Source: an uncultured Candidatus Saccharibacteria bacterium (GTDB taxonomy: Bacteria; Patescibacteriota; Minisyncoccia; Phycocordibacterales; Zambryskibacteraceae). From it: a stretch of DNA of 64,000 nucleotides. The stretch spans positions 28,778-92,777 of the forward strand of contig CAYHDI010000001.1 in the NCBI GenBank assembly GCA_964355645.1, written 5' to 3'. Below the pieces are notes generated by a model. It made no database searches. It saw only the letters and a program-made list of their open reading frames with translations, and was not told the DNA's origin. Below, piece by piece: positions 1-64,000 of the stretch. The position numbers and the translations under genes are program-made. How positions within the stretch are numbered: the stretch's first letter is position 1; each line of letters opens with the position of its first letter.

Positions 1-252
1 TTTCGTCCATGATTCGCTTCGACCGCCATCTCTCCGAAGAGTTAAGGTCGGTCGGCACCACAAGGAATCATTAGAAAGCAACGAAAGACTGGGAACGCGC
101 TTTGAAACCGCCAACCAGAAACTTACGTGAAAGGTCAAAAGAAGGAAGTCGGTTTCAGATATTTTTAATCAAGGGCACCTACCAGTCGTCAAAAAATTCC
201 AAGGGCCTAAGTTTAGAAGAATATTGACTTCGAGGAAATCCGGCTTTGTGCA

Positions 253-277
253 CCACGACCCCCAATCGTGGTTTTTT
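253..277 (+). terminator. intrinsic terminator hairpin CCACGA-CCCCCAA-TCGTGG followed by T6
   Basis: perfect 6-bp stem plus T-run seen in sequence; ends an upstream plus-strand transcript of unknown identity. Confidence 0.55.
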
Positions 278-314
278 CATAGAATTTGTGTCTATCATAT
301 TTTCCCTCTTTTAT

Positions 315-350
315 ACTCTTCTTACTGCCTATAGGTAATTATTAGCGTAT
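315..350. repeat. 36-bp direct repeat copy A (ACTCTTCTTACTGCCTATAGGTAA..CGTAT), contains palindrome CCTATAGG; abuts stop codon of PaaX-like gene
   Basis: near-identical copy at 919-954; seen directly. Confidence 0.85.
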
Positions 351-916
351 TATGACAAACCAAATTCTTGACGCAAGTGACGATCATTTTCTATCTCATC
401 AGCAATAATATATAAGACATCCTTCCCTACCCCAAAGTCTGTTTTAAGTAACCCAATAATATCTTCACAGTCATAAGGATAAACCCATACACTATCCTGC
501 AATCGATATAATCCTGCTTGATTAAACAGCGAACAAATTTGCTTACGAATCTTCTTTTTCTTTTCTGGGATATCAAAGATTACAAGTCTCCATTTCTTAT
601 CCCATCTCTTGGGTTTATTGAATTTATAATCTGTAATTTCCCATAAACGCAAAACTCTTTCACCTTCATCGGTCAATTGATAACGGCCATTCTCAAACTT
701 GAGCAATCCTCTTTTTGTTAGTTTTGATGCTGAAGACAAAATATATTCATTCTGACGAGCTTTGGGTAATAATCCGAGCCTGTCCATTGCACTCAAAACA
801 TTTGGAGCAACAAGCCCAATGCTCAAAACCCCTGCAACTTGAATAGTATTAAGAACGATTTTCTGCAAATGTTCCCGCTTAGCTTTTTTCTTGTGATTTA
901 TTTCTAATTTACCCAT
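350..916 (-). CDS. PaaX-family-like regulator: N-terminal winged HTH plus C-terminal Cas2-like/PaaX_C domain
   Basis: motif W-RLVIFDIPE...R..I...L...G...LQDSVWVYP resembles PaaX C-terminal (Cas2-like fold) consensus; purine-rich RBS inside upstream repeat. Confidence 0.6.
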   Translation of the reverse strand: MGKLEINHKKKAKREHLQKIVLNTIQVAGVLSIGLVAPNVLSAMDRLGLLPKARQNEYILSSASKLTKRGLLKFENGRYQLTDEGERVLRLWEITDYKFNKPKRWDKKWRLVIFDIPEKKKKIRKQICSLFNQAGLYRLQDSVWVYPYDCEDIIGLLKTDFGVGKDVLYIIADEIENDRHLRQEFGLS

Positions 917-918
917 AC

Positions 919-954
919 ACTCTTCTTACTGCCTATAGGTAAATTATAACGTAT
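919..954. repeat. 36-bp direct repeat copy B, immediately upstream of PaaX-like start codon (carries its RBS)
   Basis: matches 315-350 with ~4 differences. Confidence 0.85.
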
Positions 955-960
955 GTGAGA

Positions 961-994
961 GAAAAAAGAATCCCCGCACCAATTGGTGCGGGGG
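961..994 (-). terminator. intrinsic terminator (minus strand): hairpin CCCCGCACC-AATT-GGTGCGGGG then T6
   Basis: perfect 9-bp GC stem plus TTTTTT on minus strand, directly downstream of small GC-rich ORF. Confidence 0.75.
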
Positions 995-1015
995 CCGCGT
1001 TGTGCGGGTTGCCGA

Positions 1016-1189
1016 CTACTTGTCGGCAGCGTCGAAGAACGGAGCGAGTTCGGCTTCGAGTTCAGGGAATCTCTCAATGAGATCGTCGGTGAGCCGACCG
1101 AGATTCTGGCGAAGTTCCATGACGGCGCTCTTGGGAGGCGCTTCGTTTCGTTTGACATAGAACTCTCCTCCCATTCCTGGGATAGCCAT
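1016..1189 (-). CDS. small GC-rich ORF (57 aa, MAIPGMGGEFYVKRNEAPPKSAVMELRQNLGRLTDDLIERFPELEAELAPFFDAADK), hypothetical
   Basis: ORF below the 60-aa track threshold found by manual translation; ends 20 nt before its own terminator; local GC far above window average. Confidence 0.4.
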   Translation of the reverse strand: MAIPGMGGEFYVKRNEAPPKSAVMELRQNLGRLTDDLIERFPELEAELAPFFDAADK

Positions 1190-1295
1190 TCCTGGCTTGT
1201 AATGGGCATTCCTGCCCGGGAACCATTCTCCTGCATACTATCATGGTTTAGTATAAAAGTCAAGGCTAAATTGGACAATAGTTAAAATATGGCTA

Positions 1296-1400
1296 TAATA
1301 GGTCGCACTATGCTTGAATATAGTGAAATTACTGAACACAAATACATTGTTTTCGAAAATGAGCCGTACGAGGTTTTGGGTGCACACGTCTTTAGAAAAC
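1296..1400 (+). pseudogene. duplicated 5' fragment of efp (first ~35 codons, ~85% nt identity to 3177-3281) fused to a Lys/Arg/Asn-rich tail (ORF 1289-1483)
   Basis: protein MLEYSEITEHKYIVFENEPYEVLGAHVFRKQ identical to EF-P N-terminus at 3177; diverges after codon ~37. Confidence 0.75.
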
Positions 1401-1472
1401 AAGAAGATTTCAAACGAAATCCTAAAAGAAATAAAGGAAAAACTAAAAGAAATTTAACAAACAATTTTCAAA

Positions 1473-2300
1473 CTATTTTGTGAGAGATTGAATCTTGGCG
1501 CGAGTGATTGGACCCATGATTCCTATTGCATCTATCCCATTAGCTTTTTGGAATTTAATGAGAGCTGCTTTAGTTAAAGTACCGAAGGTAATCGTTTCTT
1601 TACCCGTCGAACCGTCCCCTGTTTCTGCAATTAAAAAACCCTGACTATTAAGGAACTTCTGCAGATTCTTCACGTCTTCGCCTTTTGAACCAGAGCTCAA
1701 ATTATGTTTGAAGGAAGTATTTAGAGATGCACTAGTAGTCACGGCTTCAAGAGATGGGTTTGTTTGCATGATAGCAATCTGTGCTTTAAGCTTCGCAATT
1801 AAAGCTTTAATTTCTGCAATAGTGGTTGTGTTGGTGATCGCAGGGGCAACAGGGTTTGCATTTATTCTATGACTAGAGCCACCGCTTGAGCTTGAGAGAG
1901 TAGACAAAGTACAGGTACTTGATGTAGGAGTAACCGTTACTGTCACTGTGCTTCCATTATTGTAAGAAGAGAAAGTGGTTACAGACGCTGAGCTTGAACA
2001 ACTTGCTGAAGTGGTATACAAACCTCCACTCACGCTAGGAGCCAGTACCCTCTTGTCTGATGAACTCACAGTTACAGTTGAATTATCCAAAAGAACAAAG
2101 GTGAAGTTGTCTGCATTAACGATAATAGACTGAACAACAGCACTTGAGCCGGAAATATTGAGATTAATTCCCCCGACAGTGATGACCGTATCTGTAGTGA
2201 GAGTAACGTCATTGTAAGCCCCAAATGCTACAAAAGGCATCAGGCTTATACTCAATCCCAACACCAACGTTCCCAGTAGAACTTTTGTTGTTTTATACAT
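1473..2300 (-). CDS. secreted Ser/Thr-rich protein with C-terminal peptidoglycan-binding (PG_binding_1-like) domain
   Basis: N-terminal signal peptide; C-terminal motif DVKNLQKFLNSQGF...FGTLTKAALIKFQKANGIDAIGIMGPIT matches PG_binding_1 consensus. Confidence 0.7.
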   Translation of the reverse strand: MYKTTKVLLGTLVLGLSISLMPFVAFGAYNDVTLTTDTVITVGGINLNISGSSAVVQSIIVNADNFTFVLLDNSTVTVSSSDKRVLAPSVSGGLYTTSASCSSSASVTTFSSYNNGSTVTVTVTPTSSTCTLSTLSSSSGGSSHRINANPVAPAITNTTTIAEIKALIAKLKAQIAIMQTNPSLEAVTTSASLNTSFKHNLSSGSKGEDVKNLQKFLNSQGFLIAETGDGSTGKETITFGTLTKAALIKFQKANGIDAIGIMGPITRAKIQSLTK

Positions 2301-2339
2301 GGAGTGATGATTAATTATTAAGAATCAGTTAATCTCACT

Positions 2340-3113
2340 CTAGTTACGAATCATTACAATGTTGTATGTCCCAGCAGCAGGTGTACATGCCAATGCGGTC
2401 AATGTTGTGAAATCTAGTTGCAATATATCATTGGCAGATACACGATAACCTGTCATTGGACAAAGTGAAGTTGGAACAGGTCCATTAACGATTATCTTAT
2501 CCGTTGTTAATAAACTAGCAACTGCAAACGTCTGTTGAGTTGTTCCAATCGCGGCCGCAGTGGCAACTGGCGTTATAGCACCAGTCGTGAGAACAGAAAT
2601 TTTCGTAACAGCTGTTCCTCCACCAATTGCTATTGATGTCGCGGTTGCTACACCGAGAGCGGGGGTAATCAATACTGGAGATGTCATCGTTTGCACACCA
2701 GTGAATGTGTTGGCCGCATCGGTACGAGCAATTGTTGCAGATGTACTAGGAAAGGTCATCGTGGTGCCATCAGTACCAGCGAAGGTAAGAGTACTATTCG
2801 CTGTAAGAGTTTTCCCAGTAGCAAGAGTTAACACTCCTGTTCCTGTAGTAATAGTGTTGCCATTAATACTGGTGGCAGTTACCGTGCCTAAAGTGCTAGC
2901 ACCGGTGACTGTTAATGTCCCGCCCGTGTTGATATTGGTACTAATGGTCGTTGCTGCATTTACTATGCCTGTGACAAACAAAACCGAAACAATGACCGCT
3001 AGCCCAACACTAACCGGGCCTCGGCTAACAATCGTATTAAAGATATTTTTTATGGATGTCATGATGTCAAATTTATTAAAGAGGCATAATTCCTCTGCAA
3101 ATAATTGTACCAT
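2340..3113 (-). CDS. secreted Thr/Gly/Ala-rich repeat protein (putative surface/adhesin-like); start probably at MTSIKNIF (3062)
   Basis: signal peptide plus low-complexity T/G repeats; no recognisable catalytic motifs. Confidence 0.55.
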   Translation of the reverse strand: MVQLFAEELCLFNKFDIMTSIKNIFNTIVSRGPVSVGLAVIVSVLFVTGIVNAATTISTNINTGGTLTVTGASTLGTVTATSINGNTITTGTGVLTLATGKTLTANSTLTFAGTDGTTMTFPSTSATIARTDAANTFTGVQTMTSPVLITPALGVATATSIAIGGGTAVTKISVLTTGAITPVATAAAIGTTQQTFAVASLLTTDKIIVNGPVPTSLCPMTGYRVSANDILQLDFTTLTALACTPAAGTYNIVMIRN

Positions 3114-3176
3114 ACTGTTCTTTTATATATTAGGGAAATTGACAGACTGGGGATAACCCATTAAACTCCTATAACC

Positions 3177-3761
3177 ATGCTCGAATACAGCGAAATTACT
3201 GAACACAAATACATTGTTTTTGAAAATGAACCGTACGAGGTTTTGGGCGCCCATGTTTTCAGAAAACAACAGAGAAAGCCGGTGAACGCGACCAAACTGC
3301 GAAGTATGCTGACAGGTAGAATTGTAGAACATTCATTCCATGTTTCTGATAAGGCTGAAGAGGCTGATATCACCAAGAAGGAAGTGAAATATCTTTATAC
3401 GAACAAGGGCGAATTCTGGTTCTGTGAATCGAAAGATCCATCGAAAAGATTTGAACTGCCTGAAGTGATGATTGGAACTGCATCTAAATTTTTAAAACCA
3501 AATACAATTGTGGATGCCATGATTTGGGATGATGGGAAATCTGATGAAGGGAAAATCATTGGCCTGAAACTTCCAATTAAGATGGATTTGAAAGTGACCG
3601 AAGCTCATCCAGCGACGAAAGGCAACACTGCACAGGGTGCAAGCAAAATGGTCGTGCTCGAAACCGGCGCTGAAATCCAAGTCCCTATGTTTATCAAAGA
3701 AGGCGATGTCATTCGGGTAAATACTGACAACGGCGAGTATACGGATAGAATAACTAATTAG
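3177..3761 (+). CDS. efp: translation elongation factor P
   Basis: full-length alignment to EF-P (KLRSMLTG, YLYTNKGEFWF, GEYTDR motifs). Confidence 0.9.
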   Translation: MLEYSEITEHKYIVFENEPYEVLGAHVFRKQQRKPVNATKLRSMLTGRIVEHSFHVSDKAEEADITKKEVKYLYTNKGEFWFCESKDPSKRFELPEVMIGTASKFLKPNTIVDAMIWDDGKSDEGKIIGLKLPIKMDLKVTEAHPATKGNTAQGASKMVVLETGAEIQVPMFIKEGDVIRVNTDNGEYTDRITN

Positions 3762-3788
3762 ATTTAAAGAACTAAAATAAATTTAGTT

Positions 3789-4079
3789 TTAAGAAAATTT
3801 ATTTTCTTGATTATCTTCTAAAATATCAAACAATAATCCAACGAAAATTCCCACAATAATCCAATAGAAGAGAATGAAAATTGGCTCGTGAGCTATCACA
3901 AACGAGACATCTCCGAAAACTTTGTAGATAACCATGAGGGGCATGAACACGGGTGTGAGAAATGGATCAGCGAAGCATCCCTGCCCCGCCGATGCTGGGC
4001 AAGTGATTTTCAAAATGAACAAAACTCCAACGAGAGCTGGAGCGAAGAATGCACCTTGAATGGCATAAGGAATTTTCAT
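3789..4079 (-). CDS. small hydrophobic membrane protein, hypothetical
   Basis: ORF with 3 predicted TM segments. Confidence 0.45.
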   Translation of the reverse strand: MKIPYAIQGAFFAPALVGVLFILKITCPASAGQGCFADPFLTPVFMPLMVIYKVFGDVSFVIAHEPIFILFYWIIVGIFVGLLFDILEDNQENKFS

Positions 4080-4100
4080 GCATAAATTATAACTTATTCT

Positions 4101-4202
4101 GGTAACAAAAAAGCAGTTTTCGTGCCTCTCGGAAAGCTTGGCTTGAGAGGAGAAGTTTTCAACAGAGAACTATCGTGCAAAGAAAACTGCTTTTTTGTTA
4201 CC
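4101..4202. terminator. long inverted repeat (21-nt perfect arms GGTAACAAAAAAGCAGTTTTC / GAAAACTGCTTTTTTGTTACC enclosing a 60-nt structured core); candidate bidirectional terminator or small structured RNA
   Basis: seen directly; T-runs follow the inner stem on both strands; lies between rpsR stop and next gene. Confidence 0.5.
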
Positions 4203-4401
4203 TAGTAATATAAGGCAAGAATCCCATGAACCTTGCGCGTTTGATGGCCAAGGAAATCATTTGTTGAGACTTCGAAGAGATACCACTGCGCTTTTTGGAT
4301 TGAATCCTGGCGTGCGGGGTAAGGAATTTCTTCAAGGTATCTACATCCTTATAATCAACATAATTAATTTTGTGCTCTTTAAGAAAATCTGATTTTTTCA
4401 T
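4198..4401 (-). CDS. rpsR: 30S ribosomal protein S18
   Basis: INYVDYKDVDTLKKFLT...AIKRARFMGFLPY matches S18. Confidence 0.92.
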   Translation of the reverse strand: MKKSDFLKEHKINYVDYKDVDTLKKFLTPHARIQSKKRSGISSKSQQMISLAIKRARFMGFLPYITR

Positions 4402-4425
4402 TTTACTTGTAGCGAGTTAATCGAA

Positions 4426-4875
4426 CTAAAACGGGATATCTTCTGGGCTAATATTTTCTTCAGGATAATCTATGGTGTCTATGGATGGAGCTTCAGGAGC
4501 TGGATTTTCTTTCTTCGAAGCAGTCGAAGATCCTGACGGTACTCCGGAAGGACGGGGTCCGAATTGCACTCTGTCAGCCACAATTTCTGTACGATATTTC
4601 TTCGTCCCATCTGCGGCATCCCAACTTCGAGTTTGCATTCTACCTTCGACCAAGGCACTGGCTCCTTTGCGGAGATACTGCCCGGCTGTCTCAGCCTGTC
4701 GACCGAAAACCACAATATTGTGATAGTCCGCAGATTCTTGTTTCGCTCCATTCTTGTCTTTCCAAACTCGATTAGTAGCTAGAGAGAAAGAACAAACTTG
4801 AATTCCAGATGGAAGAGATTTAATCTCGGGATCTCGAGTAAGATTGCCTATGACTATGGCTTTGTTTAAATACAT
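4426..4875 (-). CDS. ssb: single-stranded DNA-binding protein
   Basis: OB-fold SSB signature (IVIGNLTRDPE...YHNIVVFGRQAE) and acidic C-terminal DIPF tail; start at MYLNK (4875), ORF track extension overlaps rpsF. Confidence 0.9.
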   Translation of the reverse strand: MYLNKAIVIGNLTRDPEIKSLPSGIQVCSFSLATNRVWKDKNGAKQESADYHNIVVFGRQAETAGQYLRKGASALVEGRMQTRSWDAADGTKKYRTEIVADRVQFGPRPSGVPSGSSTASKKENPAPEAPSIDTIDYPEENISPEDIPF

Positions 4876-4882
4876 AAAGATA

Positions 4883-5398
4883 TTATATATTATTTCCAGA
4901 CGTTTCAGTCGTAATTTCTGGCTCCTGGGCTTTCCCGACGCCTTCCAGGGTCGGGACTCCGATCTCTTCGAGCATCGGAGCTTCTTGTGCTCGACGAGCT
5001 TCACGTGCTTCAGCAAAGGTGAAAGTTGTCTCTCGAGGAGCTTTAATGAGCAAGAATCGAAGAATTTCTTCAATTTTCTCTATGCCAGCCTTAATCTCTT
5101 CAACTGCTGAAGGTTCAGCCTCGAATTTCATCCAACCGATATAAGCCTCGTTAACCACATATTTTCTCGCCCCAACAGTTTTGGACATCGAATATGCGAG
5201 TGTCTCGAGGAATGGCAATTCAGAATCTAGAGTCTTGCCTCCAGCTTTTTCTATTGTAGAAACAATTGTAGAGACCACTTTTGGAATATTGTCTTCGGTC
5301 ACACTTGGAAGGACCAAGTATCCGAGTTCATAAACAATAGCTTCCTTGTGGTCTTCTGTAATGGACATGAGTAAATCGTTAATCATTAATAATCTCAT
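4883..5398 (-). CDS. rpsF: 30S ribosomal protein S6 with acidic/Glu-rich C-terminal extension
   Basis: YELGYLVLP...GG...LAYS pattern of S6; classic rpsF-ssb-rpsR order. Confidence 0.85.
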   Translation of the reverse strand: MRLLMINDLLMSITEDHKEAIVYELGYLVLPSVTEDNIPKVVSTIVSTIEKAGGKTLDSELPFLETLAYSMSKTVGARKYVVNEAYIGWMKFEAEPSAVEEIKAGIEKIEEILRFLLIKAPRETTFTFAEAREARRAQEAPMLEEIGVPTLEGVGKAQEPEITTETSGNNI

Positions 5399-5471
5399 AT
5401 GCGCTTCCCCTATTTCAGAGATGCGTACAGAAGCCTGTCCGCCGTAGCCTTGGCGAAGGCGGGAGGTTTGG

Positions 5472-6254
5472 CTACTTTAGCACTAAGTTAAACATTCGGC
5501 AAGTGTTGGAAACTAAGGCTTTTTGGACAGTTTCCAAATCCTCTCCTCTTATTTCAGCGATTTTCTTCACTACCTCTTGCACATAGCTCGGCTCGTTGCG
5601 CTTGCCTCTATAAGGAACTGGCGAGACCCATGGGGCATCAGTCTCGGACATAATCATATTGAGTGGTGCATTCTTAATCACTTCATCATAATCTCGAGCA
5701 AAGGTTATCACTCCCGTGAATGACGTGGTGAATCCTATGGTCCAAAATCTTTTGGCTTGTTCGAGTGAACCGGTGAAAAAATGCAAATCCCCTCGAAGTT
5801 TTGGACCGTACAATTTAGCCAATGGTTCAAGGATTTCGAGAATTTCTTCGTACGCATCACGAGAGTGAATCATGATAGGTTTGTTGTGTTTAATAGCAAA
5901 GTTAATCTGCTCAAAGAAAAGATTTTTCTGTCTTTCAAAGTCTGTTGTTTTGTCTGTATGAAAAAAATCTAGCCCGCATTCCCCTATCGCGACTACTTTC
6001 GGGTGGTTTATTAATTCTTCAAATTTGTCTTCCTCAAAAACTATTTTGGGATCATCGACCGGATGAACACCAATACACGCATAAATTTCTTCGTGTTTTT
6101 CTGCGAGTTCTACTGCCCGTTTAGATGATTCGAAGTCTACACCCACTACAATTGTATGGGTTCCAGTTTCCTTGAGCCGATTGATGACTTCTTCTAAATC
6201 TTCACTGTAGTCAGGCAAATTTAAATGCGAATGTATATCAAAATATTTAGGCAT
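5472..6254 (-). CDS. tatD: TatD-family metal-dependent hydrolase/DNase
   Basis: FDIHSHL, GECGLDF, TDAP motifs. Confidence 0.88.
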   Translation of the reverse strand: MPKYFDIHSHLNLPDYSEDLEEVINRLKETGTHTIVVGVDFESSKRAVELAEKHEEIYACIGVHPVDDPKIVFEEDKFEELINHPKVVAIGECGLDFFHTDKTTDFERQKNLFFEQINFAIKHNKPIMIHSRDAYEEILEILEPLAKLYGPKLRGDLHFFTGSLEQAKRFWTIGFTTSFTGVITFARDYDEVIKNAPLNMIMSETDAPWVSPVPYRGKRNEPSYVQEVVKKIAEIRGEDLETVQKALVSNTCRMFNLVLK

Positions 6255-7706
6255 TTATAGTGAGCTTGTCGAACTATCTTTTCTTAAAAATAATGGTTCG
6301 CTTGGTTTCTTGTTTTCTTTTATTAGTTTCTGTATTTTTAATGCTGTATCAGGCATAAATGGGGCGAGCGCGTCTGCTACTCCACGAAGACCCGTGACTA
6401 ATTCGGAAATAATTTCTTTCGCTTTTTCTGGATCAGTTTTAACTAATTTAAATGGTTCTGTTTCTTGAATTTTTTTATCTAATTCTGCAATTTTTTCCCA
6501 AACTAAATTCATCGCCTTGGCTATTTCAAATTTTTCTAATTCACTTCCAATGGCCAACACTCGGTGTTGGCCAATTGGAACATCCGAATATTTTTCGGCC
6601 ATAGTCATAATTCTTGAGGTCAAATTCCCTATCCCATTCGCTAATCCTGAATTATAAGCTTCATTAAATCTCTCCCAGGTGAAATCGGAGTCTTCAAAAG
6701 TTGAGAGTTCCCTGCACACAAAGTATCTAAGAGCTTCAGCACCGTATTTCTCAACCACTTCTACGGGGTTTATCACGTTGCCTAGGGACTTGGACATTTT
6801 TTGACCATTTGCGCCCTGTATAAAGCCATTTATGACTATTTGATAAGAGGTTGGAAGACCGGCAGACATAAGCATGGCTTGCCACATAGCTGATTGTTGT
6901 CTAAGATTGTCCTTGCCCGCGTATTGAGTTGGATTGCCGTTGGCCCAATACTTTTCAAAATTTTCTTTGTTTTCGGGCCAACCGAGAGTGGAAACATAAT
7001 TAACCAAAGCATCAAACCAAACGTACATCACGTGGTCTTCATCTCCGGGAACAGGAATCCCCCAACTCATTTTTGACTTTAAGCGCGAGATAGAGAAATC
7101 TTCCAGTCCCCTTTCTACGAATGCTTTAATCTCATTAAACCGAAAATCCGGCACTACAAAATTTGGATTATTCTTGTACAAATCCAAAAGAGGTTTTTGA
7201 TATTTAGAGAACCTAAAGAAATAATTTTCTTCTTCTCTTTCTTCTAATTCAAGATTTGTATGAATACTACATCTTCCATTTTCAAGTTCTGAATCCGTTT
7301 TCTCCAATTCACAACCAATACAATATTTAATCTTGTAATTCTTTTTATATATATCTCCATTTGCCTCACATCTCTTCCAAAATTCTTGAGCCGATTTTAT
7401 ATGATGTTCATCTGTGGTGCGAATAAAATGTATTTCTGGGTCAATATGTAAATCAATAAGTATTTGTTTAAAATATTGGACGTATTCATCAACATAGCTT
7501 TGGGGGTCTTTGTTCTCTTCTACAGAACGTTGGTATATTTTTATTCCGTGTTCATCTGTGCCTGTATTAAAAAATACTTCAAAACCAATCAATTTTTTAT
7601 AACGATTTACAACATCGGCTCGTATAAATTCCATAGCGTGTCCTATGTGAGGTTGTCCGTTTACATACGGCAGGGTCGTGGTGATATAAAAACTTTTTCG
7701 GCTCAT
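6255..7706 (-). CDS. metG: methionyl-tRNA synthetase (core only, no C-terminal tRNA-binding domain); contains in-frame palindrome at 6552-6572
   Basis: P-x-x-NG-x-PHIGH, zinc knuckle CxxC, KMSKS. Confidence 0.92.
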   Translation of the reverse strand: MSRKSFYITTTLPYVNGQPHIGHAMEFIRADVVNRYKKLIGFEVFFNTGTDEHGIKIYQRSVEENKDPQSYVDEYVQYFKQILIDLHIDPEIHFIRTTDEHHIKSAQEFWKRCEANGDIYKKNYKIKYCIGCELEKTDSELENGRCSIHTNLELEEREEENYFFRFSKYQKPLLDLYKNNPNFVVPDFRFNEIKAFVERGLEDFSISRLKSKMSWGIPVPGDEDHVMYVWFDALVNYVSTLGWPENKENFEKYWANGNPTQYAGKDNLRQQSAMWQAMLMSAGLPTSYQIVINGFIQGANGQKMSKSLGNVINPVEVVEKYGAEALRYFVCRELSTFEDSDFTWERFNEAYNSGLANGIGNLTSRIMTMAEKYSDVPIGQHRVLAIGSELEKFEIAKAMNLVWEKIAELDKKIQETEPFKLVKTDPEKAKEIISELVTGLRGVADALAPFMPDTALKIQKLIKENKKPSEPLFLRKDSSTSSL

Positions 7707-7713
7707 TGTTTGT

Positions 7714-8766
7714 TTAGAGACTAGAGTCTGAAAAACGGGCGGCTTTGTTTTTCTCCAAGTCGTTTATTAACTCCATGAAAACCGCAGCCACAGGCACGGA
7801 GATGACTATTCCGAGGAAACCGGCGAGTTGTCCTCCAATCAGAAGCGCGAGGATAGAAATCATTGGGGGCACACCTACCACCTTTTTCACTACCAAAGGA
7901 TAAATAAGTTGATTCTCAAATTGTTGAACAATGACGAAAAGTCCAGCCACAATGAGAGCTTGAGACATTCCTCCGCCAGTGAAAGCTACGAGAATTGCAG
8001 GAATGGCGGCCAGGATTGGCCCGAAGAGAGGAATAATCTCAAACATCCCCGCTGCAACAGCCAGGAGAAGAGGGTGTTCAACCCGAACTAGGAGCAGACC
8101 TAAATATACCAAAACTGCAATGATGGCCGCGAGCAGAATTTGTCCCTGCATCCAAAGTCCGATTTTTTTCTTTGAGCGATCCCACAAATCCAAAATATAT
8201 TTTTCTTGTTTCCACGGAGTGACCACTCGGAGGAACATTCCCACCCCATCTTCCTGAACAGCCAAGTAGAAAGACAGAACAATTATGAGAACAAAACTAA
8301 ATACTCCACCAAAAAGAAAAGTGGCACTAGTAAACACTCCGGTTGAAAGAGTTGAGACAAATGAATTGATATGATCAGCGATGCTTTGAGCAGAAATCGA
8401 ATTAGTTACAGAACCGAAGAAATTTGAGAGGTTCGGGTCACTCACGAGAGCTTTTGAATATTCAGGAAAGGCACGAATGAAATTCGAAATTTCTCCGAGC
8501 AAAGGGAGGAATAGGAAATAGAAAAGCCCAGCGAACAATATCCCTGTGATGATATAAACTCCAAGGATGGTTGGTAATCGGGGAAAAGACATTTTCTTCG
8601 CCCAGACAGCCGCCGGTTCAATCGCCGAAGCTATCACTATGGAAACAAGGATGACCAAGACTAAATCCCGAAGAATAAACAGGGCTACCGCAGCCAAAAT
8701 GATGAGGACTCCTCTCACCCAGCTCCCAGTAGTTATAGTCAATTTGTGATTTTCGGCTTCTTTCAT
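7714..8766 (-). CDS. AI-2E family transporter (UPF0118/PerM-like)
   Basis: 8 TM segments and conserved C-terminal VGVPPMISILALLIGGQLAGFLG segment. Confidence 0.8.
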   Translation of the reverse strand: MKEAENHKLTITTGSWVRGVLIILAAVALFILRDLVLVILVSIVIASAIEPAAVWAKKMSFPRLPTILGVYIITGILFAGLFYFLFLPLLGEISNFIRAFPEYSKALVSDPNLSNFFGSVTNSISAQSIADHINSFVSTLSTGVFTSATFLFGGVFSFVLIIVLSFYLAVQEDGVGMFLRVVTPWKQEKYILDLWDRSKKKIGLWMQGQILLAAIIAVLVYLGLLLVRVEHPLLLAVAAGMFEIIPLFGPILAAIPAILVAFTGGGMSQALIVAGLFVIVQQFENQLIYPLVVKKVVGVPPMISILALLIGGQLAGFLGIVISVPVAAVFMELINDLEKNKAARFSDSSL

Positions 8767-10037
8767 TTGCCCAATAATAGCACCTTTTTAAGATTTTTCT
8801 CGTTTCTAATATCTCCTACCACCGCGAGGTTCAGATTCTTGTTTTGGAAAATTTCCTTGGCCACTTTCATGATGTCTTTGGCTGTGACCTTCTCTATTTC
8901 GATTCTCGATTGTTCAGGAGTTTTTATCGAACGTTTCAAAACTTCTTGGATACCATAAAATTCGGCAAGAGAATCAGAAGTTTCTAAGCCCAAGTACATT
9001 CGACCAATCATGAGGTTTTTTGTTTTTTTAAGTTCTGAGACATCTACCGGTTCAGTAGCAAATCTTTTGAGTTCTTTTAGAATAACTTCAATTACTTCAT
9101 TTACACGTTTTGAATTTACACCAACAGCCATTTCAAATGTTCCGTGGTCGGTATATCTGTCAGTTTCAGCATGAACATAGTAGCAAGCCCCCATTTCGTC
9201 TCTAAGTTTATGGAAAAGCCTTGAAGACATGCCTTTTCCTAAAATAGCAGCGAGAACTTTGAGAGTTGGCAAACGTTTGTCAAAAATATTATAAGCTCTA
9301 AAACCCAAAATAAGATGGGTTTGATCAGTTTTTTTGTATTTTATTATAACTTGTGGTGTTTTTTGGATTTCTATAACTTTTTTCTTTGGAGTTTTCTCTG
9401 TGGTAGAAATATCTTTAAAGATTTTCTCAACATCCTTAAAAACTTTTTTTGAATCACATTTACCAGCCACAATTACAGTTGTAGCCTGTGCCACATAATG
9501 CTGTTGGCGATATTTAATAAAGTCTTCTCGCTTCATATCACGAATGACTTCAGCGGGACCCAAAATACTCCAACCGGCCGGTTGATCTCCGTACAAAAGC
9601 TTCATGAACAATCTGCCCACATCTCGTTGAGGCAAATCTTCATTCATTGAAATCTCCTGGAGAATAACTCCTTTTTCTTTTTGCATTTCAGTTTCAGAAA
9701 ATATTGGGTTCAAATACATATCAGAAATAACATCAAGAATTTTATGGTATTGGCTGTGCTCTGCTTTCGCATAATAAGCCGTGAGTTCTTGAGAAGTGAA
9801 AGCGTTGGATTCTGCCCCTAAACTATCTAATTCTTTGTGAATGATAGCGGGGGTTGGTCGGCGTTTGGTGCCTTTGAAATTCATGTGCTCAAGAAAGTGC
9901 GAAATACCACTTTTGTTCTTGGTTTCGTATTTTGAACCCGCTTCTACCAAAACGAGAACCGTCACCGTCTTTGCGTCCTTCATTGGGACAGCCACAATTC
10001 GCATCCCGTTTTTAAGTATTTTCTTTTTATATTTCAT
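8763..10037 (-). CDS. M16 family zinc peptidase (insulinase-like)
   Basis: HFLEHM (HxxEH) inverted zincin motif near N-terminus. Confidence 0.85.
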   Translation of the reverse strand: MKYKKKILKNGMRIVAVPMKDAKTVTVLVLVEAGSKYETKNKSGISHFLEHMNFKGTKRRPTPAIIHKELDSLGAESNAFTSQELTAYYAKAEHSQYHKILDVISDMYLNPIFSETEMQKEKGVILQEISMNEDLPQRDVGRLFMKLLYGDQPAGWSILGPAEVIRDMKREDFIKYRQQHYVAQATTVIVAGKCDSKKVFKDVEKIFKDISTTEKTPKKKVIEIQKTPQVIIKYKKTDQTHLILGFRAYNIFDKRLPTLKVLAAILGKGMSSRLFHKLRDEMGACYYVHAETDRYTDHGTFEMAVGVNSKRVNEVIEVILKELKRFATEPVDVSELKKTKNLMIGRMYLGLETSDSLAEFYGIQEVLKRSIKTPEQSRIEIEKVTAKDIMKVAKEIFQNKNLNLAVVGDIRNEKNLKKVLLLGK

Positions 10038-10061
10038 AGTGAGAAGAGTGTACCAGAAATT

Positions 10062-10097
10062 AAGAATAAAAGAAAAAGGCCACTACTAGAGTGGCGC
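10062..10097 (-). terminator. intrinsic terminator (minus): GCCACT-ACTA-GAGTGGC plus T-run
   Basis: seen directly, immediately 3' of 10086-10277 ORF. Confidence 0.6.
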
Positions 10098-10277
10098 GAG
10101 CTCATCAATCCTGGCCATCAACCTTTCGATGGCCTCCAGATTCTTGGCCCTCAAAGCCGCCTGTTCTGGAGAGAGTGGGGCCATGTGAATGAATGCCAGA
10201 TTCTGCTCTTGGTGTCTTTGAAGATCGTCCATAAGGAGACCAATCTCACTACCAAACTCAGAAGTGCTGCTTGTCAC
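10086..10277 (-). CDS. small GC-rich hypothetical protein (63 aa)
   Basis: ORF with GC well above neighbours, own terminator, inserted between peptidase and glyQS. Confidence 0.4.
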   Translation of the reverse strand: MTSSTSEFGSEIGLLMDDLQRHQEQNLAFIHMAPLSPEQAALRAKNLEAIERLMARIDELAPL

Positions 10278-10330
10278 GATCTTCCTCCCAGGAATGGTCT
10301 ACAACCAACCTACACCTATTTAAACCTTTG

Positions 10331-11551
10331 TCAAATTGTCTCTTTTAGATTCGCAATCTTCGCTCTCTTCTGTTCCCCTGTGTCTCTATCACGAACAGTC
10401 ACCGTATCATCTTTCAAAGTATCAAAATCAATAGTGATGCAGGCCGGAGTACCTATCTCATCTTGTCTGCGATATCTCTTACCTATATTCCCATTATCAT
10501 CAAAAACAATTTGAGGAAAATCTTTCTTGAGCATCATATAAACCTCTCGGGCCTTGGCCACCAACTCTGGCTTGTTTTTCAAAAGTGGAAAGACTGCTGT
10601 CCGAACTGGCGCAATATTTTTTGAAAGTTTTAGGAAACTCCTCTTTTCTCCCCCGAGTTCATCTTCAGTATAAGCCGAGGACAAGACTGCAAGGATTGTT
10701 CGATCCACTCCGAAAGTCGGTTCAATCACGTGTGGAGAAAATCTATCTCCAGATTCTTCATCAAAATATTCAAGCGGTACACTGCTCGAAGCACTGTGGT
10801 TTTTCAAATCAAAATCAGTTCTGTAAGCAAGACCATATAATTCTTTCTTACCAAAAGGAAAATCAAATTCGAAATCTACAGTGCGTTTAGAATAATGCGC
10901 TCTCTCTTCTTCTGGGACTTCAAGTTCATGAATAGAATTTTTCGGCAGGCCGATTTCTTTCATCCAATCAAACATTTGTTCTTTCCAACTTTCGAAAAAA
11001 TCTTTCCAGTCTTTCTCTCGCACGAAATATTCTATTTCCATTTGCTCAAACTCTCGTGTTCTGAAGATAAAATCTCTTGGTGAAATCTCGTTTCTGAAAG
11101 CCTTACCAATTTGAGCCAAGCCGAAAGGCAATTTCGGATGAAAGGCATCAACTACATTTTTGAAATTTACAAACATTCCTTGCGCAGTTTCCGGACGAAG
11201 ATATGAATCAATCGCCTCTTCCCCTGCCCCAACAGCCGTCTTGAACATCACATTAAACTGCTTCCCTTCTTCGGTCGGATCGACGAATCCAGCCACATGT
11301 CCGGACGCTTCCCAAACTTTCGGATTCATAATAATAGCTGCATCAATCCCGAACATATCATCTCGGTTTTCTACAAATTTTCTCCACCACAAAGATTTGA
11401 TATTGTTTTTTAAAGTGACACCCAAAGGCCCATAGTCCCAAGTACCAGCTAGTCCGCCATAAATCTCTGAACCTTGAAAGATAAATCCGCGTCTTTTGCA
11501 GAGCGATATAACCTTGTCCATGAGTTCCGAATCTTTGGATATCATTTCCAC
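10331..11551 (-). CDS. glyQS: glycyl-tRNA synthetase, class II dimeric (GlyQS) type
   Basis: RRGFIFQGSEIYGGLAGTWDYGPLG N-terminal signature. Confidence 0.9.
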   Translation of the reverse strand: MEMISKDSELMDKVISLCKRRGFIFQGSEIYGGLAGTWDYGPLGVTLKNNIKSLWWRKFVENRDDMFGIDAAIIMNPKVWEASGHVAGFVDPTEEGKQFNVMFKTAVGAGEEAIDSYLRPETAQGMFVNFKNVVDAFHPKLPFGLAQIGKAFRNEISPRDFIFRTREFEQMEIEYFVREKDWKDFFESWKEQMFDWMKEIGLPKNSIHELEVPEEERAHYSKRTVDFEFDFPFGKKELYGLAYRTDFDLKNHSASSSVPLEYFDEESGDRFSPHVIEPTFGVDRTILAVLSSAYTEDELGGEKRSFLKLSKNIAPVRTAVFPLLKNKPELVAKAREVYMMLKKDFPQIVFDDNGNIGKRYRRQDEIGTPACITIDFDTLKDDTVTVRDRDTGEQKRAKIANLKETI

Positions 11552-11570
11552 AATATTAGCTATTTTCAGC

Positions 11571-13490
11571 CTATTTCACAACCACATCATCTCCTTGAAC
11601 AAATCTTGAATCAGAAGAAAGTGTGGTATTCACTGCTTGATTTGTAAGGTTTACCACTTTGCTCGTGAAGGTATCCGTACCGGAGAAAGAGATGTTGTTC
11701 ACGAGAGTTGGGACACTTCCTATTTGTCCGATGGATGGAGTGAGAGAAACTTGAAACGAAGCGGTGCGGAGTGGAGAATTGAAGCCTGCACCTGAATTTA
11801 ATTTGTTTAAAGACCAAGTGATTGTATTGTTGTTCGAATTGTAAGTGATATTTTCTGTAGAGGTGGCTGCGCTCAACCATTTCACATTCGGACCCAGGGT
11901 CGCAGTCACAGTAGGGGAATCTATATCATTCTGTGTATTGCTTAGGCTAAAGGTAATTGTATAAGTCGTAGGTTTCTCGGCTTTAGGAGGTAGTGACCCG
12001 GAATTTCTAAATGGTCCTTGAGAATAATAGGCCTTGGATGAAAGAGAAACTTGTGAGGCTATCTTCACCAAACTATTCTCGCTTACGGTTATGTCTCCAA
12101 ATCCACCTCCCTGAGTGGTACCCACAAAGCTTGCTTGAATACTGATTTGAGGATTCTTCGTCGTTGTAGGTAAATTCGCCAGAGAAGCGAAGCTGAAGGA
12201 AACAGTTCCCCCATCCCCCGGGGCCAGGGTACTCAAGGAATCGTTGTTGTCTTGGGACCAAGTGATGGTGTTGTCCGAAGAATTATAAAACCCTCCGCTC
12301 TGAGCGACCACAGAGAAACGATCAAGCGTGTTGCCCGAGAGTTTAATCACAATCCTTGAATTCAAAAGTGTTGAGGGTAAATTGTTTTGAAAAGAAATGT
12401 TTGATTGAATCGCTTTCCCCGCAGGCGCTGAATACGAATCTGAATTTTCTCCATTGAAATCTATTTTTAATCCGATATTCGGTCTGTTCAGAGAAATAGT
12501 CTTTGAAGTTTGAGCTAGAGCCGTATCAAATTTGTTTGAATTGTCCGCGCTTGCAATTCCGGCATAAAAACGAAAAGTTCGTTCATCTTGATTTTCCCCA
12601 GTGAGTACGCCTTTAATAGAAATGATTTTTTTGTCCCCCGGAGCAAGGTCGCCTAGGACCCAAAGATTGTTGTCCGAAGTGAGACTCGTTGGAGCAGAAG
12701 AAACTGGAGTAAATCCATACGGGTATTCACCTTTGACTACCACATTTTTTAAAATATTAGTCGAATTGGCGAGAACTGTGAGGGTAGTGGTGAAAGTATC
12801 CCCCGATGTGATGGATGATGGTTGATCAACAGAGAGAGTCACGGGCGTGGTACCCACCGCAATTTGATAAACTTTGGTTTTGTTGAAGGTCGCATTCGAA
12901 CCTTTCACTTGATATTCAATATTAATATTTATTTCTTTGATGTCACCTGTTTGACCGAATAGCACTGCTCGCTCTGTCTCGGTGACGCTCTGGCCCAAAC
13001 CCACGGAGCCTATGGCCACTTTTGTATGACTTAAGGCTTGAGAAACATCATCGGCACTTCGAGTGCCCTCCGGATAATCCACGGACATATTGGCCATTAC
13101 CAAATCGGCATTGTTTTTGTTGGTGATAATAATATTCAATTCAACAGGATCGCCGGCTGAAGCGGAGACTGGACCATTCACTGCGATGTCTAAATTCTTC
13201 GAAGAAATAAAATTGCCCCCTCCGAAATAAATAAAGGCTGCAATCGCTCCGGCCAAAACACAAAAGATTAAAGCAAAAATAAAAATCTTTTTCATCATTG
13301 GGTGGCCCTCAATAGGTTTGCGTTCATGGGCCAGAAGTTCATCCAGTTTGGGTGATTGAAAATTTTCTCCTACTTCTCTCGGTTCTTCGACTGTCTCAAT
13401 CTTCGAGCGCGTATCCTCCGGCGCCTTGTACAAAGTCCGCGAATAAAGTTCATCATTCAATTCCCCAACCTTGCCTTCGTTTTCGTTCAT
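11571..13490 (-). CDS. membrane-anchored surface protein with DUF11/CARDB-like repeats (repeated LAPGD motifs)
   Basis: cytoplasmic N-term, one TM, large extracellular repeat region. Confidence 0.6.
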   Translation of the reverse strand: MNENEGKVGELNDELYSRTLYKAPEDTRSKIETVEEPREVGENFQSPKLDELLAHERKPIEGHPMMKKIFIFALIFCVLAGAIAAFIYFGGGNFISSKNLDIAVNGPVSASAGDPVELNIIITNKNNADLVMANMSVDYPEGTRSADDVSQALSHTKVAIGSVGLGQSVTETERAVLFGQTGDIKEININIEYQVKGSNATFNKTKVYQIAVGTTPVTLSVDQPSSITSGDTFTTTLTVLANSTNILKNVVVKGEYPYGFTPVSSAPTSLTSDNNLWVLGDLAPGDKKIISIKGVLTGENQDERTFRFYAGIASADNSNKFDTALAQTSKTISLNRPNIGLKIDFNGENSDSYSAPAGKAIQSNISFQNNLPSTLLNSRIVIKLSGNTLDRFSVVAQSGGFYNSSDNTITWSQDNNDSLSTLAPGDGGTVSFSFASLANLPTTTKNPQISIQASFVGTTQGGGFGDITVSENSLVKIASQVSLSSKAYYSQGPFRNSGSLPPKAEKPTTYTITFSLSNTQNDIDSPTVTATLGPNVKWLSAATSTENITYNSNNNTITWSLNKLNSGAGFNSPLRTASFQVSLTPSIGQIGSVPTLVNNISFSGTDTFTSKVVNLTNQAVNTTLSSDSRFVQGDDVVVK

Positions 13491-13516
13491 GTATTAAGTA
13501 TATCAAGAAAAAGGCA

Positions 13517-14026
13517 CTAATCCGCTAGATGACTGGCCTCCAAACCTTTATTAATAGCCTTAATTAGGTCCTTTTTAGGAAGTTTTAAATCAACTTCTTT
13601 TAAATACCCAAGATGGAAAAGAATTTGTGAGACAAAATGAATTTCAAACATTTCATCTCGACTAGCAAGAACGGTTCTTGCTAGAATTTCGCGTGTCGCT
13701 TCAAAAAGTTCTGGATTCGGGGCTTCGCCTTGAACTAATTTCTCAAGAAGTATGAGGGGTTTCAAAATTTCAGGTGTTGAAAGAATAGTCTTTATAAATT
13801 CTGCAGAAGTGATTCTCCAATATTCTTTGCCCCGTACAAGAGAAACCGAAACAAAGGAAATCGGCTCGAGTAATCCTCGAAGCTTGGAATGCCCCTTCCT
13901 CACCCCCGTCGCTGTGGCTCTTATTAGCCCCAAATCCTTTGTGAGTATTGAATAAACCCTATCCGCTTCGCGTAGAGGCCTGTATGAGAGCACCAAACCT
14001 TCTGTGGTGTGTATTGTGTAAGACAC
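13517..14026 (-). CDS. recO: DNA repair protein RecO (short form)
   Basis: N-terminal OB-fold pattern EGLVLSYRPLREADRVYSILTKDLGLIRATATG. Confidence 0.65.
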   Translation of the reverse strand: MSYTIHTTEGLVLSYRPLREADRVYSILTKDLGLIRATATGVRKGHSKLRGLLEPISFVSVSLVRGKEYWRITSAEFIKTILSTPEILKPLILLEKLVQGEAPNPELFEATREILARTVLASRDEMFEIHFVSQILFHLGYLKEVDLKLPKKDLIKAINKGLEASHLAD

Positions 14027-14045
14027 AGAAATTAAAAATTATGAA

Positions 14046-17000
14046 TTAAGAATTACGAATTGTGATATTCGTAGCCCTTTTAATCTCTTCATTATATTTC
14101 TTAAATATTTCTCTTTCTTCATCTGGCACAACATAAGACATCACATCTTTTGGTTTTAGATTCTTTTCTTTTCTCATTTCTTGAATCGAACGAATAATGT
14201 CTCGAACTTTGCCTTCCTCGGCAAGTTCTGGAGTGATATTTGAATCCACTAATACATCTTCAGAAACTACATATTTAATTTCTTTTACATTCACTTCATC
14301 TTTTATAAGTTCTTCATAAACATCTAATCGTTGCATTGATAAAGATTGAAGCGGTTGTCTTATTTTGATTCCGGCTTTTGCTCTTGCTTCTAAACCTCGA
14401 GAAACAATCTCTCTCGTTTTATTCATTCTTGAGATAATATCTCCATTTACATTTTTATCTTCTAAAGGCCACACATCCAAATGCACACTTTCCAAATCCT
14501 CTTCTGTTCGAAGTTTCTGATACAGTTCTTCTGCATAGAATGGAGTGAATGGTGCGAGGAGCTTAGAAATTGTTTTCAAGACAAAATACAAAGTCTGCTT
14601 CGCATCTTCGTCTCCTTCTTTGATTCGCTCGCGGGAACGACGAAGATACCAAGTCGAAAGGTCATCGACGAAATCTCGAATGGCACGGGTAGGTTCGAGA
14701 AGTTTGTAGTTATCAAGATTCTCTGTAGTTAACTTAATTAACTCATTCAATCTTATGAGAATCCATTGGTCGAGAATATTTCCACTCCCCGACACCCCAC
14801 CCTTGCCCTCCCCTTGATAAGGGGAGGGTTGGGAGGGGTCAGCATAAAGTTCATAGAAAGAATAAATGTTGTCGAGCATATTGAATACTCGTTTATTAAC
14901 TTCATCCACCGTCTTGTCATCAAAGTTTTTTGAATCCCCTGGTTGATTGATTGAGTACATCCAGAAACGCACCGCATCTGCGCCGTGTTTCTCCATAGAT
15001 TCAAACGGGTCTACCACATTACCCACTGACTTGCTCATTTTTTTGCCTTCCTTGTCCAAGAGTAAACCGAGGCAAATCACATTTTTGTAGGCTGCACCTC
15101 GATTCATGAGCACTCCTATCGCGTGCATGGTATAGAACCATCCACGAGTTTGATCAAGTCCTTCAGAGATAAAATCAGCTGGATAAAGAATTTTTGAGAA
15201 ATCCCCCGCTTTTTCTCGATTGTCAGAATCTTGAGAGAAAGGCATTGAACCGGAATCAAACCAAACATCCATCACTTCCTTCACTCGTTTGTATTCCTTC
15301 CCATTTTTCTCTAGGACAACTTCATCAATAAATGGTTTATGCAGATCAAGTTCAAAATTCGCGTTGTGCGGAAAAGGAACAAAATCTATTTCTTTTATTT
15401 CTGCATTCTTAGGATAATTTTCTGCTTCTATGTCATCCCCTATTTGTTCAGCAGTCAAACCTTTTGAACCAAGAATCATGTTCATGATTGGGGCACCATG
15501 ACTTATAAACAAAATATTTTTACCTGAATATTTGTTTTCATATTCTTCTAAGACTGTCATCACCCGAAACTTTGTATCGGTATAATTTTCCCCATCAGGG
15601 TTATTTTGTTTGTATCTATCTGAATAATGTTCATATCTAACCAAAAAATCATCCATTTTTTGGTTTTGATATTTATGGCCCGGATCAAATTCAATCAAAC
15701 GGTTATCTACGATGATTTCATTTTCGAAACCAATGGTTTCTTTAATAAGTTCTGAAGTTTCTTGTGCTCGCAGAATTGGAGAACGAATAATAATATCAAT
15801 TTTCTTATTCTTCAAACTTTCGGCCATTTTTTTCACTTGTTCTATACCCAACTCCGTCAAATGATTATTTGGATCTCCTTCTGAATCCCAAACCTTATTC
15901 ACATTATTCATGGCTTGACCATGTCGAACAGCGAAATATTTGTTGCCGGATTTTTTGGAATATTTCTTCAGGGTTTCAACCGAATCAACGACGATTCTAT
16001 CCTTCCCATCTATTGATGATTCTGCAAGCCAGATTGGAAGAGGTGTGCCCCAATATCTTTCTCGACTAATGGCCCAATCTTTCGCTTCTCGGAGCCATTC
16101 ACCAAAACGACCTTCCTTAATGTGAGAAGGTTCCCAATTTATCTTTTCATTTTCTTTGACCAATTTGTCTCGGAGCTCTGACATCCTGATGTACCAAGAA
16201 TCACGGGCATAATAAATCAATCGAGTCTTGCATCTCCAACAAAACGGATATGAGTGAGTATAATTTTCTTTCTCAAAAAGCAAGCTCCGATTTTGTAAAT
16301 CTTTCAAAATATCTACTGCCAGAGTTTCGTCCACCACCGAACGACCTTCGAGCCAATCCGTGCCTTTCATAAATGTTCCTTCCGGAGTGACTAGGTGAAC
16401 CTTTGGTAAGCCGACTTTCGTCCCAAGTTCGAAGTCATCTTGTCCATACATCACAGCTGTATGTACAATGCCCGTCCCATCTTCGGTGTTCACAAAATCC
16501 GCAGGGTAAACCCTGAAAGCCTTATCATCTTTTTTAATAAATGGATAAAGCGGTTCATATTCAAGGCCGACCAAATCCTGACCTTTAATTTTCTCAATAA
16601 TCTCGTATTCTCCTTCAACCACTTTCAATCTTGATTCAGCCAAAATTAAAATTTCATTTTCTTTTTTTATTTTTACATAATCAATTTTCTCCCCCACAGC
16701 AAGCCCGACGTTCCCCGGGAGAGTCCACGGTGTAGTGGTCCAAGCAAGCAAATATGTTCCCGGCTCATCGACTAGTTCAAACTTCGCTGTAATGGTTAAA
16801 TCCTTTACATCTTTGTACCCTTGAGCAAGTTCGTGGGTTGAGAGAGTGGTGCCACAACGCGGACACCAAGGTACAACTTTGTAATCTTTATAGAGTAAAT
16901 TCTGCTTTTCAACTTCGGAGAGAATCGACCAGATAGATTCCATAAACGGATTATGATAAGTCACATACGCGTTGTCATAATCCGCCCAATATCCCATACG

Positions 17001-17426
17001 GTCGCTTAATCTTCTCCATTCATCCACATAAGTCCAAACGGATTTTTTGCACTCATCATTAAATTTCTCTACGCCGTATTCTTCAATTTCTTTTTTGCTT
17101 TTTAGTCCAAGCTTTTTCTCCACTTCGAGTTCTACAGGTAAACCATGAGTATCCCAACCAGCTTTTCTGCGGACATGAAATCCGCGCATGGTTTTGTAAC
17201 GCGGAATAGCGTCCTTAAACGCGCGAGCTTCGACGTGATGAATACCCGGCTTGCCGTTCGCAGTCGGGGGTCCTTCATAAAACACAAATTCACCCTTGTC
17301 AGCGGGCTTCTTTAGAGTCTTTTCAAATATTTTATTGTCTTTCCAGAACTGGAGAATTCTTTCTTCTCTCTCTGATCTGGTAAGCCTTTTATCTTCAGGT
17401 TTACCCTGAGTCTCATCGAAGGGCAT
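14046..17426 (-). CDS. ileS: isoleucyl-tRNA synthetase with inserted histidine-phosphatase domain and in-frame palindromic element
   Basis: class I motifs (P-x-x-NG-x-xHHV, W-ISRERYWG, KMSKS); 190-aa RHG...SHG insert at 15372-15938; palindrome at 14796-14839. Confidence 0.9.
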   Translation of the reverse strand: MPFDETQGKPEDKRLTRSEREERILQFWKDNKIFEKTLKKPADKGEFVFYEGPPTANGKPGIHHVEARAFKDAIPRYKTMRGFHVRRKAGWDTHGLPVELEVEKKLGLKSKKEIEEYGVEKFNDECKKSVWTYVDEWRRLSDRMGYWADYDNAYVTYHNPFMESIWSILSEVEKQNLLYKDYKVVPWCPRCGTTLSTHELAQGYKDVKDLTITAKFELVDEPGTYLLAWTTTPWTLPGNVGLAVGEKIDYVKIKKENEILILAESRLKVVEGEYEIIEKIKGQDLVGLEYEPLYPFIKKDDKAFRVYPADFVNTEDGTGIVHTAVMYGQDDFELGTKVGLPKVHLVTPEGTFMKGTDWLEGRSVVDETLAVDILKDLQNRSLLFEKENYTHSYPFCWRCKTRLIYYARDSWYIRMSELRDKLVKENEKINWEPSHIKEGRFGEWLREAKDWAISRERYWGTPLPIWLAESSIDGKDRIVVDSVETLKKYSKKSGNKYFAVRHGQAMNNVNKVWDSEGDPNNHLTELGIEQVKKMAESLKNKKIDIIIRSPILRAQETSELIKETIGFENEIIVDNRLIEFDPGHKYQNQKMDDFLVRYEHYSDRYKQNNPDGENYTDTKFRVMTVLEEYENKYSGKNILFISHGAPIMNMILGSKGLTAEQIGDDIEAENYPKNAEIKEIDFVPFPHNANFELDLHKPFIDEVVLEKNGKEYKRVKEVMDVWFDSGSMPFSQDSDNREKAGDFSKILYPADFISEGLDQTRGWFYTMHAIGVLMNRGAAYKNVICLGLLLDKEGKKMSKSVGNVVDPFESMEKHGADAVRFWMYSINQPGDSKNFDDKTVDEVNKRVFNMLDNIYSFYELYADPSQPSPYQGEGKGGVSGSGNILDQWILIRLNELIKLTTENLDNYKLLEPTRAIRDFVDDLSTWYLRRSRERIKEGDEDAKQTLYFVLKTISKLLAPFTPFYAEELYQKLRTEEDLESVHLDVWPLEDKNVNGDIISRMNKTREIVSRGLEARAKAGIKIRQPLQSLSMQRLDVYEELIKDEVNVKEIKYVVSEDVLVDSNITPELAEEGKVRDIIRSIQEMRKEKNLKPKDVMSYVVPDEEREIFKKYNEEIKRATNITIRNS

Positions 17427-17441
17427 TGTGGGCTTATCTTA

Positions 17442-19046
17442 TCACATCCTTTCTGGAGCGGGAATACCGAGGATAGTTAAGCCGTTTTTCATGACTGTAT
17501 TGAAAGCGCGAGTGAGAGCGATGAGGTATGAAGATTCTGGTTTGTCAGAAATGATTTGTTCGTTCGCATAAAGATTGTTGAAACTACCTGCAATTTCGGT
17601 TAAATATGTAGTAAGAAGATTTGGAGAATATTCTACACACGCTCGTTCAACAATTTCTGGGAATCTATAAAGAAGTTTTTCAACTACACGCACCTCACCT
17701 ACCGCAAGCGGTCCCCCCTCCCCTTGCCAAGGGGAGGGCTGGGAGAGGTGTACCTTAGCTTTCTCTAAAATTGAACATGTTCGCGCATAAGCATATTGAA
17801 GATAAACACCAGAATCACCTTCGATTGAAACCGATTTTTCTATATCAAAAATAATATCGTTGCCGACTGATTGACGAAGAATCATATATTTTATTGCTCC
17901 TATGGCTACTTGTTCATCGCCTTTTGTTTTTTCCTTCACACTCTCGATTAAAGTTTCTGCCTCTAATGCACCACCAGATCTAGAACTCATTTTGCCCGTA
18001 GGTAAGCGGAGCATACCGTGCCCAATATGTTTGGTAATCTCTGCGAGTTTGGGAGAAATAAGTTTAAGTGCTTGAAGCAACACTTTAAAATAAGCATTGA
18101 CCTCATTGCCCGTCACCACGATTGATTTGGTGTATGGATATTTCTCAAACTTTATTGGGGCTAAGCCAAGTTCTTTGGCTTCATAGGTTGGGATACCTTC
18201 TGAATTTATAAAGACACGAGTATGAAGCGCTTTATCATAATTTTCTGCATGAAAGACAACGGCTCCATTCTCCCCTGCTTCGAAAACTTTTCCCATATTT
18301 TCCTCTACGATTTTCTTGCCTCTTGGAGCTGATTCCGATTCAAAGAAAAAATAGTCAAAATGACTGCCTAATTTTTTATAAATAGAATCAAAATATTCTA
18401 AACTAGCTTTTCTACCTTCATCATAAAGTTTGTTTATAGATTCATCCGAACGATTATATATCTTTTTATTTATTTCTTGGATTTCTTTTCTGATATTCTC
18501 ATCTTCTTCAAATTTCTTATTCCCAAAAACATACGGCTCATTTGAGCCTTGCATTGTTCCCCAGACAGCTTTGGCTACATGAATTCCCACATCACCTTGG
18601 TAGCAAGCTTGTTTCACTTCGGCGCCGTTCCATTCAAAAATATTCGCGAGTGTTGAACCAACTACATTGGGCATAAGGTGACCAATATGGAATGACTTGA
18701 AAGGATTTGGGTCGGTGTGCTCCACCATCACCTTCTCTCCTTTTAAACTTTCATTCTTTCCAAATTCACTACCCTTCTCTACAATCTCTCCAATACTTCT
18801 CTTGAAAAATTCCTTGGATAAATAAAAATTTATGAAGCCGGACTTCAATTCTACTTTTTCAATCTCACTTGGGTGTCGGACAGCCAAGTAATCAACAATC
18901 TCCTGGGCCTTCTTGGAAACAATTCCAGCGTTGGTTGTATAGTCCCCGAAAGCAAGGTTCGTTGGGTGTTCTACTATGAATTTGGCGTTTTTAGTGCCAA
19001 CACTTTCTAAGGCCTTTTTGACTAGATTTTCTATAACTTTTTTCAT
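17442..19046 (-). CDS. argS: arginyl-tRNA synthetase with in-frame palindromic element (17714-17750)
   Basis: FHIGHL HIGH-motif, catalytic core and DALR anticodon-binding C-terminus. Confidence 0.9.
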   Translation of the reverse strand: MKKVIENLVKKALESVGTKNAKFIVEHPTNLAFGDYTTNAGIVSKKAQEIVDYLAVRHPSEIEKVELKSGFINFYLSKEFFKRSIGEIVEKGSEFGKNESLKGEKVMVEHTDPNPFKSFHIGHLMPNVVGSTLANIFEWNGAEVKQACYQGDVGIHVAKAVWGTMQGSNEPYVFGNKKFEEDENIRKEIQEINKKIYNRSDESINKLYDEGRKASLEYFDSIYKKLGSHFDYFFFESESAPRGKKIVEENMGKVFEAGENGAVVFHAENYDKALHTRVFINSEGIPTYEAKELGLAPIKFEKYPYTKSIVVTGNEVNAYFKVLLQALKLISPKLAEITKHIGHGMLRLPTGKMSSRSGGALEAETLIESVKEKTKGDEQVAIGAIKYMILRQSVGNDIIFDIEKSVSIEGDSGVYLQYAYARTCSILEKAKVHLSQPSPWQGEGGPLAVGEVRVVEKLLYRFPEIVERACVEYSPNLLTTYLTEIAGSFNNLYANEQIISDKPESSYLIALTRAFNTVMKNGLTILGIPAPERM

Positions 19047-19104
19047 TTGTCTTTGAATCCATCATACCCGAAATAAGCCAATAAAAAAGCCCGAGTCCGA
19101 AGAT

Positions 19105-19734
19105 TCAGGCAATAGCACGAGAAACAGCTTTGTATACATCTTCAGCTACTACTTCGAGCGGGCGATTCGCATCAATCACTACCGCATTGTGACGAGCGGC
19201 AAATTCGAGGAAGCCTCGGCGAACGTTCTCGAAAAACTCCAGAGGTCTGTCGTCGAACTTGTCCGCCTCAGTCGCATCCTTGGTTGCCTGGTGACGTTCG
19301 TAAGCAGTCTTGGGAGCAACATCGAGGATAACATAGAGATAGGGACTCACATCCTTTGAGACAACATACTCTCTAAGAACATTAAAAAGAGATCTCAAAT
19401 AATGAGCGTCCTCTCCCCACAAGTTGTAAGCATCGGTCGAACTATCAAACCGATCGCAGATAACATTTACGCCAGCTAGCAGGGCTGGAATAATCGTCTC
19501 TTCGATGTGGGCCCGACGAACCGCGAAGAAAATAAGCACATGGCTCAAAGGACTTAGGACAATCTTGCCTTCAAGCAGAATCTTCCTGACTGCCAGCCCG
19601 AAAGCCGTACCACCCGGCTCACGAGTGAACAAAGTAGTTTCTTTCGAAAATTTCTGTTCCAGCATCCTTATGATGCTGGTCTTGCCGGACTTGCCGAGTC
19701 CATCGATGACCACAAACCTGCCTTTCTTGTACAT
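19105..19734 (-). CDS. tmk: thymidylate (dTMP) kinase-like nucleoside monophosphate kinase
   Basis: P-loop DGLGKSGKTS and DRF..S..AYN lid region. Confidence 0.75.
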   Translation of the reverse strand: MYKKGRFVVIDGLGKSGKTSIIRMLEQKFSKETTLFTREPGGTAFGLAVRKILLEGKIVLSPLSHVLIFFAVRRAHIEETIIPALLAGVNVICDRFDSSTDAYNLWGEDAHYLRSLFNVLREYVVSKDVSPYLYVILDVAPKTAYERHQATKDATEADKFDDRPLEFFENVRRGFLEFAARHNAVVIDANRPLEVVAEDVYKAVSRAIA

Positions 19735-19796
19735 GCAAACCCCCCGAGAATGTCTTCCAACACTTTACTCACTTTTTATATAAAAGCAAAACTATC

Positions 19797-20219
19797 TTAC
19801 TTAACATCCACCCCCATTGACCTTGCGGTACCTTCAATGATTTTCATCGCAGCGTTTAAGTCGTTCGCATTGAGGTCAGACATTTTCTTCTCTGCAATTT
19901 CTTTCACTTGAGTTTTGGTGAGTGTGCCGATTTTCTTGGTGTTCGGAGTACCCGAACCTTTCTCTTGTTTTAAAACTTTTAATATCAAATTTGAAGCTGG
20001 CTCTGTTTTATAAGTGAGATGATATGTCCTGTCTTCATAAACTTCCACAATTGTAGGCACTGTATCTCCGATGCGATCCTTCGTCTCATCATTAAAACGC
20101 TTGACAAATTCGCCGATGTTTATACCCGCTCCTCCGAGAACTGGACCGAGAGCTTGTCCGGGCACAGCTTTGCCCCCAGGAATCTGTAATTTGAGAATTT
20201 TTGTAACTTTTTTGGCCAT
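19797..20219 (-). CDS. rplK: 50S ribosomal protein L11
   Basis: full-length L11 match. Confidence 0.93.
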   Translation of the reverse strand: MAKKVTKILKLQIPGGKAVPGQALGPVLGGAGINIGEFVKRFNDETKDRIGDTVPTIVEVYEDRTYHLTYKTEPASNLILKVLKQEKGSGTPNTKKIGTLTKTQVKEIAEKKMSDLNANDLNAAMKIIEGTARSMGVDVK

Positions 20220-20241
20220 ATATGTAGAGCGACAGAATAAC

Positions 20242-20787
20242 TTAGATTTTCTTGATTTGCAAGAAATCTAATTCGACAGGGGTCTCGCGACCGAACATCG
20301 GGACGAGGACTTTGACCTTGCCTCGTTCGCTGTCTACTTCTTTAATCTTGCCTTCCAAATCTTTGAACGGACCGTCGATGATGAGAACTGCATCATCCGG
20401 CACAAGGTTGATGGTGTGAGTCACCTTGTCTGCATTCATTCGAGAGAAGAGAGATTCGACTTCCTTCTCTTCAACAGGTACAGGATAAACTCCGGAACCG
20501 ACGAAGCCGGTCACGCGCGGAGTGTTGCGAACCACGTACCAAGAATCATCCGTCACAATCATATCTACGAGGATGTACCCCGGATAAATTTTCTCTTCTT
20601 CCTCGACTCGCTTGCCTCCTTTGATTTTTATTTTCTTTTCAGTTGGAACTATGACGTTGAAGATTTTGTCTTCCATGCCCAAGGATTCAATGCGCTGTTT
20701 GAGATTTCTCATCACCGCGTTCTCGTATCCAGCATAAGTATGAATCACATACCAATGTCTTCCTTCAGAGATTTTCTGTTTGGTCAT
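20242..20787 (-). CDS. nusG: transcription antitermination factor NusG
   Basis: NGN domain WYVIHTYAGYE and KOW motif. Confidence 0.9.
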   Translation of the reverse strand: MTKQKISEGRHWYVIHTYAGYENAVMRNLKQRIESLGMEDKIFNVIVPTEKKIKIKGGKRVEEEEKIYPGYILVDMIVTDDSWYVVRNTPRVTGFVGSGVYPVPVEEKEVESLFSRMNADKVTHTINLVPDDAVLIIDGPFKDLEGKIKEVDSERGKVKVLVPMFGRETPVELDFLQIKKI

Positions 20788-20799
20788 GGTTAATTAATT

Positions 20800-20982
20800 T
20801 TAAAGAACGAACTTTTGAATAATGAGAGTGAAGATGTAGTCGAAGAACCCGAGGAAGAAAGCAGTGAAAATCGAAATGGCTATCACAATAATGGTGAAAG
20901 CGATGGTTTGTTTGCGGGTGGGCCAAGAGACGTGTGCGAGTTCCCCTCGAGTATCCTTGATGTAGTCGATGAATCTGTTCAT
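20800..20982 (-). CDS. secE: preprotein translocase subunit SecE
   Basis: VSWPTRKQT plus single TM; ORF track extension upstream (to 21183) is GC-rich read-through, true start MNRF at 20982. Confidence 0.8.
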   Translation of the reverse strand: MNRFIDYIKDTRGELAHVSWPTRKQTIAFTIIVIAISIFTAFFLGFFDYIFTLIIQKFVL

Positions 20983-21034
20983 GGTGTTTGGTATTAAAAA
21001 ACGCCCCGTGGCGTCAATATATAGTACTACGCTA

Positions 21035-21083
21035 TTAAAAAAATTGCAAACAAATAGGCCGGTCGCAGAGTCTGCGACCGGCC
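21035..21083 (-). terminator. intrinsic terminator (minus): 12-bp stem GGCCGGTCGCAG-AGTC-CTGCGACCGGCC plus T-run; second small hairpin+T-run at 20995-21015
   Basis: seen directly downstream of GC-rich ORF 21134-21670. Confidence 0.7.
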
Positions 21084-21133
21084 ACCTAATATCTAGGATT
21101 TTGTGCAAACTACTTGCCTGTCTATGCGCAGGT

Positions 21134-21670
21134 TTACCTGCCCGCGATTTTTCTCGCCAACGTAAACGTGCGGGAAGAGACACCGCACTCTAGCGCTTCC
21201 TCTACCTCGAACAACTCCCTGATCGCCTGAACGTGCGTCACTTTTCGGCCATCGATCATGGTGACCGTGGTGCCCGCTAAACCAAATCGATCTGGATATG
21301 GTTGCACACGCACGAGCACCTCCATCGCTGCACCGATGGAACCATGCTCCCCGAAATCCACGACCGATGTCTCAATGATGTGACTTCCCCGGCGCCACCT
21401 CGCTTCCACGATCCTCTCTGATGTAGCTGTGGTTACCGTCGCCATGAGACCCCAGGCATCGAATTGGTAATTCCTCCTCGACGCCGTGCCTGTGGAATCT
21501 GCCCAGGTGTCAATAGCATTGGGCACCCACCACACATCAAGCGGTGGAACACTAGCGAATACTCGCGCCACGATTTCATAAAAACTTCGCGCAGCGTTTG
21601 GATCGGTCGCACATGACAAACATTCGATTCTCTTTACTCTCACTGTATTATCCTCACGACTTGTGCCCAC
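21134..21670 (-). CDS. GC-rich hypothetical protein (178 aa), compositionally foreign
   Basis: long ORF with strong terminator; no recognisable motifs. Confidence 0.5.
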   Translation of the reverse strand: MGTSREDNTVRVKRIECLSCATDPNAARSFYEIVARVFASVPPLDVWWVPNAIDTWADSTGTASRRNYQFDAWGLMATVTTATSERIVEARWRRGSHIIETSVVDFGEHGSIGAAMEVLVRVQPYPDRFGLAGTTVTMIDGRKVTHVQAIRELFEVEEALECGVSSRTFTLARKIAGR

Positions 21671-21900
21671 TTGGCAGTGAGCGTTTCTCGCTACGAGGAT
21701 AGACTAGAATAGTCTTCGCCATAGCTTCAAATTTACGAGTGTGCAACATCGAATGTTGCACAATTCATACACTCAAAGCTGTGGCGAATTGTGTTTGCAA
21801 GTAGTTAAAGAACTTAACCACATTTAGTATACACCTTTTATGTGTTTTGTCAAGGACTTTCTTGAGTACCAAAAAGAGCCTTGTTTATAGGCTCATTTTA

Positions 21901-21978
21901 CGCCCCCTCTTAATGTAAGAGGGGGTTGGGGGTGTTATAACCCCTCCCTTACCCTCCCCTTATATTAAGTGGAGGGAA
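21901..21978. repeat. two tandem GC-rich palindromic elements (CCCCCTCTTAATGTAAGAGGGGG-TTGGGGGTGT and CCCTCCCC-TTATATTAA-GTGGAGGG) of same family as in-frame inserts in ileS/argS
   Basis: seen directly; shared CCCTCCCC...GGGGAGGG TTGGGRG core. Confidence 0.8.
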
Positions 21979-21998
21979 ATAAATTCGTCAGGACGATT

Positions 21999-22799
21999 CT
22001 AGCGAATCTCGTAGGTCACAGTCACACTTGCAGTCACTTTGTTCTCCCCTGCTGGAATAGTTGGGGTTGAATCTACAGATTTCATCATCGGGCTTGCACC
22101 ATACCCCATGCCATAAATCGGAGTAGGGTTGTTGAAATTATCTGTGTACCCAACAACACGTACAATCCTGACACCGAGATTCTTGGCCAAATCATCTGCC
22201 TTAGCCTTCGCATCAAGAATGGCTTTCGCTCTCGCTTCATTTTGATTTTTGTTTGGATCATCCGTGGTGAAGTTTAAACCAGAAATATTTGTGGCTCCCT
22301 TGTCTCCCACGAGAGCAAGGGCCTTGCCCGCATCAGATGTCTTGCGAATTTTCACTGAGACGCCTTGATTCACTGTATATCCGTCGAGCACTTGTTTGGA
22401 TGGAGGACAATATCCGTTTGAGCAGAGAGACGAAACGTTGGTGTAGGAATATTTCGGATAAACAGAATAATCAACCGTCTTGATATCCTTCTCATCAACT
22501 CCTAAATCTTTCAATCCGGCGAAGATTACGTTTGTATCTTTCGTCACTTTGGCTTGTGCTTCAGAAACAATTTTCGCATCGGCGGAAACACTGAAGGTAA
22601 AGGTGGCAATGTCCGGCACAGAAACCGATTCGCCTTGTCCGGTCACCGAGATAGAATTATAAACAGCATTAACATTCTGCCAATCTTTGAAAGCATTGAG
22701 AGTCGCCACAATCAGAAATATCCCGAGAATCAGAAGGGCGAAAGAACCTCGTTTGAAAAATTTGTTCGCGTCTTCACTTTTCATGTTTTCTCTGTCCAT
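21999..22799 (-). CDS. SIMPL/DUF541 domain protein (YggE-like), membrane-anchored
   Basis: N-terminal TM plus SIMPL pattern. Confidence 0.7.
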   Translation of the reverse strand: MDRENMKSEDANKFFKRGSFALLILGIFLIVATLNAFKDWQNVNAVYNSISVTGQGESVSVPDIATFTFSVSADAKIVSEAQAKVTKDTNVIFAGLKDLGVDEKDIKTVDYSVYPKYSYTNVSSLCSNGYCPPSKQVLDGYTVNQGVSVKIRKTSDAGKALALVGDKGATNISGLNFTTDDPNKNQNEARAKAILDAKAKADDLAKNLGVRIVRVVGYTDNFNNPTPIYGMGYGASPMMKSVDSTPTIPAGENKVTASVTVTYEIR

Positions 22800-22845
22800 A
22801 GAAATAAAATTAGTATATTAATACTCTAATTCTAGCATACTGACT

Positions 22846-23514
22846 TTAACTTCGTCTCTTGCGTTTGAAAACTCCTTTTTCTTCAAGGAAAATATTGAAA
22901 ATAAGGGCCACAAAGCTGACCGAAAGGAGTCCGAGGGCTACCCCAGCGAGGATATCGAGTGACCAATGCGCCCCGAGATAAATCCTCGAGAATGAAATGA
23001 GTCCTCCTCCAACTACACAACCAACAACCAAGAGAGTTTTGCTCAAAGCTGTTTTCGTCCAATCAAAGAATGAATAAGCGGTGGTGAAGAAGAAAGCTGT
23101 GGAAATAGTTGCATGTCCTGATGGGAAACTCCAACCAGAAATACCAATCAGCGCCGCATCAGGACGAGCCATGTGGAACGTATCTTTCAAAATAAAAAGA
23201 GCGAGAAAGGCAATGATAATTGAAACCACATAAAGAAGAGCATCGTACGTATCTTTGTGAATGAGCAAAACTATGGCAAGAAAAACTGAAGCAAAAGCCA
23301 GAACATAAGGGTTCGCCACATTAGTTACCCAAATCATAAAAGTAGTTAGTTCTGGTTGTCGTAGAGAAACGATGACAGTTTCTATGGCCGTATTAAACGG
23401 AGTAAGCTCCGTACCCGAAATCAAACCTTCAATAATTACGATTAAAGCACCACCCGACAGGATATAGACTAATAGGAAAAATAGATTTTTCGCCCAATTT
23501 TTAAATGGAGTCAT
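22846..23514 (-). CDS. PAP2-family membrane phosphatase
   Basis: KDTFHMARP ... SFPSGHA ... SRIYLGAHWSLD tripartite PAP2 motif. Confidence 0.88.
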   Translation of the reverse strand: MTPFKNWAKNLFFLLVYILSGGALIVIIEGLISGTELTPFNTAIETVIVSLRQPELTTFMIWVTNVANPYVLAFASVFLAIVLLIHKDTYDALLYVVSIIIAFLALFILKDTFHMARPDAALIGISGWSFPSGHATISTAFFFTTAYSFFDWTKTALSKTLLVVGCVVGGGLISFSRIYLGAHWSLDILAGVALGLLSVSFVALIFNIFLEEKGVFKRKRRS

Positions 23515-24050
23515 AGATTTGGAGTTTCCGGTCTTGTTATCTGCACACCGATTTTCTCTTGAAGCATATCTCGCATTTCTCCTGCAAGTTCTTTGTCTAT
23601 CGCTTCAATCACTACTTCAGAGAAACCTTCCTGGCCCGCGTCTTCGTGTCCGGCGGTGGTCATAACAATCTTGCTTAAACCCAAAAGCTGGAAAGTGGGA
23701 TTTCTTTCGATATTTATATCTTGAATTTGTTTGTAGGGAATGGAAGTTTCTCTTTTTTTAATCAAACCTCTTTTCATCCGAAGATCATATTCTTCGAAAG
23801 TAAACGAGTATTTTGAATAATTAAGCCACCCGACGATGAAAGTAATGGCAAACAAAACAATCGTCATCAAAATCAAAAATGAAACGATGGAAGAAATAGT
23901 CGGTTGAGCGGATAATAGAGGTAAAACATCTCTAAACAACATCACAAAAATAGTTAGAATGAGAGCAATCCCTGGGATTTTGGATTTTTCCAAACACAAA
24001 ATCACGAAAGCTCTTTTGCCCAAATGTGTTTCTTGTCCTTTGGTAATCAT
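23511..24050 (-). CDS. membrane protein with bacterial PH (bPH_2/YdbT-like) domain
   Basis: two TM segments then PH-like region; 4-nt overlap with PAP2 gene. Confidence 0.6.
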   Translation of the reverse strand: MITKGQETHLGKRAFVILCLEKSKIPGIALILTIFVMLFRDVLPLLSAQPTISSIVSFLILMTIVLFAITFIVGWLNYSKYSFTFEEYDLRMKRGLIKKRETSIPYKQIQDINIERNPTFQLLGLSKIVMTTAGHEDAGQEGFSEVVIEAIDKELAGEMRDMLQEKIGVQITRPETPNL

Positions 24051-24082
24051 AAAAGAGAGACGAGTTCAATTATACTCCTCTT

Positions 24083-24484
24083 TCATTCTGTGGTCGCTCC
24101 GTCGAATTCTGGTCCATCTGCTTCAGCTTCTGCTTTGGTTGCACGTACTACTCCATCTTGGTGATGAGCGGGAGAATAAATCGTATAAAGTTTTAATTCG
24201 TTGTCCGATGATGTGTTAATCACATTGTGCTTTGAGCCGGCCGGCACGATGACGGCATCTCCGCCCGAGACATCATAAGTAGTTTCATTAATAACGATCT
24301 GACCATTACCACTTTCAAAACGGAAAAACTGATCATTGTCCGGGTGAACTTCTGAACCAATCTCTTCTTTCGGTTGAAGACTCATGAGCACAAGCTGGCT
24401 GTGCACTGAGGTGTACAAAACTTTTCTAAAATTTGTATTCTCAAGCGTCGCTTGTTCAATATTTTGTTTAAATCCTTTTTTCAT
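24083..24484 (-). CDS. cupin-domain protein
   Basis: cupin_2 two-motif pattern G-x5-H-x-H ... G-x5-P-x-G-x2-H-x3-N. Confidence 0.75.
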   Translation of the reverse strand: MKKGFKQNIEQATLENTNFRKVLYTSVHSQLVLMSLQPKEEIGSEVHPDNDQFFRFESGNGQIVINETTYDVSGGDAVIVPAGSKHNVINTSSDNELKLYTIYSPAHHQDGVVRATKAEAEADGPEFDGATTE

Positions 24485-24505
24485 AATTTACAGTATACCA
24501 AACAA

Positions 24506-24580
24506 TGGGGTGACTACTGGGAGTTGAACCCAGACTGAAAGCTCCACAAGCTTTAGTGCTACCGCTACACCATAGCCACC
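24506..24580 (-). tRNA. tRNA-His (anticodon GTG) with G-1 and encoded CCA
   Basis: manual cloverleaf: acceptor GTGGCTA/TAGTCAC, anticodon loop TTGTGGA, C73, extra 5' G. Confidence 0.85.
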
Positions 24581-24594
24581 ATTATGCGCACGAT

Positions 24595-25164
24595 TTAATT
24601 ATAACTCGGCGCGGACTCCTTTATACCAGACTTGTGGTTCGAGAGTCGAGCCAAGGCATAAAGAATACTTGAGAGACGATTCATGAATTGAAGGGTTTCT
24701 GCGCCGAGCTCCACCGCTTTTAGCGGGGCCCCGCCAGAGGCGGTGGTTACTCCAACCACTCGCCTCTCAGCTCGACGGGCAATGGTTCGAGCCACATCGA
24801 ATGTCGCACCGAGCTCCGTACCTCCAGAGATGAAGAAAGTTTTAATCGGAGGCATTTCTTTCTCTGCGAGGTCAATCCAATTTTCAACTTCTTTCACTTT
24901 CTCGCCAGAGAGATGCTTGTCCGCTCCGGCTACTTCGGCTTGAACCATGAACAAATTTTCTTGAAGACGATGAACAATTTCTTCGAAACTCTTTTCTCCA
25001 ATTTTAAATCCGGCTTCTGCAGACTTAACTTTGCACAAACCCAAGAATGAATTTATCTCATCGAGAGAACCGAGGGTCTCGGCAATATTCGAGCTCTTAG
25101 AAACCCTTTGGTCACAGCCAAAAGTTTTCGTTGTTCCATCATCACCCTTCTTGGTATAAAGCAT
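24595..25164 (-). CDS. PduO-type ATP:cob(I)alamin adenosyltransferase (MMAB family); contains palindromic element at 24721-24756
   Basis: YTKKGDDGTT N-terminal signature. Confidence 0.85.
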   Translation of the reverse strand: MLYTKKGDDGTTKTFGCDQRVSKSSNIAETLGSLDEINSFLGLCKVKSAEAGFKIGEKSFEEIVHRLQENLFMVQAEVAGADKHLSGEKVKEVENWIDLAEKEMPPIKTFFISGGTELGATFDVARTIARRAERRVVGVTTASGGAPLKAVELGAETLQFMNRLSSILYALARLSNHKSGIKESAPSYN

Positions 25165-25172
25165 AAACTCGG

Positions 25173-25415
25173 TTAAACCTTTTGGACTTCAGTACCTTCT
25201 TTGACTTTCTGTTCGGTTCGCAAGCCAATGATTTTGCCGACACCCGCTTTCTCTACCGGCTGATGGTCAATTTGAAGCGAATCTACATCTTGTTCAAAGT
25301 CGGCACCATGACCTTCAAACTTCACTCGATCGCCAACTTTCAAAGCAGACTTCAGCTCCACGATAGCCACCCCCAAGTGATCATAATAATGTGTAACTTT
25401 GCCTATCTTTTTCAT
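25173..25415 (-). CDS. small hypothetical protein (80 aa)
   Basis: ORF only. Confidence 0.4.
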   Translation of the reverse strand: MKKIGKVTHYYDHLGVAIVELKSALKVGDRVKFEGHGADFEQDVDSLQIDHQPVEKAGVGKIIGLRTEQKVKEGTEVQKV

Positions 25416-25455
25416 ACCACCTAATTATACACCCTGTGCGCGGGACAGGAATTGA

Positions 25456-25537
25456 ACCTGCATGCCTTTCGGCGCTACCACCTCAAGGTAGTGCGTCTAC
25501 CAATTTCGCCACCCGCGCATCGCGTTCACAATAACAG
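25456..25537 (-). tRNA. tRNA-Leu (anticodon GAG), type II with long variable arm
   Basis: manual fold: anticodon stem CTACC/GGTAG, loop TTGAGGT. Confidence 0.8.
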
Positions 25538-25565
25538 GAATGTGAGTACTCTTCAAGAATAATAA

Positions 25566-25639
25566 GTTTTCGTGCCTTGCGCAGGCCGACGGGCCGAGCA
25601 GAGCAAATTTCTAGCAAGAAATTATGTGTGCAAAGAAAA
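25566..25639. repeat. 74-nt conserved element, copy 1 (93% identical to 31298-31371); contains hairpins GGCC-GACG-GGCC and AATTTCT-AGCA-AGAAATT
   Basis: seen directly; 5 mismatches in 74 nt. Confidence 0.85.
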
Positions 25640-25643
25640 ATTA

Positions 25644-26033
25644 TTATTCTGAAGTTACTGTGGCTTCAGTTTCAACCTCTTTGGCCATACGAGTATTGCG
25701 CATCTGGCGACGAATATCCTTGGCTGCTTTGTCTCGAATATGATAGAGCTTGGCTCGACGAACCTTTGAACGCTTCACTACTTCGATTTTATCAATCATT
25801 GGAGAATAAAGGAGGAAAGTTTTCTCTACCCCTACTCCTGAAGCGACTCGGCGAACGGTGAAAGTAGCTCCCGCTTCGTGGCCGTGCTTGCGCGCAAGCA
25901 CGAGACCCTCGAAAGCCTGCAGGCGAGTCTTACCCTTTTCCTGAATCTTCTGCCAGACACGAGTAGAATCACCCGCTCGAAAATCAAGCTTGGCTCTTTC
26001 CTCCGTATTTACTGGTGAATGCACTGTTTTCAT
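25644..26033 (-). CDS. rplS: 50S ribosomal protein L19
   Basis: RLQAFEGLVLARKHG...TFTVRRV...GVEKTFLLYSPMIDKIEV matches L19. Confidence 0.9.
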   Translation of the reverse strand: MKTVHSPVNTEERAKLDFRAGDSTRVWQKIQEKGKTRLQAFEGLVLARKHGHEAGATFTVRRVASGVGVEKTFLLYSPMIDKIEVVKRSKVRRAKLYHIRDKAAKDIRRQMRNTRMAKEVETEATVTSE

Positions 26034-26063
26034 AAGTCAGACCAATTTAACACGTAGTGCTCT

Positions 26064-27137
26064 TTATGGCAAATCCCTAACAAATTTTTTATATCTATGA
26101 ATCAAACTTCGCATGCTTTGTGATTTTGTATGAGATAAATGGCCTAAATATGAAGAAAAGGATTGATTGAATTCTCCTTTTGTTGATTTTCCATTTTGTA
26201 AGTTATAAGTCATTTTTCCTAACTTTTTTTGTATTCTTTTTTTAGTTTTAGTTCTAGGCACAACGTGATAAGGCATTGCAACGGCTCCTAAAAAATCTAC
26301 ACCTTGGAGAAACGAACGGATACTAACCTTACTTGGATGTAATTCGAGCTTTAAATGTTCTATTAAAAACTTTTGTATAGGATAGATAAATAGATTCAAT
26401 TTTTCACGACTCGAATCAAGGATAACAAAATCATCGCAGTATCTAATGTAATTTTTACTTATTTTGGTTTTAATAAACCAATCAAACTTGTTCATGTATA
26501 CATTAGCGAAAAGCTGACTGGTAACATTACCGAGAGGTAAACCCTTCCCTGATATTTTATGAAAGGTATCAATTATCTTCGCCAATAAATCTAAGGTTTT
26601 CTTGCATTCAATTTTTTCTTTTAGGAGATTATTTAAAATATTGTGGTTAATTGAATCAAAAAACTTTCGTATATCACACTTGAGCGCATAGGTCTGACCT
26701 GTGTAGTTTCGACTGATTTTTCGAGACATTTTGACAAGTCTATCTATACCTGCATGAGTACCCTTGCCCGTTCTACTAGCATACGAATCAAAAATAAAAT
26801 CATTATCAAAAATTGGATACAAAACCTGATGGATGGCTTGATACAAAACCCTATCTCGAACTGAGGCTTTATGAATCTTTCTTGGTTTTGGATCACGAAT
26901 AGAAAAAGATGTATATCCATCACATGTCCATTGTCCTGAAATTAGTTCTTTTTGAAGCCCAAAAATGTTATTCTCAAGATTGAGAGAAAAATTTACAATA
27001 TCAAGTTTTTTGTTTTTGTTTTTTTTGAATTCTCGCCAAGCGAAAAATAAATTCTCGAGCGAAATAATTTTATGGAAAATACTTCTATCAAGACCCCCCC
27101 CCCCAACGGTATTTTGGTGGCTCCGATTATCGTTCAT
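26064..27137 (-). CDS. DGR-type reverse transcriptase (first ATG 27137; ORF track start 27143 is TTG)
   Basis: RT domains with LPLGNVTSQ (DGR-specific I/LGxxxSQ motif 4) and YCDDFVIL (YxDD); no maturase/endonuclease domains; N-terminal GGGG encoded by (G)11 tract. Confidence 0.88.
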   Translation of the reverse strand: MNDNRSHQNTVGGGGLDRSIFHKIISLENLFFAWREFKKNKNKKLDIVNFSLNLENNIFGLQKELISGQWTCDGYTSFSIRDPKPRKIHKASVRDRVLYQAIHQVLYPIFDNDFIFDSYASRTGKGTHAGIDRLVKMSRKISRNYTGQTYALKCDIRKFFDSINHNILNNLLKEKIECKKTLDLLAKIIDTFHKISGKGLPLGNVTSQLFANVYMNKFDWFIKTKISKNYIRYCDDFVILDSSREKLNLFIYPIQKFLIEHLKLELHPSKVSIRSFLQGVDFLGAVAMPYHVVPRTKTKKRIQKKLGKMTYNLQNGKSTKGEFNQSFSSYLGHLSHTKSQSMRSLIHRYKKFVRDLP

Positions 27138-27461
27138 GTGCAAAAATTATATCAGGAATTATACATAATCGCCGAACAAATTCCGAAGCGAGATAAGCTT
27201 GGCCTACATGCCGAGATTGAGAAAACTTGTATCAAAACACTCTCACTCTGTATTCAGGCATCACTGGCTTCTAAAGGTGACAAATTTTCTTTAATTCGTG
27301 ATATAAGAGTATTAATAGAAACAATGAAATACCTTATTCGCGTTTCTCATGAACTTTTAATCATTAATCAGAAAAAATATATTTCTTTGGAATCAAAACT
27401 GCAGGAAATTTCTAAGATGGCTAACGGGTGGGAGAGATATGCAACAAACAATCCCGCTTAA
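27072..27461 (+). CDS. avd: Avd-like accessory variability determinant (four-helix-bundle, TIGR02436-like), antisense to RT; possibly starts at GTG 27112
   Basis: IPKRDKLGL...KY...L.EI.KM.NGW pattern of Avd/four-helix-bundle family; (C)11 tract 27094-27104 in N-terminal codons. Confidence 0.7.
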   Translation: MENTSIKTPPPNGILVAPIIVHVQKLYQELYIIAEQIPKRDKLGLHAEIEKTCIKTLSLCIQASLASKGDKFSLIRDIRVLIETMKYLIRVSHELLIINQKKYISLESKLQEISKMANGWERYATNNPA

Positions 27462-27482
27462 GCGGGATTGTTGTAAAACTTC

Positions 27483-27590
27483 GGGAACCGAGGTTCGAAT
27501 TGCGATTCGTCGGAGCGTACCAGTTCACGTTCGACTTGTCGTCGTTCCAGTTCGCGTTCGGCACGTTGCCATTCGAATTGCGAGAACCTC
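27483..27590 (-). repeat. DGR1 template repeat (TR)
   Basis: 108-nt match to VR 27833-27940; ~17 of 18 differences at TR adenines (minus strand); TR ORF is Asn-rich. Confidence 0.85.
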
Positions 27591-27763
27591 CGTTGCTCTC
27601 CTCCGTCCGTATCACCGAAAGACGTTTGCCTTTCTGCGTTTATGAATTTCTCGCGGTACTCTCGAGCGTTGTGTTGAAGAAAGCAAGCAGTTTTGTTTTA
27701 TTGCGATAAATTGTTATTCAAAAGAATCAATTAAACAATCGCGTAAATATTATATATGAAAAT

Positions 27764-27790
27764 CCGCCAAGCACACGAGGTGCTTGGCGG
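27764..27790 (-). promoter_or_regulatory. GC hairpin CCGCCAAGCAC-ACGAG-GTGCTTGGCGG ~30 nt 3' of VR1, preceded by conserved TTATATGAAAATC; DGR homing-associated stem-loop candidate
   Basis: perfect 11-bp stem; equivalent motif+hairpin at DGR2. Confidence 0.6.
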
Positions 27791-27816
27791 AGGGTTAAAG
27801 AGAAAAGATGCAAGGT

Positions 27817-28524
27817 TTAGACACAAACCCTGCGGGAACCGAGGTGCGAATCGCGACTCGTCGGAGCGTACCAGCCCACGCCCGACTTGCCGCCGCCCCC
27901 GTACGCGCCCGGCACGTCGCCACTCGAATCGCGAGAACCTGAATTGAGTGTCCAGGTCTGGCGGTCGGGATGGTGGCCGTGCTTCAGGAAATACATCGCC
28001 GAGAACAGCGCGTACTCGAGATGAGTCGATGTCTTGATGCCCATCTCGGCGATTTGGTTCGCCGATTTGTTCATCAGATTCTCGTCCGGGGTTTCCGAGT
28101 CGAGCATCAGCACGACGTACGAATCATTCCCGGGATTGCGCTCGTCCTTGTGGGTCGGAATGGCAAGATCGAGGGAGTCGCTCGTGTACTTCCAACACGG
28201 GAAGAGTTTCTTCCGAGCTTGGAACACGTCCTCCTTCGGTTCGCCATTCGTCCACTCGACGAGCTCGCGCATCATGGGTACCGCGAGGTACTGCCGAGCA
28301 TCCGGGGCCCGCGGGATGAAAAGGTTCGAGAAGTCCAGGGCCTTGCCGAAGAGCTTTTCGTACAACACCGACATGAACGAAACGTCGATGTTGCTGTCAA
28401 CCACTTGCGTGGCGACAGCAACCTTCTTCACCAGAGCGTCCCGAAGACGCCGAGCGAGAAGCGAAGGATTGCTGATGTAGCGCTGTTGCTCCTTCGTTGT
28501 GAGAAGTGGCAACTGCGCGAGCAC
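27817..28524 (-). CDS. DGR1 target (variable) protein; VR at 27833-27940 encodes C-terminal CLec-like NSGSRDSSGDVPGAYGGGGKSGVGWYAPTSRDSHLGSRRV
   Basis: VR/TR pairing; GC-rich gene; no signal peptide evident. Confidence 0.8.
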   Translation of the reverse strand: MLAQLPLLTTKEQQRYISNPSLLARRLRDALVKKVAVATQVVDSNIDVSFMSVLYEKLFGKALDFSNLFIPRAPDARQYLAVPMMRELVEWTNGEPKEDVFQARKKLFPCWKYTSDSLDLAIPTHKDERNPGNDSYVVLMLDSETPDENLMNKSANQIAEMGIKTSTHLEYALFSAMYFLKHGHHPDRQTWTLNSGSRDSSGDVPGAYGGGGKSGVGWYAPTSRDSHLGSRRVCV

Positions 28525-28717
28525 AGCACCCCCCGAAGGTGAGCGTCTGCTTGTGGAGCTCGGGCGTGAATGGAGCTTTCCCAGCGCGTGGCATGGTTTC
28601 TTCTCCTCGTTGTAGATGTTCAGACAGAAGCTCAGGTGCTTCTTTGTCTAAGTCTGATTATATCACACTCTATTATAAAAAGCAAGTTTCCAAATGGTTC
28701 ACCACCTTGGAACCAAT

Positions 28718-29449
28718 TTATGGCTTAAAATCTATCTTTTTAAAGGCTTCTAGGAAATCCTCTGGGAAATTGGCCAACACTCGGTGTTGACCACCTTTAG
28801 TATCTACGAACACTACCTCTCGAGCATGAAGGGCAAGACGCTTGAATCCGAGCATCATGGGTTTAGTCGAGGCATAGAGTTTGTCTCCTATCACTGGTCG
28901 TTGAAGAGATTGAAAATGCACCCGAATTTGATGCGTGCGGCCAGTCTTCGGCTTGGCTTCCACAAGAGTTATCCCTTCTGCCCGTTTGAGCACTCTAAAG
29001 TATGTGACCGCATCTCTCATCTCCCCCGTGGCTCCTCGACCAGCAGAATATTTGCGAAAATCGCTCGGGCTCTTGCCTATCGGCATGCTGAGTGTCCCAT
29101 GGTTTTCTTTCATGTTGCCGTACACAAATGCATAGTAAGTTTTTTGAATTTTTCTATCAAGAAATTGCTTTTTTAGACACTCGAAACCTTTTTGAGTTTT
29201 CGCCAGGAGAAGAACACCAGAAGTATCTCGGTCCAGACGATGCACAATCCCACTTCGATCAATAATCTCCCCACCCTCAAGTCGAATCATTTCTCCCACA
29301 TTCTTCGCTTCAGGATATTTTTCTACGAGCCATTCCGAAACAGATGGCTCCTTGGTCCGTCCATCACTATGCACCACAATCCCCGCCGGTTTGTTCAGTG
29401 CGAGAATATCTTCGTCTTCATAAATAATGTTGGGTGTGAGATCGGTCAT
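28718..29449 (-). CDS. RluA-family pseudouridine synthase; contains in-frame palindrome at 28771-28790
   Basis: HRLDRDTSGVLLLAK catalytic motif. Confidence 0.88.
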   Translation of the reverse strand: MTDLTPNIIYEDEDILALNKPAGIVVHSDGRTKEPSVSEWLVEKYPEAKNVGEMIRLEGGEIIDRSGIVHRLDRDTSGVLLLAKTQKGFECLKKQFLDRKIQKTYYAFVYGNMKENHGTLSMPIGKSPSDFRKYSAGRGATGEMRDAVTYFRVLKRAEGITLVEAKPKTGRTHQIRVHFQSLQRPVIGDKLYASTKPMMLGFKRLALHAREVVFVDTKGGQHRVLANFPEDFLEAFKKIDFKP

Positions 29450-30117
29450 TTGTTTCCAAGAATAATATCACCAATTCTTTCAATCCATCCTTTGATGGTT
29501 AAAAACAACTTGGTGTCCTGTATTGAAATATCAATCGTACCGAAGGGTAAGGTTTTCCTTTTTTGTGAGCTTGCACTACTTGGTTTTATATAAGTTTTAT
29601 AAAATTGTTTCTTTGGTATACCAGATATTTGTGACCAATACTTTTCAATTTTGTTTATATCAGCACCTTCAAAAGTGTGTATATGGGCATGAAATTTCTC
29701 TTCAGAGACCCGACATATCTCCCTAAAAAATCTCATCATTACTTTTATAATTCTTGGATCACTATTCGCTAAGCTAACAGACCAATTGCCCGCTTTTCTT
29801 CCCTCTCCCCAATATATCATTGCTCCTACAAGTTTGAGTTCTTTTTTTGATATAGTCAAAAAATCCTCTTTGGCTAAATTGATTATCACTTGTCTTTTTT
29901 TGTTTTCATTAATGACCCGACTGGTTCGGCGTCGTTCTATAGATTCCATACTTCTTCCTCTTTCAGAAATTGTGTTCCTTTGAATGTCTGTGAGCAAAAT
30001 ATCCCGCGTCCAAAAACTAACACTGGCTTTTGAATAACCGGTCTCCTTTACAATTTGATTCATTGATTTACCTTGTTTACGCAAGGCTCTCGCTCGCTCC
30101 CTTTCTTTTATTTTCAT
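29446..30117 (-). CDS. HTH-domain protein with possible degenerate LAGLIDADG-like core, adjacent to tRNA cluster
   Basis: N-terminal HTH (ALRKQGKSMNQIVKETGYSKASV); LVGAMIYWGEGRK weakly LAGLIDADG-like; layout similar to 47124-47966. Confidence 0.35.
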   Translation of the reverse strand: MKIKERERARALRKQGKSMNQIVKETGYSKASVSFWTRDILLTDIQRNTISERGRSMESIERRRTSRVINENKKRQVIINLAKEDFLTISKKELKLVGAMIYWGEGRKAGNWSVSLANSDPRIIKVMMRFFREICRVSEEKFHAHIHTFEGADINKIEKYWSQISGIPKKQFYKTYIKPSSASSQKRKTLPFGTIDISIQDTKLFLTIKGWIERIGDIILGNK

Positions 30118-30197
30118 AAGTAGAGTATAACATACATAATAGAGATACTCCAGTCCAAACTTGAGATTTACCTGATTTAGTGTATAAATTAGGTGGC

Positions 30198-30273
30198 GCG
30201 GGATTAGCTCAGTTGGTAGAGCAGTCGCTTTACACGCGGATGGTCACAGGTTCGAGTCCTGTATCCCGCACCA
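30198..30273 (+). tRNA. tRNA-Val (anticodon TAC), CCA encoded
   Basis: manual cloverleaf; acceptor GCGGGAT/ATCCCGC; loop TTTACAC. Confidence 0.85.
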
Positions 30274-30281
30274 AACCAAGT

Positions 30282-30365
30282 GCCGAGGTGGTGAAATCGG
30301 TAGACACGCAGCGTTCAGAACGCTGTCACCGCAAGGTGGTAGGAGTTCAAGTCTCCTCCTCGGCA
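30282..30365 (+). tRNA. tRNA-Leu (anticodon CAG), long variable arm
   Basis: acceptor GCCGAGG/CCTCGGC; anticodon loop TTCAGAA. Confidence 0.8.
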
Positions 30366-30390
30366 CAAAAATGTGTTAATTTGAATGCAC

Positions 30391-30462
30391 GTCCTCGTAG
30401 CTTAATGGATAAAGCAGTGCTCTTCTAAGGCATTGATGCAGGTTCGATTCCTGCCGAGGACA
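30391..30462 (+). tRNA. tRNA-Arg (anticodon TCT)
   Basis: acceptor GTCCTCG/CGAGGAC; loop CTTCTAA; T-loop TTCGATT. Confidence 0.8.
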
Positions 30463-30575
30463 CAAAATTAAAAAATGCCGACTTTGGTTGGAGTTTTTTA
30501 ATTATTTTGAACAAAAAATAAGTCTGTGCTAGGGTTAATTTAGGCGAAACAGATCACACCAACCTTGAGGACAAG

Positions 30576-30914
30576 ATGTGCTCACCAATGACAGCATGGC
30601 ATTACGCCATTATCCGAATGGCATTCGCTGTTGCGGTTAACAGGGTGTTCCCGAACATCAGACTGGATGAGACAAAAATTGGGGTCAAATGGAGTGAGCG
30701 TGGAGACGTCAGCTTCCAAGTTAGCGCCGACCACACTGATGGTCGTACTTTTCAAGGAGAAGTTCGCCCCCAATGGATACAAGATTACAGTCGTTGGTGT
30801 CTTGTTGAACTGAGAGGGCATCAAATACCTGTAACAGGCAGAATTCAAGGTGAGAAGCCTGGTGAAGTATGGTATGTCGGATATGAATATTCCAAAATGA
30901 CCCAAAGCGCCTAG
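30576..30914 (+). CDS. hypothetical protein (112 aa), moderately GC-rich
   Basis: ORF followed by terminator AAAGCGCCTAGGCGCTTTTT (30904-30930). Confidence 0.4.
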   Translation: MCSPMTAWHYAIIRMAFAVAVNRVFPNIRLDETKIGVKWSERGDVSFQVSADHTDGRTFQGEVRPQWIQDYSRWCLVELRGHQIPVTGRIQGEKPGEVWYVGYEYSKMTQSA

Positions 30915-30940
30915 GCGCTTTTTCTTTTTTTTAAAAATAA

Positions 30941-31267
30941 TTATTTCACTTTCAATCCAACGGGTACATCGTCTGCGACTCGGAGAAGAGAGAAAACTTC
31001 ATCGTTAGAGACAGCGAGAATCATCGCTTCGCTTGTAAGACCCATGAGGGCGCGGGGTTCGAGATTCGTGGCAAACGCACATTTCACTCCAACTATCGCT
31101 TCGGGTTCAGGGAAATACTTTCTAATACCAGAAACGACTGTACGGGGCTTCTCTTCGCCAAAGTTCACCGTAAGTTTAAAGAGCTTGTCGCTTCCTTCGA
31201 TGATTTCCGCAGACACAATTTCACCTACACTTATTTCTCCTTTTTTGAATTCATCTATAGTTATCAT
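30941..31267 (-). CDS. stand-alone tRNA-binding domain protein (CsaA/Trbp111/MetRS-C-terminal-like)
   Basis: OB-fold pattern VGEIVSAE...KL.KL.VNFGEE..R.VVSGI. Confidence 0.75.
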   Translation of the reverse strand: MITIDEFKKGEISVGEIVSAEIIEGSDKLFKLTVNFGEEKPRTVVSGIRKYFPEPEAIVGVKCAFATNLEPRALMGLTSEAMILAVSNDEVFSLLRVADDVPVGLKVK

Positions 31268-31297
31268 TTCAATATTATATCAGAAGCAAAGTAATTG

Positions 31298-31371
31298 GTT
31301 TTCGTGCCTCGCGCAGGCCGACGGGCCGAGCGGAACAAATTTCCAGCAAGAAATTATGTGTGCTAAGAAAA
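31298..31371. repeat. 74-nt conserved element, copy 2
   Basis: 93% identity to 25566-25639. Confidence 0.85.
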
Positions 31372-31752
31372 TCAATTATTTTGCGAGTCTAAATAGCTTT
31401 TAAGTATCAAAGCGGCTGCGCTTGCATCATTCATCGCGGTTTTGCCTTGAATCTGTTGGGCTTCCATCGAGGTATAAACTTCCGAATGAAAGACTACTTC
31501 TAGTCCATCTTCGCCGAGAGCATCGGCGAACTTCACAATGTCCTCCATGATTGGGTTCATCTTACCTTTTAAATTTTTCGACTCCCCTATTACTACTTTC
31601 TCTATTTTATTTTCTTCAATAAAGTCCAAAACAGTTCTCAATAAATTTTCATCATTCGGCAGAACCATTCTCGGCAAGGCAAACTCCCCCGCTTCGTCGG
31701 TCGAGGCGATTCCCACCCTCTTGGAACCAAAATCTATGGCTATTAACTTCAT
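31372..31752 (-). CDS. ruvX: Holliday junction resolvase-like YqgF/RuvX
   Basis: MKLIAIDFGSKRVGIASTD N-terminal signature; start at MKLIAIDFG. Confidence 0.85.
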   Translation of the reverse strand: MKLIAIDFGSKRVGIASTDEAGEFALPRMVLPNDENLLRTVLDFIEENKIEKVVIGESKNLKGKMNPIMEDIVKFADALGEDGLEVVFHSEVYTSMEAQQIQGKTAMNDASAAALILKSYLDSQNN

Positions 31753-31777
31753 AAGGGCATTATAGTATAATAATCGC

Positions 31778-32008
31778 ATGACAAACATAACAACCATGAT
31801 TGAGTGGTTCAACACTCATCCAACCCTTGTATTCGCTTTAGTAATTTGGTCTCTTATTTGGAAAGGTCTCGCTCTCTGGAAATCCGCCGAACTTAGACAG
31901 AAGTATTGGTTCATCGCTCTACTTGTTCTCAACACTTTCGGTATCCTCGAAATCATTTACATCTTCCTCATCGCCCGCCGATACAAAGTCGAAGTGGTTG
32001 AGAATTAG
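31778..32008 (+). CDS. small membrane protein (2 TM), hypothetical
   Basis: ORF only. Confidence 0.45.
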   Translation: MTNITTMIEWFNTHPTLVFALVIWSLIWKGLALWKSAELRQKYWFIALLVLNTFGILEIIYIFLIARRYKVEVVEN

Positions 32009-32057
32009 GTTTGAACTGAAGGTAAAATTCTGGCACATTTTGTGGTATACTGGATGA

Positions 32058-32519
32058 GTGACTGAGGAATACAAAAGACATCCAAATACTAAATGCTGTA
32101 TTTGTGGAAAGAGTATTTATAAGAGGCCATCAATAATTAAAGCCAACAAAGGCTTGGTATTTTGTAGCCAAAAGTGCTATGGATTTTCGTGTCGTAAGGA
32201 AATACCTTGTATTGTCTGTGGAAAAGCAATCTTGGCCGGACTTAACAAAAAAACCTGCAGTAGGAAATGTTCAAATATTTACAGAACTGGAATTAAATAC
32301 AAAATTGGTAGACCAAATGACAAAGCTGAAAAAGCTAGACATTTAAAAATAAAATTGCTTAGGGAAAGAGGAGAGAAATGTGAAAGGTGCGGTTATTCAA
32401 AGGGCAAAATATTGCAAATTCATCACAAAAATTGTGACAGAAATGATAATCATTTAGATAATCTAGAGATTGTTTGTCCAAACTGTCATTATGAGGAACA
32501 TTATTTAGAAAAAAGTTAA
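32058..32519 (+). CDS. HNH endonuclease with N-terminal Cys-rich zinc ribbons
   Basis: C-terminal HHKNCDRNDNHLDNLEIVCPNCH HNH motif. Confidence 0.8.
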   Translation: MTEEYKRHPNTKCCICGKSIYKRPSIIKANKGLVFCSQKCYGFSCRKEIPCIVCGKAILAGLNKKTCSRKCSNIYRTGIKYKIGRPNDKAEKARHLKIKLLRERGEKCERCGYSKGKILQIHHKNCDRNDNHLDNLEIVCPNCHYEEHYLEKS

Positions 32520-32565
32520 TCAAACAAATAAGTGCCAAAATAAGAGCATTCTGGTATTATCGTTA

Positions 32566-32656
32566 ACAAGGAGGAGTCGCATAGAGGCCTAGTGCGGTAG
32601 TCTTGAAAACTACTATACCGAAAGGTATCGTGAGTTCGAATCTCACCTCCTCCGCC
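32566..32656 (+). tRNA. tRNA-Ser (anticodon TGA), long variable arm, CCA encoded
   Basis: acceptor GGAGGAG/CTCCTCC; loop CTTGAAA. Confidence 0.85.
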
Positions 32657-32731
32657 AAGTTTAACACTCAGTTAATGTGTTCTTTTAATTCTATGTCTTC
32701 TTTTTTCTTATCAAATTTAACAATAAAGATA

Positions 32732-33022
32732 TCAAAAAAAACCTTTTTGTCCCAAAACTCCATATCCCATTTTTGAGATTTTTGGCATAAAGCCCACTTC
32801 CATATCATAATTCCATCCACCAACATTTAGTTTAACCTTATGAAGAAAATATTCCCCTTCTACCCCATCTACTATTCCAAATGTCGTTCTTTTTATTCCA
32901 GTAGTAATATCTTTTATCCCTATTAGCTTAGCTATTTCTGCTTGAAAAATACATTCATCTGCCCCCGAATCAAGCAAAGCAAAATACCCAATTGGGTTAT
33001 TATTCTCATAAGAAACTTTCAC
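32732..33022 (-). CDS. retropepsin-like (clan AA) aspartic protease
   Basis: ALLDSGAD active-site motif. Confidence 0.7.
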   Translation of the reverse strand: MKVSYENNNPIGYFALLDSGADECIFQAEIAKLIGIKDITTGIKRTTFGIVDGVEGEYFLHKVKLNVGGWNYDMEVGFMPKISKMGYGVLGQKGFF

Positions 33023-33087
33023 GGGGATAATTGGTCTTAAAGTTTTTTAGTCAACTTTTATATAAGGAAATTTCATTTCCTTTTTAA

Positions 33088-33303
33088 TTACCCAATATAT
33101 GTAACAACAGCTTTTGGTATTTTATTCAAAAACACATCTTTGTGACCTTTTTTGTTTGCTGATTCCAAAGCTGATTTAGCACTTTTACCAAAACCAACAA
33201 CTGTGAGCTGATCGCCTAAAATGGCCACCCACATACCTTTGTATTTCTTATACATTTTAGACCAATCTTTTTTCATAGAATTTATAACACCCATAATAAC
33301 CAA
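33088..33303 (-). CDS. small hypothetical protein paired with retropepsin gene
   Basis: ORF only. Confidence 0.4.
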   Translation of the reverse strand: MVIMGVINSMKKDWSKMYKKYKGMWVAILGDQLTVVGFGKSAKSALESANKKGHKDVFLNKIPKAVVTYIG

Positions 33304-33341
33304 AAATTAGTAATCTTTCAATCTTTTATTTTTAACCGTAA

Positions 33342-33737
33342 TTACCCCTTAAACTCAATCTCGAATCTATACATACCCATTCCGCAGGAGCCGAGGATGG
33401 TTGAGGCTTGTGGGCTACCCAAATCAATATTCGTGGCACCAGTTTGAGGAAGTAATTTCGAGATATTCATACTCGGGATTCGCACAGATGAAGAACAATC
33501 GAACGAGCCGTTGGTATCAAATTCAATGACCGTAGGAATACCCGCTTTGGCCACACTTCTGCGGGGCTGATATCCTCCTCGGGCTTGAATCTTTATAATT
33601 TGCTTGCCGTCTACAATACTTACGTTGTTTGCATTAACTTGGCCAACCGCAGACGATGTTCCACCTCGATTAACCATGAAGATTGCTCCGACGATAATCA
33701 CTCCGGCGATAATGATTGAGATGACTGTGCCTTTCAT
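33342..33737 (-). CDS. membrane-anchored protein with Cys/Met motif (CGMGM), possible metal-binding; first gene after copper cluster
   Basis: N-terminal TM; weak cupredoxin-like features only. Confidence 0.4.
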   Translation of the reverse strand: MKGTVISIIIAGVIIVGAIFMVNRGGTSSAVGQVNANNVSIVDGKQIIKIQARGGYQPRRSVAKAGIPTVIEFDTNGSFDCSSSVRIPSMNISKLLPQTGATNIDLGSPQASTILGSCGMGMYRFEIEFKG

Positions 33738-33749
33738 AGAGGTATTGTA

Positions 33750-34790
33750 CTAAAAATTAAAAATTGGCGGTAATATCCCAGCGATAACTAAACTATTAAT
33801 AATATTAAACAAAGCGAAAATTATCACAATCAGTCCGGCTGATTTAAAGAAAATACCAGATTTAGAATTATTTTTAATACTAAACGAGCTGAAGCTAATC
33901 AAAGCAAGGATCGGCAAGGTCCCAAGCGCGAACGAAAGCATGGTCAAACCACCTTTCAAAAAACTTCCGGTAGTGAGTGTAAACAACTGCATTGATTGAG
34001 TAAATCCGCATGGCAGAAAGAAAGTGGCGACTCCCACAAGCATTGGGGTAAGGGTGTGATTTAATTTAGAAACCCCGTGCGCATGTCGAGCAATAAACTT
34101 CGGCATGGATGGCTGAAATTTCTTCGCCCAAGGAAAAACGTCCAAGAGATTCAATCCTAAAACAAGCATCACCAACCCAATAATTAAACCCAAGATAAAT
34201 GAAGCAGAAGTGCTCAGAGTAAATGCTGAACCCAAAGCTCCTATGATACCCCCAAGGACAAAAAATGAAACGATTCTCCCACCGTGGAACATGAGCTGAG
34301 GCTTCACTCGATCCCCTTCCTTCGCAAAGGTGGCGGACATGGAGAGAAGCAATCCCCCAACCACAGCTGCACATGAAGAAAGTGAGGCTATAATTCCAAT
34401 CACAAACGCTGTCCCATAATTCACATCACTGACCTTCACCAAATTTATTAAACCAAGTCTTTGCAAGAGAACAAACAGAATTACAAAACCCAGAGCAATC
34501 GGTAAAGCCATTTTTAAATCTCTCCATTTCGCTTGATGTTTAATTTTTTCTACTGAAATGGTATAGCCGTGTTTGATTGTTGTTTGAGTAAGCTCGTTTG
34601 TGATTTGTTCTGGGGTTTTATTTCCGAAATCCCCCACAATTTCAATTTGATGATTTTTGAGACTCGGTTTGATAGAAGAAAGATTCGACAATTCCTTTAA
34701 TTCACTTTCAATCACAAATTCACACGCCTTGCAGTGCATACCCTGAACATGAAAGGTGTATGTTTTATTGGGTTTAGTCACAAAGACCAT
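33750..34790 (-). CDS. heavy-metal-associated (HMA, GMHCKAC) domain fused to multi-TM permease (TauE/SafE- or DsbD-TM-like)
   Basis: MxCxxC motif and ~8 TM segments. Confidence 0.65.
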   Translation of the reverse strand: MVFVTKPNKTYTFHVQGMHCKACEFVIESELKELSNLSSIKPSLKNHQIEIVGDFGNKTPEQITNELTQTTIKHGYTISVEKIKHQAKWRDLKMALPIALGFVILFVLLQRLGLINLVKVSDVNYGTAFVIGIIASLSSCAAVVGGLLLSMSATFAKEGDRVKPQLMFHGGRIVSFFVLGGIIGALGSAFTLSTSASFILGLIIGLVMLVLGLNLLDVFPWAKKFQPSMPKFIARHAHGVSKLNHTLTPMLVGVATFFLPCGFTQSMQLFTLTTGSFLKGGLTMLSFALGTLPILALISFSSFSIKNNSKSGIFFKSAGLIVIIFALFNIINSLVIAGILPPIFNF

Positions 34791-34845
34791 CCTAGCACAA
34801 AACCCTTTCTAGCTTAATTTTCTCCAAACAAACCAATGATAATAA

Positions 34846-35790
34846 TTATATTCCACACCCGCTTTGCTGTCTTGGGGCAGGAGCAACAGCGGACGTATCC
34901 GTATCAACCCCGCATCCACCAGCGTTTTGTGGACTACTCGGCAAAGTAACTTGCGAAGCAATCCTCGCGTATCCTTGCGCGCTAGAATAATTTGCCCCTA
35001 GTATCTCTTGCGGATTTACATTTTCCCACTTAACTCCTTTGACCGACTTCATGTATGTCGCAATGGTCATATATGTATTCGGGAACCAGTATGAATTCAC
35101 AACCAAAGCAGTTTTCCACATCTCTTGTTCACTTGCTCCTTGTGAGGCCATGAGTTCAAGCAGACCGAGCATGGCCATCCCATGATTACAATCCGGAAAG
35201 TGCGTAGAATTTCCGCAACACGGCCTATAAATTCCCCGCGAAACCTTATCCACAAGTGCTTGTTGTTCTATCGTCAGATTAAAGAACTTGTGTTTACTAT
35301 AATGATTCATCGGATTACCTTGAGCCATGGTCCATCCGCCTGTTGAGGCGAAGTTTTGAGCCCCCCCATATCTTGGGTCCATCATTTCTCCTTCTTCTAA
35401 AATGGGATTTTTGTTTGCCAACCCAAGAGCCCAAAATAGATTGAGCAAATAACCTGAATTTTCTTTTGTAATTTTTAATTTACCCGTATTGTTTCCTTCG
35501 AGTAATCTTGAATATTCTTGAGTAAATTTTCCACGATTTTCATAAATCGATTTGAATTTGGCTTCATCAACGGCTCCGCTTTGCACAAGTTGCGACCCCA
35601 AATCCCCCCACGAAACCGGCAATTCTACACCGGCTGTAGGCAAAACGGTTTGTTCGAGAACAGAGACTGGCAAAGACACCTCTTTCGCATCACTTTGAAC
35701 ATTTTTTGAACTATAAAAGATACTTCCAGAGAGAAGAACCCCAGCGACAACAATGGCCATCGGAATAGTGTATGTGTTTTCGTTTTTCAT
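34846..35790 (-). CDS. secreted hypothetical protein (314 aa)
   Basis: signal peptide/TM at N-terminus; no motif recognised. Confidence 0.45.
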   Translation of the reverse strand: MKNENTYTIPMAIVVAGVLLSGSIFYSSKNVQSDAKEVSLPVSVLEQTVLPTAGVELPVSWGDLGSQLVQSGAVDEAKFKSIYENRGKFTQEYSRLLEGNNTGKLKITKENSGYLLNLFWALGLANKNPILEEGEMMDPRYGGAQNFASTGGWTMAQGNPMNHYSKHKFFNLTIEQQALVDKVSRGIYRPCCGNSTHFPDCNHGMAMLGLLELMASQGASEQEMWKTALVVNSYWFPNTYMTIATYMKSVKGVKWENVNPQEILGANYSSAQGYARIASQVTLPSSPQNAGGCGVDTDTSAVAPAPRQQSGCGI

Positions 35791-35802
35791 TTTTGCTTTT
35801 AA

Positions 35803-36048
35803 TTATTCCTTGCAACAATCAACCAATCTGCTAATAATTTCTTCCATCGACCTTTTTTCGTCCGAACGCTTTGAGGACACAGAAACTCCAACTGCCCTTA
35901 ACCTTTTTATCGTTTCTTTTATACCAGACGACTTCACTGCGTTGAGAATAAGACGGCGCTGTTCGCATTTCTCACAATGAGGTATATGGAACGACTTGGC
36001 TATCTTGGCGATCATATCACCGAGTCTAATTTGTTGTTTGTTGTCCAT
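35803..36048 (-). CDS. small hypothetical protein with CxxC
   Basis: ORF; HCEKCEQ motif. Confidence 0.4.
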   Translation of the reverse strand: MDNKQQIRLGDMIAKIAKSFHIPHCEKCEQRRLILNAVKSSGIKETIKRLRAVGVSVSSKRSDEKRSMEEIISRLVDCCKE

Positions 36049-36060
36049 AATTTTGATTGA

Positions 36061-36654
36061 TTATTTTAATTCTCCAATTTTAGTGAAGAGTATGTCGTTC
36101 GCAATAGCCATGTTTGGATCATCAAGCACGTATCTCACTATCCCGTTCTTGTCTATGAGCACATAAGTATGACCGGGCAAAATTCCTTTGTGCATTGATG
36201 AAGCCGTGGTTAACATACCGAGTTGTCTGGAAGCATAGGTATTCACATCAAACAGAGTGGTTGATTTGGCCAGCTGGGGCATCTGCATGATGGCTCTTTG
36301 CCAATCACCGACAGAGTCTGCCACCACCGAGATGGCCTGAATTTCATCATTATTGAAGCGTGGATCGCCCCCGAATGCCGCAATCTGGTTCCAACAAGCC
36401 GGATAACACATCAGTCCTTCATTGAAGAAAAGGACCACTGTTTTCCCTTTGAAATCCGCCAGGGTGTATACTCTCCCATTTTTGTCCAACAATTTTATTT
36501 CTGGCATAGGTTTGCCCGCAAGATCGCTCGGAGTACTAGCCGAGGCTTGTGAACCTTGACCCTGCGGAGAATTTTTGGACAAGAAGTATCCAAGAAGCAA
36601 AACGATAATCGCAAATAGAGAAACAATAATGACGGTCGATTTATTGTTGTTCAT
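36061..36654 (-). CDS. thioredoxin-fold redoxin (TlpA/AhpC-TSA-like), membrane-anchored
   Basis: redoxin fold with CYPAC active-site region. Confidence 0.65.
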   Translation of the reverse strand: MNNNKSTVIIVSLFAIIVLLLGYFLSKNSPQGQGSQASASTPSDLAGKPMPEIKLLDKNGRVYTLADFKGKTVVLFFNEGLMCYPACWNQIAAFGGDPRFNNDEIQAISVVADSVGDWQRAIMQMPQLAKSTTLFDVNTYASRQLGMLTTASSMHKGILPGHTYVLIDKNGIVRYVLDDPNMAIANDILFTKIGELK

Positions 36655-37507
36655 TTTTTTGTTTTTTATACTGCTTAATAAACACCCGAGAAACCCAAAT
36701 CACAATCCCAATAAAGACAACAGCCCAAACATATTCAGGAATTAAAGTCACGAAACCATTAATGGCGCCCAGAAACTTTGCATTCCACAAATTCATTTCC
36801 AACTGATAGCTTGAATGAGTGAACAACTTATTGTTGAAAGCCAAATAAGTAATATAACCACCCATAAGCAGAAAGATTAGTCCAGAAATTAATTCGGAAA
36901 CAGTAATGCTCCAACTGAAACTACCGACTCTTAACCCAACAGTTTTCTTGATATTAGTAAATCTTTCGGTCAGATTAACTTTGTCCAAAAACACTGCGAT
37001 GATGAAGAGTGGCAAGGTCATTCCGATCACATAAGCCAGAGTATAGAGTGCCCCCCAAATCATTGTGCCACTGGCGACCGAGAGAGTGATCACTCCAGCC
37101 AAGACCGGTGCACAACAGGTAGTGGCGATGGCCGAGAATATTCCCAAAACATAGATTGAGGACACATGTCGTTTCATTCCATCACGAACAGAGGTTGGAG
37201 TAGCAAACTTTTTGCCGAAAAGCATCATTATTCCTAACCCAATCAAGAAGACCCCACCGACAGTGAAGATAATGTTGTGATATCGACCAAAAAGTTGGGC
37301 CAAGAATGAGGCCCCCAAACCGATTGGCAAGAAGACAGTTAACACTCCCAAGAAAAAAACAAAAGTCATGAAGAAAATTTTGTATTTTTCTTTGAAGATA
37401 TTACCGAGATAAGACGGAAGCAAGACAGTGATACAGCAAGGAGCGAAAAGTGCAGCGACCCCGGCCACGAATGCGGCTATCATTGATGTTCCTACAAGGA
37501 TTCCCAT
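36641..37507 (-). CDS. CcdA/DsbD-transmembrane-domain-like thiol-disulfide transporter
   Basis: multi-TM with paired Cys in TM1 (APCC) and TM4 (TCCAP). Confidence 0.6.
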   Translation of the reverse strand: MGILVGTSMIAAFVAGVAALFAPCCITVLLPSYLGNIFKEKYKIFFMTFVFFLGVLTVFLPIGLGASFLAQLFGRYHNIIFTVGGVFLIGLGIMMLFGKKFATPTSVRDGMKRHVSSIYVLGIFSAIATTCCAPVLAGVITLSVASGTMIWGALYTLAYVIGMTLPLFIIAVFLDKVNLTERFTNIKKTVGLRVGSFSWSITVSELISGLIFLLMGGYITYLAFNNKLFTHSSYQLEMNLWNAKFLGAINGFVTLIPEYVWAVVFIGIVIWVSRVFIKQYKKQKNEQQ

Positions 37508-37626
37508 AATAGTTATTAATTAATTTGTAATGTTGCAATTTGATTATTGATTTGTAAGATTAACCCAAACACAAAAAGTCCAAACAAGGACTTGGTATCG
37601 CTCAATAGACTCTAAGGATAGAGGTA

Positions 37627-38058
37627 TTAAGCGCTTAGATATTGAGATGGAGAATGCTCAAACAAAGAAAGCCAGCGGGTTATTTTTCTGATACTCTGAA
37701 AGGCTTGGAGGGAATCTTGGAAACGTTTTTTGATTAATCTATCGGGTAAATTTGGTTTGATGAAGAACTCAAAAAGCAAACTAATAGAAACAAGGAGCAA
37801 GGCCAGGATTGCCATCAGCCCGAAATTTGCGGTGATATTCAAAAACGATTGATAAGAAAAGATATGATGAACCGCCGAAGCGATGGTGTTCTGCAGACAA
37901 TTTATTGTTTCAACAAATGAAAATGGGCAATCACCGAGCATACTTCCATCCGATCGATGAGTCATCTCGAGGGCCCCAAAGAAGACCGATGCGAGAAAGG
38001 TGACGAGGATGAGTAGGGCTATAGTTTTTTTGGTAGTGAATGACATCGGTTTTTTCAT
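37627..38058 (-). CDS. membrane protein, hypothetical
   Basis: ORF with 2 TM. Confidence 0.4.
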   Translation of the reverse strand: MKKPMSFTTKKTIALLILVTFLASVFFGALEMTHRSDGSMLGDCPFSFVETINCLQNTIASAVHHIFSYQSFLNITANFGLMAILALLLVSISLLFEFFIKPNLPDRLIKKRFQDSLQAFQSIRKITRWLSLFEHSPSQYLSA

Positions 38059-38068
38059 TTTAACATTT

Positions 38069-40429
38069 TTAGCTTATTCTTTTTAACCGTAGCGAATTTA
38101 AGACAACACTAATGCTACTAAAGGCCATGGCGGCACCGGCAAAAATCGGATTGAGTAAAATCCCAAAAAACGGATAGAGAGCACCCGCCGCGATAGGAAT
38201 AAAGGCAACGTTGTAGAAGAAGGCCCAAAATAGATTTTGTTTGATGATTCTCATCGTTTGTCTGGAAATCTGAATCACCTCGGAAATAAGCATGAGATCT
38301 CCTCTCATAAGAGTGATGTTCGCTGACTCCATGGCGATATCCGTTCCTTCGCCCATTGCAATACCAATGTCTGCCTGAGTAAGGGCTGGAGCATCATTTA
38401 TCCCGTCCCCTATCATGGCCACAATTCTTCCCTGCTTTTGAAGTTCACGAACTTTTTCTGATTTTTTGTCCGGTAAAACTTCACTCATCACATTGTCTAT
38501 ACCAACTTCCTTCGCAATGGCTCTGGCCGTGCGGTCATTATCTCCCGTGAGCATCCAAACATCAATATTATTTTTTCTCAGGGCTTGCACTGCTTTAATC
38601 GACTCTTTTTTCAAAACATCAGCCACCGCAAGTGCCCCCTTAACCTCTCTATCAACCGCCAGGATCATGACAGTCTTGCCTTCATTTTCAAGTTTACTAA
38701 TACCCTCTTCATACACAGAAACATCAAGTCCAATATCAATCATCAAGGCCCTATTGCCCAAATAAGCTTCAACCTTTTTGTCTTGAATCTGAAGAAAACC
38801 TTTTAAACCTTTTCCTGAAATAGCTTTGAAGTCTTCGAGTTTATACAATTCAATCTTTTCTCTTTGGGCTTCCTCAATAATAGTTTGGTCAAGCGGATGA
38901 GATGACTTTTGATCCAGGCTCGCTGCGTATTGAAGGATGGCTTGGGCCAAAGGATGTTCAGATCGTTGTTCTAATGAAGCGGCCAGATGAAGAATTTCTT
39001 TCTGATGGCCACCGCCAAAAACAATAATGTCTGTTAGCTGGGGTTCACCTTGAGTTAGAGTCCCCGTCTTGTCTAAGATGACGGTGTTTATCTTGTTCGC
39101 AATTTCAAGAGAAGTAGCGTCCTTAATTAAAATTCCTCGAGTCGAAGCTGTGCCTGAAGAAACCATAATAGCCATGGGTGTGGCCAGCCCAAGAGCACAC
39201 GGGCAAGCGATGATTAGCACCGCCACGAAATTCACCAAAGCAAACGTGAAGGCAGGATTTGGCCCAAAGAAAAACCAAACGGCGAAAGTAAGACCGGCAA
39301 CCACAAACACAGCAGGAACAAAATAAGAAGAAACTATGTCAGCCAACCGTTGAATCGGGGCCTTAGAACCCTGGGCCTCTTCAACCATTTTAATAATTTG
39401 AGAAAGGACAGTATCCTTCCCAACTTTCGTGGCTTGGAAAGTAAACGCCCCAAATTTATTTATAGTGCTTCCAATCACAGCACTTCCAACTTTCTTGTGC
39501 ACCGGCATTGATTCTCCGGTTACCATTGATTCATCAATTTCTGAATCTCCTTCGACTATTTTCCCATCTACAGGTATTCTTTCTCCGGGTCGAACCACAA
39601 CTAAATCACCCACCTGAACTTCAGAAATGGAAATTTCAATTTCTTTATTATCTCGAATAATTTTCGCAGTTTTTGGTTGCAAACCAACAAGTTTTTTTAT
39701 CGCCTCCGAAGCCCGACCTTTCATCAAAACTTCGAAATATTTTCCAAGAAGAATAAGAACGATAATAATGGCTGAGGTATCGAAGTAGAGTGCCGGGGTC
39801 AAACCACCTCTGGTGAAAAAGACTGGGAAAATGGTAACCGCCGCGCTGTACAGATACGCAGCCAATGTTCCTATGGCAATCAAAGTATTCATATCGGCCG
39901 AGCGATATTTAATGAGAAGTTTAAGCCCGCTATAGAATTGGGACCCGATCCAAAACTGCACTGGTGTAGTCAGAGCGAAAAGCACCCAATGATTGTTTAA
40001 AATTTGTGGGACAAAGGTAAACCATTCTGGGAAACTGCCTAAAAATATAAGGATAGAAAGAATACCCCCAACAACCAATTTGAGTTTCATTTCCTTTATC
40101 TGACTTTCACGTTCCATTTTCATATGATCATGGTGTGGTGAACCCATACCCATATCATCCTCGCTCGTCTCTGGACTTTTTGGGTCTTCTCTGATTTGAT
40201 GAGCAATCGCATCTGTGTTTTTAGAAAAAAGATGATACCCAACATCTTCGACGGCCTTTGAAAGACCGGGCTCGGAAATAATATTTTCATCAAATTCAAT
40301 TAAGGCCGATTCTGAAGCAAAATTAACCGAAGCTGAATGCACTCCGAGTGTATTTTTGAGCGCGTGTTCAATCTTTGAGACGCAACTTGCGCAATGTATG
40401 CCTTCTATTCTGAACGTTTCTTTTTTCAT
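38069..40429 (-). CDS. copA: copper-translocating P1B-type ATPase
   Basis: N-terminal HMA GIHCASC, CPC, DKTGTLT, GDGINDAP. Confidence 0.92.
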   Translation of the reverse strand: MKKETFRIEGIHCASCVSKIEHALKNTLGVHSASVNFASESALIEFDENIISEPGLSKAVEDVGYHLFSKNTDAIAHQIREDPKSPETSEDDMGMGSPHHDHMKMERESQIKEMKLKLVVGGILSILIFLGSFPEWFTFVPQILNNHWVLFALTTPVQFWIGSQFYSGLKLLIKYRSADMNTLIAIGTLAAYLYSAAVTIFPVFFTRGGLTPALYFDTSAIIIVLILLGKYFEVLMKGRASEAIKKLVGLQPKTAKIIRDNKEIEISISEVQVGDLVVVRPGERIPVDGKIVEGDSEIDESMVTGESMPVHKKVGSAVIGSTINKFGAFTFQATKVGKDTVLSQIIKMVEEAQGSKAPIQRLADIVSSYFVPAVFVVAGLTFAVWFFFGPNPAFTFALVNFVAVLIIACPCALGLATPMAIMVSSGTASTRGILIKDATSLEIANKINTVILDKTGTLTQGEPQLTDIIVFGGGHQKEILHLAASLEQRSEHPLAQAILQYAASLDQKSSHPLDQTIIEEAQREKIELYKLEDFKAISGKGLKGFLQIQDKKVEAYLGNRALMIDIGLDVSVYEEGISKLENEGKTVMILAVDREVKGALAVADVLKKESIKAVQALRKNNIDVWMLTGDNDRTARAIAKEVGIDNVMSEVLPDKKSEKVRELQKQGRIVAMIGDGINDAPALTQADIGIAMGEGTDIAMESANITLMRGDLMLISEVIQISRQTMRIIKQNLFWAFFYNVAFIPIAAGALYPFFGILLNPIFAGAAMAFSSISVVLNSLRLKRIS

Positions 40430-40441
40430 ATTTTGGTTAAA

Positions 40442-40741
40442 TTATTTTCGCTTCAGCTGATAAACTTTTAAAATTTCGTTTACGACAACATTCTTCTTGC
40501 CCTTCTTCATCTGAGGAGCAACGCAAGTGGTCAAATGATTTTCCATAATAATATCTTCTATACTGGAGAGAGCCTGTTTCACCGCGCTTGTTTGAGTGAT
40601 GATGTCTATGCAGTAAACTCCCTTCTCAATCATTTCTTCCAAACCGCGAATCTGGCCCTCAACAATCTTGAGACGGCGAATTAATTTTTTGTTCTGTGTG
40701 TTCATGACTACCATACTATACCCCCCAAGGGTATTAGTCAA
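40442..40741 (-). CDS. csoR: CsoR/RcnR-family metal-sensing repressor
   Basis: W-x-Y-C-x-D...H-L..C pattern (VYCIDII...ENHLTTCV). Confidence 0.85.
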   Translation of the reverse strand: MTNTLGGYSMVVMNTQNKKLIRRLKIVEGQIRGLEEMIEKGVYCIDIITQTSAVKQALSSIEDIIMENHLTTCVAPQMKKGKKNVVVNEILKVYQLKRK

Positions 40742-40784
40742 GTCAGAAATCTGTTAAACTATTCTTGTCTAATTTCAACTCTTC

Positions 40785-41432
40785 ATGGCTAAACCAAAAC
40801 TTATTGTCTTTTCATCGGGGACCAAAACTGGCGGAGGGAGCGGTTTTGAAAATCTTGTAAGGAGCGCTGAGAGTGGGGTGCTTAAAGCAGAGATTGTGGC
40901 TGTTGTTTCTAATCATGAAGCCGGGGGTGTGAGAAAAAGGGCCAAACGACTCGGTGTGCCGTTCGTTTTGTTCCAAGGGCCCTTCGAGGCAAGCGAATAT
41001 CAGAAAATTATTAGAGAAACTGGGGCAGAATGGGTCGCTCTTTCAGGCTGGTTAAAGCTTGTAGTGGGACTTGATCCAGCGAGAACATTTAATATTCACC
41101 CGGGACCCCTACCTCGTTTTGGAGGCAAAGGGATGTATGGATACCATGTTCATGAAGCGGTGGTGGAAGCATCTCGGCGTAGTGAGATAACACATTCGGC
41201 CGTGACCATGCATTTCGTTACCTCCATTTATGATGAGGGTCCAATTATTTTCTCATTACCTGTGGAGATTTTGGCAGATGATACGGCTGAAACTCTCGGA
41301 GCCCGAGTTTTAGAAGCCGAACATGAGTGGCAACCGAAAATCACAAACATGATAGTGACTGGTGAAATATCCTGGGATAGCAAAGATAGACAGAGTTTGA
41401 AGGTACCTACTGACTACAAATTTCTGTTATAA
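40785..41432 (+). CDS. purN: phosphoribosylglycinamide formyltransferase-like (formyl transferase family)
   Basis: NIHPGPLPRFGG and SGW motifs. Confidence 0.8.
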   Translation: MAKPKLIVFSSGTKTGGGSGFENLVRSAESGVLKAEIVAVVSNHEAGGVRKRAKRLGVPFVLFQGPFEASEYQKIIRETGAEWVALSGWLKLVVGLDPARTFNIHPGPLPRFGGKGMYGYHVHEAVVEASRRSEITHSAVTMHFVTSIYDEGPIIFSLPVEILADDTAETLGARVLEAEHEWQPKITNMIVTGEISWDSKDRQSLKVPTDYKFLL

Positions 41433-41439
41433 TTTTCAT

Positions 41440-41910
41440 ATGGCTAAAGAGATCTTTAAAATCGAATGGGATGCTCATGTATACGAACACAAAGAGCGTT
41501 CTTCGGATTGGTTTTGGGCTGTGGGCATCGTGGTCGCTTCCCTCGTCATAGCCGCTATAGTTCTCGGGAATATTATTTTCGGTCTACTCATCATCGTGGG
41601 CTCCTTCGCTCTTTCTCTTTTTATTAATCGTCCGCCGGAGATTATTCATATGATTATTGATGAGAACGGGGTAACCCGTGCGAATATTCGCTATCCATAC
41701 AACACTCTGCATTCATTTTGGATTGACGAAATCCACCCACACAAAAAAATCATTCTCCGTTCGCAGAAAATGTTCATGCCTCTTATTATTGTTCCTTTAG
41801 GAAACGACACAGACCCAGAAAAATTGCAGGAGCTTCTGCTCAAAAAACTCCCGGAAGAATATTATTCCCTCCCTTTCGTCGAAAAGATTTTGGAATACTT
41901 GGGGTTTTAG
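41440..41910 (+). CDS. membrane protein, hypothetical
   Basis: ORF with 2 TM. Confidence 0.45.
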   Translation: MAKEIFKIEWDAHVYEHKERSSDWFWAVGIVVASLVIAAIVLGNIIFGLLIIVGSFALSLFINRPPEIIHMIIDENGVTRANIRYPYNTLHSFWIDEIHPHKKIILRSQKMFMPLIIVPLGNDTDPEKLQELLLKKLPEEYYSLPFVEKILEYLGF

Positions 41911-41938
41911 TTTCTCTGTGATAGTCTTTTCGCGTATA

Positions 41939-42010
41939 GCTCCCATCGTTCAATGGATAGGACATAACTTTGCGGAAGTTAAAATGTAGGTTCGATTCCT
42001 ACTGGGAGCA
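41939..42010 (+). tRNA. tRNA-Arg (anticodon GCG, G37)
   Basis: acceptor GCTCCCA/TGGGAGC; anticodon stem TAACT/AGTTA; loop TTGCGGA. Confidence 0.75.
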
Positions 42011-42056
42011 CAAAAGACAGAAACATCTCGCCTGCGCGAGATTTTCTGCTTTTGTG
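42011..42056 (+). terminator. intrinsic terminator: ATCTCGC-CTGC-GCGAGAT within longer IR, followed by TTTTCTGCTTTTGTG
   Basis: seen directly after tRNA-Arg. Confidence 0.65.
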
Positions 42057-42182
42057 CTGGACGGAGCGATGTTTCGAGAGCACGAGAAACCGCGAGTCAG
42101 GGTCGTGGAAATTTCCGAGCGACGGCAAGGAAATTATCTATGACCACAAGCTAACGATATAAAACCGTAGTATCATAAATAT

Positions 42183-42470
42183 ATGTTTGGATTCGGAAAC
42201 AAATACTCAAAAGAGAAGTTCGACGACCTAGAAGCAAGTCGCCTTAAAACCGAAGGGGCGATAAGAGATTCTGATGAAATCCTCACAGAAATCGCAGACT
42301 TATCATCCAGTTCAGAATTGAACAGAGCTTTGCATAGAAGCGACGAAGAGGACGAGAGACGTAGATTGGAAGAAAAAAGGAATGAGCTTGCTCGTATTAA
42401 AACTGAAGAAGAAAGATTGCTAAGATTGGCAGAAAAAGAGGCCTATGAGAAATTAGACCGAGCTGCCTAG
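42183..42470 (+). CDS. charged coiled-coil hypothetical protein
   Basis: ORF only. Confidence 0.4.
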   Translation: MFGFGNKYSKEKFDDLEASRLKTEGAIRDSDEILTEIADLSSSSELNRALHRSDEEDERRRLEEKRNELARIKTEEERLLRLAEKEAYEKLDRAA

Positions 42471-42490
42471 AGAAACTTTCTAGGTTTCTA

Positions 42491-42754
42491 CTATTGAATC
42501 TTTCTTATCATCCTCGAGAGACGGGATTTCTTGCGAGAAGCGGTGTTCTTGTCCAAAGTGTGACCTTTGACCGCTTTGTCTAAAGCTTTTTGGACTGAAC
42601 GCATCATCACCATCGCTTCTTTCTTGTTTTTGTCTGCGATTAATTTCTTCAAAGACTTTAAAGACTTTTGAACTTTAGATTTTCGAGCAATATTAAATTC
42701 TCGCTTTCGGAGCGAGCTTCTGAGAGCTTTCTTGGCACTGCGTGTTATAGGCAT
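42491..42754 (-). CDS. rpsT: 30S ribosomal protein S20
   Basis: MPITRSAKKALRSS N-terminus; ORF track extension upstream not used. Confidence 0.88.
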   Translation of the reverse strand: MPITRSAKKALRSSLRKREFNIARKSKVQKSLKSLKKLIADKNKKEAMVMMRSVQKALDKAVKGHTLDKNTASRKKSRLSRMIRKIQ

Positions 42755-42858
42755 GGGGCTTATAGTAGTCAGTAGACAGTAAATAGTCAAGTTTTTGTTA
42801 TCTATTTTTTGTTTTCTGTCTACTGTTTACTATTTACTATTTCCTGTATTATTTCTAT

Positions 42859-43440
42859 ATGATTGCCACTCTAAAGGGTCTGGTCACCCACAAGGATCTC
42901 CATATGCTCATAGTTGATGTGAAGGGTGTGGGCTACAAAGTTTTCGTCCCCACAGACACCGCTCTCGACGCCCTGCCGGGTCAAGAAATTTCACTTTGGA
43001 CCTATCTCTCCGTGAGAGAGAACGCTCTTGATTTGTTCGGATTTAAAGATAAAGAAAATTTGGATCTTTTCGAACTACTCATCGGAATTTCGGGTATTGG
43101 CCCGAAAACGGCCCTCGGAATACTGAATGTCGCTTCCCCATCGATGCTTAGACAAGCAGTAGCCGAAGAAGATACTTCGTATCTCACTCGAGTTTCTGGG
43201 ATTGGCAAGAAAAATGCAGACAAGATTGTTCTCGAACTTCGAGACAAACTAATCACCACTTCGGCAGACACGGGTCTAAACATGCGGGCAGAAGGTGATG
43301 CCTTGGAAGCCCTTGTTTCCCTCGGCTATACAGAACGTGATGCACGCGAAGCTTTGAAAAAAGTCCCAAATAATCCGCCAGCTGGCGGAGAAAACCCGAG
43401 CGAACGAGTGAAGCAAGCCCTAAAAATACTTTCCAGGTAA
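42859..43440 (+). CDS. ruvA: Holliday junction branch-migration protein RuvA; contains in-frame NPPAGG palindrome (43374-43389)
   Basis: N-terminal OB domain and two HhH motifs (GIGPKTA, GIGKKNA). Confidence 0.9.
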   Translation: MIATLKGLVTHKDLHMLIVDVKGVGYKVFVPTDTALDALPGQEISLWTYLSVRENALDLFGFKDKENLDLFELLIGISGIGPKTALGILNVASPSMLRQAVAEEDTSYLTRVSGIGKKNADKIVLELRDKLITTSADTGLNMRAEGDALEALVSLGYTERDAREALKKVPNNPPAGGENPSERVKQALKILSR

Positions 43441-43441
43441 A

Positions 43442-44722
43442 ATGCTCGACAACATTCTTCGTAGAATCAAGAAATTCATCCCGAAGGAGCTTTTCAATGC
43501 TCTCGCGCCAATTTATCATTTCGGGCTCGCTTTGGTTGGCGCACTTATCTATCGCTTCCCTTCGAAGCGAATCACGGTCATCGCGGTCACGGGCACGAAA
43601 GGCAAATCTTCAACGAGCGAAATGCTCTCTTCAATCTTTGAAGCTAACGGGAAGAAAACTGCGCTCCTCAACACCATCCGATTTAAAATTGGAGACAATT
43701 CAAAACCCAACACTCGCAAGATGACCGTGCCTGGACGATTCTTTGTCCAAAAATTTATTAGACAAGCAGTTGATGCACATTGCGATGTGGTCATCCTCGA
43801 ACTTTCAAGCGAAGCATCCAAGCAGTTTAGACACAAATTCATCGACCTCGATGCTCTCGTCTTCACCAACCTTTCGCCAGAGCATATCGAATCACACGGT
43901 TCGTTCGAGAAATACAAACAGGCCAAGCTTTCTATCGCCAAGGCTCTTTCGAGAAGTTCAAAGAAAAGAGTGATTGTGGTCGTGAATGGGGATGACAAGG
44001 AATACAAAGCTTTTTTGAACTATGGAGTTGATGAAGCTTATTCGTTCTCCATAAAAGATGCTGGGTTATACAAAAATGATTCGGATGGATTGAAGTTCGT
44101 CTTTCGCAATACCACCATTGCTTCACCTCTTGTAGGAATTTTCAATTTGTACAACATGCTCGGAGCAGCCACGCTCGCAAGCGCCTTCGGGGTTAAGGCC
44201 GAAAATATTAAGAAGGGATTAGAAGGTCTTTCTATCATTCGAGGACGGGTAGAGTTTATAAAATCAGAAAATCAGAAGCAGGATTTTGATGTGGTGGTGG
44301 ATTATGCGCACACTTCCGGTTCACTCGAAGCACTTTATAAAACCTTTGAAGGTAAGAAAAAAATTTGCGTACTTGGAAATACTGGAGGAGGGAGAGACAA
44401 ATGGAAACGGCCCGAGATGGCGAAAGTGGCTGATGAATATTGTGATGAAGTTATCTTGACTAACGAAGATCCTTACGACGAAGACCCGAAGAAAATTATC
44501 GAAGATATGCTTCCAGGATTTGCGAAAAGAAAAGTAACTATCATTATGAATCGCAGAGAAGCCATTCATGAGGCTATCAAACGCGCGAAGAGAGGCAATG
44601 CGGTTTTAATCACGGGCAAAGGCACTGACCCGTACATCATGGGTGCTGACGGAGAGAAAACTCCGTGGAGTGATGAAAAGGTTGCACGAGAGGAATTGGA
44701 GAAAATTTTGGAGGTTAAATAG
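43442..44722 (+). CDS. murE: Mur ligase family protein, MurE-like (lacks N-terminal domain)
   Basis: VTGTKGKSST P-loop; GGGRDKWKRPEM and DYAHTSGSL. Confidence 0.75.
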   Translation: MLDNILRRIKKFIPKELFNALAPIYHFGLALVGALIYRFPSKRITVIAVTGTKGKSSTSEMLSSIFEANGKKTALLNTIRFKIGDNSKPNTRKMTVPGRFFVQKFIRQAVDAHCDVVILELSSEASKQFRHKFIDLDALVFTNLSPEHIESHGSFEKYKQAKLSIAKALSRSSKKRVIVVVNGDDKEYKAFLNYGVDEAYSFSIKDAGLYKNDSDGLKFVFRNTTIASPLVGIFNLYNMLGAATLASAFGVKAENIKKGLEGLSIIRGRVEFIKSENQKQDFDVVVDYAHTSGSLEALYKTFEGKKKICVLGNTGGGRDKWKRPEMAKVADEYCDEVILTNEDPYDEDPKKIIEDMLPGFAKRKVTIIMNRREAIHEAIKRAKRGNAVLITGKGTDPYIMGADGEKTPWSDEKVAREELEKILEVK

Positions 44723-45059
44723 TTTTGCGCGCAATCATAGCAAACTGCATAAAATATGGTTCCAGGGCTAATAATGAAGTGTTGTACTCCTTTCCTCCCA
44801 AAACCGCATCGGCAAAAATTTCCCTTGAACGAACAATCTCATTCAAGCGAAGAGCCCATCTTTTGTCCTTGATGGTCAAATTAAACAAATCCAGAGCGCG
44901 AATCACTGCTCCCCAAAACAAATCCTGATCCTTGTTTTGCCATTTGGCAGAACGTCCAACTTCACTTCCAATATTCCCTAATTGCTCTGCTAGAGACATC
45001 GAGAACCATCGGCTTTCTGATACTGTTCTTTGCATTTTATTTAACCAAATTATTAACAA
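44715..45059 (-). CDS. hypothetical protein (114 aa)
   Basis: ORF only. Confidence 0.35.
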   Translation of the reverse strand: MLIIWLNKMQRTVSESRWFSMSLAEQLGNIGSEVGRSAKWQNKDQDLFWGAVIRALDLFNLTIKDKRWALRLNEIVRSREIFADAVLGGKEYNTSLLALEPYFMQFAMIARKTI

Positions 45060-45179
45060 TCATTCTTATTTTGTTTTGATTACATCACCGTATTGTTCGT
45101 GCGCCAAGGCTTTTAATTCATCGTGGGTTATCGTCGAATCTTTGATAATTTTCGTTTCCATTGGTCCGTGTATTATACC

Positions 45180-46070
45180 TTAGATAAAGAGTTTCTGATG
45201 AACTGGGCAGAAATGTGCACTGCGGGTACCAACAACAATTCGTTTGATAATTCCTTTGCATCCAGGTTTCAAACATTTCAAACCGGTTCTTTGATACGCT
45301 CGGTGGTAATCTTGAAACTTCCCTTTCTCTCCGTTGATATTTCTATAGTCGAACATCGAATCACCACCAAAATCAATTCCCTTTTTCAAAGTTTCTTTCA
45401 TCGCTTTGAACATTTCTTTCAATCCGCCAGCTGGCGGATTTTCTGGAATCGCCTGCACAATAGAGAGTGGATGAACGGACGTACGCCAGAGTATTTCGTC
45501 AGAATAAATATTCCCTATTCCCACAATAATTTCTTGGTCCATCAATACAGTTTTGATTTTGCCTTTCGGTTTTTTCAGTAATCCTTCTTTGAAAATTTCA
45601 AAAGTAAATTTCTTGTCTAGTGATTCTGGCCCAAGATGCAGAACATGGAGAGATTCGTCTAATTTGTCCGTTGGAATGAGAGTAATCTTCGCAAACTTGC
45701 GCATATCAGAAAACGCAAGATGTTTCTTGTTGTCTAAAGTCAAATCAAAGTGAATAAACGAGGCATTCTTCGGTGGATTGTAGAAAAAGTGGCCCGTCAT
45801 CTTCATGTGAACGAGAATAGTTTCGTGATTATTCAAATCTATCAGAACATTCTTACCTCTTCTTCTAGCTTTCAAAATTCTCGCCCCAACAATTTTCTTT
45901 TTGAATTCTTTAAAATACTTTGAATTCTTAATCTGGTTTTTATTGAAAATTGAAAATCGTGAATTGTAAATTTTCGAGCCATAGTCCGTCCAAACATCTA
46001 AAATCTTCCGACCCTTCACCGTTCGGTTCAAGCCATTCACTGTTGTTTGGACTTCTGGAAGTTCGGGCAT
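45180..46070 (-). CDS. mutM: formamidopyrimidine-DNA glycosylase (Fpg/MutM/Nei family); in-frame NPPAGG palindrome at 45423-45438
   Basis: MPELPEVQT N-terminus, H2TH, C-terminal CxxC-x-CxxC zinc finger. Confidence 0.9.
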   Translation of the reverse strand: MPELPEVQTTVNGLNRTVKGRKILDVWTDYGSKIYNSRFSIFNKNQIKNSKYFKEFKKKIVGARILKARRRGKNVLIDLNNHETILVHMKMTGHFFYNPPKNASFIHFDLTLDNKKHLAFSDMRKFAKITLIPTDKLDESLHVLHLGPESLDKKFTFEIFKEGLLKKPKGKIKTVLMDQEIIVGIGNIYSDEILWRTSVHPLSIVQAIPENPPAGGLKEMFKAMKETLKKGIDFGGDSMFDYRNINGEKGKFQDYHRAYQRTGLKCLKPGCKGIIKRIVVGTRSAHFCPVHQKLFI

Positions 46071-46071
46071 A

Positions 46072-46542
46072 TTAGATAAGGTTAAACAATGCGATACCTG
46101 TGGCCACCGAAACATTCATCGATTCTTTCTGACCTCGCATGGGGATTTCTATTATTTCATCACACTTGTTAAGAAACGACTTTGAAATTCCTTCGACTTC
46201 ATTACCCACTACTAGTGCAAACTTCTCTAGACTTTTGACTTTAAGACTTTTCAACTTTATAGACTTCTTGTCCTGCTCCAATGCAATTATTTTGTACCCT
46301 TCTTTTTTAAAATTGTTTATTGTCAATTGAATTTTGTCTATGTATTCCCATTTCACAAATTCCTCCGCGCCTAAGGAAACCTTGATGAAATCTTTACGTT
46401 TGCGCCCGAATCGGTCAATAGGAGTCGGGGTTGTGCCTACTAGGATAATTCTAGAAACCCCGAGACAATCAGCGGTGCGAAAAATAGAGCCAACATTAGC
46501 CACACTGCGTATATTGTCGAGAATTAAAATACATTCCCTCAT
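46072..46542 (-). CDS. SpoU/TrmH-family RNA 2'-O-methyltransferase
   Basis: SPOUT motifs (NVGSIFRTA, LVVGNEVEGIS, IPM.G..ESMNVSVA). Confidence 0.85.
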   Translation of the reverse strand: MRECILILDNIRSVANVGSIFRTADCLGVSRIILVGTTPTPIDRFGRKRKDFIKVSLGAEEFVKWEYIDKIQLTINNFKKEGYKIIALEQDKKSIKLKSLKVKSLEKFALVVGNEVEGISKSFLNKCDEIIEIPMRGQKESMNVSVATGIALFNLI

Positions 46543-46567
46543 ATCTTGAGTATGCTATCATAAATAC

Positions 46568-46972
46568 ATGCTTAATCCATTCCCAGAACTTTTGAGTTTC
46601 TCCCCACTTGCTCCTTTCATTCTTCGCCTTGTCTTGGGATTAATTTTCCTTGACCTCGGGATACTTAAATTCAGAAGTGAACGGGCAAGGTGGATTAAAT
46701 CTTTCCAAGCTCTTCATTTGAATCCGGCGGAACTTTTCTTGATTATTTTCGGATTGATTGAAGTGGTAGGAGGAGCTTTCTTGCTCATTGGTGCATGGGT
46801 TCAGATTTCGGCTCTCGCATTTGTCCTGCTTGTTGGTTTGGAATTCTTTGTTGAATACAAAGATAAATCTGTTTTGAAACGTGATTTTGTTTTTTATCTT
46901 CTCGTCCTCACTATCGCCATTTCCCTTCTCCTCTCCGGCGCTGGTGCTTTCGCGTTTGACGTTCCGCTATAA
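46568..46972 (+). CDS. DoxX-family membrane protein
   Basis: 4 TM with DoxX pattern. Confidence 0.7.
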   Translation: MLNPFPELLSFSPLAPFILRLVLGLIFLDLGILKFRSERARWIKSFQALHLNPAELFLIIFGLIEVVGGAFLLIGAWVQISALAFVLLVGLEFFVEYKDKSVLKRDFVFYLLVLTIAISLLLSGAGAFAFDVPL

Positions 46973-47063
46973 TCTCGACAAATAATAGTTTTTCAGCTAT
47001 AGTTTTTTTACTTTTGTATTATCCACAAAGGTAGAACCTGCGTGTGTTATAATATTAAGGTAA

Positions 47064-47136
47064 GCCCCCATAGCTCAATGGTAGAGCATTCGCCTTTTAA
47101 GCGATCGATCATGGTCCGATTCCATGTGGGGGCACA
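47064..47136 (+). tRNA. tRNA-Lys (anticodon TTT), atypical T-loop
   Basis: acceptor GCCCCCA/TGGGGGC; anticodon loop CTTTTAA; D-arm GCTCAATGGTAGAGC. Confidence 0.7.
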
Positions 47137-47966
47137 TGAATATTTTCGGTCAAAAATGTTTGGCTTTAAGGAGGTTGGGACACACATTGACTGAAATCTC
47201 TAAAATCACTGGTAGACCAAAGTCTTCGGTCTATGGATATATACAAAATATACCGTTAGATACAAAAAAACTAAAGTCTATAAAACAGGCCTCTGGTATT
47301 AGAGCCCGGAAACTTGCTCAAGATAGAAAAGGCAAAAGTAACAGAATTTTCAAAAAGTTTAACGCTTGGAATAAAGATACGATAAACATAGTTTCTCATT
47401 TTTTATTTGATGGAGAGATTAAAAAAGAAGGATGTATTTATAATAACCGTAACACTTCTTTGGTTCATGGGGTAGAAAAATCCATGAAAAAAATCTATGA
47501 CTTTAAGCCTAAATATTATTTTAACAGCAAGACCGGGGTAAGCAGAGTATCTTATTTTAATGTTGTTCTTGGTGCATATATGAAAAATAAATCAGAAGAA
47601 TTATTGAGGGAAATTTTAAATTTACCAGTGAACCTAAAACGAATATTTTTGCGTGCTTTTTTTGATGATGAGGGGTGTATGGATTATAGACCAAAACGTA
47701 ATCTCAGAAGAATACGGGGCTATCAAAAGAACAATAAAATTCTTCATCTAATCCAAAAATTGCTCAAAAGCTTTGATATCGAATCTTCTATAATTCCACC
47801 TAATGAAGTGGTTGTTTCCGGTAAAAAAAATCTGCAAAAATTTCAAGAAAAAATTAATTTCTCGTCCGGTGTAAAAATCAACGGGAAACGACCAAACAGT
47901 ATCTGGAAAAAATCTCTAGAGAAACGAGGTTTGCTTGACCAAGCCATTCGTTCTTTTAAAACTTGA
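47124..47966 (+). CDS. LAGLIDADG-type homing-endonuclease-like protein with N-terminal HTH, abutting tRNA-Lys 3' end
   Basis: two LAGLIDADG-like motifs (SHFLFDGEI, LRAFFDDEGCMD) plus HTH. Confidence 0.6.
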   Translation: MWGHMNIFGQKCLALRRLGHTLTEISKITGRPKSSVYGYIQNIPLDTKKLKSIKQASGIRARKLAQDRKGKSNRIFKKFNAWNKDTINIVSHFLFDGEIKKEGCIYNNRNTSLVHGVEKSMKKIYDFKPKYYFNSKTGVSRVSYFNVVLGAYMKNKSEELLREILNLPVNLKRIFLRAFFDDEGCMDYRPKRNLRRIRGYQKNNKILHLIQKLLKSFDIESSIIPPNEVVVSGKKNLQKFQEKINFSSGVKINGKRPNSIWKKSLEKRGLLDQAIRSFKT

Positions 47967-47991
47967 TACTGATTCCTGCTGGGCGCACCAG

Positions 47992-48435
47992 TCATAGCCT
48001 CAAAAGTATTTTCTCAATCAAAGTCTCAATCTCTCCTATTCCACGGCGGGCGTTGTGGTAGCCAACAACGAGAGATTCGGAAAGATTTTCTAGTTCATCT
48101 TTAGAAAAATTCTTCGCATAACCTTTCGCTTTTTTGTACGGGAATTCTTTCATCTCGGTCTCTGAATAATCCTTCGTGCGCGAAGCGATGAGCATCGACT
48201 TCACTATCCAAACAATTTTCCAGAAAATTTCTTCACCCACCATGCCCGAAGCAAGAGCTTTTTGATACAAAACCCAAGCCTTTTTCTTGTTCCTTGCTCC
48301 TACAGCATCGGTCAGGGAAAAAATATTGAAATCAGAGTGTTTGGATTTTATTTCATCGGTTTCCTCAACTTCTTCAACAAAATCAACATCCACCACTTCT
48401 CCAAAAATATTTTTGTGATAAAAGTCGTCGCTCAT
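47992..48435 (-). CDS. DNA polymerase III delta subunit (HolA) C-terminal-domain-like protein, short
   Basis: weak pattern match to HolA domain III. Confidence 0.35.
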   Translation of the reverse strand: MSDDFYHKNIFGEVVDVDFVEEVEETDEIKSKHSDFNIFSLTDAVGARNKKKAWVLYQKALASGMVGEEIFWKIVWIVKSMLIASRTKDYSETEMKEFPYKKAKGYAKNFSKDELENLSESLVVGYHNARRGIGEIETLIEKILLRL

Positions 48436-48437
48436 AT

Positions 48438-50855
48438 TTATATGCGTTTCATCTCACCCCAATTCTTACCCGCAGAAGCTTCGGACACAATAGGCACTCC
48501 GTAGGTTTCCTTGCCCGACATCACATTCTCCATAATTTTCTTAAATTCTTTCGATGTTTCTTCGATTAAAGAATCTTTCACTTCAAAAACAATTTCGTCG
48601 TGCACATTAAGAATGGGGCAAACATCTTTCTCCCATTTTTTCTTTTTTATTAGTTTATCAATTTCGTTCATCGAAATCTTCACGATATCGGCTTCTGTCC
48701 CTTGAATCGGCGCATTAATAGCCATCCTCTCTGCCGAGGCGCGAATGAACGGAAGAGGAGACTTCAAACCAGCGAAATATCTTCTGCGTCCAAACATCGT
48801 TTCTGTATAACCCTTCCTCTCTGCCTCAGCTTTTGTATGATCCAAATATTTTGAGAGTCCCGAGAACGTTTTGAAATAATTATTATAAAATTCCTGCGCT
48901 TCTTGTCTGTTTGTACCTAAATTTGTTTTCAAAGCATTCACCCCCATGCCGAACAACACACCGAAGTTAATCACCTTGGCTTTTCTTCTCATTTCTTTGG
49001 TTACTTCATTTTCTGAAACTTTGAAAACTCTAGAAGCTACCCCCGTATGAACATCTATCCCTTTTTTGAAAATCTCTATAAGGTTTTCATCTTTCGAGAG
49101 AATAGCTGCAATGCGAAGTTCGATTTGAGAATAATCAAGAGAGAGAAGTGAGGAACCTTTCTCGACCACGAATGCATGCCTTATGGCTTGGCCAAGTGCA
49201 GATTTAGTCGGAATATTCTGCAAATTAGGGCTCTCTGAAGCCATTCTTCCGGTAGTGGTGCCGGCTTGAAGAAAATTTGAATGCAGACGAGAATTCTGGT
49301 CTAGAAGTTTCGGGATTACATCAATATAAGTTGAAAGGAGTTTCTGAAGTTCCCGATAACCCAAAATCTTTTCAATGATTGGGTGTTTGTCTTTGAGCTT
49401 CACTAATTCTGATTCTTTGGTCGAGAATCCGCCGGTCGCGGTTTTCTTCTGTCTCTGTCCTGCGAGGTTTAATTTTACAAACAGAATTTCCCCGAGTTGT
49501 TTGGGCGAATTGATATTAAACTCTGTGCCTGATTCTTTCCAAATTTCTTTCTCAAGACGGGCAAGTTCTTTGTGATAATCCGTAGAAAGTTTTTTGAGCG
49601 CCTCTGCATCAATCTTCACTCCGTGTTCGTTCATTCTTTCTACCACTTTCATAAGGGGTTTCTCTATCTCATCATAAATATTTTTCACGCCTCGCTTGGA
49701 CAACTCGGTGTCTACGACCTTCCAAGCGTCTTTGATATTTGAGGTTTTCGTGAAGTCAAAAACATCCTGAATAGTTGGGGTAGTTAAATTTGAATCTATG
49801 ACCCACAAAGCAAGTGTGAGTTCTTTCTCTTCTTTTGTATTTGTGGGCAAAGTTGCAGAAATTCGATCGGTGTCGGAGCCCCCGGTAGAGAGGGTAAAGC
49901 CGTCGACATTTCTGCGACTTTGCCCACTGAGTAACATCTTTACTCTCTCCCCCATTGTTCTAAACTCAAGTTCTTTGAAAAGTTCAATTAAACTTTCTAC
50001 AACCAAACTTTCTTTCCACGGCTTCGGTAATTTAAAATCAATCGGCGCATCACGACGAATGGTAGCCAAAGTTTTCGAGAACAAGGCTTCTTCTTCGTTC
50101 GCCAACAACAAATCTCTCACGCGTTCGTTGATTCCGGCCTTCTTGTATTCCCCATTCTTTTTCAAAGCTTTATACATTTTCTCCACTGTCCCAAATGTGG
50201 TGATGAGTGAAGTAGCTGTTTTCTCTCCGATGCCTTTCACTCCGATAATATTGTCAGAAGGATCCCCTCGCAAACCCTTATAATCAGGCAAAAGTTCAGG
50301 CCCGAAACCAAACCGGGCATTAACTGCCTTCTCATCATAAAGAATTGTGTCTCGAATCCCTTTTTTCAAGGTATAAACTTGAACTTTCTTGTCGTCCACG
50401 AGCTGAAGAGTATCCATGTCGCCCGAAGCAATAATAATTTCCGTCTCTTTGTCCTTTTTTAATTTCTCAACAATCGTTCCGAGAATGTCATCTGCTTCAA
50501 ATCCTTTCTCTGAATAAATTGGGATGCCCCAAGCTTTGAAAATATCTTTTGAACGTTCAAGCTGAAGCACAAGGTTATCATCCGTCTTGGCTCTACCCGC
50601 TTTGTAAGCTTCATAAGCTTCGTGTCTATGAGTCGGTTCGGGCAAATCGTAGCAGGCCACGATATAATCCGATTTTAATTCTTCAATAATCTTGATGAGC
50701 ATGGTCACCACGCCGTATAGAGCCCCCGTCGGTTCACCTTTCGAAGTAGAAAACTCCGGAAGAGCATGATACGCACGATGAATAATCGCGTGAGCATCAA
50801 GAAGAACCAGACACTTTCGACTTTCAACTTTCAACTTTTTAATATTAGTCTTCAT
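48438..50855 (-). CDS. polA: DNA polymerase I (5'-3' exonuclease + polymerase)
   Basis: 5'-nuclease N-terminus (LVLLDAHAIIHRAYHAL), DYSQIELRI motif A, RRKAKVINFG motif B, HDEIVFE motif C; start likely MKTNIKKL. Confidence 0.92.
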   Translation of the reverse strand: MKTNIKKLKVESRKCLVLLDAHAIIHRAYHALPEFSTSKGEPTGALYGVVTMLIKIIEELKSDYIVACYDLPEPTHRHEAYEAYKAGRAKTDDNLVLQLERSKDIFKAWGIPIYSEKGFEADDILGTIVEKLKKDKETEIIIASGDMDTLQLVDDKKVQVYTLKKGIRDTILYDEKAVNARFGFGPELLPDYKGLRGDPSDNIIGVKGIGEKTATSLITTFGTVEKMYKALKKNGEYKKAGINERVRDLLLANEEEALFSKTLATIRRDAPIDFKLPKPWKESLVVESLIELFKELEFRTMGERVKMLLSGQSRRNVDGFTLSTGGSDTDRISATLPTNTKEEKELTLALWVIDSNLTTPTIQDVFDFTKTSNIKDAWKVVDTELSKRGVKNIYDEIEKPLMKVVERMNEHGVKIDAEALKKLSTDYHKELARLEKEIWKESGTEFNINSPKQLGEILFVKLNLAGQRQKKTATGGFSTKESELVKLKDKHPIIEKILGYRELQKLLSTYIDVIPKLLDQNSRLHSNFLQAGTTTGRMASESPNLQNIPTKSALGQAIRHAFVVEKGSSLLSLDYSQIELRIAAILSKDENLIEIFKKGIDVHTGVASRVFKVSENEVTKEMRRKAKVINFGVLFGMGVNALKTNLGTNRQEAQEFYNNYFKTFSGLSKYLDHTKAEAERKGYTETMFGRRRYFAGLKSPLPFIRASAERMAINAPIQGTEADIVKISMNEIDKLIKKKKWEKDVCPILNVHDEIVFEVKDSLIEETSKEFKKIMENVMSGKETYGVPIVSEASAGKNWGEMKRI

Positions 50856-51279
50856 ATTCAATACTCCTCGCATTATCTCCCAAGTGCCCAAAGAAAATTT
50901 TCTTCGCCTCGTTTGGAATAATTCCTTGCACTTTTTCTGGCCATTCAATGAGAATTAAATTCTCTGGTTCTTGAATTATTTCCTCCCAGCCCAAATGTAG
51001 AAGTTCTGAATCTTTTTCCAACCTATACGCATCAATATGAATCAAGTTTTTGAAACCTTGAAAATCAATCGGGTAAATTTTCTCTATTACAAATGTCGGG
51101 CTTTGCATTGTTTCCTTCACTCCTAAAAAACTTCCAACCGCTTGAGAAAACGCCGTCTTGCCCGAACCGAGCTCTCCAGCAAGCGCAACTACGACGGCTC
51201 GGTCCCCAGATTTTAATCCTTCTATAAACCCCCGTGCCACTTCGCCCGTCTCCTCCAGACTCTTAGAAATATGCTTCAT
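50845..51279 (-). CDS. tsaE: tRNA threonylcarbamoyladenosine biosynthesis ATPase TsaE
   Basis: GELGSGKT Walker A. Confidence 0.85.
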   Translation of the reverse strand: MKHISKSLEETGEVARGFIEGLKSGDRAVVVALAGELGSGKTAFSQAVGSFLGVKETMQSPTFVIEKIYPIDFQGFKNLIHIDAYRLEKDSELLHLGWEEIIQEPENLILIEWPEKVQGIIPNEAKKIFFGHLGDNARSIEYED

Positions 51280-51698
51280 TTCTCTATTGTACCATTTTGA
51301 GCTTCTGGTGCTCTAAGGATTGTTTGAGTAAGTTTATTTGTATTCCCGTGTTTCAACAGCCCTAAATAGGACTGGGTGGTTTCTTGGTTATTTTGGCTAT
51401 CTTTGAGTCTTTTAAACATTCTATTTTTTGTACTAGTTCTCAAAATTCTATAATCAGAAAAATGTACCCACCCCAGAAAATCAATACCTGAAACTAGGGT
51501 TTTAATGGAAACTTTGTTTGGATGTAATTCAAGTTTAAGAATCTGGTTTAGATAACATACGATATATCGCATGTTAAGCATAAGATAATTTTTGTTTTGA
51601 AAGAACTTTCGCACATCACATTTCAATACCCAACATTGTTTTGTGTTGTTCTTGGAAACTTTGTATGAAAATTCTCTAAACCTGTTCATATGATACAT
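51276..51698 (-). pseudogene. degenerate DGR reverse transcriptase remnant (140 aa; lacks domains 1-2 and motifs 4/5 incl. YxDD)
   Basis: N-terminus ~RT1 FAWREFKK fused to ALKCDIRKFF region; C-terminus ~RT1 thumb (LELHPNKVSI...GIDFLGW). Confidence 0.7.
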
Positions 51699-52076
51699 AA
51701 TATCGCGACCCCCCCCCCCGCAAAAGCACCCGAGGTGCTTTTTAAGGGAAGAGCAACTTATAAATATTGGCTTCAGTTATATAAACAATTTCGGAAACCA
51801 GAACGTTTTGGACTCGGTGAAAAAATAGATACACTGTTTCTAGAGGTATTAGAACTTATCTATACAGCAATCTATTTAGAAACATCAGCGAAAATACCAA
51901 AACTTGAGCTCGCTATTCTTAAATTAGACAGAATAAAATTGTTCTCTGAAATTGCTTGGGAAAATAAACTGATACTCACAGATAAATACACTCTTTTTCT
52001 AACACAACTTCAAGAAATCGGCAGGCAACTTTCCGGTTGGAAGAAAAGTTTGATAACAAAAACTTCCACCCTATAA
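51690..52076 (+). CDS. avd: Avd-like four-helix-bundle protein (paralog of 27072-27461), (C)11 at 51709-51719
   Basis: RKPERFGL...KY...L.EI....SGW pattern; ATG overlaps RT-remnant ATG in CATATGATACATATG. Confidence 0.7.
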   Translation: MIHNIATPPPAKAPEVLFKGRATYKYWLQLYKQFRKPERFGLGEKIDTLFLEVLELIYTAIYLETSAKIPKLELAILKLDRIKLFSEIAWENKLILTDKYTLFLTQLQEIGRQLSGWKKSLITKTSTL

Positions 52077-52100
52077 AAAGCGGAAGAAAATATATAGTTT

Positions 52101-52210
52101 CGGAAAAGTACCACGTTCTCGGCATTCCAACGATTCGAGTTCTCGAGCTTGTTGACGTTCACGTTCCAGCCATTCGAGTTCCGGTTCACGTTGAGAAAGA
52201 ACACTGACGC
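52101..52210 (-). repeat. DGR2 template repeat (TR)
   Basis: 110-nt match to VR 52491-52600 with ~26 differences, all but one at TR adenines (minus strand); Asn-rich TR ORF. Confidence 0.85.
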
Positions 52211-52412
52211 TTTTGTACAACAAGCCATCTATGCCACTACCCCTTGATCACTCTCGAGGTTGTATCGTATTCGGAATCTCTATTCCTTAGTTTGTTATAC
52301 CAACTGTTTATTTTTTTGTGAGTCGTGACTTACGACTCGAGCCCACCACACTAAGCGTAACAGCGAAGTGTGCCAGTGTAGCCTGATTTTATTATATGAA
52401 AATCGGGTGACT

Positions 52413-52438
52413 CTTGCGAGTCACCCGAGTAGTTTTGT
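52413..52438 (-). promoter_or_regulatory. GC hairpin TCGGGTGACTC-TTGC-GAGTCACCCGA preceded by TTATATGAAAATC, ~45 nt 3' of target2 stop
   Basis: perfect 11-bp stem; same arrangement as DGR1. Confidence 0.6.
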
Positions 52439-52483
52439 TTCTGGCCCAGATCAGAAGTGACCAAGGGTCAAAGAGACAGAGGT

Positions 52484-53143
52484 TCAGTTGCGGAAAAGTA
52501 CCACGCCCCCGGCACGCCAACGATTCGAGAACTCGAGCCTGAGGACGAACACGCGCCAGCCAAGCGAGCGCAGGTACACGTCGAGAAAGAACACCGACGC
52601 TCCATCGAAGATGGGAACCAAGTTCGCCCAACCGTCCGTGCGGAGGTGGAAGGGGTTCTCACCCCGGTCACAAGCAACGAGCATGTCGTCGACCTGCTTG
52701 GGAGAGAAACACTTGCCACACTCGACGAGCGTCCCCGCGACAAGATCGAGATTCTTCTCGATGCCGAGGTGCTCGACGGACATCTCAATGAAGTTCATCT
52801 CTGCACCGAGCTGGTAACTCGACGCACGACCTTCGATCATCGCCGGCACGGACTTCCGAAGCCAGTTGTCTAGATCTCCATCACGGTAAACGATGTGCTT
52901 ACCGCGGAAGAGATCCTTGGTCTTGCACTCGCCGACTGCTTGTACGGTGATGTTCGTGGCGAGAGCGATGAGGCTGGCAACGACTGCCTTGAAGCGGTTC
53001 TTGATCGCCTCACCCCAAAGTCTGATGGCTTCGACGGTATTCTGAATCGCCCACTGTGCATCCTCATTCGAGAACTCACGGATGGACGACTGGTGTTCGA
53101 CCACGAGGCCAGCGAGCTTGTACTGCTGTTGTTCGGTTGCCAT
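52484..53143 (-). CDS. DGR2 target protein; VR 52491-52600 at C-terminus (...NRWRAGGVVLFRN)
   Basis: VR/TR pairing; GC-rich. Confidence 0.8.
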   Translation of the reverse strand: MATEQQQYKLAGLVVEHQSSIREFSNEDAQWAIQNTVEAIRLWGEAIKNRFKAVVASLIALATNITVQAVGECKTKDLFRGKHIVYRDGDLDNWLRKSVPAMIEGRASSYQLGAEMNFIEMSVEHLGIEKNLDLVAGTLVECGKCFSPKQVDDMLVACDRGENPFHLRTDGWANLVPIFDGASVFFLDVYLRSLGWRVFVLRLEFSNRWRAGGVVLFRN

Positions 53144-53358
53144 TGTAGGCGTCTCCGTTTTTACAGCATGAATGCCAGAGGACTACCGGATTGGTAGTCA
53201 TAGCCAGAAAATGCCTAGAATTAAGCACCTTTTGGCTATGACCACCTGCAAGTTAAATTTGAAGGAACTTACTGCCCTCTATTATACACATAATTAGTAT
53301 CCTGTCAAGTTTAGAAAAATAAGCTTAAATTTAGAGCTCTTTAGAGTATAATTAAAAA

Positions 53359-55041
53359 ATGTTAATTTTCGATGAAGAAAAGGAAAAAGGGAAAGTGGAA
53401 ACACTCCTTAGACAAGAAGAAGAAAACTTGGCTTCGACTCTTTCGGCCAAATATGGTGTGCCGTACATTGACCTTTCGACTCATCCTATAAACATTGATG
53501 CTCTTCGAATAATTAAAGAAGCAGACGCGCGGGCTTCGGATACGGCGGCCTTTAATATCACAGACAAAAAAATAGATGTGGCGGTTCTTTCGCCTGCAAA
53601 CGAGAAGACTCTTCAAACCATGGAAGATTTGAAAGGTCGAGGATTTATTCCTCAGATGTATATGGTCTCGCACGCTTCTCTAAACAAAGTGTGGGACAGG
53701 TACAAGGATTTGTCTTATTCCTCAGAAACAAGTTCAGGCGCTTTGGATATTTCAAACGAAGACATTCTCGAAATGATGAAGAAGGTCGAGACCCTTGAAG
53801 ATGTGAAGAAACTCATCGAAGGAGTGCTTTCGATGAAACGCGCCTATAGAATTTCAAAAATTCTTGAAATAATTCTCGCCGGTGGTATCGCTCTCAAGGC
53901 CTCGGACATTCATATCGAACCGGAAGAAATCGCGGTCCGATTGCGCTATAGACTCGACGGCGTGCTCACAGATATTTTGAAATTTGATAAGGAAACCTTC
54001 GAACTTTTGCTCTCGAGAGTAAAATTGATTTCAAATTTGAAATTAAATACCAAGGCTCGAGCCCAAGACGGACGCTTCTCTATTAAACTCAAAGACACCG
54101 AAATTGAAATTCGTACTTCCCTCCTGCCTGGACCATACGATGAGTCCGTCGTGCTTCGTATCCTCACTCCGGAAGCCATCTCCGTACCTCTCGAGGAACT
54201 CGGCATTCATCCTCGACTGCTTGAAGTCTTGAAGAAAGAAATAACCAAACCGAACGGCATGATTCTCACCACTGGACCAACCGGTTCAGGAAAAACAACA
54301 ACTCTCTACGCCTTCCTGCGCAAAATTTATACTCCAGATATAAAAGTGATTACTATAGAAAATCCGATTGAATATCACATTAAAGGAATTGTTCAAACTC
54401 AAACGGATGAAGCGGGAGACTATACTTTCGCTTCAGGACTCAGAAGTGCTTTGCGCCAGGACCCCGACGTCATCATGGTTGGAGAAATTAGAGACAATGA
54501 GACGGCTGAGGTGGCGGTGAACGCTGCGCTCACCGGACACCTTGTGCTCTCAACTCTACACACGAATAACGCCGCGGGTTCATTCCCTCGTCTCTTGGAC
54601 CTCGGAGTAAATCCAAAAGTTATTTCTTCGGCTTTAAATGTTTCTATCGCCCAAAGATTGGTGAGGAAACTTTGTCCGGTTTGCAAAAAAGAAAAAATAT
54701 TAATCGGCAAGGATAAAGATTTGATTGAAAGAGTTATTTCTGAAATCCCTGATACAAGCTATCTCGAAGGAATTCAGAAAGAAAAAGTTTGGGAACCGGT
54801 GGGTTGTAAGGAGTGCAACAACCTAGGCTTCAAAGGCAGAATAGGTGTCTACGAAGCCATACAAATTGACAACACCATAGAGAAAGCGGTCATCGAAAAC
54901 CCGAGCGAGCGCGACATCGTCCTCGCGGCCAAACCACAGAAACTTTTGAATTTGGTGGAAGATGGAATTTTGAAAGTTCTCGCAGGAGTCACTTCAATCC
55001 CCGAACTCGAACGCGTCGTAGACCTTTCAAGAACAGAATAA
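53359..55041 (+). CDS. pilB: type IV pilus / type II secretion ATPase (PilB/GspE family)
   Basis: GSPII_E N-domain, Walker A GPTGSGKTTTL, Asp box, His box, tetracysteine motif. Confidence 0.9.
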   Translation: MLIFDEEKEKGKVETLLRQEEENLASTLSAKYGVPYIDLSTHPINIDALRIIKEADARASDTAAFNITDKKIDVAVLSPANEKTLQTMEDLKGRGFIPQMYMVSHASLNKVWDRYKDLSYSSETSSGALDISNEDILEMMKKVETLEDVKKLIEGVLSMKRAYRISKILEIILAGGIALKASDIHIEPEEIAVRLRYRLDGVLTDILKFDKETFELLLSRVKLISNLKLNTKARAQDGRFSIKLKDTEIEIRTSLLPGPYDESVVLRILTPEAISVPLEELGIHPRLLEVLKKEITKPNGMILTTGPTGSGKTTTLYAFLRKIYTPDIKVITIENPIEYHIKGIVQTQTDEAGDYTFASGLRSALRQDPDVIMVGEIRDNETAEVAVNAALTGHLVLSTLHTNNAAGSFPRLLDLGVNPKVISSALNVSIAQRLVRKLCPVCKKEKILIGKDKDLIERVISEIPDTSYLEGIQKEKVWEPVGCKECNNLGFKGRIGVYEAIQIDNTIEKAVIENPSERDIVLAAKPQKLLNLVEDGILKVLAGVTSIPELERVVDLSRTE

Positions 55042-55332
55042 TTGCGACAGACGAATAAACGCTGTCAATCATTGCTAACTCTTTCTTTCTGTGAATAATT
55101 GAAGGAAGGAGAGAAGCTCAAAAGCATAAATCTCCAAGCAACACTTTCAACCCGGAAGTTAAAAGTTAAGCGAGGCTTTCTAGGATAGTCTCAGAAAGCA
55201 TGAGGCCCCCAAGAACGTCCTCAAAGGAACGCCCGAAGTGCCTTGCGGCGGTTGTTGCTTAGAGATTTATGATTTGGAGCACTATTTGGAGAACAAAAAC
55301 CTCACTCAGTATCCTAGCATATAATAAATTTT

Positions 55333-56385
55333 ATGTCAAGTAAAAAGTCGCCGGCCAAAAAGATTACAAAAGGGGTAAATCCGCCAGCTGGCGGAGAAAG
55401 CGAAGAGGTTTTTGTAGGTGAAGAGCTTCGTCCCTCAAAATGGGATGATTATATTGGTCAAAAAGCGATTAAAGAGAATCTCCGAATCCTCCTCCAAGCC
55501 GCCTCAGAACGTGGTACTCCGCCTGAACATATCCTGTTTTATGGCCCCCCTGGGCTCGGGAAGACCACCCTGGCGCATTTGATATCCAAGACGACAGGAA
55601 GAGCCATGAAGATTACCTCGGGCCCCGCTCTCGAGAAGGTGGGTGACCTTGCTTCAATCCTCACGAACCTCACTCCAGGAGATATTTTATTCATTGATGA
55701 GATTCATCGCTTGAACAAAACTATTGAAGAAGTCCTCTACCCCGCGATGGAGTCCGGTTCACTCGACATCATTATTGGGAAAGGCCCTTCGGCTCGAACC
55801 ATTCAACTTGAACTCCCGCCTTTCACTTTACTCGCGGCTACCACCCGCGTCGCGATGATTTCTTCTCCGCTTCGTTCAAGGTTTTCGGGCGGAGTTTTTC
55901 GATTAGAATTTTATACAGATGAAGAAATAGAAAAGATTGTGAAGCGCTCGGCGAAAATATTGGGTGTAGAAACAGACGGCACCGCAGAAAAAGAAATTGC
56001 CAAGCGAAGCAGATTCACCCCGCGCACGGCCAACTACTTTTTGAAACGTGCGCGAGACTTCGCCCAAGTACACAAAAAAACTTTGGACAAAAATACCGTT
56101 GAGGAATCTCTGAAACTTCTCGGAATAGATGAGATTGGACTTTCTCCGTCGGACAGAAAACTTCTTGAAACTATGGCGAAGAAATTTAATGGTGGCCCCG
56201 TTGGTCTCGGTACTCTCGCCGCAGCTCTCTCCGAAGAAGAAGCGACCATCGAAGAATTCAACGAACCATATCTTATTCAAATGGGAATGATTGAACGTAC
56301 CCCGCGTGGTCGTACACTCTCCGAGGCCGCGTATCGACATCTGGATATTCCCATTCCCAAAAATTTACAAGAAAAGCTGTTGTAA
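55333..56385 (+). CDS. ruvB: Holliday junction helicase RuvB; NPPAGG palindrome in N-terminal tail (55380-55395)
   Basis: GPPGLGKTTLA Walker A, FIDEIHRL sensor, winged-helix C-terminus. Confidence 0.92.
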   Translation: MSSKKSPAKKITKGVNPPAGGESEEVFVGEELRPSKWDDYIGQKAIKENLRILLQAASERGTPPEHILFYGPPGLGKTTLAHLISKTTGRAMKITSGPALEKVGDLASILTNLTPGDILFIDEIHRLNKTIEEVLYPAMESGSLDIIIGKGPSARTIQLELPPFTLLAATTRVAMISSPLRSRFSGGVFRLEFYTDEEIEKIVKRSAKILGVETDGTAEKEIAKRSRFTPRTANYFLKRARDFAQVHKKTLDKNTVEESLKLLGIDEIGLSPSDRKLLETMAKKFNGGPVGLGTLAAALSEEEATIEEFNEPYLIQMGMIERTPRGRTLSEAAYRHLDIPIPKNLQEKLL

Positions 56386-56390
56386 CTAAC

Positions 56391-56870
56391 ATGGAAGATT
56401 TATCAAACTACAATAAGCTACGAGAAGATTCCTTAAATTTCTACAACAATATTGGAAAAATATTTTCTCCGATTTTCAAGGAAGAAATTTATTTCAGCGC
56501 AGAAGGATTCAATCATATTGTTTTCAAAGGATCACGATCAGAAAGGGAAAAGTCGTCTCAAATATTAAGATTCAAACTTTTACCTCTAGCCACAAAGCTA
56601 ATACAAATATCAACTACCTATCAAGAATTCGAGGAAACACTAAAAGAGTTTGAGGTTAAAAGTTATAAAAAACGAGTTAGAAAAACACGACCTGTGAAAT
56701 ATTGGGGTATCATTGCCATTATTGACGGAAGAAAAATTAAGGTGATTGTTAGAAAAATCGGAGACAATGGTCACCTTCATTTCTGGAGTATTGTACCAGC
56801 ATGGATGACAAACAAGTATCGCGATATAAAACTTTTTAGCACAATGAAGGGAAACCCTGAAGAAGATTAG
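56391..56870 (+). CDS. hypothetical protein (159 aa)
   Basis: ORF followed by terminator CACCGCCAGAGGCGGT (56881-56908). Confidence 0.4.
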   Translation: MEDLSNYNKLREDSLNFYNNIGKIFSPIFKEEIYFSAEGFNHIVFKGSRSEREKSSQILRFKLLPLATKLIQISTTYQEFEETLKEFEVKSYKKRVRKTRPVKYWGIIAIIDGRKIKVIVRKIGDNGHLHFWSIVPAWMTNKYRDIKLFSTMKGNPEED

Positions 56871-57042
56871 AAACAAAAACACCGCCAGAGGCGGTATCTT
56901 TGTTGTGCCTGCCTTCGGCTTAGCTTATAGCCGAATAGGGCTGACGCCCCACAAGCACATCCTCATTGTACCCCATGTGGGTACCAACTGTCCACACCTT
57001 ATCCAAAGTGTAAACTTTTATAAAAATAGCCCGCTAAACGGG

Positions 57043-57282
57043 CTATTGAAAATCTTCTCCATAATGACCTTCCTCTTCTTTTTTTTGAAGCTCTTTCAAA
57101 GCTTCGTACAAAATACCCGCTGCTTTTTGATTTCCTCTTTGCAAAAACCTCCATCCTGCTTGCTCAACCATCGTCATGGTCGATGACCAGATCCCCATCT
57201 CTTTCCACTTTGTCAAAAGCTGTGTATCTCCTTCAAGAGACCGCTCGAGCGCTCCATCTGAATACTGGATCCTTGGTCGCAT
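57043..57282 (-). CDS. small hypothetical protein (79 aa)
   Basis: ORF with terminator 57014-57046. Confidence 0.35.
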   Translation of the reverse strand: MRPRIQYSDGALERSLEGDTQLLTKWKEMGIWSSTMTMVEQAGWRFLQRGNQKAAGILYEALKELQKKEEEGHYGEDFQ

Positions 57283-57400
57283 CTTTCAAATCTCCAGTTA
57301 AGTGGTTTAAAGCCACAATGAACTTCTGCCCTGACTATGCCTATTTAATATTTATTGTCAAGCCATTGGAAACTTCTGTTAAAACCTATAAGCTATCTAT

Positions 57401-57931
57401 ATGTCAGGTCACAATAAATGGTCAAAGATTAAGAGGCAGAAAGAGGGCACAGATGCGGCTAAGTCTAAAATATTTGGGAAGATGGGAGCCTTGATTGCCT
57501 CTGAATCAAGACGAGCAAAAGGTGATACTTCTTCCCCATCGCTTCGAGCCGCGATTGAAAAAGCTCAAGGATACAATATGCCCAAAGATACAATTGACCG
57601 CGCGGTGAAGAAAGGTCTCGGTGCAGATGCAGAAACTATGGACGCTATTACCTATGAAGCCTATGGTCCGGGCGGTTCGGCTTTGATTATTGAAGCTCTC
57701 ACTACCAACAGAAACAAAGCGGCTCAAGAAGTGAAGCATGCTCTCGCTCTCCATGGATTCGAACTTGCCACACCCGGTTCGGCCACTTGGGCTTTCAAAA
57801 GAGAGCACCACGAGTGGATACCCACGATGACTATTCCCCTTTCGCCCGAAGACGAAACTATTTTAGAAAAAGTTATAAATGATTTAGAAGAAAATGAAGA
57901 GATTCAAGAAGTCTATACCAATGCAGAGTAA
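57401..57931 (+). CDS. YebC/PmpR-family protein (short)
   Basis: MSGHNKWSKIKRQK N-terminus. Confidence 0.8.
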   Translation: MSGHNKWSKIKRQKEGTDAAKSKIFGKMGALIASESRRAKGDTSSPSLRAAIEKAQGYNMPKDTIDRAVKKGLGADAETMDAITYEAYGPGGSALIIEALTTNRNKAAQEVKHALALHGFELATPGSATWAFKREHHEWIPTMTIPLSPEDETILEKVINDLEENEEIQEVYTNAE

Positions 57932-58478
57932 ACCAGAAGTCGAAAGTCGAAAGTCGAAAGTGTTGGCGATTGATCCTGGGTTTGATCGAATTGGGATAGC
58001 TATTCTTGTGAAGGAGGAAACAAACCCCACTTCGCCAAGGCTTCGAGGGGCGAGGGAGAAGCTTTTGTTTTCTGAATGTATCCTTACAAACAAAAAAGAA
58101 ACTCAATCTGAAAGATTAAAACAAATTGGTTTAGAGATTAAAAAAATAATAAAGAAATGGCATCCGAAAAGTTTGGCTATAGAGAAATTATTTTTTAATC
58201 AAAACACTTCGACCGCTCTACGAGTAGCCGAAGCGCGCGGAGTAATATTGTACGAATCAATTTGTGCTGGGCTCGAAATCTTCGAATACAGTCCCCAGGA
58301 AATAAAGCTTGCCGTCACAGGATATGGGAAAGCCGGCAAGAAAGAAGTGGAAACTATGACTTTAAGACTTTTGACTTTAAAGACTGCCCCTAAATATGAT
58401 GATGAGATGGACGCTCAGGCGATTGGTATCACTCATCTCGTTTCTTATAAACACAAAAGATTGCTATCCACAGATTGA
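57894..58478 (+). CDS. ruvC: crossover junction endodeoxyribonuclease RuvC
   Basis: VLAIDPGFDRIGIAIL catalytic N-terminus. Confidence 0.85.
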   Translation: MKRFKKSIPMQSKPEVESRKSKVLAIDPGFDRIGIAILVKEETNPTSPRLRGAREKLLFSECILTNKKETQSERLKQIGLEIKKIIKKWHPKSLAIEKLFFNQNTSTALRVAEARGVILYESICAGLEIFEYSPQEIKLAVTGYGKAGKKEVETMTLRLLTLKTAPKYDDEMDAQAIGITHLVSYKHKRLLSTD

Positions 58479-58551
58479 AGCTCTAGTTTGTTTGCAAAAG
58501 ATACGGGCATTTGCTACAAATATGGAGTTAAAAATAAAACGATAATACAAA

Positions 58552-58734
58552 ATGGACGATCTTTTAAAAGATGACCTTAAGGACGAAGAATTCGACGACC
58601 CGTTCCTCCCAGGCAAGAAACCTGTAGTTCCTCTTGATGAAGAAGACCTTGATCCGAATACTGTTTCAATTGATGAAATCATAGACGAAGAGGAAGAAGA
58701 GGAAGAAGGATTCGGCGACGTAGATGAAATGTAA
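58552..58734 (+). CDS. small acidic (Asp/Glu-rich) protein
   Basis: ORF followed by terminator ATCCGTCACT-AACA-AGTGACGGAT T5 (58751-58778). Confidence 0.45.
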   Translation: MDDLLKDDLKDEEFDDPFLPGKKPVVPLDEEDLDPNTVSIDEIIDEEEEEEEGFGDVDEM

Positions 58735-58864
58735 GAAAAAATCCGTCACTAACAAGTGACGGATTTTTGCATTTTCGCACGAAAGAACAACTGTGAAGGT
58801 TCGAAGTAACGGGTCAACTCCTCCAAAGATCTAGGGGCTTACACTCCAACTAACGCCCCCTCTT

Positions 58865-59674
58865 CTACCTTTCGAAATATCTCTCTGCTTCTTCCCTTTC
58901 ATCAAGAAGTGGTGAGTGTAGGTTACGTGTGTGCAATTCTCTTTCAATCGTGTGCATACGTGTGGCTTCTCTTTCGCCTGCTTCTCTTGCGTGTGCATCG
59001 TGAAGCTTCTTTGCTCCCTTCTTCCGAGCTCTGACAACTGCCAGTTCTCGTTCTCCGAGTTCCTTTCGGAGTTCGGATATCAACTGAATCAACTCAACTT
59101 TGCTTTTCTGTTCAAGCTTCTCGCTTTTCACAATGGGAGCGAGAAAGATCCACCCGCCGTTACGATTGAGTTCCTCATCAGGGTCATCCTTACACTCTGC
59201 GGTATGCCACCACTCGGGACCGCTAGGGCAAATACTGAGATGGAGAATGGTGCCGAGAAAAGGCCCGTCGTTTTTTTCAATGACAATGGGCTCGTGCATA
59301 ACAACAAGCCACTCCACTCCCATCTTCTTCAAATCTTCCCCAGAAAGAGATTCGGAAAGAAGCGAGGCAACTTCAATCGGAGGGATTTGACAGTTAAGAC
59401 CAATTGCTACTGCCGCAACTTCTGCCTCCGACGGATCCTCGGGAAATTCTGTACCCTTGATAACGACGGGTTGATAAATTACACCTGTCGTTAGGCGAGA
59501 ACTTTTCTCGAGAAGCTTATTTACTTTTCTGTCATCAAAGGAATACTCTGTCTTCAACATTTTGATGAGCTTTTTCGAAATCCGACCGCAGGAAATAACC
59601 GGAGGAAGGTGGAGAAGCTGAATCTTTTTCCTTGTCTTAGACACAAAATCCTCACTTTTCAAGGTTCGAAACAC
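58865..59674 (-). CDS. hypothetical protein (269 aa)
   Basis: ORF only. Confidence 0.4.
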   Translation of the reverse strand: MFRTLKSEDFVSKTRKKIQLLHLPPVISCGRISKKLIKMLKTEYSFDDRKVNKLLEKSSRLTTGVIYQPVVIKGTEFPEDPSEAEVAAVAIGLNCQIPPIEVASLLSESLSGEDLKKMGVEWLVVMHEPIVIEKNDGPFLGTILHLSICPSGPEWWHTAECKDDPDEELNRNGGWIFLAPIVKSEKLEQKSKVELIQLISELRKELGERELAVVRARKKGAKKLHDAHAREAGEREATRMHTIERELHTRNLHSPLLDEREEAERYFER

Positions 59675-59862
59675 TAGAACAGGAGAGATTCCTGATCCAT
59701 ACCAAAAATTCCTTGAGAGTTCTAAGTTTTACGTCCGTGAGCTCACAATATTTATAGGACGACCTATCTGTCTTACTTACTATTAGACTAGCATAGTCTG
59801 GGTTTTTTGTCAAGCATTCTTTATTTCACCTCAAAATAGGGTTACAATGACACAAGTTAAAC

Positions 59863-60327
59863 ATGAAAAAACTCACTTGGGAGAATATAGAAATAATGAC
59901 AGACGAATTGGCCACAAAAATTAAAACTAGTGGTTTTAAACCTGATTATATTATCGGCATCACAACCGCCGGGTTAATTCCCCTTTATTTTATGGCAAGG
60001 AAATTAGATAACATACGTAATATTTTAACTGTATCAGTAAACTCTTATGATAAGGACAAGAGAAAAAATTTAGAAATTTTATACTTACCCGAAATAGATT
60101 TGAGTAATAAAAAAGTATTGCTCGTAGATGAAATTTCAGGCACTGGCGACACACTAAAAAGCGTTTCCAATATTTTAGTTGATAAATACAAAGTAGGAGA
60201 GTTAAAAACGGTTACTTTGGTTGTGTCGAAGAGCAGTAAGTTTTATCCTGACTTCTACTCTTTGGAAGACGGGAGTGATTGGGTTGTGTTTCCTTGGGAC
60301 AAACATGAGTTTCCAGAACACTTCTAA
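59863..60327 (+). CDS. phosphoribosyltransferase (purine PRTase-like)
   Basis: PRPP-binding motif VLLVDEISGTGDT. Confidence 0.8.
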   Translation: MKKLTWENIEIMTDELATKIKTSGFKPDYIIGITTAGLIPLYFMARKLDNIRNILTVSVNSYDKDKRKNLEILYLPEIDLSNKKVLLVDEISGTGDTLKSVSNILVDKYKVGELKTVTLVVSKSSKFYPDFYSLEDGSDWVVFPWDKHEFPEHF

Positions 60328-61508
60328 AGTATTTCTATTTTTATAAATCTTCGTTTCCCTACTTTCAAAATAATATCTGACATTACTGTTTCGTCCGCGG
60401 ATTTAATCGGTTCGCTCGTTTCCGCGTTTGTGATGGCACCTTCATCTATGAGTCTTCGCCACTCACTTTTGGATTCAACTATTTTTTCAGCAAGCAAGGC
60501 GTCGATTATTTTCGACCCAAGCATAACTTGAACAACCGGAACATCGTTTGGAATTTTTCTCTCTGAGAAAGTTTTGATAAAATTTTCTTCGGCAAACTTG
60601 GCCGATTTTTCTCCGTGATACAACGCGACAATTTCTCGAGCCAAATGCATCTTGGCATCTTTGGGATGAAGTTTCTCACTCTCGAGATCTTCTGATATCT
60701 TTTTTATTTCTTCTTCAGAAACTCTGGTGCACAATTCAAAATAAATTAACATTTGAGCATCAACAATACTCATAACCTTCCCGTACATATCATTCGGTTC
60801 AGCGTTTAAATTTATTGTATTTCCCCAGCTTGAACTCATCTTGCGACCGTCCAAGCCCTCTATGAGCGGGCTCATAATGATTGATTGTGGTTCCTGCCCG
60901 TACTTCACCTGAAGAGTTCTACCGGCCAAAAGATTAAACCTCTGGTCCGTTCCTCCAAGCTCTATATCAGCTTTGACGGCGACGCTGTCGTATCCCTGCA
61001 TAAGCGGGTACAGAACTTCTCGAAGCGAAACCCTCTTCCCTGCATCTAATCTTTTTTTAATATTCTCTCGATCTATAAAATCAGAAACCGAAAAGCAGTC
61101 GGCCTGTTCTCCTATCTCTCTAAAAGTTAAGGTCTCGAGCCATTCACTGTTTTGCCTCAATTCCGCTTTGTCCAAATCAATAATCTTGCCAATTTGTTCA
61201 AAATAAGTTTTTTTGTTTTCTTCTATTTTTTCTTTGTTGAGCATTGGACGCTCGCTGTCTTTGTCCGAAGTATCTCCGATGATACCAGTGAAATCCCCAA
61301 TGATTAAAACCGCGATATGCCCGTCCTTTTGAAAATCTCTGAGTTTGAGGAGGGGGATAGAACGTCCAATATGAATATTTGGGCTCGTTGGATCAATTCC
61401 TAGTTTAATACGAAGCTTCTTGCCCGAGTTTAATTTCTCTTGAAGTTCTTTCGCCCCGATGATTTCGGACACCCCGCGGGTCAAAAGGTCGTTTTCTGTA
61501 GATTTCAT
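60324..61508 (-). CDS. tyrS: tyrosyl-tRNA synthetase
   Basis: class I HIGR and KMSSS motifs. Confidence 0.88.
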   Translation of the reverse strand: MKSTENDLLTRGVSEIIGAKELQEKLNSGKKLRIKLGIDPTSPNIHIGRSIPLLKLRDFQKDGHIAVLIIGDFTGIIGDTSDKDSERPMLNKEKIEENKKTYFEQIGKIIDLDKAELRQNSEWLETLTFREIGEQADCFSVSDFIDRENIKKRLDAGKRVSLREVLYPLMQGYDSVAVKADIELGGTDQRFNLLAGRTLQVKYGQEPQSIIMSPLIEGLDGRKMSSSWGNTINLNAEPNDMYGKVMSIVDAQMLIYFELCTRVSEEEIKKISEDLESEKLHPKDAKMHLAREIVALYHGEKSAKFAEENFIKTFSERKIPNDVPVVQVMLGSKIIDALLAEKIVESKSEWRRLIDEGAITNAETSEPIKSADETVMSDIILKVGKRRFIKIEIL

Positions 61509-61540
61509 ATAGGTTCAATTTAACATGTTAGAATGAATTA

Positions 61541-63751
61541 ATGAAGTTTTGGAAATATTTGCCTGGTTGGAAAAACAAGCTTCTTTTTGTTGTCTCAGCC
61601 GGTCTTGTCCTCCTAGGAATTCTTTTCCTGTGGGCAGCCACTCTGCGAGTCCCGGACCTTTCTGATTTGGCCACAAGGAAAGTGGTCCAATCGACCAAGA
61701 TTTATGACCGCACAGGGCAGATTCTCCTCTATGATATGTCTCAAAACGTGAGACGCACTCTTGTACCTTTTGAAGACATTTCTCCGTATATTAAAAACGC
61801 CACTCTGGCCATAGAAGACAAGAATTTTTATACTCACGGAGGCGTCGACCCTCAATCAATCCTTCGAGCAATATATGTAGACATCACGACCCTATCTACA
61901 AAACAGGGTGGTTCAACTATCACTCAACAGGTGGTGAAAAATTCTATTCTGACAGGAGACAAAACCGTCACCAGGAAACTAAAGGAGCTGGTTCTCGCTC
62001 TTAAACTCGAAAAGGTCTTAACCAAGGACCAGATTTTTAATCTTTATCTAAACGAAATTTCTTATGGTGGAAGCATTTATGGCGTTGAGGAAGCTTCTGA
62101 AAACTTTTTTGGCAAACCAGCGAAAGAAGACACTTTGACGGAAGCGGCCTACCTAGCCGCAATGGAAAACGCGCCGACTTTTTATTCTCCGTATGGACCG
62201 AACAGAGACAAACTTGAAGCTAGAAAAAATCTAGTCCTCAGAGAAATGCTCAACAACAAATTTATCACTCAAGATGAGTTTGATAAATCAACGAAAGAAA
62301 CCGTCACCTTTAAACCAAAAGAAAATACCGGCGGAATCAAGGCCCCACACTTTGTTTTCTTTGTTATTGATTATCTGGTAAAAAGATATGGGGAGGATGT
62401 TCTCGACACAGGTGGTTTGAAGGTCACGACCACTCTCGACTACGATATCCAATCTAAAGCTGAAGTTTTGGCCAAACAATACGGTATAAGCAACCAAGAA
62501 AAATTCCATGCGGACAATGATGCGGTAGTGGCCATAGATCCAAAGACAGGAGACCTTCTCGCCATGGTTGGTTCTCGGGATTATTTTGACAAAACGATAA
62601 ACGGCAACTTCAATGTGGCCACAGCACATAGACAGCCAGGTTCAACCTTTAAACCTTTTGTTTATTCGACTCTTTTCAACAAAGGATATACTCCTGAGAC
62701 AATCCTCTTTGATGTCCCGACCCAATTCAATCCTTCATGCGCCCCTTACAATACTATCGATGATGCTACCCGAAGCGCTGATGGTTGCTATGCCCCAGTT
62801 GATTATGATGGAAATTATCGAGGCCCGATGACTATTCGCGATGCCCTCGCTCAATCAATCAACATTCCCGCGGTTGAAGCCCTCTATCTCGCGGGAGTTC
62901 AAAATTCTCTAAATTTGGCGAAGGATATGGGCATAGACAAACTGGCCTCGTCTGATCAATACGGACTTTCCCTCGTCCTTGGTGGTGGTGAAGTTTCTCC
63001 GCTTGATATTACTTCGGCTTATTCAGTCTTTGCTAATGATGGAATCCGGAATCCTTACAATTTAATTTTAGAAGTTCAAGATGAAAACGGACGAGTCCTT
63101 GAAGAGGCTTCTTATTCTCCTAAACGCGTCCTTGATGAAGAAACGGCTAGAAAAATCTCAAGCATTCTTTCTGATAACGTGGCCAGGACTCCTGCCTATG
63201 GGGCAAATTCTGTTTTGTATATTCCGAACCAAGATGTCGCGGTCAAAACAGGAACCACGAATGATTATAAAGACGCATGGATAGTCGGATACACCCCGAA
63301 CATCACGGTGGGCATGTGGGTTGGAAACAACGAGAACACCCCGATGGACAAAAAGGTGGCCGGATACATCGTAGCCCCAATGTGGAGAGATTTGATGGAT
63401 CAGATTCTTCCGAATCGGCCTGTGGAATCTTTTGTCTCTCCGACTCCCGATGAATCGACAATTAAACCGGTGCTTCGCGGGGTCTGGCAGGGAGGATTTT
63501 CAAATCTCACCTCAAACAATAATCAAACAACAGAAATTATTTCCGGGGGGGTTCATTCAATTCTTTATTGGGTAAACAAAGATGACCCTCGAGGGCCTAT
63601 TCCGTTTGATCCGTCTAATGACCCTCAATTCAAAAATTGGGAATATTCTGTTCGCAATTGGGTTGTCTCGCATGGAATAAAAGACAATCCTGTTTATCGC
63701 CCTGTGTTAACAAACTTTGGAAAAGAAACTTCAACCACTACTCCGTTTTAA
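61541..63751 (+). CDS. class A penicillin-binding protein (glycosyltransferase GT51 + transpeptidase)
   Basis: EDKNFYTHGGVD GT51 motif; STFKPF (SxxK); N-terminal TM. Confidence 0.9.
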   Translation: MKFWKYLPGWKNKLLFVVSAGLVLLGILFLWAATLRVPDLSDLATRKVVQSTKIYDRTGQILLYDMSQNVRRTLVPFEDISPYIKNATLAIEDKNFYTHGGVDPQSILRAIYVDITTLSTKQGGSTITQQVVKNSILTGDKTVTRKLKELVLALKLEKVLTKDQIFNLYLNEISYGGSIYGVEEASENFFGKPAKEDTLTEAAYLAAMENAPTFYSPYGPNRDKLEARKNLVLREMLNNKFITQDEFDKSTKETVTFKPKENTGGIKAPHFVFFVIDYLVKRYGEDVLDTGGLKVTTTLDYDIQSKAEVLAKQYGISNQEKFHADNDAVVAIDPKTGDLLAMVGSRDYFDKTINGNFNVATAHRQPGSTFKPFVYSTLFNKGYTPETILFDVPTQFNPSCAPYNTIDDATRSADGCYAPVDYDGNYRGPMTIRDALAQSINIPAVEALYLAGVQNSLNLAKDMGIDKLASSDQYGLSLVLGGGEVSPLDITSAYSVFANDGIRNPYNLILEVQDENGRVLEEASYSPKRVLDEETARKISSILSDNVARTPAYGANSVLYIPNQDVAVKTGTTNDYKDAWIVGYTPNITVGMWVGNNENTPMDKKVAGYIVAPMWRDLMDQILPNRPVESFVSPTPDESTIKPVLRGVWQGGFSNLTSNNNQTTEIISGGVHSILYWVNKDDPRGPIPFDPSNDPQFKNWEYSVRNWVVSHGIKDNPVYRPVLTNFGKETSTTTPF

Positions 63752-63752
63752 A

Positions 63753-64000
63753 TTATTTATAAAATATTTTAGAAATCTTTTGTCCGGTAAGAGCTCTAAC
63801 TCGAGCAAGAATTTCTTGTTCGTGGAGACGAATTTCATTTTTTTTAATCGGCGAGGAATTTATTTCTAAAACAAATTCTTTGATATTTATTTCTTCCGGA
63901 GAAAGATTGATTCCAGCGACAGAATCAATCGCAGAGATAACCGACTCTTTGGCCAAAACATTTCTACCGATAGATTTTCTAAACCGGCCGAGGAGAGATT
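63753..64000 (-). CDS. hypothetical protein, 5' end beyond window
   Basis: reading frame continues open to window edge; ORF-track M at 63956 is TTG. Confidence 0.35.
   Translation of the reverse strand, partial: SLLGRFRKSIGRNVLAKESVISAIDSVAGINLSPEEINIKEFVLEINSSPIKKNEIRLHEQEILARVRALTGQKISKIFYK

Follow-up and report, generated by a model that had tools for sequence, protein, structure and literature searches.

REP/RAYT systems are usually viewed as extragenic and mostly proteobacterial, and the REP/RAYT (TnpA-REP) systems of Proteobacteria were reportedly described by Nunvar in 2010. The Rickettsia palindromic elements (RPE), which are said to go back to the work of Ogata in 2000, measure 100-150 bp and add 30-50 amino acids, and are not known to be linked to a transposase. 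The proteobacterial 'REPtrons' have been treated by Ton-Hoang (2012, PMC3333891) and by Corneloup et al. (2021, PMC8266576), the latter describing the co-evolution of RAYTs and REPs, as well as one group in which the REPs are perfect palindromes. As described by Di Nocera et al. (2013, PMC3733652), REPs can also be intragenic, especially in genes for tRNA synthetases, pseudouridine synthases and DNA repair, where they are insertions adding residues, the dimers adding 20-30 amino acids. In a limited text search of the literature, with incomplete terms, no account was found of such a system in the Candidate Phyla Radiation (CPR), of a hairpin inside the transposase ORF or of length-neutral, recurrent occupancy of the same codons.

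The stretch of DNA analysed here (64 kb, the window) comes from an ultra-small Parcubacteria/Paceibacteria-type CPR bacterium of Hainich groundwater, having a genome of 40% GC. Two of its genes share a palindrome: metG, encoding a methionyl-tRNA synthetase of 483 aa (6255..7706, minus strand), and the gene of an RluA-family pseudouridine synthase of 243 aa (28718..29449, minus strand). The 19-mer TGGCCAACACTCGGTGTTG occurs exactly twice in the window, at 6551-6569 in metG and at 28771-28789 in rluA, and in both minus-strand ORFs its in-frame reading is GQHRVLA, as an earlier note on this DNA had reported. The whole hairpin comprises 23 nt, with the consensus TGGCCAACAC-TCG-GTGTTGRCCA. The metG copy (6551..6573; TGGCCAACAC-TCG-GTGTTGGCCA) has a perfect 10-bp stem and a 3-nt loop, encoding (I)GQHRVLA(I), and it is indeed enclosed, as had been noticed, by a larger near-palindrome of ~37 nt (about 6544-6580), which folds with -23.4 kcal/mol (z = -5.4). 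The rluA copy (28771..28793; TGGCCAACAC-TCG-GTGTTGACCA) is read as GGQHRVLAN and has a single arm mismatch, C/A on the plus strand and, in the mRNA, a G.U pair.

A third hairpin, extragenic, is located at 21740..21762 (TGTGCAACAT-CGA-ATGTTGCACA), upstream of a GC-rich ORF (21134..21670), with TG...CA ends, a 10-bp stem and a CGA loop. This architecture suggests that it belongs to the same RAYT-linked family, and its stem variant was seen beside no RAYT gene; with it, the 64-kb window has three RAYT-type hairpin copies, two of which are intragenic. The gene-poor region of 800 nt around it (21183-21999) gave no tblastn signal of a RAYT pseudogene, and a 178-aa GC-rich ORF in that region is without Pfam match. 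Regarding the window as a whole, the enrichment in palindromes is clear, as 10 perfect hairpins (stem of at least 10 bp, loop of 3-4 nt) are present versus 0.26 in shuffles, and genes that contain palindromes include ruvA, ruvB, fpg, recO, ileS, argS, metG and rluA. A known RNA family was discarded as the identity of these structures, since Rfam at gathering thresholds gave only 8 tRNAs in the window and no match at six hairpin loci.

It is very improbable that the pair arose by chance together with a convergent protein motif, that is, by two unrelated proteins having come to GQHRVLA with the same codons. A match of 7 aa is, by our own estimate, about the longest expected in about 21,000 codons; however, the codons are identical at all positions, the 19-mer match was found in 0 of 100 shuffles, and with triplets shuffled, 19-mer pairs per window number 0.00 in direct and 0.05 in inverted orientation, an expectation of 0.05 at most. 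Moreover, the matching sequence is itself a 10-bp palindrome, and the same 23-mer is present elsewhere in non-coding DNA and beside RAYT genes.

The 23-mer of the rluA copy is identical to the one flanking a RAYT ORF in another locus, L016. In L016 and L017, two copies 739 nt apart bracket an ORF of 227 aa, and a third copy inside this ORF encodes GQHSVLT. The L016 ORF (2835..3518) matches Pfam Y1_Tnp (PF01797) with 44.4 bits (cutoff 23; E = 2e-11) and possesses the motifs NHFH (HUH) and YIHRNP, while staying below the cutoff of the NCBIfam equivalog model REP_Tyr_transpos (NF047646; 38.4 vs 80 bits); a PDB sequence search with it gave ISDra2 TnpA as the best match, a weak one (E = 0.34). At E < 1e-5, the RAYT-like family exceeds 4,000 members, and, among the matches listed, the top ones with a named source are all from CPR lineages or unclassified bacteria. 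This RAYT-like HUH/Y1 transposase is widespread in Parcubacteria/CPR.

In six RAYT modules of related genomes, each RAYT ORF is accompanied by its own stem variant of the hairpin. The upstream copy lies 13-31 nt from the ORF and the downstream one 3-16 nt from it, and the internal copy is in frame, ~170-190 nt into the ORF. The internal copy is found in all six modules and the full set of three copies in four of them: L016, L029 (stem GTTAAACAC), L031 (GTCCAAAGC) and L035A (GGTCAACAC). L035B, on the same contig as L035A, has the stem GGTCAAAGC upstream and internally with no downstream copy, and L036 has the stem GTCCTAAGC / GCTTTGGAC internally and downstream, with a mismatch common to both and no upstream copy. 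Within one module, the hairpin copies are mutually identical, common mismatch included; between modules, the stems differ by covarying changes, and the two diverged RAYT paralogs on the L035 contig each keep a different stem variant. In addition, in 89 of 120 RAYT homologs the ORF contains a heptad with a central S or R that is in full agreement with a reverse-complement stem (for example VQSRALD, VKHSVFN and GQSSALT), versus 0 of 360 control windows. The position of the module varies within one syntenic gene cluster, and by an empty-site comparison the whole module is inserted in L016 relative to L031. Altogether, hairpins of the family have stems of 9-10 bp, a loop of 3 nt (TCG/CGA) and ends conserved as T...A, the flanks often being AACT...AGTT; a GTAG or CGTC tetranucleotide was not seen at the foot of the hairpins, and no extra copies were present in the ~20-kb loci around the L029, L031, L035 and L036 modules.

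Those features lead to the main reading, in which a REP/RAYT-type system is native to CPR and its REP-like hairpin, cognate to the RAYT-like HUH/Y1 tyrosine transposase, is present in metG and rluA as solo copies; the probability of this reading is placed at about 0.7. The assignment of the palindromes to the RAYT-linked family is itself made with high confidence. As the matching hairpin flanks the RAYT gene and also sits inside it, the palindrome is understood as an in-frame selfish-DNA hairpin and not as a shared protein motif, in line with the argument of the earlier note that these are DNA-level palindromes in frame in unrelated genes, for which a shared protein domain is no explanation. 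A tblastn search of the window with the L016 RAYT returned only noise (E > 4) and no homolog, and therefore the link to the transposase rests on other genomes.

Regarding the copies in other genomes, a scan of species-representative genomes with the 19-mer gave 10 matches. Five of them do not have the RCCA that completes the palindrome and lie in random frames of long ORFs, being at about the chance level (~4 by our own estimate). The other five complete the 23-nt palindrome with RCCA and are confined to two MAGs, one labelled 'Saccharibacteria' (three copies on three contigs) and one labelled Gammaproteobacteria (two contigs). A search with the 23-mer found 8 metagenome loci ranging from 0.32 to 0.57 in GC, in which the solo copies are intergenic, in frame in a GT4 glycosyltransferase gene (FGQHSVLTM) or at the same rluA codons in two further organisms; the solo copy of L013 lies 29 nt downstream of the gene of an AbiEii toxin. 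Wherever the 23-mer is in frame, in metG, rluA or the GT4 glycosyltransferase, its reading is always G-Q-H-[S/R]-V-L-[A/T]. A phage origin was also considered and rejected, as the 19-mer had 0 matches in IMG/VR.

The palindromes had previously been thought to land in coding sequence, and the alignments with MetRS and RluA orthologs do not show such a simple insertion, as neither protein is longer and the copies are thus ruled out as added insertions. Among 120 RluA homologs, there is no length variation in the stretch from LALHA to PEDF, and the family consensus at the site is G-E-x-H-T-V-x-A, so that the hairpin peptide overlies the conserved H, V and A. The proviso that a conserved protein motif might account for the copies therefore applies in part at this site, and the coincidence of these conserved residues with hairpin codons is probably the reason why the site tolerates the hairpin. 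In the AlphaFold model, the heptapeptide is the last strand of a C-terminal β-hairpin, with a pLDDT of about 98.

The hairpin at this site is far better preserved than the gene around it in some orthologs and absent in others. Excluding the hairpin, the rluA orthologs of L014 and L015 have 58-61% DNA identity to the window gene, falling to 32-34% at third codon positions, and within the hairpin 21 of 21 bases are identical to the window gene. In the closest relative genome, rluA has 79% identity outside the hairpin and 5 of 21 bases within it. The closest relatives' rluA is without the hairpin and no replacement structure is apparent, and the window's own rluA clade has GGA ATC GAG CTG ACT ATC AAA GCT at this position. 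In S-type orthologs (GQHSVLA), the stem is the same and the loop is inverted, with TCG for CGA on the coding strand. On an RluA tree from which the site had been masked, the 10 sequences with the hairpin required at least six gains or losses; the hairpin distribution contradicts the host-gene phylogeny.

These observations bear on an origin in place, by intrastrand template switching in quasi-palindromic coding sequence (H-x-V being CAC...GTG) followed by spread between alleles through homologous recombination or DNA uptake among Parcubacteria, in which case the likeness to the RAYT hairpins would be secondary. At H, V and A, the RluA consensus already fits the hairpin peptide, the rluA replacement is equal in length, and loop inversion with symmetric arm changes is a classic outcome of template switching. 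However, the sequence of the rluA clade at the site offers little microhomology, and this origin leaves unexplained both the triple copies around the RAYT ORFs and the fact that unrelated genes, as well as intergenic DNA, carry identical 23-mers in genomes from 0.32 to 0.57 in GC, making it an improbable source of the pair.

The metG site is a variable inter-helix loop in 120 MetRS homologs, and at this point the clade of the window either equals other MetRS in length or falls short of them by 2-3 aa. AlphaFold places the heptapeptide in a lower-confidence inter-helix loop (residues 374-386) of the anticodon-binding domain. The peptides of the clade at the site are VQHQMLD, VQHSVLN, VKHSVFN, EQYSMLH and GQHRVLT, and three of these metG-site variants, VKHSVFN, VQHSVLN and GQHRVLT, form the same set as is found inside RAYT ORFs. 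At the same codons, the orthologs display paired stem changes (GGC..GCC to GGT..ACC and CAC..GTG to CAT..ATG), and one relative has the inverted loop (TCG). In the closest relatives, only a decayed quasi-palindrome is left.

Paired changes of this sort would also be expected from a nucleic-acid signal selected by the host independently of the transposase, with the RAYT gene merely sharing or targeting the hairpin; such a signal could be bound by a host protein, or it could be an mRNA stem-loop that acts on termination, pausing or decay. Besides the paired stem substitutions among the metG orthologs, the perfectly kept synonymous positions across divergent rluA orthologs, the stable mRNA folds and the placement of some solo copies directly after genes, as in the one 29 nt past the AbiEii gene in L013, agree with this proposal. 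Nevertheless, it is unlikely, because the closest relatives lack the rluA hairpin and have only the decayed quasi-palindrome in metG, with no replacement structure, and the distribution is patchy, with at least six changes on the tree. Copying rather than selection for pairing is favoured because the L036 copies share a stem mismatch, because the stem variants follow individual RAYT paralogs on one contig and because the hairpin is identical across otherwise saturated orthologs.

Following the reading of the palindromes as solo copies of the RAYT-linked hairpin, the transposase would recognise the folded single-stranded hairpin and could copy or replace hairpin cassettes between sites, and such cassette copying would hold the copies identical within a genome, as in concerted evolution. 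Intragenic copies would persist only where the encoded heptapeptide is tolerated, such as the surface loop of MetRS and the β-strand of RluA whose conserved H, V and A match hairpin codons. Known Y1 'peel-and-paste' chemistry inserts DNA, and insertion fails to explain the equal-length, in-register and recurrent occupancy of rluA in both loop orientations. An enzyme-driven replacement is what we infer instead. Tentatively, a CPR-specific Y1 transposase may carry out an in-register 'cassette replacement' of its recognition hairpin, overwriting ~21-27 nt at pre-existing or hairpin-like sites, although in this particular form the proposal is rather doubtful. Under cassette replacement, codons of essential genes and of the transposase's own ORF would be hit, the hairpin of the RAYT gene would evolve in concert with those of metG and rluA within a genome, and the same codons would be rewritten recurrently, in either loop orientation, with the protein length unchanged.

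The window contains a further type of hairpin, of the form CCGCCAG..GGCGG. The sequence ACCGCCAGAGGCGGT, which had been described as shared by the PduO-type ATR gene and a terminator, is exact only at 56881-56895 and has one mismatch in the ATR gene, where the version CCCGCCAGAGGCGGT is found at 24730-24744; the terminator position had been one base off and that in the ATR gene (24738-24752) about 8 nt off. The hairpin at 56881..56895 (ACCGCC-AGA-GGCGGT, plus strand) is terminator-like, having a T-rich tail and lying 11 nt after the ORF 56391..56870, and, with a 6-bp stem, 5 GC pairs and the tail ATCTTTGTTG, it agrees with an intrinsic terminator as a consensus match only. In the ATR gene (24595..25164, minus strand), CCCGCCAGAGGCGGT nests with GCGGGGCCCCGC and encodes TASGGAP, as previously stated, and it is part of a GC-rich compound palindrome of 36 nt (24711..24746; CCACCGCTTTTAGCGGGGCCCCGCCAGAGGCGGTGG) that reads TTASGGAPLKAV in frame, contains CCGCCAGAGGCGG and folds with -28.3 kcal/mol (z = -4.6). 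Here the closest relative has INQEGLVK (8 aa) in place of VTTASGGAPLKAVE (14 aa), a gain of 6 aa, and most ATR homologs are 4-5 aa shorter at the position of the palindrome, which is a lineage-specific replacement. Of the palindromes in metG, rluA and the ATR gene, only that of the ATR gene goes with a gain in length.

Another palindrome, CCGCCAGCTGGCGG, is in frame in ruvA (43375..43388; NPPAGG), with the stem seen in the ATR and terminator hairpins, and has sister copies in fpg (45424-45437) and ruvB (55381-55394). Five hairpins of the pattern CCGCCAG(CT/A)GGCGG are therefore present in the window, four of them in frame (ATR, ruvA, fpg and ruvB). They appear to form a second set, distinct from the RAYT hairpin. 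The single population of CCGCC...GGCGG hairpins proposed by the earlier note is in this way divided, since the ATR and terminator copies fall within the set of five and the GQHRVLA hairpin belongs to the separate RAYT-linked family. Another hairpin pattern, CCCTCCCCTT..AAGGGGAGGG, was named beside this set.

As triplet shuffles produce direct pairs in numbers of ~57 (13-mers) and ~13 (14-mers) per window, the 13/14-mer match of the ATR and terminator hairpins is, by itself, within chance. For this second pair alone, the chances are slightly below even that the 14-nt match is a coincidence of two GC-rich hairpins instead of copies of one mobile element: besides the number of 14-mer pairs expected, there is little information in a GC stem of 5 bp with a 3-nt loop and the flanks of the two hairpins are unrelated, but only ~0.02 CCGCCAG(CT/A)GGCGG hairpins are expected from composition (own estimate) against the five present, and in the ATR gene the GC-rich block is a recent replacement, set in a genome of 40% GC.

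The finding places the logic of REP/RAYT systems in streamlined genomes of the Candidate Phyla Radiation, with three unusual features: across the family, the recognition hairpin lies in frame in the transposase gene itself; copies lie within essential genes that are not lengthened; and the same codons are recurrently occupied across lineages, in both loop orientations. If the enzyme keeps the copies identical, nature would here offer a tractable example of coding DNA being rewritten by a HUH enzyme in a sequence-specific, length-neutral way, as well as a marker of concerted evolution in organisms not yet culturable, and, if cassette replacement is true, a new way in which a transposase edits coding sequence at unchanged length. 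Peptides such as GQH[RS]VLA, VKHSVFN and VQSRALD in CPR proteins are to be read as traces of DNA hairpins instead of functional protein motifs.

Comparing the system with those already described, it resembles the RPE in that housekeeping genes of a bacterium with a reduced genome tolerate palindromic repeats in frame. Unlike the RPE, the element has 21-23 nt, makes no net change in length and is linked to a Y1 transposase; a peptide gain of the RPE type, absent from orthologs, is not seen in metG or rluA and only occurs with the ATR palindrome (+6 aa). Regarding the IS200/IS605 elements, the likeness lies in a Pfam Y1_Tnp enzyme of ~220 aa, in a ~740-bp unit with a subterminal hairpin at each end and in the insertion of the whole unit relative to an empty site. 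However, the end hairpins of the module are identical perfect palindromes and not distinct left-end and right-end structures, there are one or two divergent copies per contig and not multiple identical IS copies, and solo hairpins exist apart from any transposase gene.

The intragenic REPs described by Di Nocera et al. are matched by the window palindromes in ruvA, ruvB, fpg, recO, ileS, argS, metG and rluA, whereas metG and rluA differ from them in having no added length, recurrent occupancy of the same codons, both loop orientations and paired stem changes. Finally, as in the REPtrons, short cognate palindromes stand on either side of a Y1 HUH transposase gene present in single copy, solo palindromes occur elsewhere, and the transposase and its hairpin co-evolve; perfect palindromes are likewise shared with one described REP group. 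Unlike the described REP superfamilies, the present hairpins are without the GTAG/CGTC tag; the copy number seems low here, the host is a CPR bacterium and the enzyme scores under the NCBIfam RAYT cutoff. What further sets this system apart from the REPtrons is the third, in-frame copy of the hairpin inside the transposase ORF, which is here essentially family-wide.

A perfect palindrome with a 10-bp stem, CCCTCCCCTT-NNN-AAGGGGAGGG, has two copies in the window, both in frame: one in ileS (14806-14828), encoding the peptide PSPYQGEG, and one in argS (17716-17738), encoding PSPWQGEG. Both are positioned at or near the anticodon-binding domain, immediately ahead of Anticodon_1 in IleRS and within DALR in ArgRS, and the palindrome is a further intragenic hairpin family. 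The isoleucyl-tRNA synthetase itself (14046-17426, 1126 aa) carries a histidine-phosphatase (His_Phos_1) domain inserted at residues 499-662.

Other perfect hairpins, having 10-12-bp stems and 3-nt loops, are found in recO (13662-13684, peptide LARTVLAS), between a GC-rich ORF and secE (21057-21083) and downstream of the SIMPL gene (21903-21925); hairpins of this stem and loop type number 10 in the whole window, compared to 0.26 expected. The GC-rich ORF (21134-21670, 178 aa) has no Pfam match and is missing from the gene calls of the source contig; it is flanked on one side by a promoter-like site followed by a TGTGCAACAT hairpin, and on the other by a strong terminator hairpin.

Longer repeats are also present. 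A stretch of 96 nt, 89% identical, is common to two ORFs 1.9 kb apart (1307-1402 and 3174-3269) and encodes a putative EF-P-like N-terminus. A 92-nt repeat (25560-25651 and 31292-31383, 88% identical) has the GC-rich core GCGCAGGCCGACGGGCCGAGC. Adjoining rluA, which hosts one copy of the 23-nt hairpin, there is a diversity-generating retroelement (26064-28524), comprising a reverse transcriptase (26064..27143, minus strand, RVT_1), bAvd (27072..27461, plus strand) and a candidate target gene (27817..28524), with a 12-bp-stem hairpin (27763-27791) directly beyond the 3' end of the latter. Its 111-nt repeats (27479-27589 and 27830-27940, 83% identical) are probably the template and variable repeats.

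Regarding the 23-nt hairpin in other genomes, two loci of the same MAG carry it (L006, 3250-3570, minus strand; L009, 450-680), directly after a promoter-like TTGACA-17-TCATAAA and followed by approximately 70 nt of conserved sequence, then by a long self-complementary region terminating in ACTTATCCCCA. The arrangement as a whole looks like an unannotated structured RNA, a candidate with no Rfam match. A single contig at another locus, L035, holds two RAYT paralogs with different hairpin variants, GGTCAACAC for the gene at 6023-6706 and GGTCAAAGC for the one at 9936-10604; the two are a natural specificity pair that is usable experimentally.

Finally, AATCCGCCAGCTGGCGGA occurs in frame at three sites of the window, in ruvA (43372-43393), fpg (45421-45442) and ruvB (55378-55399), encoding NPPAGG each time. 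All three hosts are DNA-repair genes, echoing the repair-gene bias published for intragenic REPs (Di Nocera et al. 2013, PMC3733652).

Follow-up and report, generated by a model that had tools for sequence, protein, structure and literature searches.

The window analysed here, a 64-kb (64,000 nucleotides) stretch of DNA from an uncultured groundwater Patescibacterium (Minisyncoccia), carries four units of one GC-rich repeat at three places: in ileS, in argS and in the spacer after a SIMPL gene. We consider these units, with a probability of roughly 0.7, to be copies of the G/C-rich BoxC/PIT/TMECO class of repeats, acting at the DNA level, gained in this lineage, tolerated in protein loops and most likely persisting as selfish or neutral passenger DNA. 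This kind of repeat is already known from descriptions in cyanobacteria and E. coli. What is new is its occurrence in a Patescibacterium and its in-frame location in protein-coding genes.

Location and structure of the repeat units

The two long minus-strand ORFs that host the genic copies were identified by Pfam and PDB matches as IleRS (ileS; positions 14046-17426, 1126 aa) and ArgRS (argS; 17442-19046, 534 aa). The ileS copy (14794-14839, 46 nt, no strand assigned) is a symmetric (double) triplex-motif element with the layout ACCCCACCC-TTG-CCCTCCCCTT-GAT-AAGGGGAGGG-TTG-GGAGGGGT, in which a C-arm, a G-arm and a mirror G-arm can be read on either strand. Translation from the minus strand, in phase 0, gives PSQPSPYQGEGKGG (IleRS residues about 864-877). 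The element lies at the junction between the catalytic core and the anticodon-binding domain, Anticodon_1 beginning at residue 886. The argS copy (17691-17750, plus strand, 60 nt) starts with an outer arm, CACCTCACC (17691-17699), and a nested 13-nt mini-hairpin, TACCGCAAGCGGT (17700-17712). These are followed by the C-arm CCCTCCCCTT (17716-17725), the loop GCC, the G-arm AAGGGGAGGG (17729-17738), the loop CT and a third arm, GGGAGAGG (17741-17748). Its product, also from the minus strand in phase 0, is HLSQPSPWQGEGGPLAVGEV (ArgRS residues about 433-452). It belongs to the DALR anticodon-binding domain (416-534), where the first helix is followed by the loop that holds the element.

The intergenic copy consists of two units. 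Unit A (21903-21934, plus strand) is a diverged variant, CCCCCTCTTA-ATG-TAAGAGGGGG-TT-GGGGGTG, and unit B (21940-21976, minus strand) reads CCCTCCACTTA-ATA-TAAGGGGAGGG-TAA-GGGAGGGGT on its own strand, with one mismatch in the stem. Together they form a tail-to-tail inverted dimer of about 74-80 nt (21903-21976) in the SIMPL-secE spacer, unit B lying 22 nt downstream of the SIMPL gene stop codon (21999-22001). An earlier note on this DNA had quoted these sequences at their correct positions, with the correct genic peptides (PSQPSPYQGEGKGG in ileS and SQPSPWQGEGG in argS). Both of its intergenic copies are real, but they are inverted rather than arranged in direct tandem. Both genic elements extend further than it proposed, the ileS copy as a two-tier palindrome and the argS copy by its nested mini-hairpin.

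The three sites all fall inside 7.2 kb of the 64 kb, and a covariance model, R1, found no further copies in the window. The core CCCTCCCC-N7-GGGGAGGG occurs exactly twice in the window (14806-14828 and 17716-17738), against none in 100 dinucleotide shuffles. Model R1 scored the ileS copy at 50.9 bits on the minus strand and 48.2 bits on the plus strand and the argS copy at 45.6 bits, the plus-strand ileS copy and the argS copy being members of its seed alignment. Unit B, which is outside the seed alignment, scored 42.9 bits (E = 1e-10), and unit A merely 13.4 bits (E = 0.044). The ileS copy is symmetric and is recognised by the model on either strand, so that the earlier description of the two genic copies as having the same orientation carries little meaning.

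The elements have predicted folding energies of about -35 to -42 kcal/mol, with z-scores of -3.1 to -4.6 against shuffled sequences for five of six folds (ileS copy: -35 and -36.3 kcal/mol, z = -4.4 and -4.6). The sense strand of the argS copy folds more weakly (z = -1.8; 12 of 200 shuffles were equally stable). G+C content is 63-70% in the elements and 41.5% in the window, a measured value that replaces the previously given figure of about 38% for the genome. Identical ArgRS products are present in three independent assemblies. Therefore, the element is not an assembly artefact.

A triplex-motif architecture

In general, the pyrimidine arm CCCTCCCC of a unit is separated by 3-7 nt from its complementary purine arm GGGGAGGG, and a further loop of about 3 nt leads to a second purine arm, a mirror image of the first. 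This is the layout of a class II purine-motif intrastrand triplex, in which a pyrimidine arm of 8-9 nt and a complementary purine arm enclose a loop of 3-6 nt. The ileS and argS copies both contain CCCTCCCC(TT)-N3-(AA)GGGGAGGG, and the variant arms of the two intergenic units pair as well. A single DNA strand of such a unit could fold as a hairpin, and the reverse-Hoogsteen pairing rules (G*G·C, A*A·T, T*A·T) would allow a second fold-back into a triplex. The mirror purine arms of the window copies follow these rules. In the ileS copy, the plus strand has GGGGAGGG-TTG-GGAGGGG and the minus strand GGGGAGGG-CAA-GGGTGGGG; unit A has GAGGGGG-TT-GGGGGTG and unit B GGGGAGGG-TAA-GGGAGGGG; the argS arm GGGAGAGG has one mismatch. 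The long palindromes of ileS and of the spacer each consist of two units in inverted order.

The same architecture was found in metagenome copies. A mirror arm GGGNGGGG lies 1-6 nt downstream of the core in 97 of 112 unique copies, compared with 0.13% of random positions, and the loop before this third arm is 3 nt long in 79 of 101 tails. The base N opposite the A·T pair is T in 72 of these tails, A in 28, C in one and G in none. N is thus T or A in 100 of 101 cases, as the triplex code requires. Furthermore, the three arms co-vary: GGGGAGGG occurs with GGGWGGGG, GGAGAGGG with GGGTGAGG (loci L088 and L075), GGAGGGGG with GGGGGAGG (L066 and L053), AGGGAGGA with AGGAGGGA (L019) and, in unit A of the window, the altered G-arm GAGGGGG with GGGGGTG. 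A G-quadruplex reading of the G-rich half is compatible with the sequence, but the mirror rule with T or A is better explained by a triplex.

This architecture places the elements beside the TMECO/BoxC repeats of E. coli, a type that the earlier note had not recognised. The published TMECO consensus and Table 1 of that study (2015, PMC4666352, which also cites the earlier Hoyne/Maher and BoxC work) agree in the order of the parts, a C-arm and a G-arm separated by 3-7 nt and then, about 3 nt on, a mirror G-arm; the loop-2 types given there are TTA and CCG. Also in common are the loop-2 types TTA/TTG and CCG, a T or A facing the A·T pair, dispersal (here four units at three sites in 64 kb), inverted ("palindromic") pairs, no linked transposase found and a presence that varies among close relatives. 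However, the window copies depart from the strict TMECO consensus, 5'-CCCTCNCCC-N3-6-GGGNGAGGG-N3-GGGNGAGGG; their arms CCCTCCCCT / AGGGGAGGG fit the general class. The consensus arms are CCCTCNCCC/GGGNGAGGG in E. coli and CCCTCCCC/GGGGAGGG here, L088 and L075 being nearer to TMECO. The E. coli repeats are reported as always intergenic, whereas two copies in this member of the Minisyncoccia are in frame in essential genes. The triplex of TMECO was shown only on E. coli oligonucleotides, as isolated single strands by CD and NMR, while in-vivo footprinting gave no support (PMC4666352); for the window variant the triplex is a predicted one.

Distribution of the family

Model R1 also matched copies 1 and 2 of TMECO in E. 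coli MG1655 (27.3 and 20.2 bits) and a copy in Rahnella (46.2 bits). The ileS element is too short and divergent to serve as a BLAST query, which found no match in E. coli genomes; the covariance model was needed. The family is present in contigs of 30-70% G+C and on plasmids of cyanobacteria and proteobacteria, and it occupies 40 or more places in one Photobacterium replicon; its core was found in just 14 of 2.9 million viral contigs. Rfam has no family for the element: nothing covered it in the window at the gathering threshold, nor in 23 element-bearing loci at the gathering threshold or E<=1. Our literature searches returned nothing relevant on the sequence itself or on palindromes in CPR bacteria; we also found no account of triplex motifs within genes, or of elements like these from Patescibacteria.

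Copies outside the window are mostly intergenic. Where copies lie within genes, those of the window included, each of the three codon phases is in use, depending on the protein: phase 0 in IleRS and ArgRS (PSPxQGEG), phase 1 in DnaG and LigA (LPLVRGG) and phase 2 in Dus and QueA (PPLxKGR). The element therefore acts at the DNA level and is not a protein motif. The peptide that the earlier note saw in both synthetases is indeed common to ileS and argS, but this reflects merely a shared codon phase.

Relatives without the element and variable protein loops

This Minisyncoccia lineage carries the element at three sites that are empty in the compared relatives, namely the closest relatives for the gene sites and L211 for the intergenic site. 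The nearest relatives, with ArgRS 78-85% identical and the same gene order, miss both gene-site copies. The ileS copy is missing in L084, L086 and L004, which have RDKSLENKNLNPKGT-type loops, and the argS copy is missing in P0002-P0005, L084, L086 and L004. Both gene sites are without the element in L084, L085, L086 and L004, and R1 found no copy in the syntenic loci of about 21 kb of these four. The intergenic dimer is entirely missing from the homologous spacer of L211. Alignment with orthologs, the check suggested at the outset, thus shows in-frame, lineage-specific segments in variable surface loops of both synthetases, the loop positions being supported by PDB alignments. In the AlphaFold model of ArgRS, the sole segment with pLDDT<50 is 435-448, between helices 415-433 and 451-459.

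At the genic sites the element has not simply been added. Most of the native loop is replaced, with a net gain of 6 and 9 residues, and no target-site duplication was seen at the genic sites or in the comparison of filled and empty spacers with L211; the sites share no visible target sequence. This differs from a MITE, in which terminal inverted repeats are flanked by a target-site duplication. The hairpins might instead have been made in place by template switching (quasi-palindrome correction), their similarity being convergent or due to local copying without any mobile family. This process is known both to produce perfect stems and to preserve them, and to make compensatory changes in one step (PMC8794818), and perfect in-gene hairpins are about 7-fold enriched in these genomes (55 observed, 8 expected). 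Hairpins at the N-terminal hotspot of ArgRS show no length change and have compensated stems, and the clustering of the window sites would also suit a local process. However, the ileS and argS elements have no arm that looks like the native loop sequence of relatives; the genic segment as a whole is therefore foreign. In addition, the third arm is a mirror repeat whereas template switching yields inverted repeats, and 40-nt units that are almost the same are found in cyanobacteria, in enterobacteria and in contigs of 30-70% G+C. We regard an origin by template switching as quite improbable.

Under the preferred reading, a passenger repeat of the BoxC/PIT/TMECO class, in-gene copies would survive only if the frame were kept and the protein tolerated extra residues. 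Such a filter would explain why the copies lie in variable loops at the protein surface and why their peptides are rich in Pro, Ser and Gly and probably disordered. Copying most likely depends on the folded single strand, which would account for all three arms changing together.

Comparison with mobile palindromic elements

Non-autonomous palindromic transposons of the REP or RPE type, mobilised in trans by an HUH/Y1 RAYT-like transposase that recognises the hairpin and landing in frame by chance, were the model closest to the earlier note. The window elements are dispersed, hairpin-forming and lineage-specific like these, and their singletons and inverted dimers recall REP/BIME arrangements. 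RPE-1-type elements are roughly 100-150 bp long and are not known outside Rickettsia. The window elements (46, 60 and, for the dimer, about 74 nt) are far shorter, and with units of 35-60 nt found across phyla they differ from RPEs in length and range. RPEs, too, are palindromic and lie in frame in genes whose products remain functional (PMC3733652). REPs are palindromes of 20-40 nt found as singletons, dimers and clusters. In-frame REP copies are known from genes of replication, repair and RNA-handling enzymes, tRNA synthetases among them, where they presumably occupy linkers or loops that tolerate them (Di Nocera et al. 2013, PMC3733652). The element resembles in-frame RPE and REP insertions, but, judged by its length and the missing GTAG/CGTC tag, it belongs to neither group. 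REPs have a GTAG/CGTC tag and a RAYT, whereas no window copy has GTAG or CGTC at the end of its stem-loop; a minority of metagenome copies end in ...GGGGTAG, with the tetranucleotide 3' of the palindrome and not before it. The conserved, unpaired third purine arm with its mirror code is not a REP feature either.

No mobilising gene was found by Pfam among the called genes of the window, and no transposase in 97 ORFs containing or flanking other copies. DUF559 adjoins three copies. Neither the window nor 2.4 Mb of loci yielded a Y1 transposase; the latter were searched by tblastn with an IS200 TnpA sequence, a weak test, which gave no match. The BoxC/TMECO repeats of E. coli have been reported without a link to transposons. 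Mobilisation as a REP- or RPE-type transposon is therefore unlikely. A 985-nt insertion beside the intergenic dimer was considered as an autonomous partner and rejected: L211 has the insertion without the dimer, so the two are independent. Its 169-aa ORF has no Pfam, NCBIfam or PHROG match and only one homologue, at L211.

Short GC-rich palindromes that can sit in frame are also known from AT-richer genomes as fungal mitochondrial G+C clusters or double-hairpin elements. These differ in being organellar and unrelated in sequence, and they are not known to have a triplex-type third arm.

Possible function and hairpin hotspots in argS

The segments could alternatively be kept for a function, as regulatory hairpins in the synthetase mRNAs (pausing or processing) or as useful Pro/Gly-rich surface loops. 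The stems are perfect, and the window and L088 differ by a compensated C>T / G>A pair in the stem, which also supports maintenance of the fold under the preferred reading. The same ArgRS loop holds the family in four lineages that are not mutual closest relatives (the window, L088, L075 and L019), and other perfect hairpins occupy it in many more. Of 77 argS hairpins (80 genes), 17 lie at relative position 0.82-0.85. However, the nearest relatives manage without the element, and the hairpins at this site are unrelated in sequence and peptide. The same DNA appears in three phases of unrelated proteins and mostly between genes elsewhere, and the loop is predicted to be disordered. In E. coli, PIT/TMECO reportedly showed neither promoter nor terminator activity. 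A terminator role was also rejected for the present copies, as the hairpins are not followed by a T-run and show no depletion between divergent genes at other loci. Retention for function is hardly probable. Nevertheless, the shared ArgRS loop is not obviously explained by chance and tolerance, which leaves room for site preference or function.

The argS gene has two sharp hotspots common to many unrelated hairpin families. A further and rather unlikely reading, offered as speculation, is that Patescibacteria (Paceibacteria/Minisyncoccia) possess an active, structure-directed process that repeatedly writes perfect hairpins and triplex palindromes at the same codon positions of essential genes and keeps their stems perfect. 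If so, this process would count the triplex motif of the two synthetase genes among its clients, and the hairpins could serve replication, transcription or translation of the host genes instead of merely being tolerated. The excess of perfect hairpins in Paceibacterial genes and the argS hotspots merit a separate study.

Implications

The original proposal of a dispersed, hairpin-forming, GC-rich DNA repeat is supported, while its comparison with RPEs gives way to the BoxC/PIT/TMECO class. For annotation, the peptides PSPxQGEG, LPLVRGG and PPLxKGR in metagenome proteins flag a DNA repeat, not a protein motif. The BoxC/intrastrand-triplex class is extended to the Candidate Phyla Radiation, and its units, described as strictly intergenic in E. 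coli, can persist, translated, in essential genes. The T/A rule and the three-arm covariation over very different hosts provide comparative evidence for constraint on a triplex-compatible fold, a point left open by the in-vivo experiments in E. coli.

Repeat units in the window

The window originates from a 189-kb contig of the Hainich groundwater metagenome (ERZ1292618) and has a G+C content of 41.5%. The proteins closest to its ArgRS are labelled Minisyncoccia, Parcubacteria or Zambryskibacteria. A housekeeping block on the minus strand (6-27 kb) includes SIMPL, secE, nusG, rplK, tmk, argS, ileS and recO. Both ileS (14046-17426) and argS (17442-19046) are intact ORFs, encoding IleRS and ArgRS according to Pfam and PDB matches, and each carries a G/C-rich palindromic unit in frame. 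The earlier note had named these hosts and their encoded peptides correctly, and the sequences it quoted were found in the window, but both genic units are larger than it had proposed. The ileS unit is a two-tier palindrome (14794-14839; ACCCCACCC-TTG-CCCTCCCCTT-GAT-AAGGGGAGGG-TTG-GGAGGGGT). The argS unit (17691-17750) holds a nested 13-nt mini-hairpin (17700-17712; TACCGCAAGCGGT, peptide GPLAV), which is missing from the homologous element of the related locus L088; here one palindrome has been inserted into another. Two intergenic units (21903-21934 and 21940-21976) also exist as claimed, but they form an inverted, tail-to-tail dimer, not a tandem pair.

The core CCCTCCCC-N7-GGGGAGGG occurred twice in the window and not at all in 100 shuffles. 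Within the window, a covariance model of the element (R1), seeded with 49 metagenome copies and the two genic copies, matched these four units and nothing else. Their predicted folding energies ranged from -35 to -42 kcal/mol, with z-scores of -3.1 to -4.6 in five of six cases and a weaker value (-1.8) for the sense strand of the argS element. An identical ArgRS product is encoded in three independent assemblies; therefore, the element is not an assembly artefact.

Architecture and class of the element

A core scan of public metagenomes yielded at least 120 stretches, on contigs of 30-70% G+C. Among the matches listed, nearly all copies conserve an unpaired G-rich tail on one side. The motif GGGNGGGG lies 1-6 nt past the G-arm, mostly 3 nt, in 97 of the 112 unique copies listed, against 0.13% of random positions, and its variable position N is T in 72, A in 28, C in one and G in none of the listed metagenome copies. 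The tail mirrors the G-arm GGGGAGGG and carries T or A at the position facing the A·T pair. Read from the sequence, this rule is the code of a putative purine-motif (reverse-Hoogsteen) triplex. In Parcubacterial variant copies the three arms are altered in step, which speaks for the three-stranded fold being constrained.

This kind of repeat is already known. TMECO, earlier called BoxC or PIT elements, were described by Holder et al. 2015 (PMC4666352) with the consensus CCCTCNCCC-N3-6-GGGNGAGGG-N3-GGGNGAGGG and the loop-2 types TTA and CCG. They are abundant in Enterobacteria, as are related G/C-rich motifs in cyanobacteria, and are associated with local sequence variability; they show neither promoter nor terminator activity and are not linked to transposons (PMC4666352). 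An isolated TMECO strand forms a triplex in vitro, whereas no triplex could be demonstrated in vivo (PMC4666352). RNA cannot form purine-motif triplexes (PMC4666352), so only the hairpin could account for any effect of the element at the RNA level. In layout and loop-2 types, the window element agrees with TMECO. R1 matched TMECO copies 1 and 2 of E. coli MG1655 in the hrpB-mrcB spacer (27.3 and 20.2 bits) and a copy on a Rahnella megaplasmid (46.2 bits), and BLAST against plasmids found the unit in Nostoc, Pseudanabaena, Dolichospermum, Rahnella, Moraxella, Photobacterium and Aeromonas. The class assignment is thus shown by architecture, with a fold conserved across copies. The earlier note had likened the units to Rickettsia palindromic elements. 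Membership in the REP/RPE families fails, since tag, size and third arm are all mismatched.

On contigs of about 40-46% G+C (L090, L099, L104, L153, L155, L162, L169 and others; L095, L132, L137, L140, L186, L193), the unit forms part of longer, conserved composite repeats, and similar units were linked by BLAST to cyanobacterial plasmids. One of these composites, about 110 nt long, includes a second hairpin, CCCCCCTT-N3-AAGGGGGG; another starts with atcctaaatcatttgtgaatttcttact. In a further locus, L136, the core forms a 34-nt tandem array without spacers. DUF559 endonuclease-like genes adjoin three copies of the unit in a scan of neighbouring genes.

Codon phase and location within genes

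The unit is a DNA-level element and not a protein motif, as shown by its use in three codon phases: phase 0 in IleRS and ArgRS (peptide PSPxQGEG), phase 1 in NAD-ligase and in the linker between zinc ribbon and core of DnaG primase (LPLVRGG), and phase 2 in Dus and QueA (PPLxKGR). Copies elsewhere are mostly intergenic, and divergent spacers are not avoided. E. coli TMECO are "always located intergenically", at times as inverted pairs (PMC4666352), and in-frame palindromic REPs are known from tRNA-synthetase genes (PMC3733652). Our literature search turned up neither triplex-type units located within genes nor any such repeats in Patescibacteria.

The nearest relatives (loci L084/L085, L086 and L004), with ArgRS 78-85% identical and the same gene order, lack the genic elements: in ileS, loops of the RDKSLENKNLNPKGT type stand in for the ADPSQPSPYQGEGKGGVSGSG of the window, and in argS, NSKGDASAERENIHE occupies the place of KVHLSQPSPWQGEGGPLAVGEVRV. 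The window proteins are longer by a net +6 and +9 residues, respectively. Alignments to solved structures place both sites in variable loops. In the AlphaFold model of ArgRS (mean pLDDT 87.5), residues 435-448, the element-encoded peptide between helices 415-433 and 451-459, are the only segment below 50. The dimer lies at the edge of a 985-nt insertion (~21015-22000) that is itself missing in L084 and L086. A further relative, L211, has this insertion without the dimer, an empty site which shows that about 80 nt were inserted between ACGAATTTA and TAAAA(A/T)GAGCC with no duplication. Presence only in the lineage of the window, among the relatives compared at each site, and location of the genic copies in loops are thus shown.

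The native loops at the genic sites are mostly replaced, and neither element arm resembles native sequence. Template switching in place fails to account for the element: the segment is foreign over its full length, its third arm repeats as a mirror, a symmetry which that process does not produce, and the unit is common to several phyla. A role as functional loop or mRNA hairpin is unlikely, given the absence of the element from the nearest relatives and the reading of its DNA in whichever phase it falls; the hotspot in ArgRS leaves this explanation a small probability.

Other hairpins and features of the window

Three further in-frame perfect hairpins of other sequences occur in the window, each in a region variable among orthologues: TGGCCAACAC-tcg-GTGTTGGCCA (6551-6573) in a class I tRNA-synthetase gene (6255-7706), CTAGCAAGAA-cgg-TTCTTGCTAG (13662-13684) in recO and AACCAAAAAAT-catcc-ATTTTTTGGTT (15639-15665) in ileS. 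In long ORFs of the window and the loci L004-L088 (887 kb), perfect hairpins (stem of at least 10 bp, loop of 3-7 nt) numbered 55 against 8 expected from codon shuffles (~7-fold). The argS genes of 80 Parcubacteria (L004-L083) held 77 with stems of at least 8 bp against 25 from codon shuffles (~3-fold), clustering at relative positions 0.10-0.12 (n = 18) and 0.82-0.85 (n = 17), from many unrelated sequence families and with stems of up to 20 bp. In the CCACTTGG...CCAAGTGG family of the N-terminal hotspot, length is unchanged and interspecies stem changes are fully compensated. Within each of the loci L007 (4989/11291), L014 (3622/11415) and L010 (10155/11299), a palindrome occurs a second time. 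Palindrome-like peptides are also found in the ileS loop of other Paceibacteria, e.g. the homologous proteins P0126, P0141, P0169 and P0171.

IleRS residues 499-662 form a histidine-phosphatase domain (PF00300, E = 3e-29, RHG motif) inserted in the class I catalytic core, an arrangement also present in L084, L086, L088 and many database fragments. The 985-nt insertion, between SIMPL and secE, has its own promoter-like site (TTGACA-17-TATACT), a leader whose long-range stem (TTCGCCAnAGCT / AGCTATGGCGAA) bears an apical hairpin (21740-21762) wholly different in L211, and ends in a terminator-like hairpin (21057-21083). Among 5.8 billion proteins, its G+C-rich ORF of 169 aa (21134-21643, minus strand) has a single homologue, and a family search gave no match. 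A bAvd-type gene (PF22296) lies at 51690-52076; bAvd is the accessory protein of diversity-generating retroelements. No reverse transcriptase was recognised next to it, and a neighbouring 219-aa ORF (52484-53143) belongs to no family. An ORF weakly matching LAGLIDADG_3 (47124-47966) immediately follows tRNA-Lys.

Distribution and possible mode of spread

R1 found about eight sites in 86 Parcubacteria loci (1.38 Mb); the four closest relatives had no match. Three of these sites (L088, L075 and L019) are in the same ArgRS loop as in the window, and between the window and L088 the stem shows one compensated change, C>T paired with G>A. The four bearers are not mutual nearest relatives, so that this loop either gained the element several times or gained it long ago, with many later losses. 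The unit is rare in viruses. No transposase was found among the genes of the window, in ORFs neighbouring other copies or, in a weak test with an IS200 TnpA query, in 2.4 Mb of fetched loci. Copying of the element may depend on a folded single strand. The element would be selfish or neutral, and its in-frame copies may persist because selection spared only those that left a tolerant protein intact.

Follow-up and report, generated by a model that had tools for sequence, protein, structure and literature searches.

How cells restrain and time the mutagenesis carried out by their diversity-generating retroelements (DGRs) is, to our knowledge, largely unknown, and the locus described here raises the question whether a simple-sequence repeat could do it. 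DGRs of CPR/Patescibacteria were reportedly first surveyed by Paul et al. in 2017. The element in question, DGR1, lies in a 64 kb stretch of DNA (the window, i.e. the whole stretch that was analysed), flanked by rplS (L19) on one side and a gene for an RluA-type pseudouridine synthase on the other. It consists of the following features (coordinates in the window).

26064-27137 (27143 with TTG), minus strand: gene of the reverse transcriptase (RT), 357 aa from ATG 27137; TTG 27143 is also in frame.
27072-27461, plus strand: avd, 129 aa if started at ATG 27072, with GTG 27117 and GTG 27138 as further possible starts.
27094-27104: simple-sequence repeat at the centre of the RT/avd overlap, read as C11 on the plus strand and as G11 on the RT strand.
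27447-27472, minus strand: stem-loop that follows the template repeat (TR) at 6 nt, with a stem of 11 bp and the loop TTAA.
27479-27589 (core 27483-27589), minus strand: TR, from the repeat finder and the adenine pattern.
27590-27762, minus strand: TR leader, which runs from the target terminator to the TR and includes an AT-rich stretch resembling a promoter.
27763-27791, minus strand: hairpin resembling an intrinsic terminator after the target gene, 12 bp including 8 GC, followed by TTTTCATATA.
27810-27833, minus strand: hairpin abutting the VR/IMH and spanning the target stop codon.
27830-27940 (core 27834-27940), minus strand: variable repeat (VR), from the repeat finder and the adenine pattern.
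27817-28594, minus strand: target gene, delimited by homologue alignment, with the VR at its C-terminus.

The first point to be settled is whether this is a DGR at all. The RT had been described as carrying LPLGNVTSQ (the DGR-type LGxxxSQ motif) and YCDDFVIL and as devoid of maturase and endonuclease domains, and this is confirmed by an intact open reading frame (ORF) at 26064-27137 with the catalytic motifs in place, in which Pfam recognizes RVT_1 alone (E = 1.5e-24) and neither GIIM nor HNH. The top NCBIfam match is a group II RT/maturase model (TIGR04416, 142.7 bits), which might suggest a group II intron, retron or defence RT with the 111-nt repeat as an ordinary duplication; however, this score is far under the cut-off of 300, and the closest relative of solved structure is the RT of the Bordetella phage DGR (8ub7_A, E = 2.5e-40, 142 bits), in an alignment that takes in IGSLTSQLFANVY/LGNVTSQLFANVY and YMDD/YCDD. 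Other RTs in the PDB follow at 74 bits (group II intron, E = 1.2e-19) and 71 bits (retron-type), which puts the DGR RT ahead by 68 bits and upholds the DGR type proposed in the preliminary description over the group II or retron type. Besides, an Rfam search of 25900-28800 turned up no RNA of a group II intron or retron and nothing beyond noise (rsmX, E = 0.2). At least 484 relatives of the RT have been found, nearly all in metagenome-assembled genomes (MAGs) of Patescibacteria, with whose RTs it shares 44-56% identity.

The repeats argue in the same direction. The repeat finder reports a single pair of 111 nt, 27479-27589 and 27830-27940, with an offset of 351 and 83% identity, and a search of the 64 kb window with the TR adenines masked gave no further TR copy. 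Aligned computationally, TR and VR differ at 19 positions, 18 of which carry an adenine in the minus-strand TR (a T on the plus strand), changed to G in 15 cases, to C in two and to T in one (p = 1.4e-11 by the hypergeometric distribution for 18 or more of the 19 mismatches to fall on the 31 adenines in 111 positions), so the adenine specificity claimed beforehand holds; the lone other difference is T>G at 27549. The earlier count of 17 adenine positions among 18 mismatches is reproduced over 27483-27589, and the repeat pair given there as a 108-nt TR is real (107-111 nt), but position 27590, taken as its end, lies just outside: it is a C/G mismatch, and the count over exactly 27483-27590 is thus 17 of 19. 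Nearly all TR adenines (29/31) occupy codon positions 1-2, namely those of Asn and Asp codons, and the TR/VR differences at adenines lie nearly all at these two positions of Asn codons. Translated in the frame of the VR, the TR reads GSRNSNGNVPNANWNDDKSNVNWYAPTNRNSNLGSR, with 11 Asn codons (7 AAC, 4 AAT), in a good agreement with the Asn-rich peptide with AAC codons noted previously; the VR alters all 11 of them and encodes GSRDSSGDVPGAYGGGGKSGVGWYAPTSRDSHLGSR. It makes up the last ~37 codons of the target, while the TR is 342 nt away from the RT start. Among 13 homologues, the VR keeps its scaffold residues unchanged and varies at the Asn-templated positions, and in the relative L004 the TR is much like that of DGR1 whereas the VRs differ at the adenine positions.

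The third component is the avd gene, which lies between TR and RT and is antisense to RT, TR and target. Its product matches the Pfam family bAvd (PF22296, E = 2.8e-15, 57.1 bits with a cut-off of 40) and, at 59 bits, the NCBIfam model DivGenRetAVD, which is under the equivalog cut-off of 80. An antisense avd is found in the same position and orientation in all ~70 relatives with upstream flank, and 60 of ~70 related CPR loci have a TR/VR pair with adenine bias whose order and orientation are the same. This gene had been overlooked in the preliminary description, as had the homopolymer in the RT/avd overlap.

An RT lineage proper to DGRs, a TR/VR pair with adenine bias and codon phase, an accompanying Avd, IMH/IMH*-like repeat ends and a predicted C-type-lectin fold in the target (both described below), and the recurrence of the same cassette in 60 related loci leave a chance duplication next to an unrelated RT with practically no probability. 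We are highly confident that DGR1 is a genuine chromosomal DGR of CPR/Patescibacteria, with an RT of clade 2 and the cassette architecture B3, 'TR-(avd)-RT'. RT clade 2 is restricted to CPR (Roux et al. 2021, PMC8144416). B3 is defined by Wu et al. [quoted passage not shown] Since the B3 architecture has already been published, DGR1 adds to a known kind and does not found a new class.

The ends of the repeats and the structures around them resemble those expected of a DGR. At the 3' end of the TR (27479-27494) there is an IMH*-like block, ACCTCGGTTCCCG followed by AAG, and at the 3' end of the VR (27830-27845) an IMH-like block, ACCTCGGTTCCCG followed by CAG; the shared block comprises 13 nt, is GC-rich and nearly free of A, and the TR continues with A, the VR with C. 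L004 has an identical block with an identical A/C difference, and in 35 of 59 loci a TR adenine makes the first difference past the block that matches (A>C in 22), the commonest end pattern being AAG/AAA in the TR vs CAG/CAA in the VR. From sequence, these blocks and the hairpin adjoining the VR would have the roles of IMH, IMH* and the associated structure; the position of this hairpin (27810-27833) corresponds to that of the inverted repeat downstream of the IMH in the Bordetella DGR (PMC5758913). The stem-loop after the TR, in the loop of which the avd stop codon falls, may form the 3' end of the TR RNA or be a structural part of it. Most of 61 loci have a corresponding hairpin behind the TR, of differing sequence and often with a U-rich tail, and it is stabler on the TR strand than on the complement in 48 loci vs 10 (Wilcoxon p = 2e-7). 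The region 27430-27800, which includes leader, TR, terminator and post-TR hairpin, is 88% identical to L004, where the terminator position is occupied by a different sequence that also folds into a hairpin. In a promoter scan the promoter-like sites did not exceed those in shuffled sequences, and since no consensus sigma-70 site scored in the TR leader, we only infer a promoter for the TR.

The target gene is the one component that departs from the expected form. Its GC-richness had been pointed out before, and at ~58% it does stand out against the window (~42%) and the RT (32%); target genes with unusually high GC3 next to AT-rich enzyme genes in the same 2.5-kb cassette are a pattern of the whole clade. 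The gene had been placed at 27817-28524 with the VR at its 3' end, which is correct, but the real start is at 28594 and the ORF is split by a +1 frameshift. As assembled, it consists of a 65-aa ORF (28397-28594) and a 235-aa ORF (27817-28524), which become one of ~258 aa if one G is removed from the G6 run at 28529-28534. The frameshift lies in this run, 66 nt past the start, is also present in a separately assembled contig, and precludes the making of full-length target by ordinary translation. It costs ~23 N-terminal residues, upstream of the modelled helices and the lectin-fold domain, and GTG 28524 could still yield the 235-aa lectin-fold part, with a G-rich stretch (the G6 run) 5 nt upstream. 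Thus, 'complete' as reported earlier is apt for the machinery, with RT, Avd, TR, VR and IMH-like ends all present, and has to be qualified for the target ORF because of the frameshift close to its 5' end.

The target protein has no signal peptide, transmembrane segment or Pfam domain, and small targets without such domains or signals have been remarked on for clade 2 by Roux et al. (2021, PMC8144416). Its family comprises 1643 representatives at E <= 1e-3 and corresponds to no Pfam model; sequence searches with the target (Pfam, NCBIfam, phmmer against PDB, and a PDB profile search with 127 sequences) gave no match, and Foldseek against PDB and BFVD gave no significant match. An AlphaFold model based on an alignment of 127 sequences reached a pLDDT of 93.1, superseding an earlier run with 14 sequences (pLDDT 53.5). 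In this model, the C-terminal domain is predicted with high confidence and matches proteins of the C-type-lectin/FGE fold, including three solved DGR variable proteins, which bears out the CLec-fold C-terminus suggested for the VR. The target has no detectable sequence similarity to TvpA (2y3c), TaqVP (5vf4) and FGE-type lectins; it matches neither FGE-sulfatase nor DUF1566 of Pfam, and its N-terminal helical region differs from theirs.

The frameshift could mean that DGR1 has been recently disabled and is now a fossil, so that a functional protein is no longer diversified in the population. In keeping with such a history, the frameshift recurs in the second contig, one TR/VR difference falls outside the adenines, and the VR is identical in both assemblies that span it, so no population heterogeneity is visible at the consensus level. 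Decay is also common in related elements: only a gutted remnant is left of the RT of DGR2, located in the same window, TR and avd are missing from L003, the RT of L004 is split, and L086 has an orphan target. On the other hand, the RT ORF with its catalytic motifs is intact, RT and avd are both in frame across G11, the TR retains 31 adenines at the codon positions designed for them, and neither the IMH-like ends nor the hairpins show damage, while the frameshift takes away only the short N-terminal segment and leaves the GTG start with its upstream G-rich stretch. We consider a fossil unlikely. The DGR2 target was also considered as kin to the DGR1 target family, and no relation was found by BLASTP or hhalign.

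If DGR1 operates according to the Bordetella phage paradigm, from which we take the steps of the mechanism, the TR would be transcribed, probably as a separate short RNA with a predicted start past the target terminator, within 27700-27760, and a 3' end in or close to the post-TR hairpin. A complex of RT and Avd would reverse-transcribe this RNA with misincorporation opposite template adenines, and the cDNA would replace the VR, in a direction set by the IMH end and the hairpin. As a result, a protein of ~258 aa without signal peptide would have ~13 codons of its ligand-binding face recoded.

The DGR of Bordetella phage BPP-1 (mtd-avd-TR-brt) shares with DGR1 the RT-Avd pair, the adenine-specific transfer from TR to VR, and the GC-rich 3' boundary of the IMH type with a hairpin downstream. 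In contrast to BPP-1, avd of DGR1 lies downstream of the TR and is read from the opposite strand, and for this reason the region after the TR, which in BPP-1 provides the spacer RNA, is antisense avd. DGR1 is also cellular and not phage-borne, its target of ~258 aa has no secretion signal whereas that of BPP-1 is a tail fibre, and its RT and avd share a head-to-head overlap with a homopolymer inside. CPR DGRs (PMC5758913, PMC8144416) have the same order as DGR1, target(VR) - TR - antisense avd - RT, and likewise reside in the chromosome of a small genome of the Patescibacteria type. DGR1 as such is one further CPR DGR, and nothing essential separates it from this group.

This leaves the homopolymer. 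The head-to-head overlap of RT and avd measures 66 nt, is codon-aligned and surrounds the G11/C11 run, which encodes Gly4 in RT and Pro3 in Avd. Runs of at least 8 G or C occur in the window only here (27094-27104) and at the DGR2 twin (51709-51719). A repeat is present at the overlap position in 67 of 76 related loci, in the form of G8-15, (GA)n, (CT)n or (GT)n, and 66 of these 67 are polypurine/polypyrimidine tracts. The overlap repeat and the GC3 split between target and enzyme genes are features of the whole CPR group, not of DGR1 alone, and we found no description of either in the CPR DGR literature consulted. Because the predicted starts of RT and avd lie inside each other, codon-aligned around the run, its length would set both frames at once. 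In DGR1 as assembled, both genes are in frame across G11; two other contigs have G11 as well, a same-species scaffold has G12 and a gap of 10 N at the tract, and another contig ends 2 nt off the tract. Samples containing exactly this locus are ERR3858110, ERR3858111, SRR32696697, ERR3654040 and the runs behind ERZ1292618. Scanning of metagenomes for the flanks of the tract, with a gap of variable length between them, found nothing.

Restricting the frame count to 47 loci with one unambiguous in-frame phase, we found 14 in frame, 19 off by 1 nt and 14 off by 2 nt, a split that fits a uniform distribution (chi-square p = 0.59). The nine loci without a repeat, by comparison, have an in-frame ATG for avd in all cases and for RT in 8 of 9. 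The phases in which RT and avd are ON coincide more often than expected (33 observed vs 18.3), but this is not independent evidence, because each ATG is antisense to a conserved His codon, so that the phases are bound to coincide. A fixed RT start across the G run was considered and rejected: a conserved 'ATG-AAT-AAT' start keeps the frame in 7 loci and misses it in 11, and none of the three frames is preferred (25/28/25).

Such runs might be nothing but ordinary coding sequence for poly-Gly and poly-Pro, or a structural element of the DNA (H-DNA at a divergent promoter), with the out-of-frame lengths either due to assembly errors or irrelevant because translation starts elsewhere. The polypurine/polypyrimidine nature of almost all repeats would suit this explanation, the coincidence of the two frames follows from the geometry of the His codons alone, and avd often has another possible start codon past the run. 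For RT, the same escape is rejected for most loci, since they have no in-frame canonical start codon between the run and the conserved N-terminus. A conserved peptide would allow synonymous GGN or CCN codons, yet the runs are pure; their lengths range from 8 to 15 nt and are not multiples of three, and four distinct repeat types occur at one site. Homopolymers are prone to sequencing errors, and the scaffold gap at the tract and the contig end beside it are in line with that, but an out-of-frame rate of 33 in 47 loci is far too high for consensus errors to suffice as an explanation, with 14/47 repeat-bearing loci in frame as against 9/9 (avd) and 8/9 (RT) of the repeat-less ones. A purely coding or structural role is thus conceivable but rather doubtful.

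The other reading, for which our support is tentative and somewhat short of even, is that in CPR DGRs, including DGR1, a contingency repeat within the RT/avd overlap acts as the gate of the mutator. Two marks of a simple-sequence repeat (SSR) switch are found among these sequences: the repeat lies where its length would set the frame, and ON and OFF tract lengths occur in related genomes. Slippage of the tract during DNA replication or transcription would bring RT and Avd jointly in or out of frame, and targeted hypermutation would then be limited to a subpopulation or a low level, as a form of bet-hedging on evolvability. Contingency loci with poly-G tracts are known from Neisseria and Campylobacter (e.g. 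PMC6321876, PMC5084427), and CPR DGRs resemble SSR contingency loci in having a tract of G8-15 or dinucleotides in the 5' coding region, with a phase that is random across genomes and about two thirds out of frame. The differences are that a single tract in an antisense overlap would gate two divergent genes, and that the gated function would be the mutator (RT and Avd) and not a surface structure. Our literature search found no description of a repeat-gated RT/avd in DGRs.

On its own, DGR1 is ordinary, because the class to which it belongs has already been catalogued in thousands. The enrichment of GC at synonymous sites of the target may bear on the avoidance of off-target adenine mutagenesis. 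If the gating is true, mixtures of tract lengths are predicted within a population, as is a correlation of tract phase with VR turnover. The conserved slippage-prone repeat between RT and avd would then constitute a simple on/off mechanism for DGR mutagenesis, operating in a lineage that is hard to culture.

The diversity-generating retroelement at 26064-28594 (DGR1) is, judged by its sequence, a real and essentially complete DGR of a type known from CPR bacteria, with a frameshifted target gene. It comprises the following features, in window coordinates:

26064-27137, minus strand: RT, 357 aa from its ATG
27072-27461, plus strand: avd, bAvd family (Pfam PF22296, 57 bits, cut-off 40)
27447-27472: stem-loop of 11 bp, 6 nt past the TR, its loop containing the avd stop codon
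27479-27589: template repeat (TR)
27763-27791: strong terminator-like hairpin after the target
27810-27833: hairpin abutting the VR
27830-27940: variable repeat (VR)
27817-28524: target ORF

Pfam recognizes nothing but RVT_1 in the RT ORF, whose best solved relative is the Bordetella phage DGR reverse transcriptase (8ub7; E = 2.5e-40, 142 bits), aligned from residue 19 and across both LGNVTSQLFANVY and YCDD, compared with 74 bits for group II intron RTs and 71 bits for retron-type RTs. It passes no NCBIfam model; its score with the group II model, 143 bits, is below the cut-off of 300. The avd gene, located between TR and RT on the strand opposite to RT, was overlooked in the preliminary description; its product scores 59 bits with the NCBIfam model DivGenRetAVD, under the cut-off of 80.

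TR and VR (111 nt, 83% identity, offset 351) were returned by a repeat finder as the sole long direct repeat in 24000-31000, and no third copy was found by scanning the whole window with adenines masked. Aligned in register, they exhibit 19 differences, 18 of which fall at plus-strand T, i.e. at adenines of the minus (coding) strand of the TR (15 A>G, 2 A>C, 1 A>T), the single exception being T>G at 27549; as adenine makes up 31 of the 111 TR positions, p = 1.4e-11 for 18 or more of the 19 differences to fall on adenines by chance. The earlier count of 17 of 18 mismatches at TR adenines is exact over 27483-27589, and position 27590, the last of the TR as then placed (27483-27590), lies just beyond the repeat. 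Nearly all TR adenines (29 of 31) occupy codon position 1 or 2 in the VR reading frame, in which the TR translates to GSRNSNGNVPNANWNDDKSNVNWYAPTNRNSNLGSR, and all of its 11 Asn codons (7 AAC, 4 AAT) are replaced in the VR; among 13 close target homologues, the scaffold residues of the VR are invariant and the Asn-templated positions variable. By homology to the Bordetella system, the TR RNA would be copied by RT-Avd, with misincorporation opposite TR adenines, and the resulting cDNA would replace the VR; for DGR1 this mechanism is suggested by sequence signatures.

A scan across GTDB, with each species represented by one genome, found relatives of the RT at more than 484 loci, and the best 80 of these are almost all from Patescibacteria/CPR MAGs, with the top match in Candidatus Taylorbacteria (56% identity). 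An Avd ORF lies directly upstream of RT on the opposite strand in every locus with sufficient upstream flank (~70), and 60 loci carry an adenine-biased TR/VR pair arranged as target(VR) - TR - (avd) - RT, the TR lying flush against the avd 3' end; across these 60 loci A>G is the main change at TR adenines (664/1109), as it is in DGR1 (15/18). DGR1 has architecture B3, 'TR-(avd)-RT', as defined by Wu et al. (PMC5758913), and its RT falls in clade 2 of Roux et al. 2021 (PMC8144416), an RT clade restricted to CPR. The element is chromosomal, flanked by rplS and an RluA-type gene, and the window is part of the 189-kb ENA contig Hain_H52_01um_R2_11, identical save one gap. The surroundings are dense in tRNA genes, with His and Leu on one side and Val-Leu-Arg and Ser on the other (30198-30463, 32058-32657, 24506-25518), and a Logan contig breaks within tRNA genes; a small HNH-endonuclease-like ORF (32058-32519) is found nearby, and an HTH protein (29446-30117) adjoins the RluA-type gene.

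At their 3' ends, TR and VR have a GC-rich block of 13 nt in common, ACCTCGGTTCCCG, followed by AAG in the TR and CAG in the VR; a related locus, L004, has the same block and the same difference after it, and its identity to DGR1 is 88% over a region taking in the ~170 nt from the target terminator to the TR. Past the perfectly matching block, the first difference is a TR adenine in 35 of 59 loci (A>C in 22). Equivalents of the post-TR stem-loop occur in most of 61 loci, with unrelated sequences; in 48 loci the TR strand folds more stably than the complement, with the reverse in 10 (Wilcoxon p = 2e-7); their G-U pairs favour the TR strand and a U-rich tail is often present. We infer that the TR is probably made as its own short RNA, in which the stem-loop could form the 3' terminus or have some other function.

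The target ORF has only 13 homologues by word index; searching 1.84 billion cluster representatives with a profile yielded 1643 at E <= 1e-3; no Pfam domain was found among 127 sequences of the family examined. The homologues place the true start at 28594, with a protein opening MPRAGKAP..., and reveal one extra G in a G6 run at 28529-28534 (TTC GGG GGG T versus TTC GCC GGT or TTT GCG GGT in relatives), a +1 frameshift 66 nt past the ATG, which breaks the gene into ORFs of 65 and 235 aa. A separately assembled Logan contig (ERR3858110) is 100% identical over 4739 nt, including the extra-G run. Translation could restart at the GTG at 28524, which has the G run 5 nt upstream. Since the target is frameshifted and the VR is identical across the available assemblies, present activity of DGR1 is uncertain. 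The frameshift-corrected sequence shows no N-terminal hydrophobic segment, in agreement with Roux et al. on CPR clade-2 targets (PMC8144416). DGR decay is seen among relatives of this target family: L003 (3102-5548) has two paralogous targets and an N-terminally truncated RT, without avd or TR; L004 (6001-8513) has the full layout, yet its RT is split between two ORFs and its tract, G10, is out of phase; in L086 (1913-2692) the target alone remains, between ndk and a DUF2238 gene.

With 14 input sequences the structural model of the target was of low quality (pLDDT 53.5); with 127 it reached pLDDT 93.1 and pTM 0.80. Foldseek with this model gave no significant match by itself, with Mtd and TvpA among the top matches. 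Together with the structure comparison below, the model supports, at the level of predicted structure, the C-type-lectin-fold variable region proposed earlier.

Scores of the target model against known structures
Bd2740 C-terminal domain: 8.0
pFGE: 7.6
CarF: 7.5
TvpA: 7.2
EgtB / OvoA: 6-7
Legionella Lcl C-terminal domain: 6.7
Mtd: 5.8
TaqVP: 5.2
animal C-type lectin domains: ~5

Composition at synonymous sites is sharply divided within the cassette, the target genes having high GC3 and few third-position adenines and RT and avd having low GC3. The trend extends over the clade: at 47 of the 59 loci compared, target GC3 exceeds that of host genes (p = 6e-7), the means being 0.568 (targets), 0.393 (RTs) and 0.440 (host ORFs).

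Base composition in the window (GC; GC3; A at codon position 3)
RT / avd: 32% (RT); 0.27-0.31; 0.32 (RT)
DGR1 target outside VR: ~58%; 0.77; 0.07
DGR2 target (unrelated): GC3 0.72; 0.08
host genes: ~42% (window); 0.35-0.44; 0.24-0.31

The window also contains a second element, DGR2 (51276-53143), with the same B3 layout:

51276-51698: RT remnant, 140 aa, with an internal deletion and LGxxxSQ and YxDD lost
51690-52076, plus strand: avd (Pfam bAvd, 41 bits)
52096-52211: TR
52486-52601: VR
52484-53143, minus strand: GC-rich target, 219 aa, unrelated to that of DGR1

Its TR and VR differ at 23 positions, 22 of them TR adenines. Because the catalytic motifs of its RT are deleted, DGR2 is dead unless the RT of DGR1 serves it in trans; the two Avd proteins share only 24% identity.

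The RT ATG (27137) and the avd ATG (27072) define a 66-nt head-to-head overlap, in the middle of which lies C11 (27094-27104), i.e. G11 on the RT strand, encoding Gly4 in RT and Pro3 in Avd. The only other G/C run of at least 8 nt in the 64 kb is one of equal length at the DGR2 junction (51709-51719). A simple repeat occurs at this overlap in 67 of 76 related loci, 0-48 nt from the first Avd profile position, against a background of 0.12 per 140 nt counted across the remainder of each locus.

Repeat types at the RT/avd overlap
poly-G (G8-G15): 53 loci
(GA)n: 11 loci
(CT)n: 2 loci
(GT)13: 1 locus
none: 9 loci

In a subset of poly-G loci, the window included, the 3' end of the run is fixed ~13 codons ahead of the RT 'NL' motif, a position right at the beginning of bRT, the Bordetella phage RT. 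In most loci no canonical start codon occurs after the run and ahead of the conserved N-terminal part of RT, and start codons upstream of the run fall in all three frames equally (25/28/25). The nine repeat-less loci, taken as a control, keep the head-to-head layout and have an in-frame ATG for avd in 9/9 and for RT in 8/9 (in L037, RT opens MNNRNIGKSVVRSGCHS... and Avd MTTTPDNRFSDISIIH...). Of the repeat-bearing loci, 59 retain an intact RT ORF, and 47 of these have a single phase giving both RT and avd an in-frame ATG beyond the repeat (ON); the assembled tracts are ON in 14, off by 1 nt in 19 and off by 2 nt in 14, a uniform distribution (p = 0.59) that holds for both poly-G (11/16/8) and dinucleotide repeats (3/3/6). 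The coincidence of the ON phase for the two genes is forced by geometry and is not independent evidence, since either ATG, read in antisense, is a conserved His codon of the partner gene.

The DGR1 tract is in the ON phase. G11 is present in two same-species contigs; a same-organism ENA scaffold has G12 followed by 10 N at the tract (L089 2920-2941, corresponding to ~27094-27104), and a Logan contig from another run (L092) ends 2 nt from it (27092), so that the tract may be either heterogeneous in the population or hard to sequence. We read the repeat as a putative contingency-type switch or slippage-dependent expression device that would act on both enzyme genes; it may instead be a polypurine tract with a structural role, or simply coding sequence. 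No mention of a repeat in the DGR RT/avd overlap was found in the searchable literature. This repeat lifts DGR1 above a routine DGR, and, if it is truly a switch and unreported, it would represent a new regulatory principle for DGRs.
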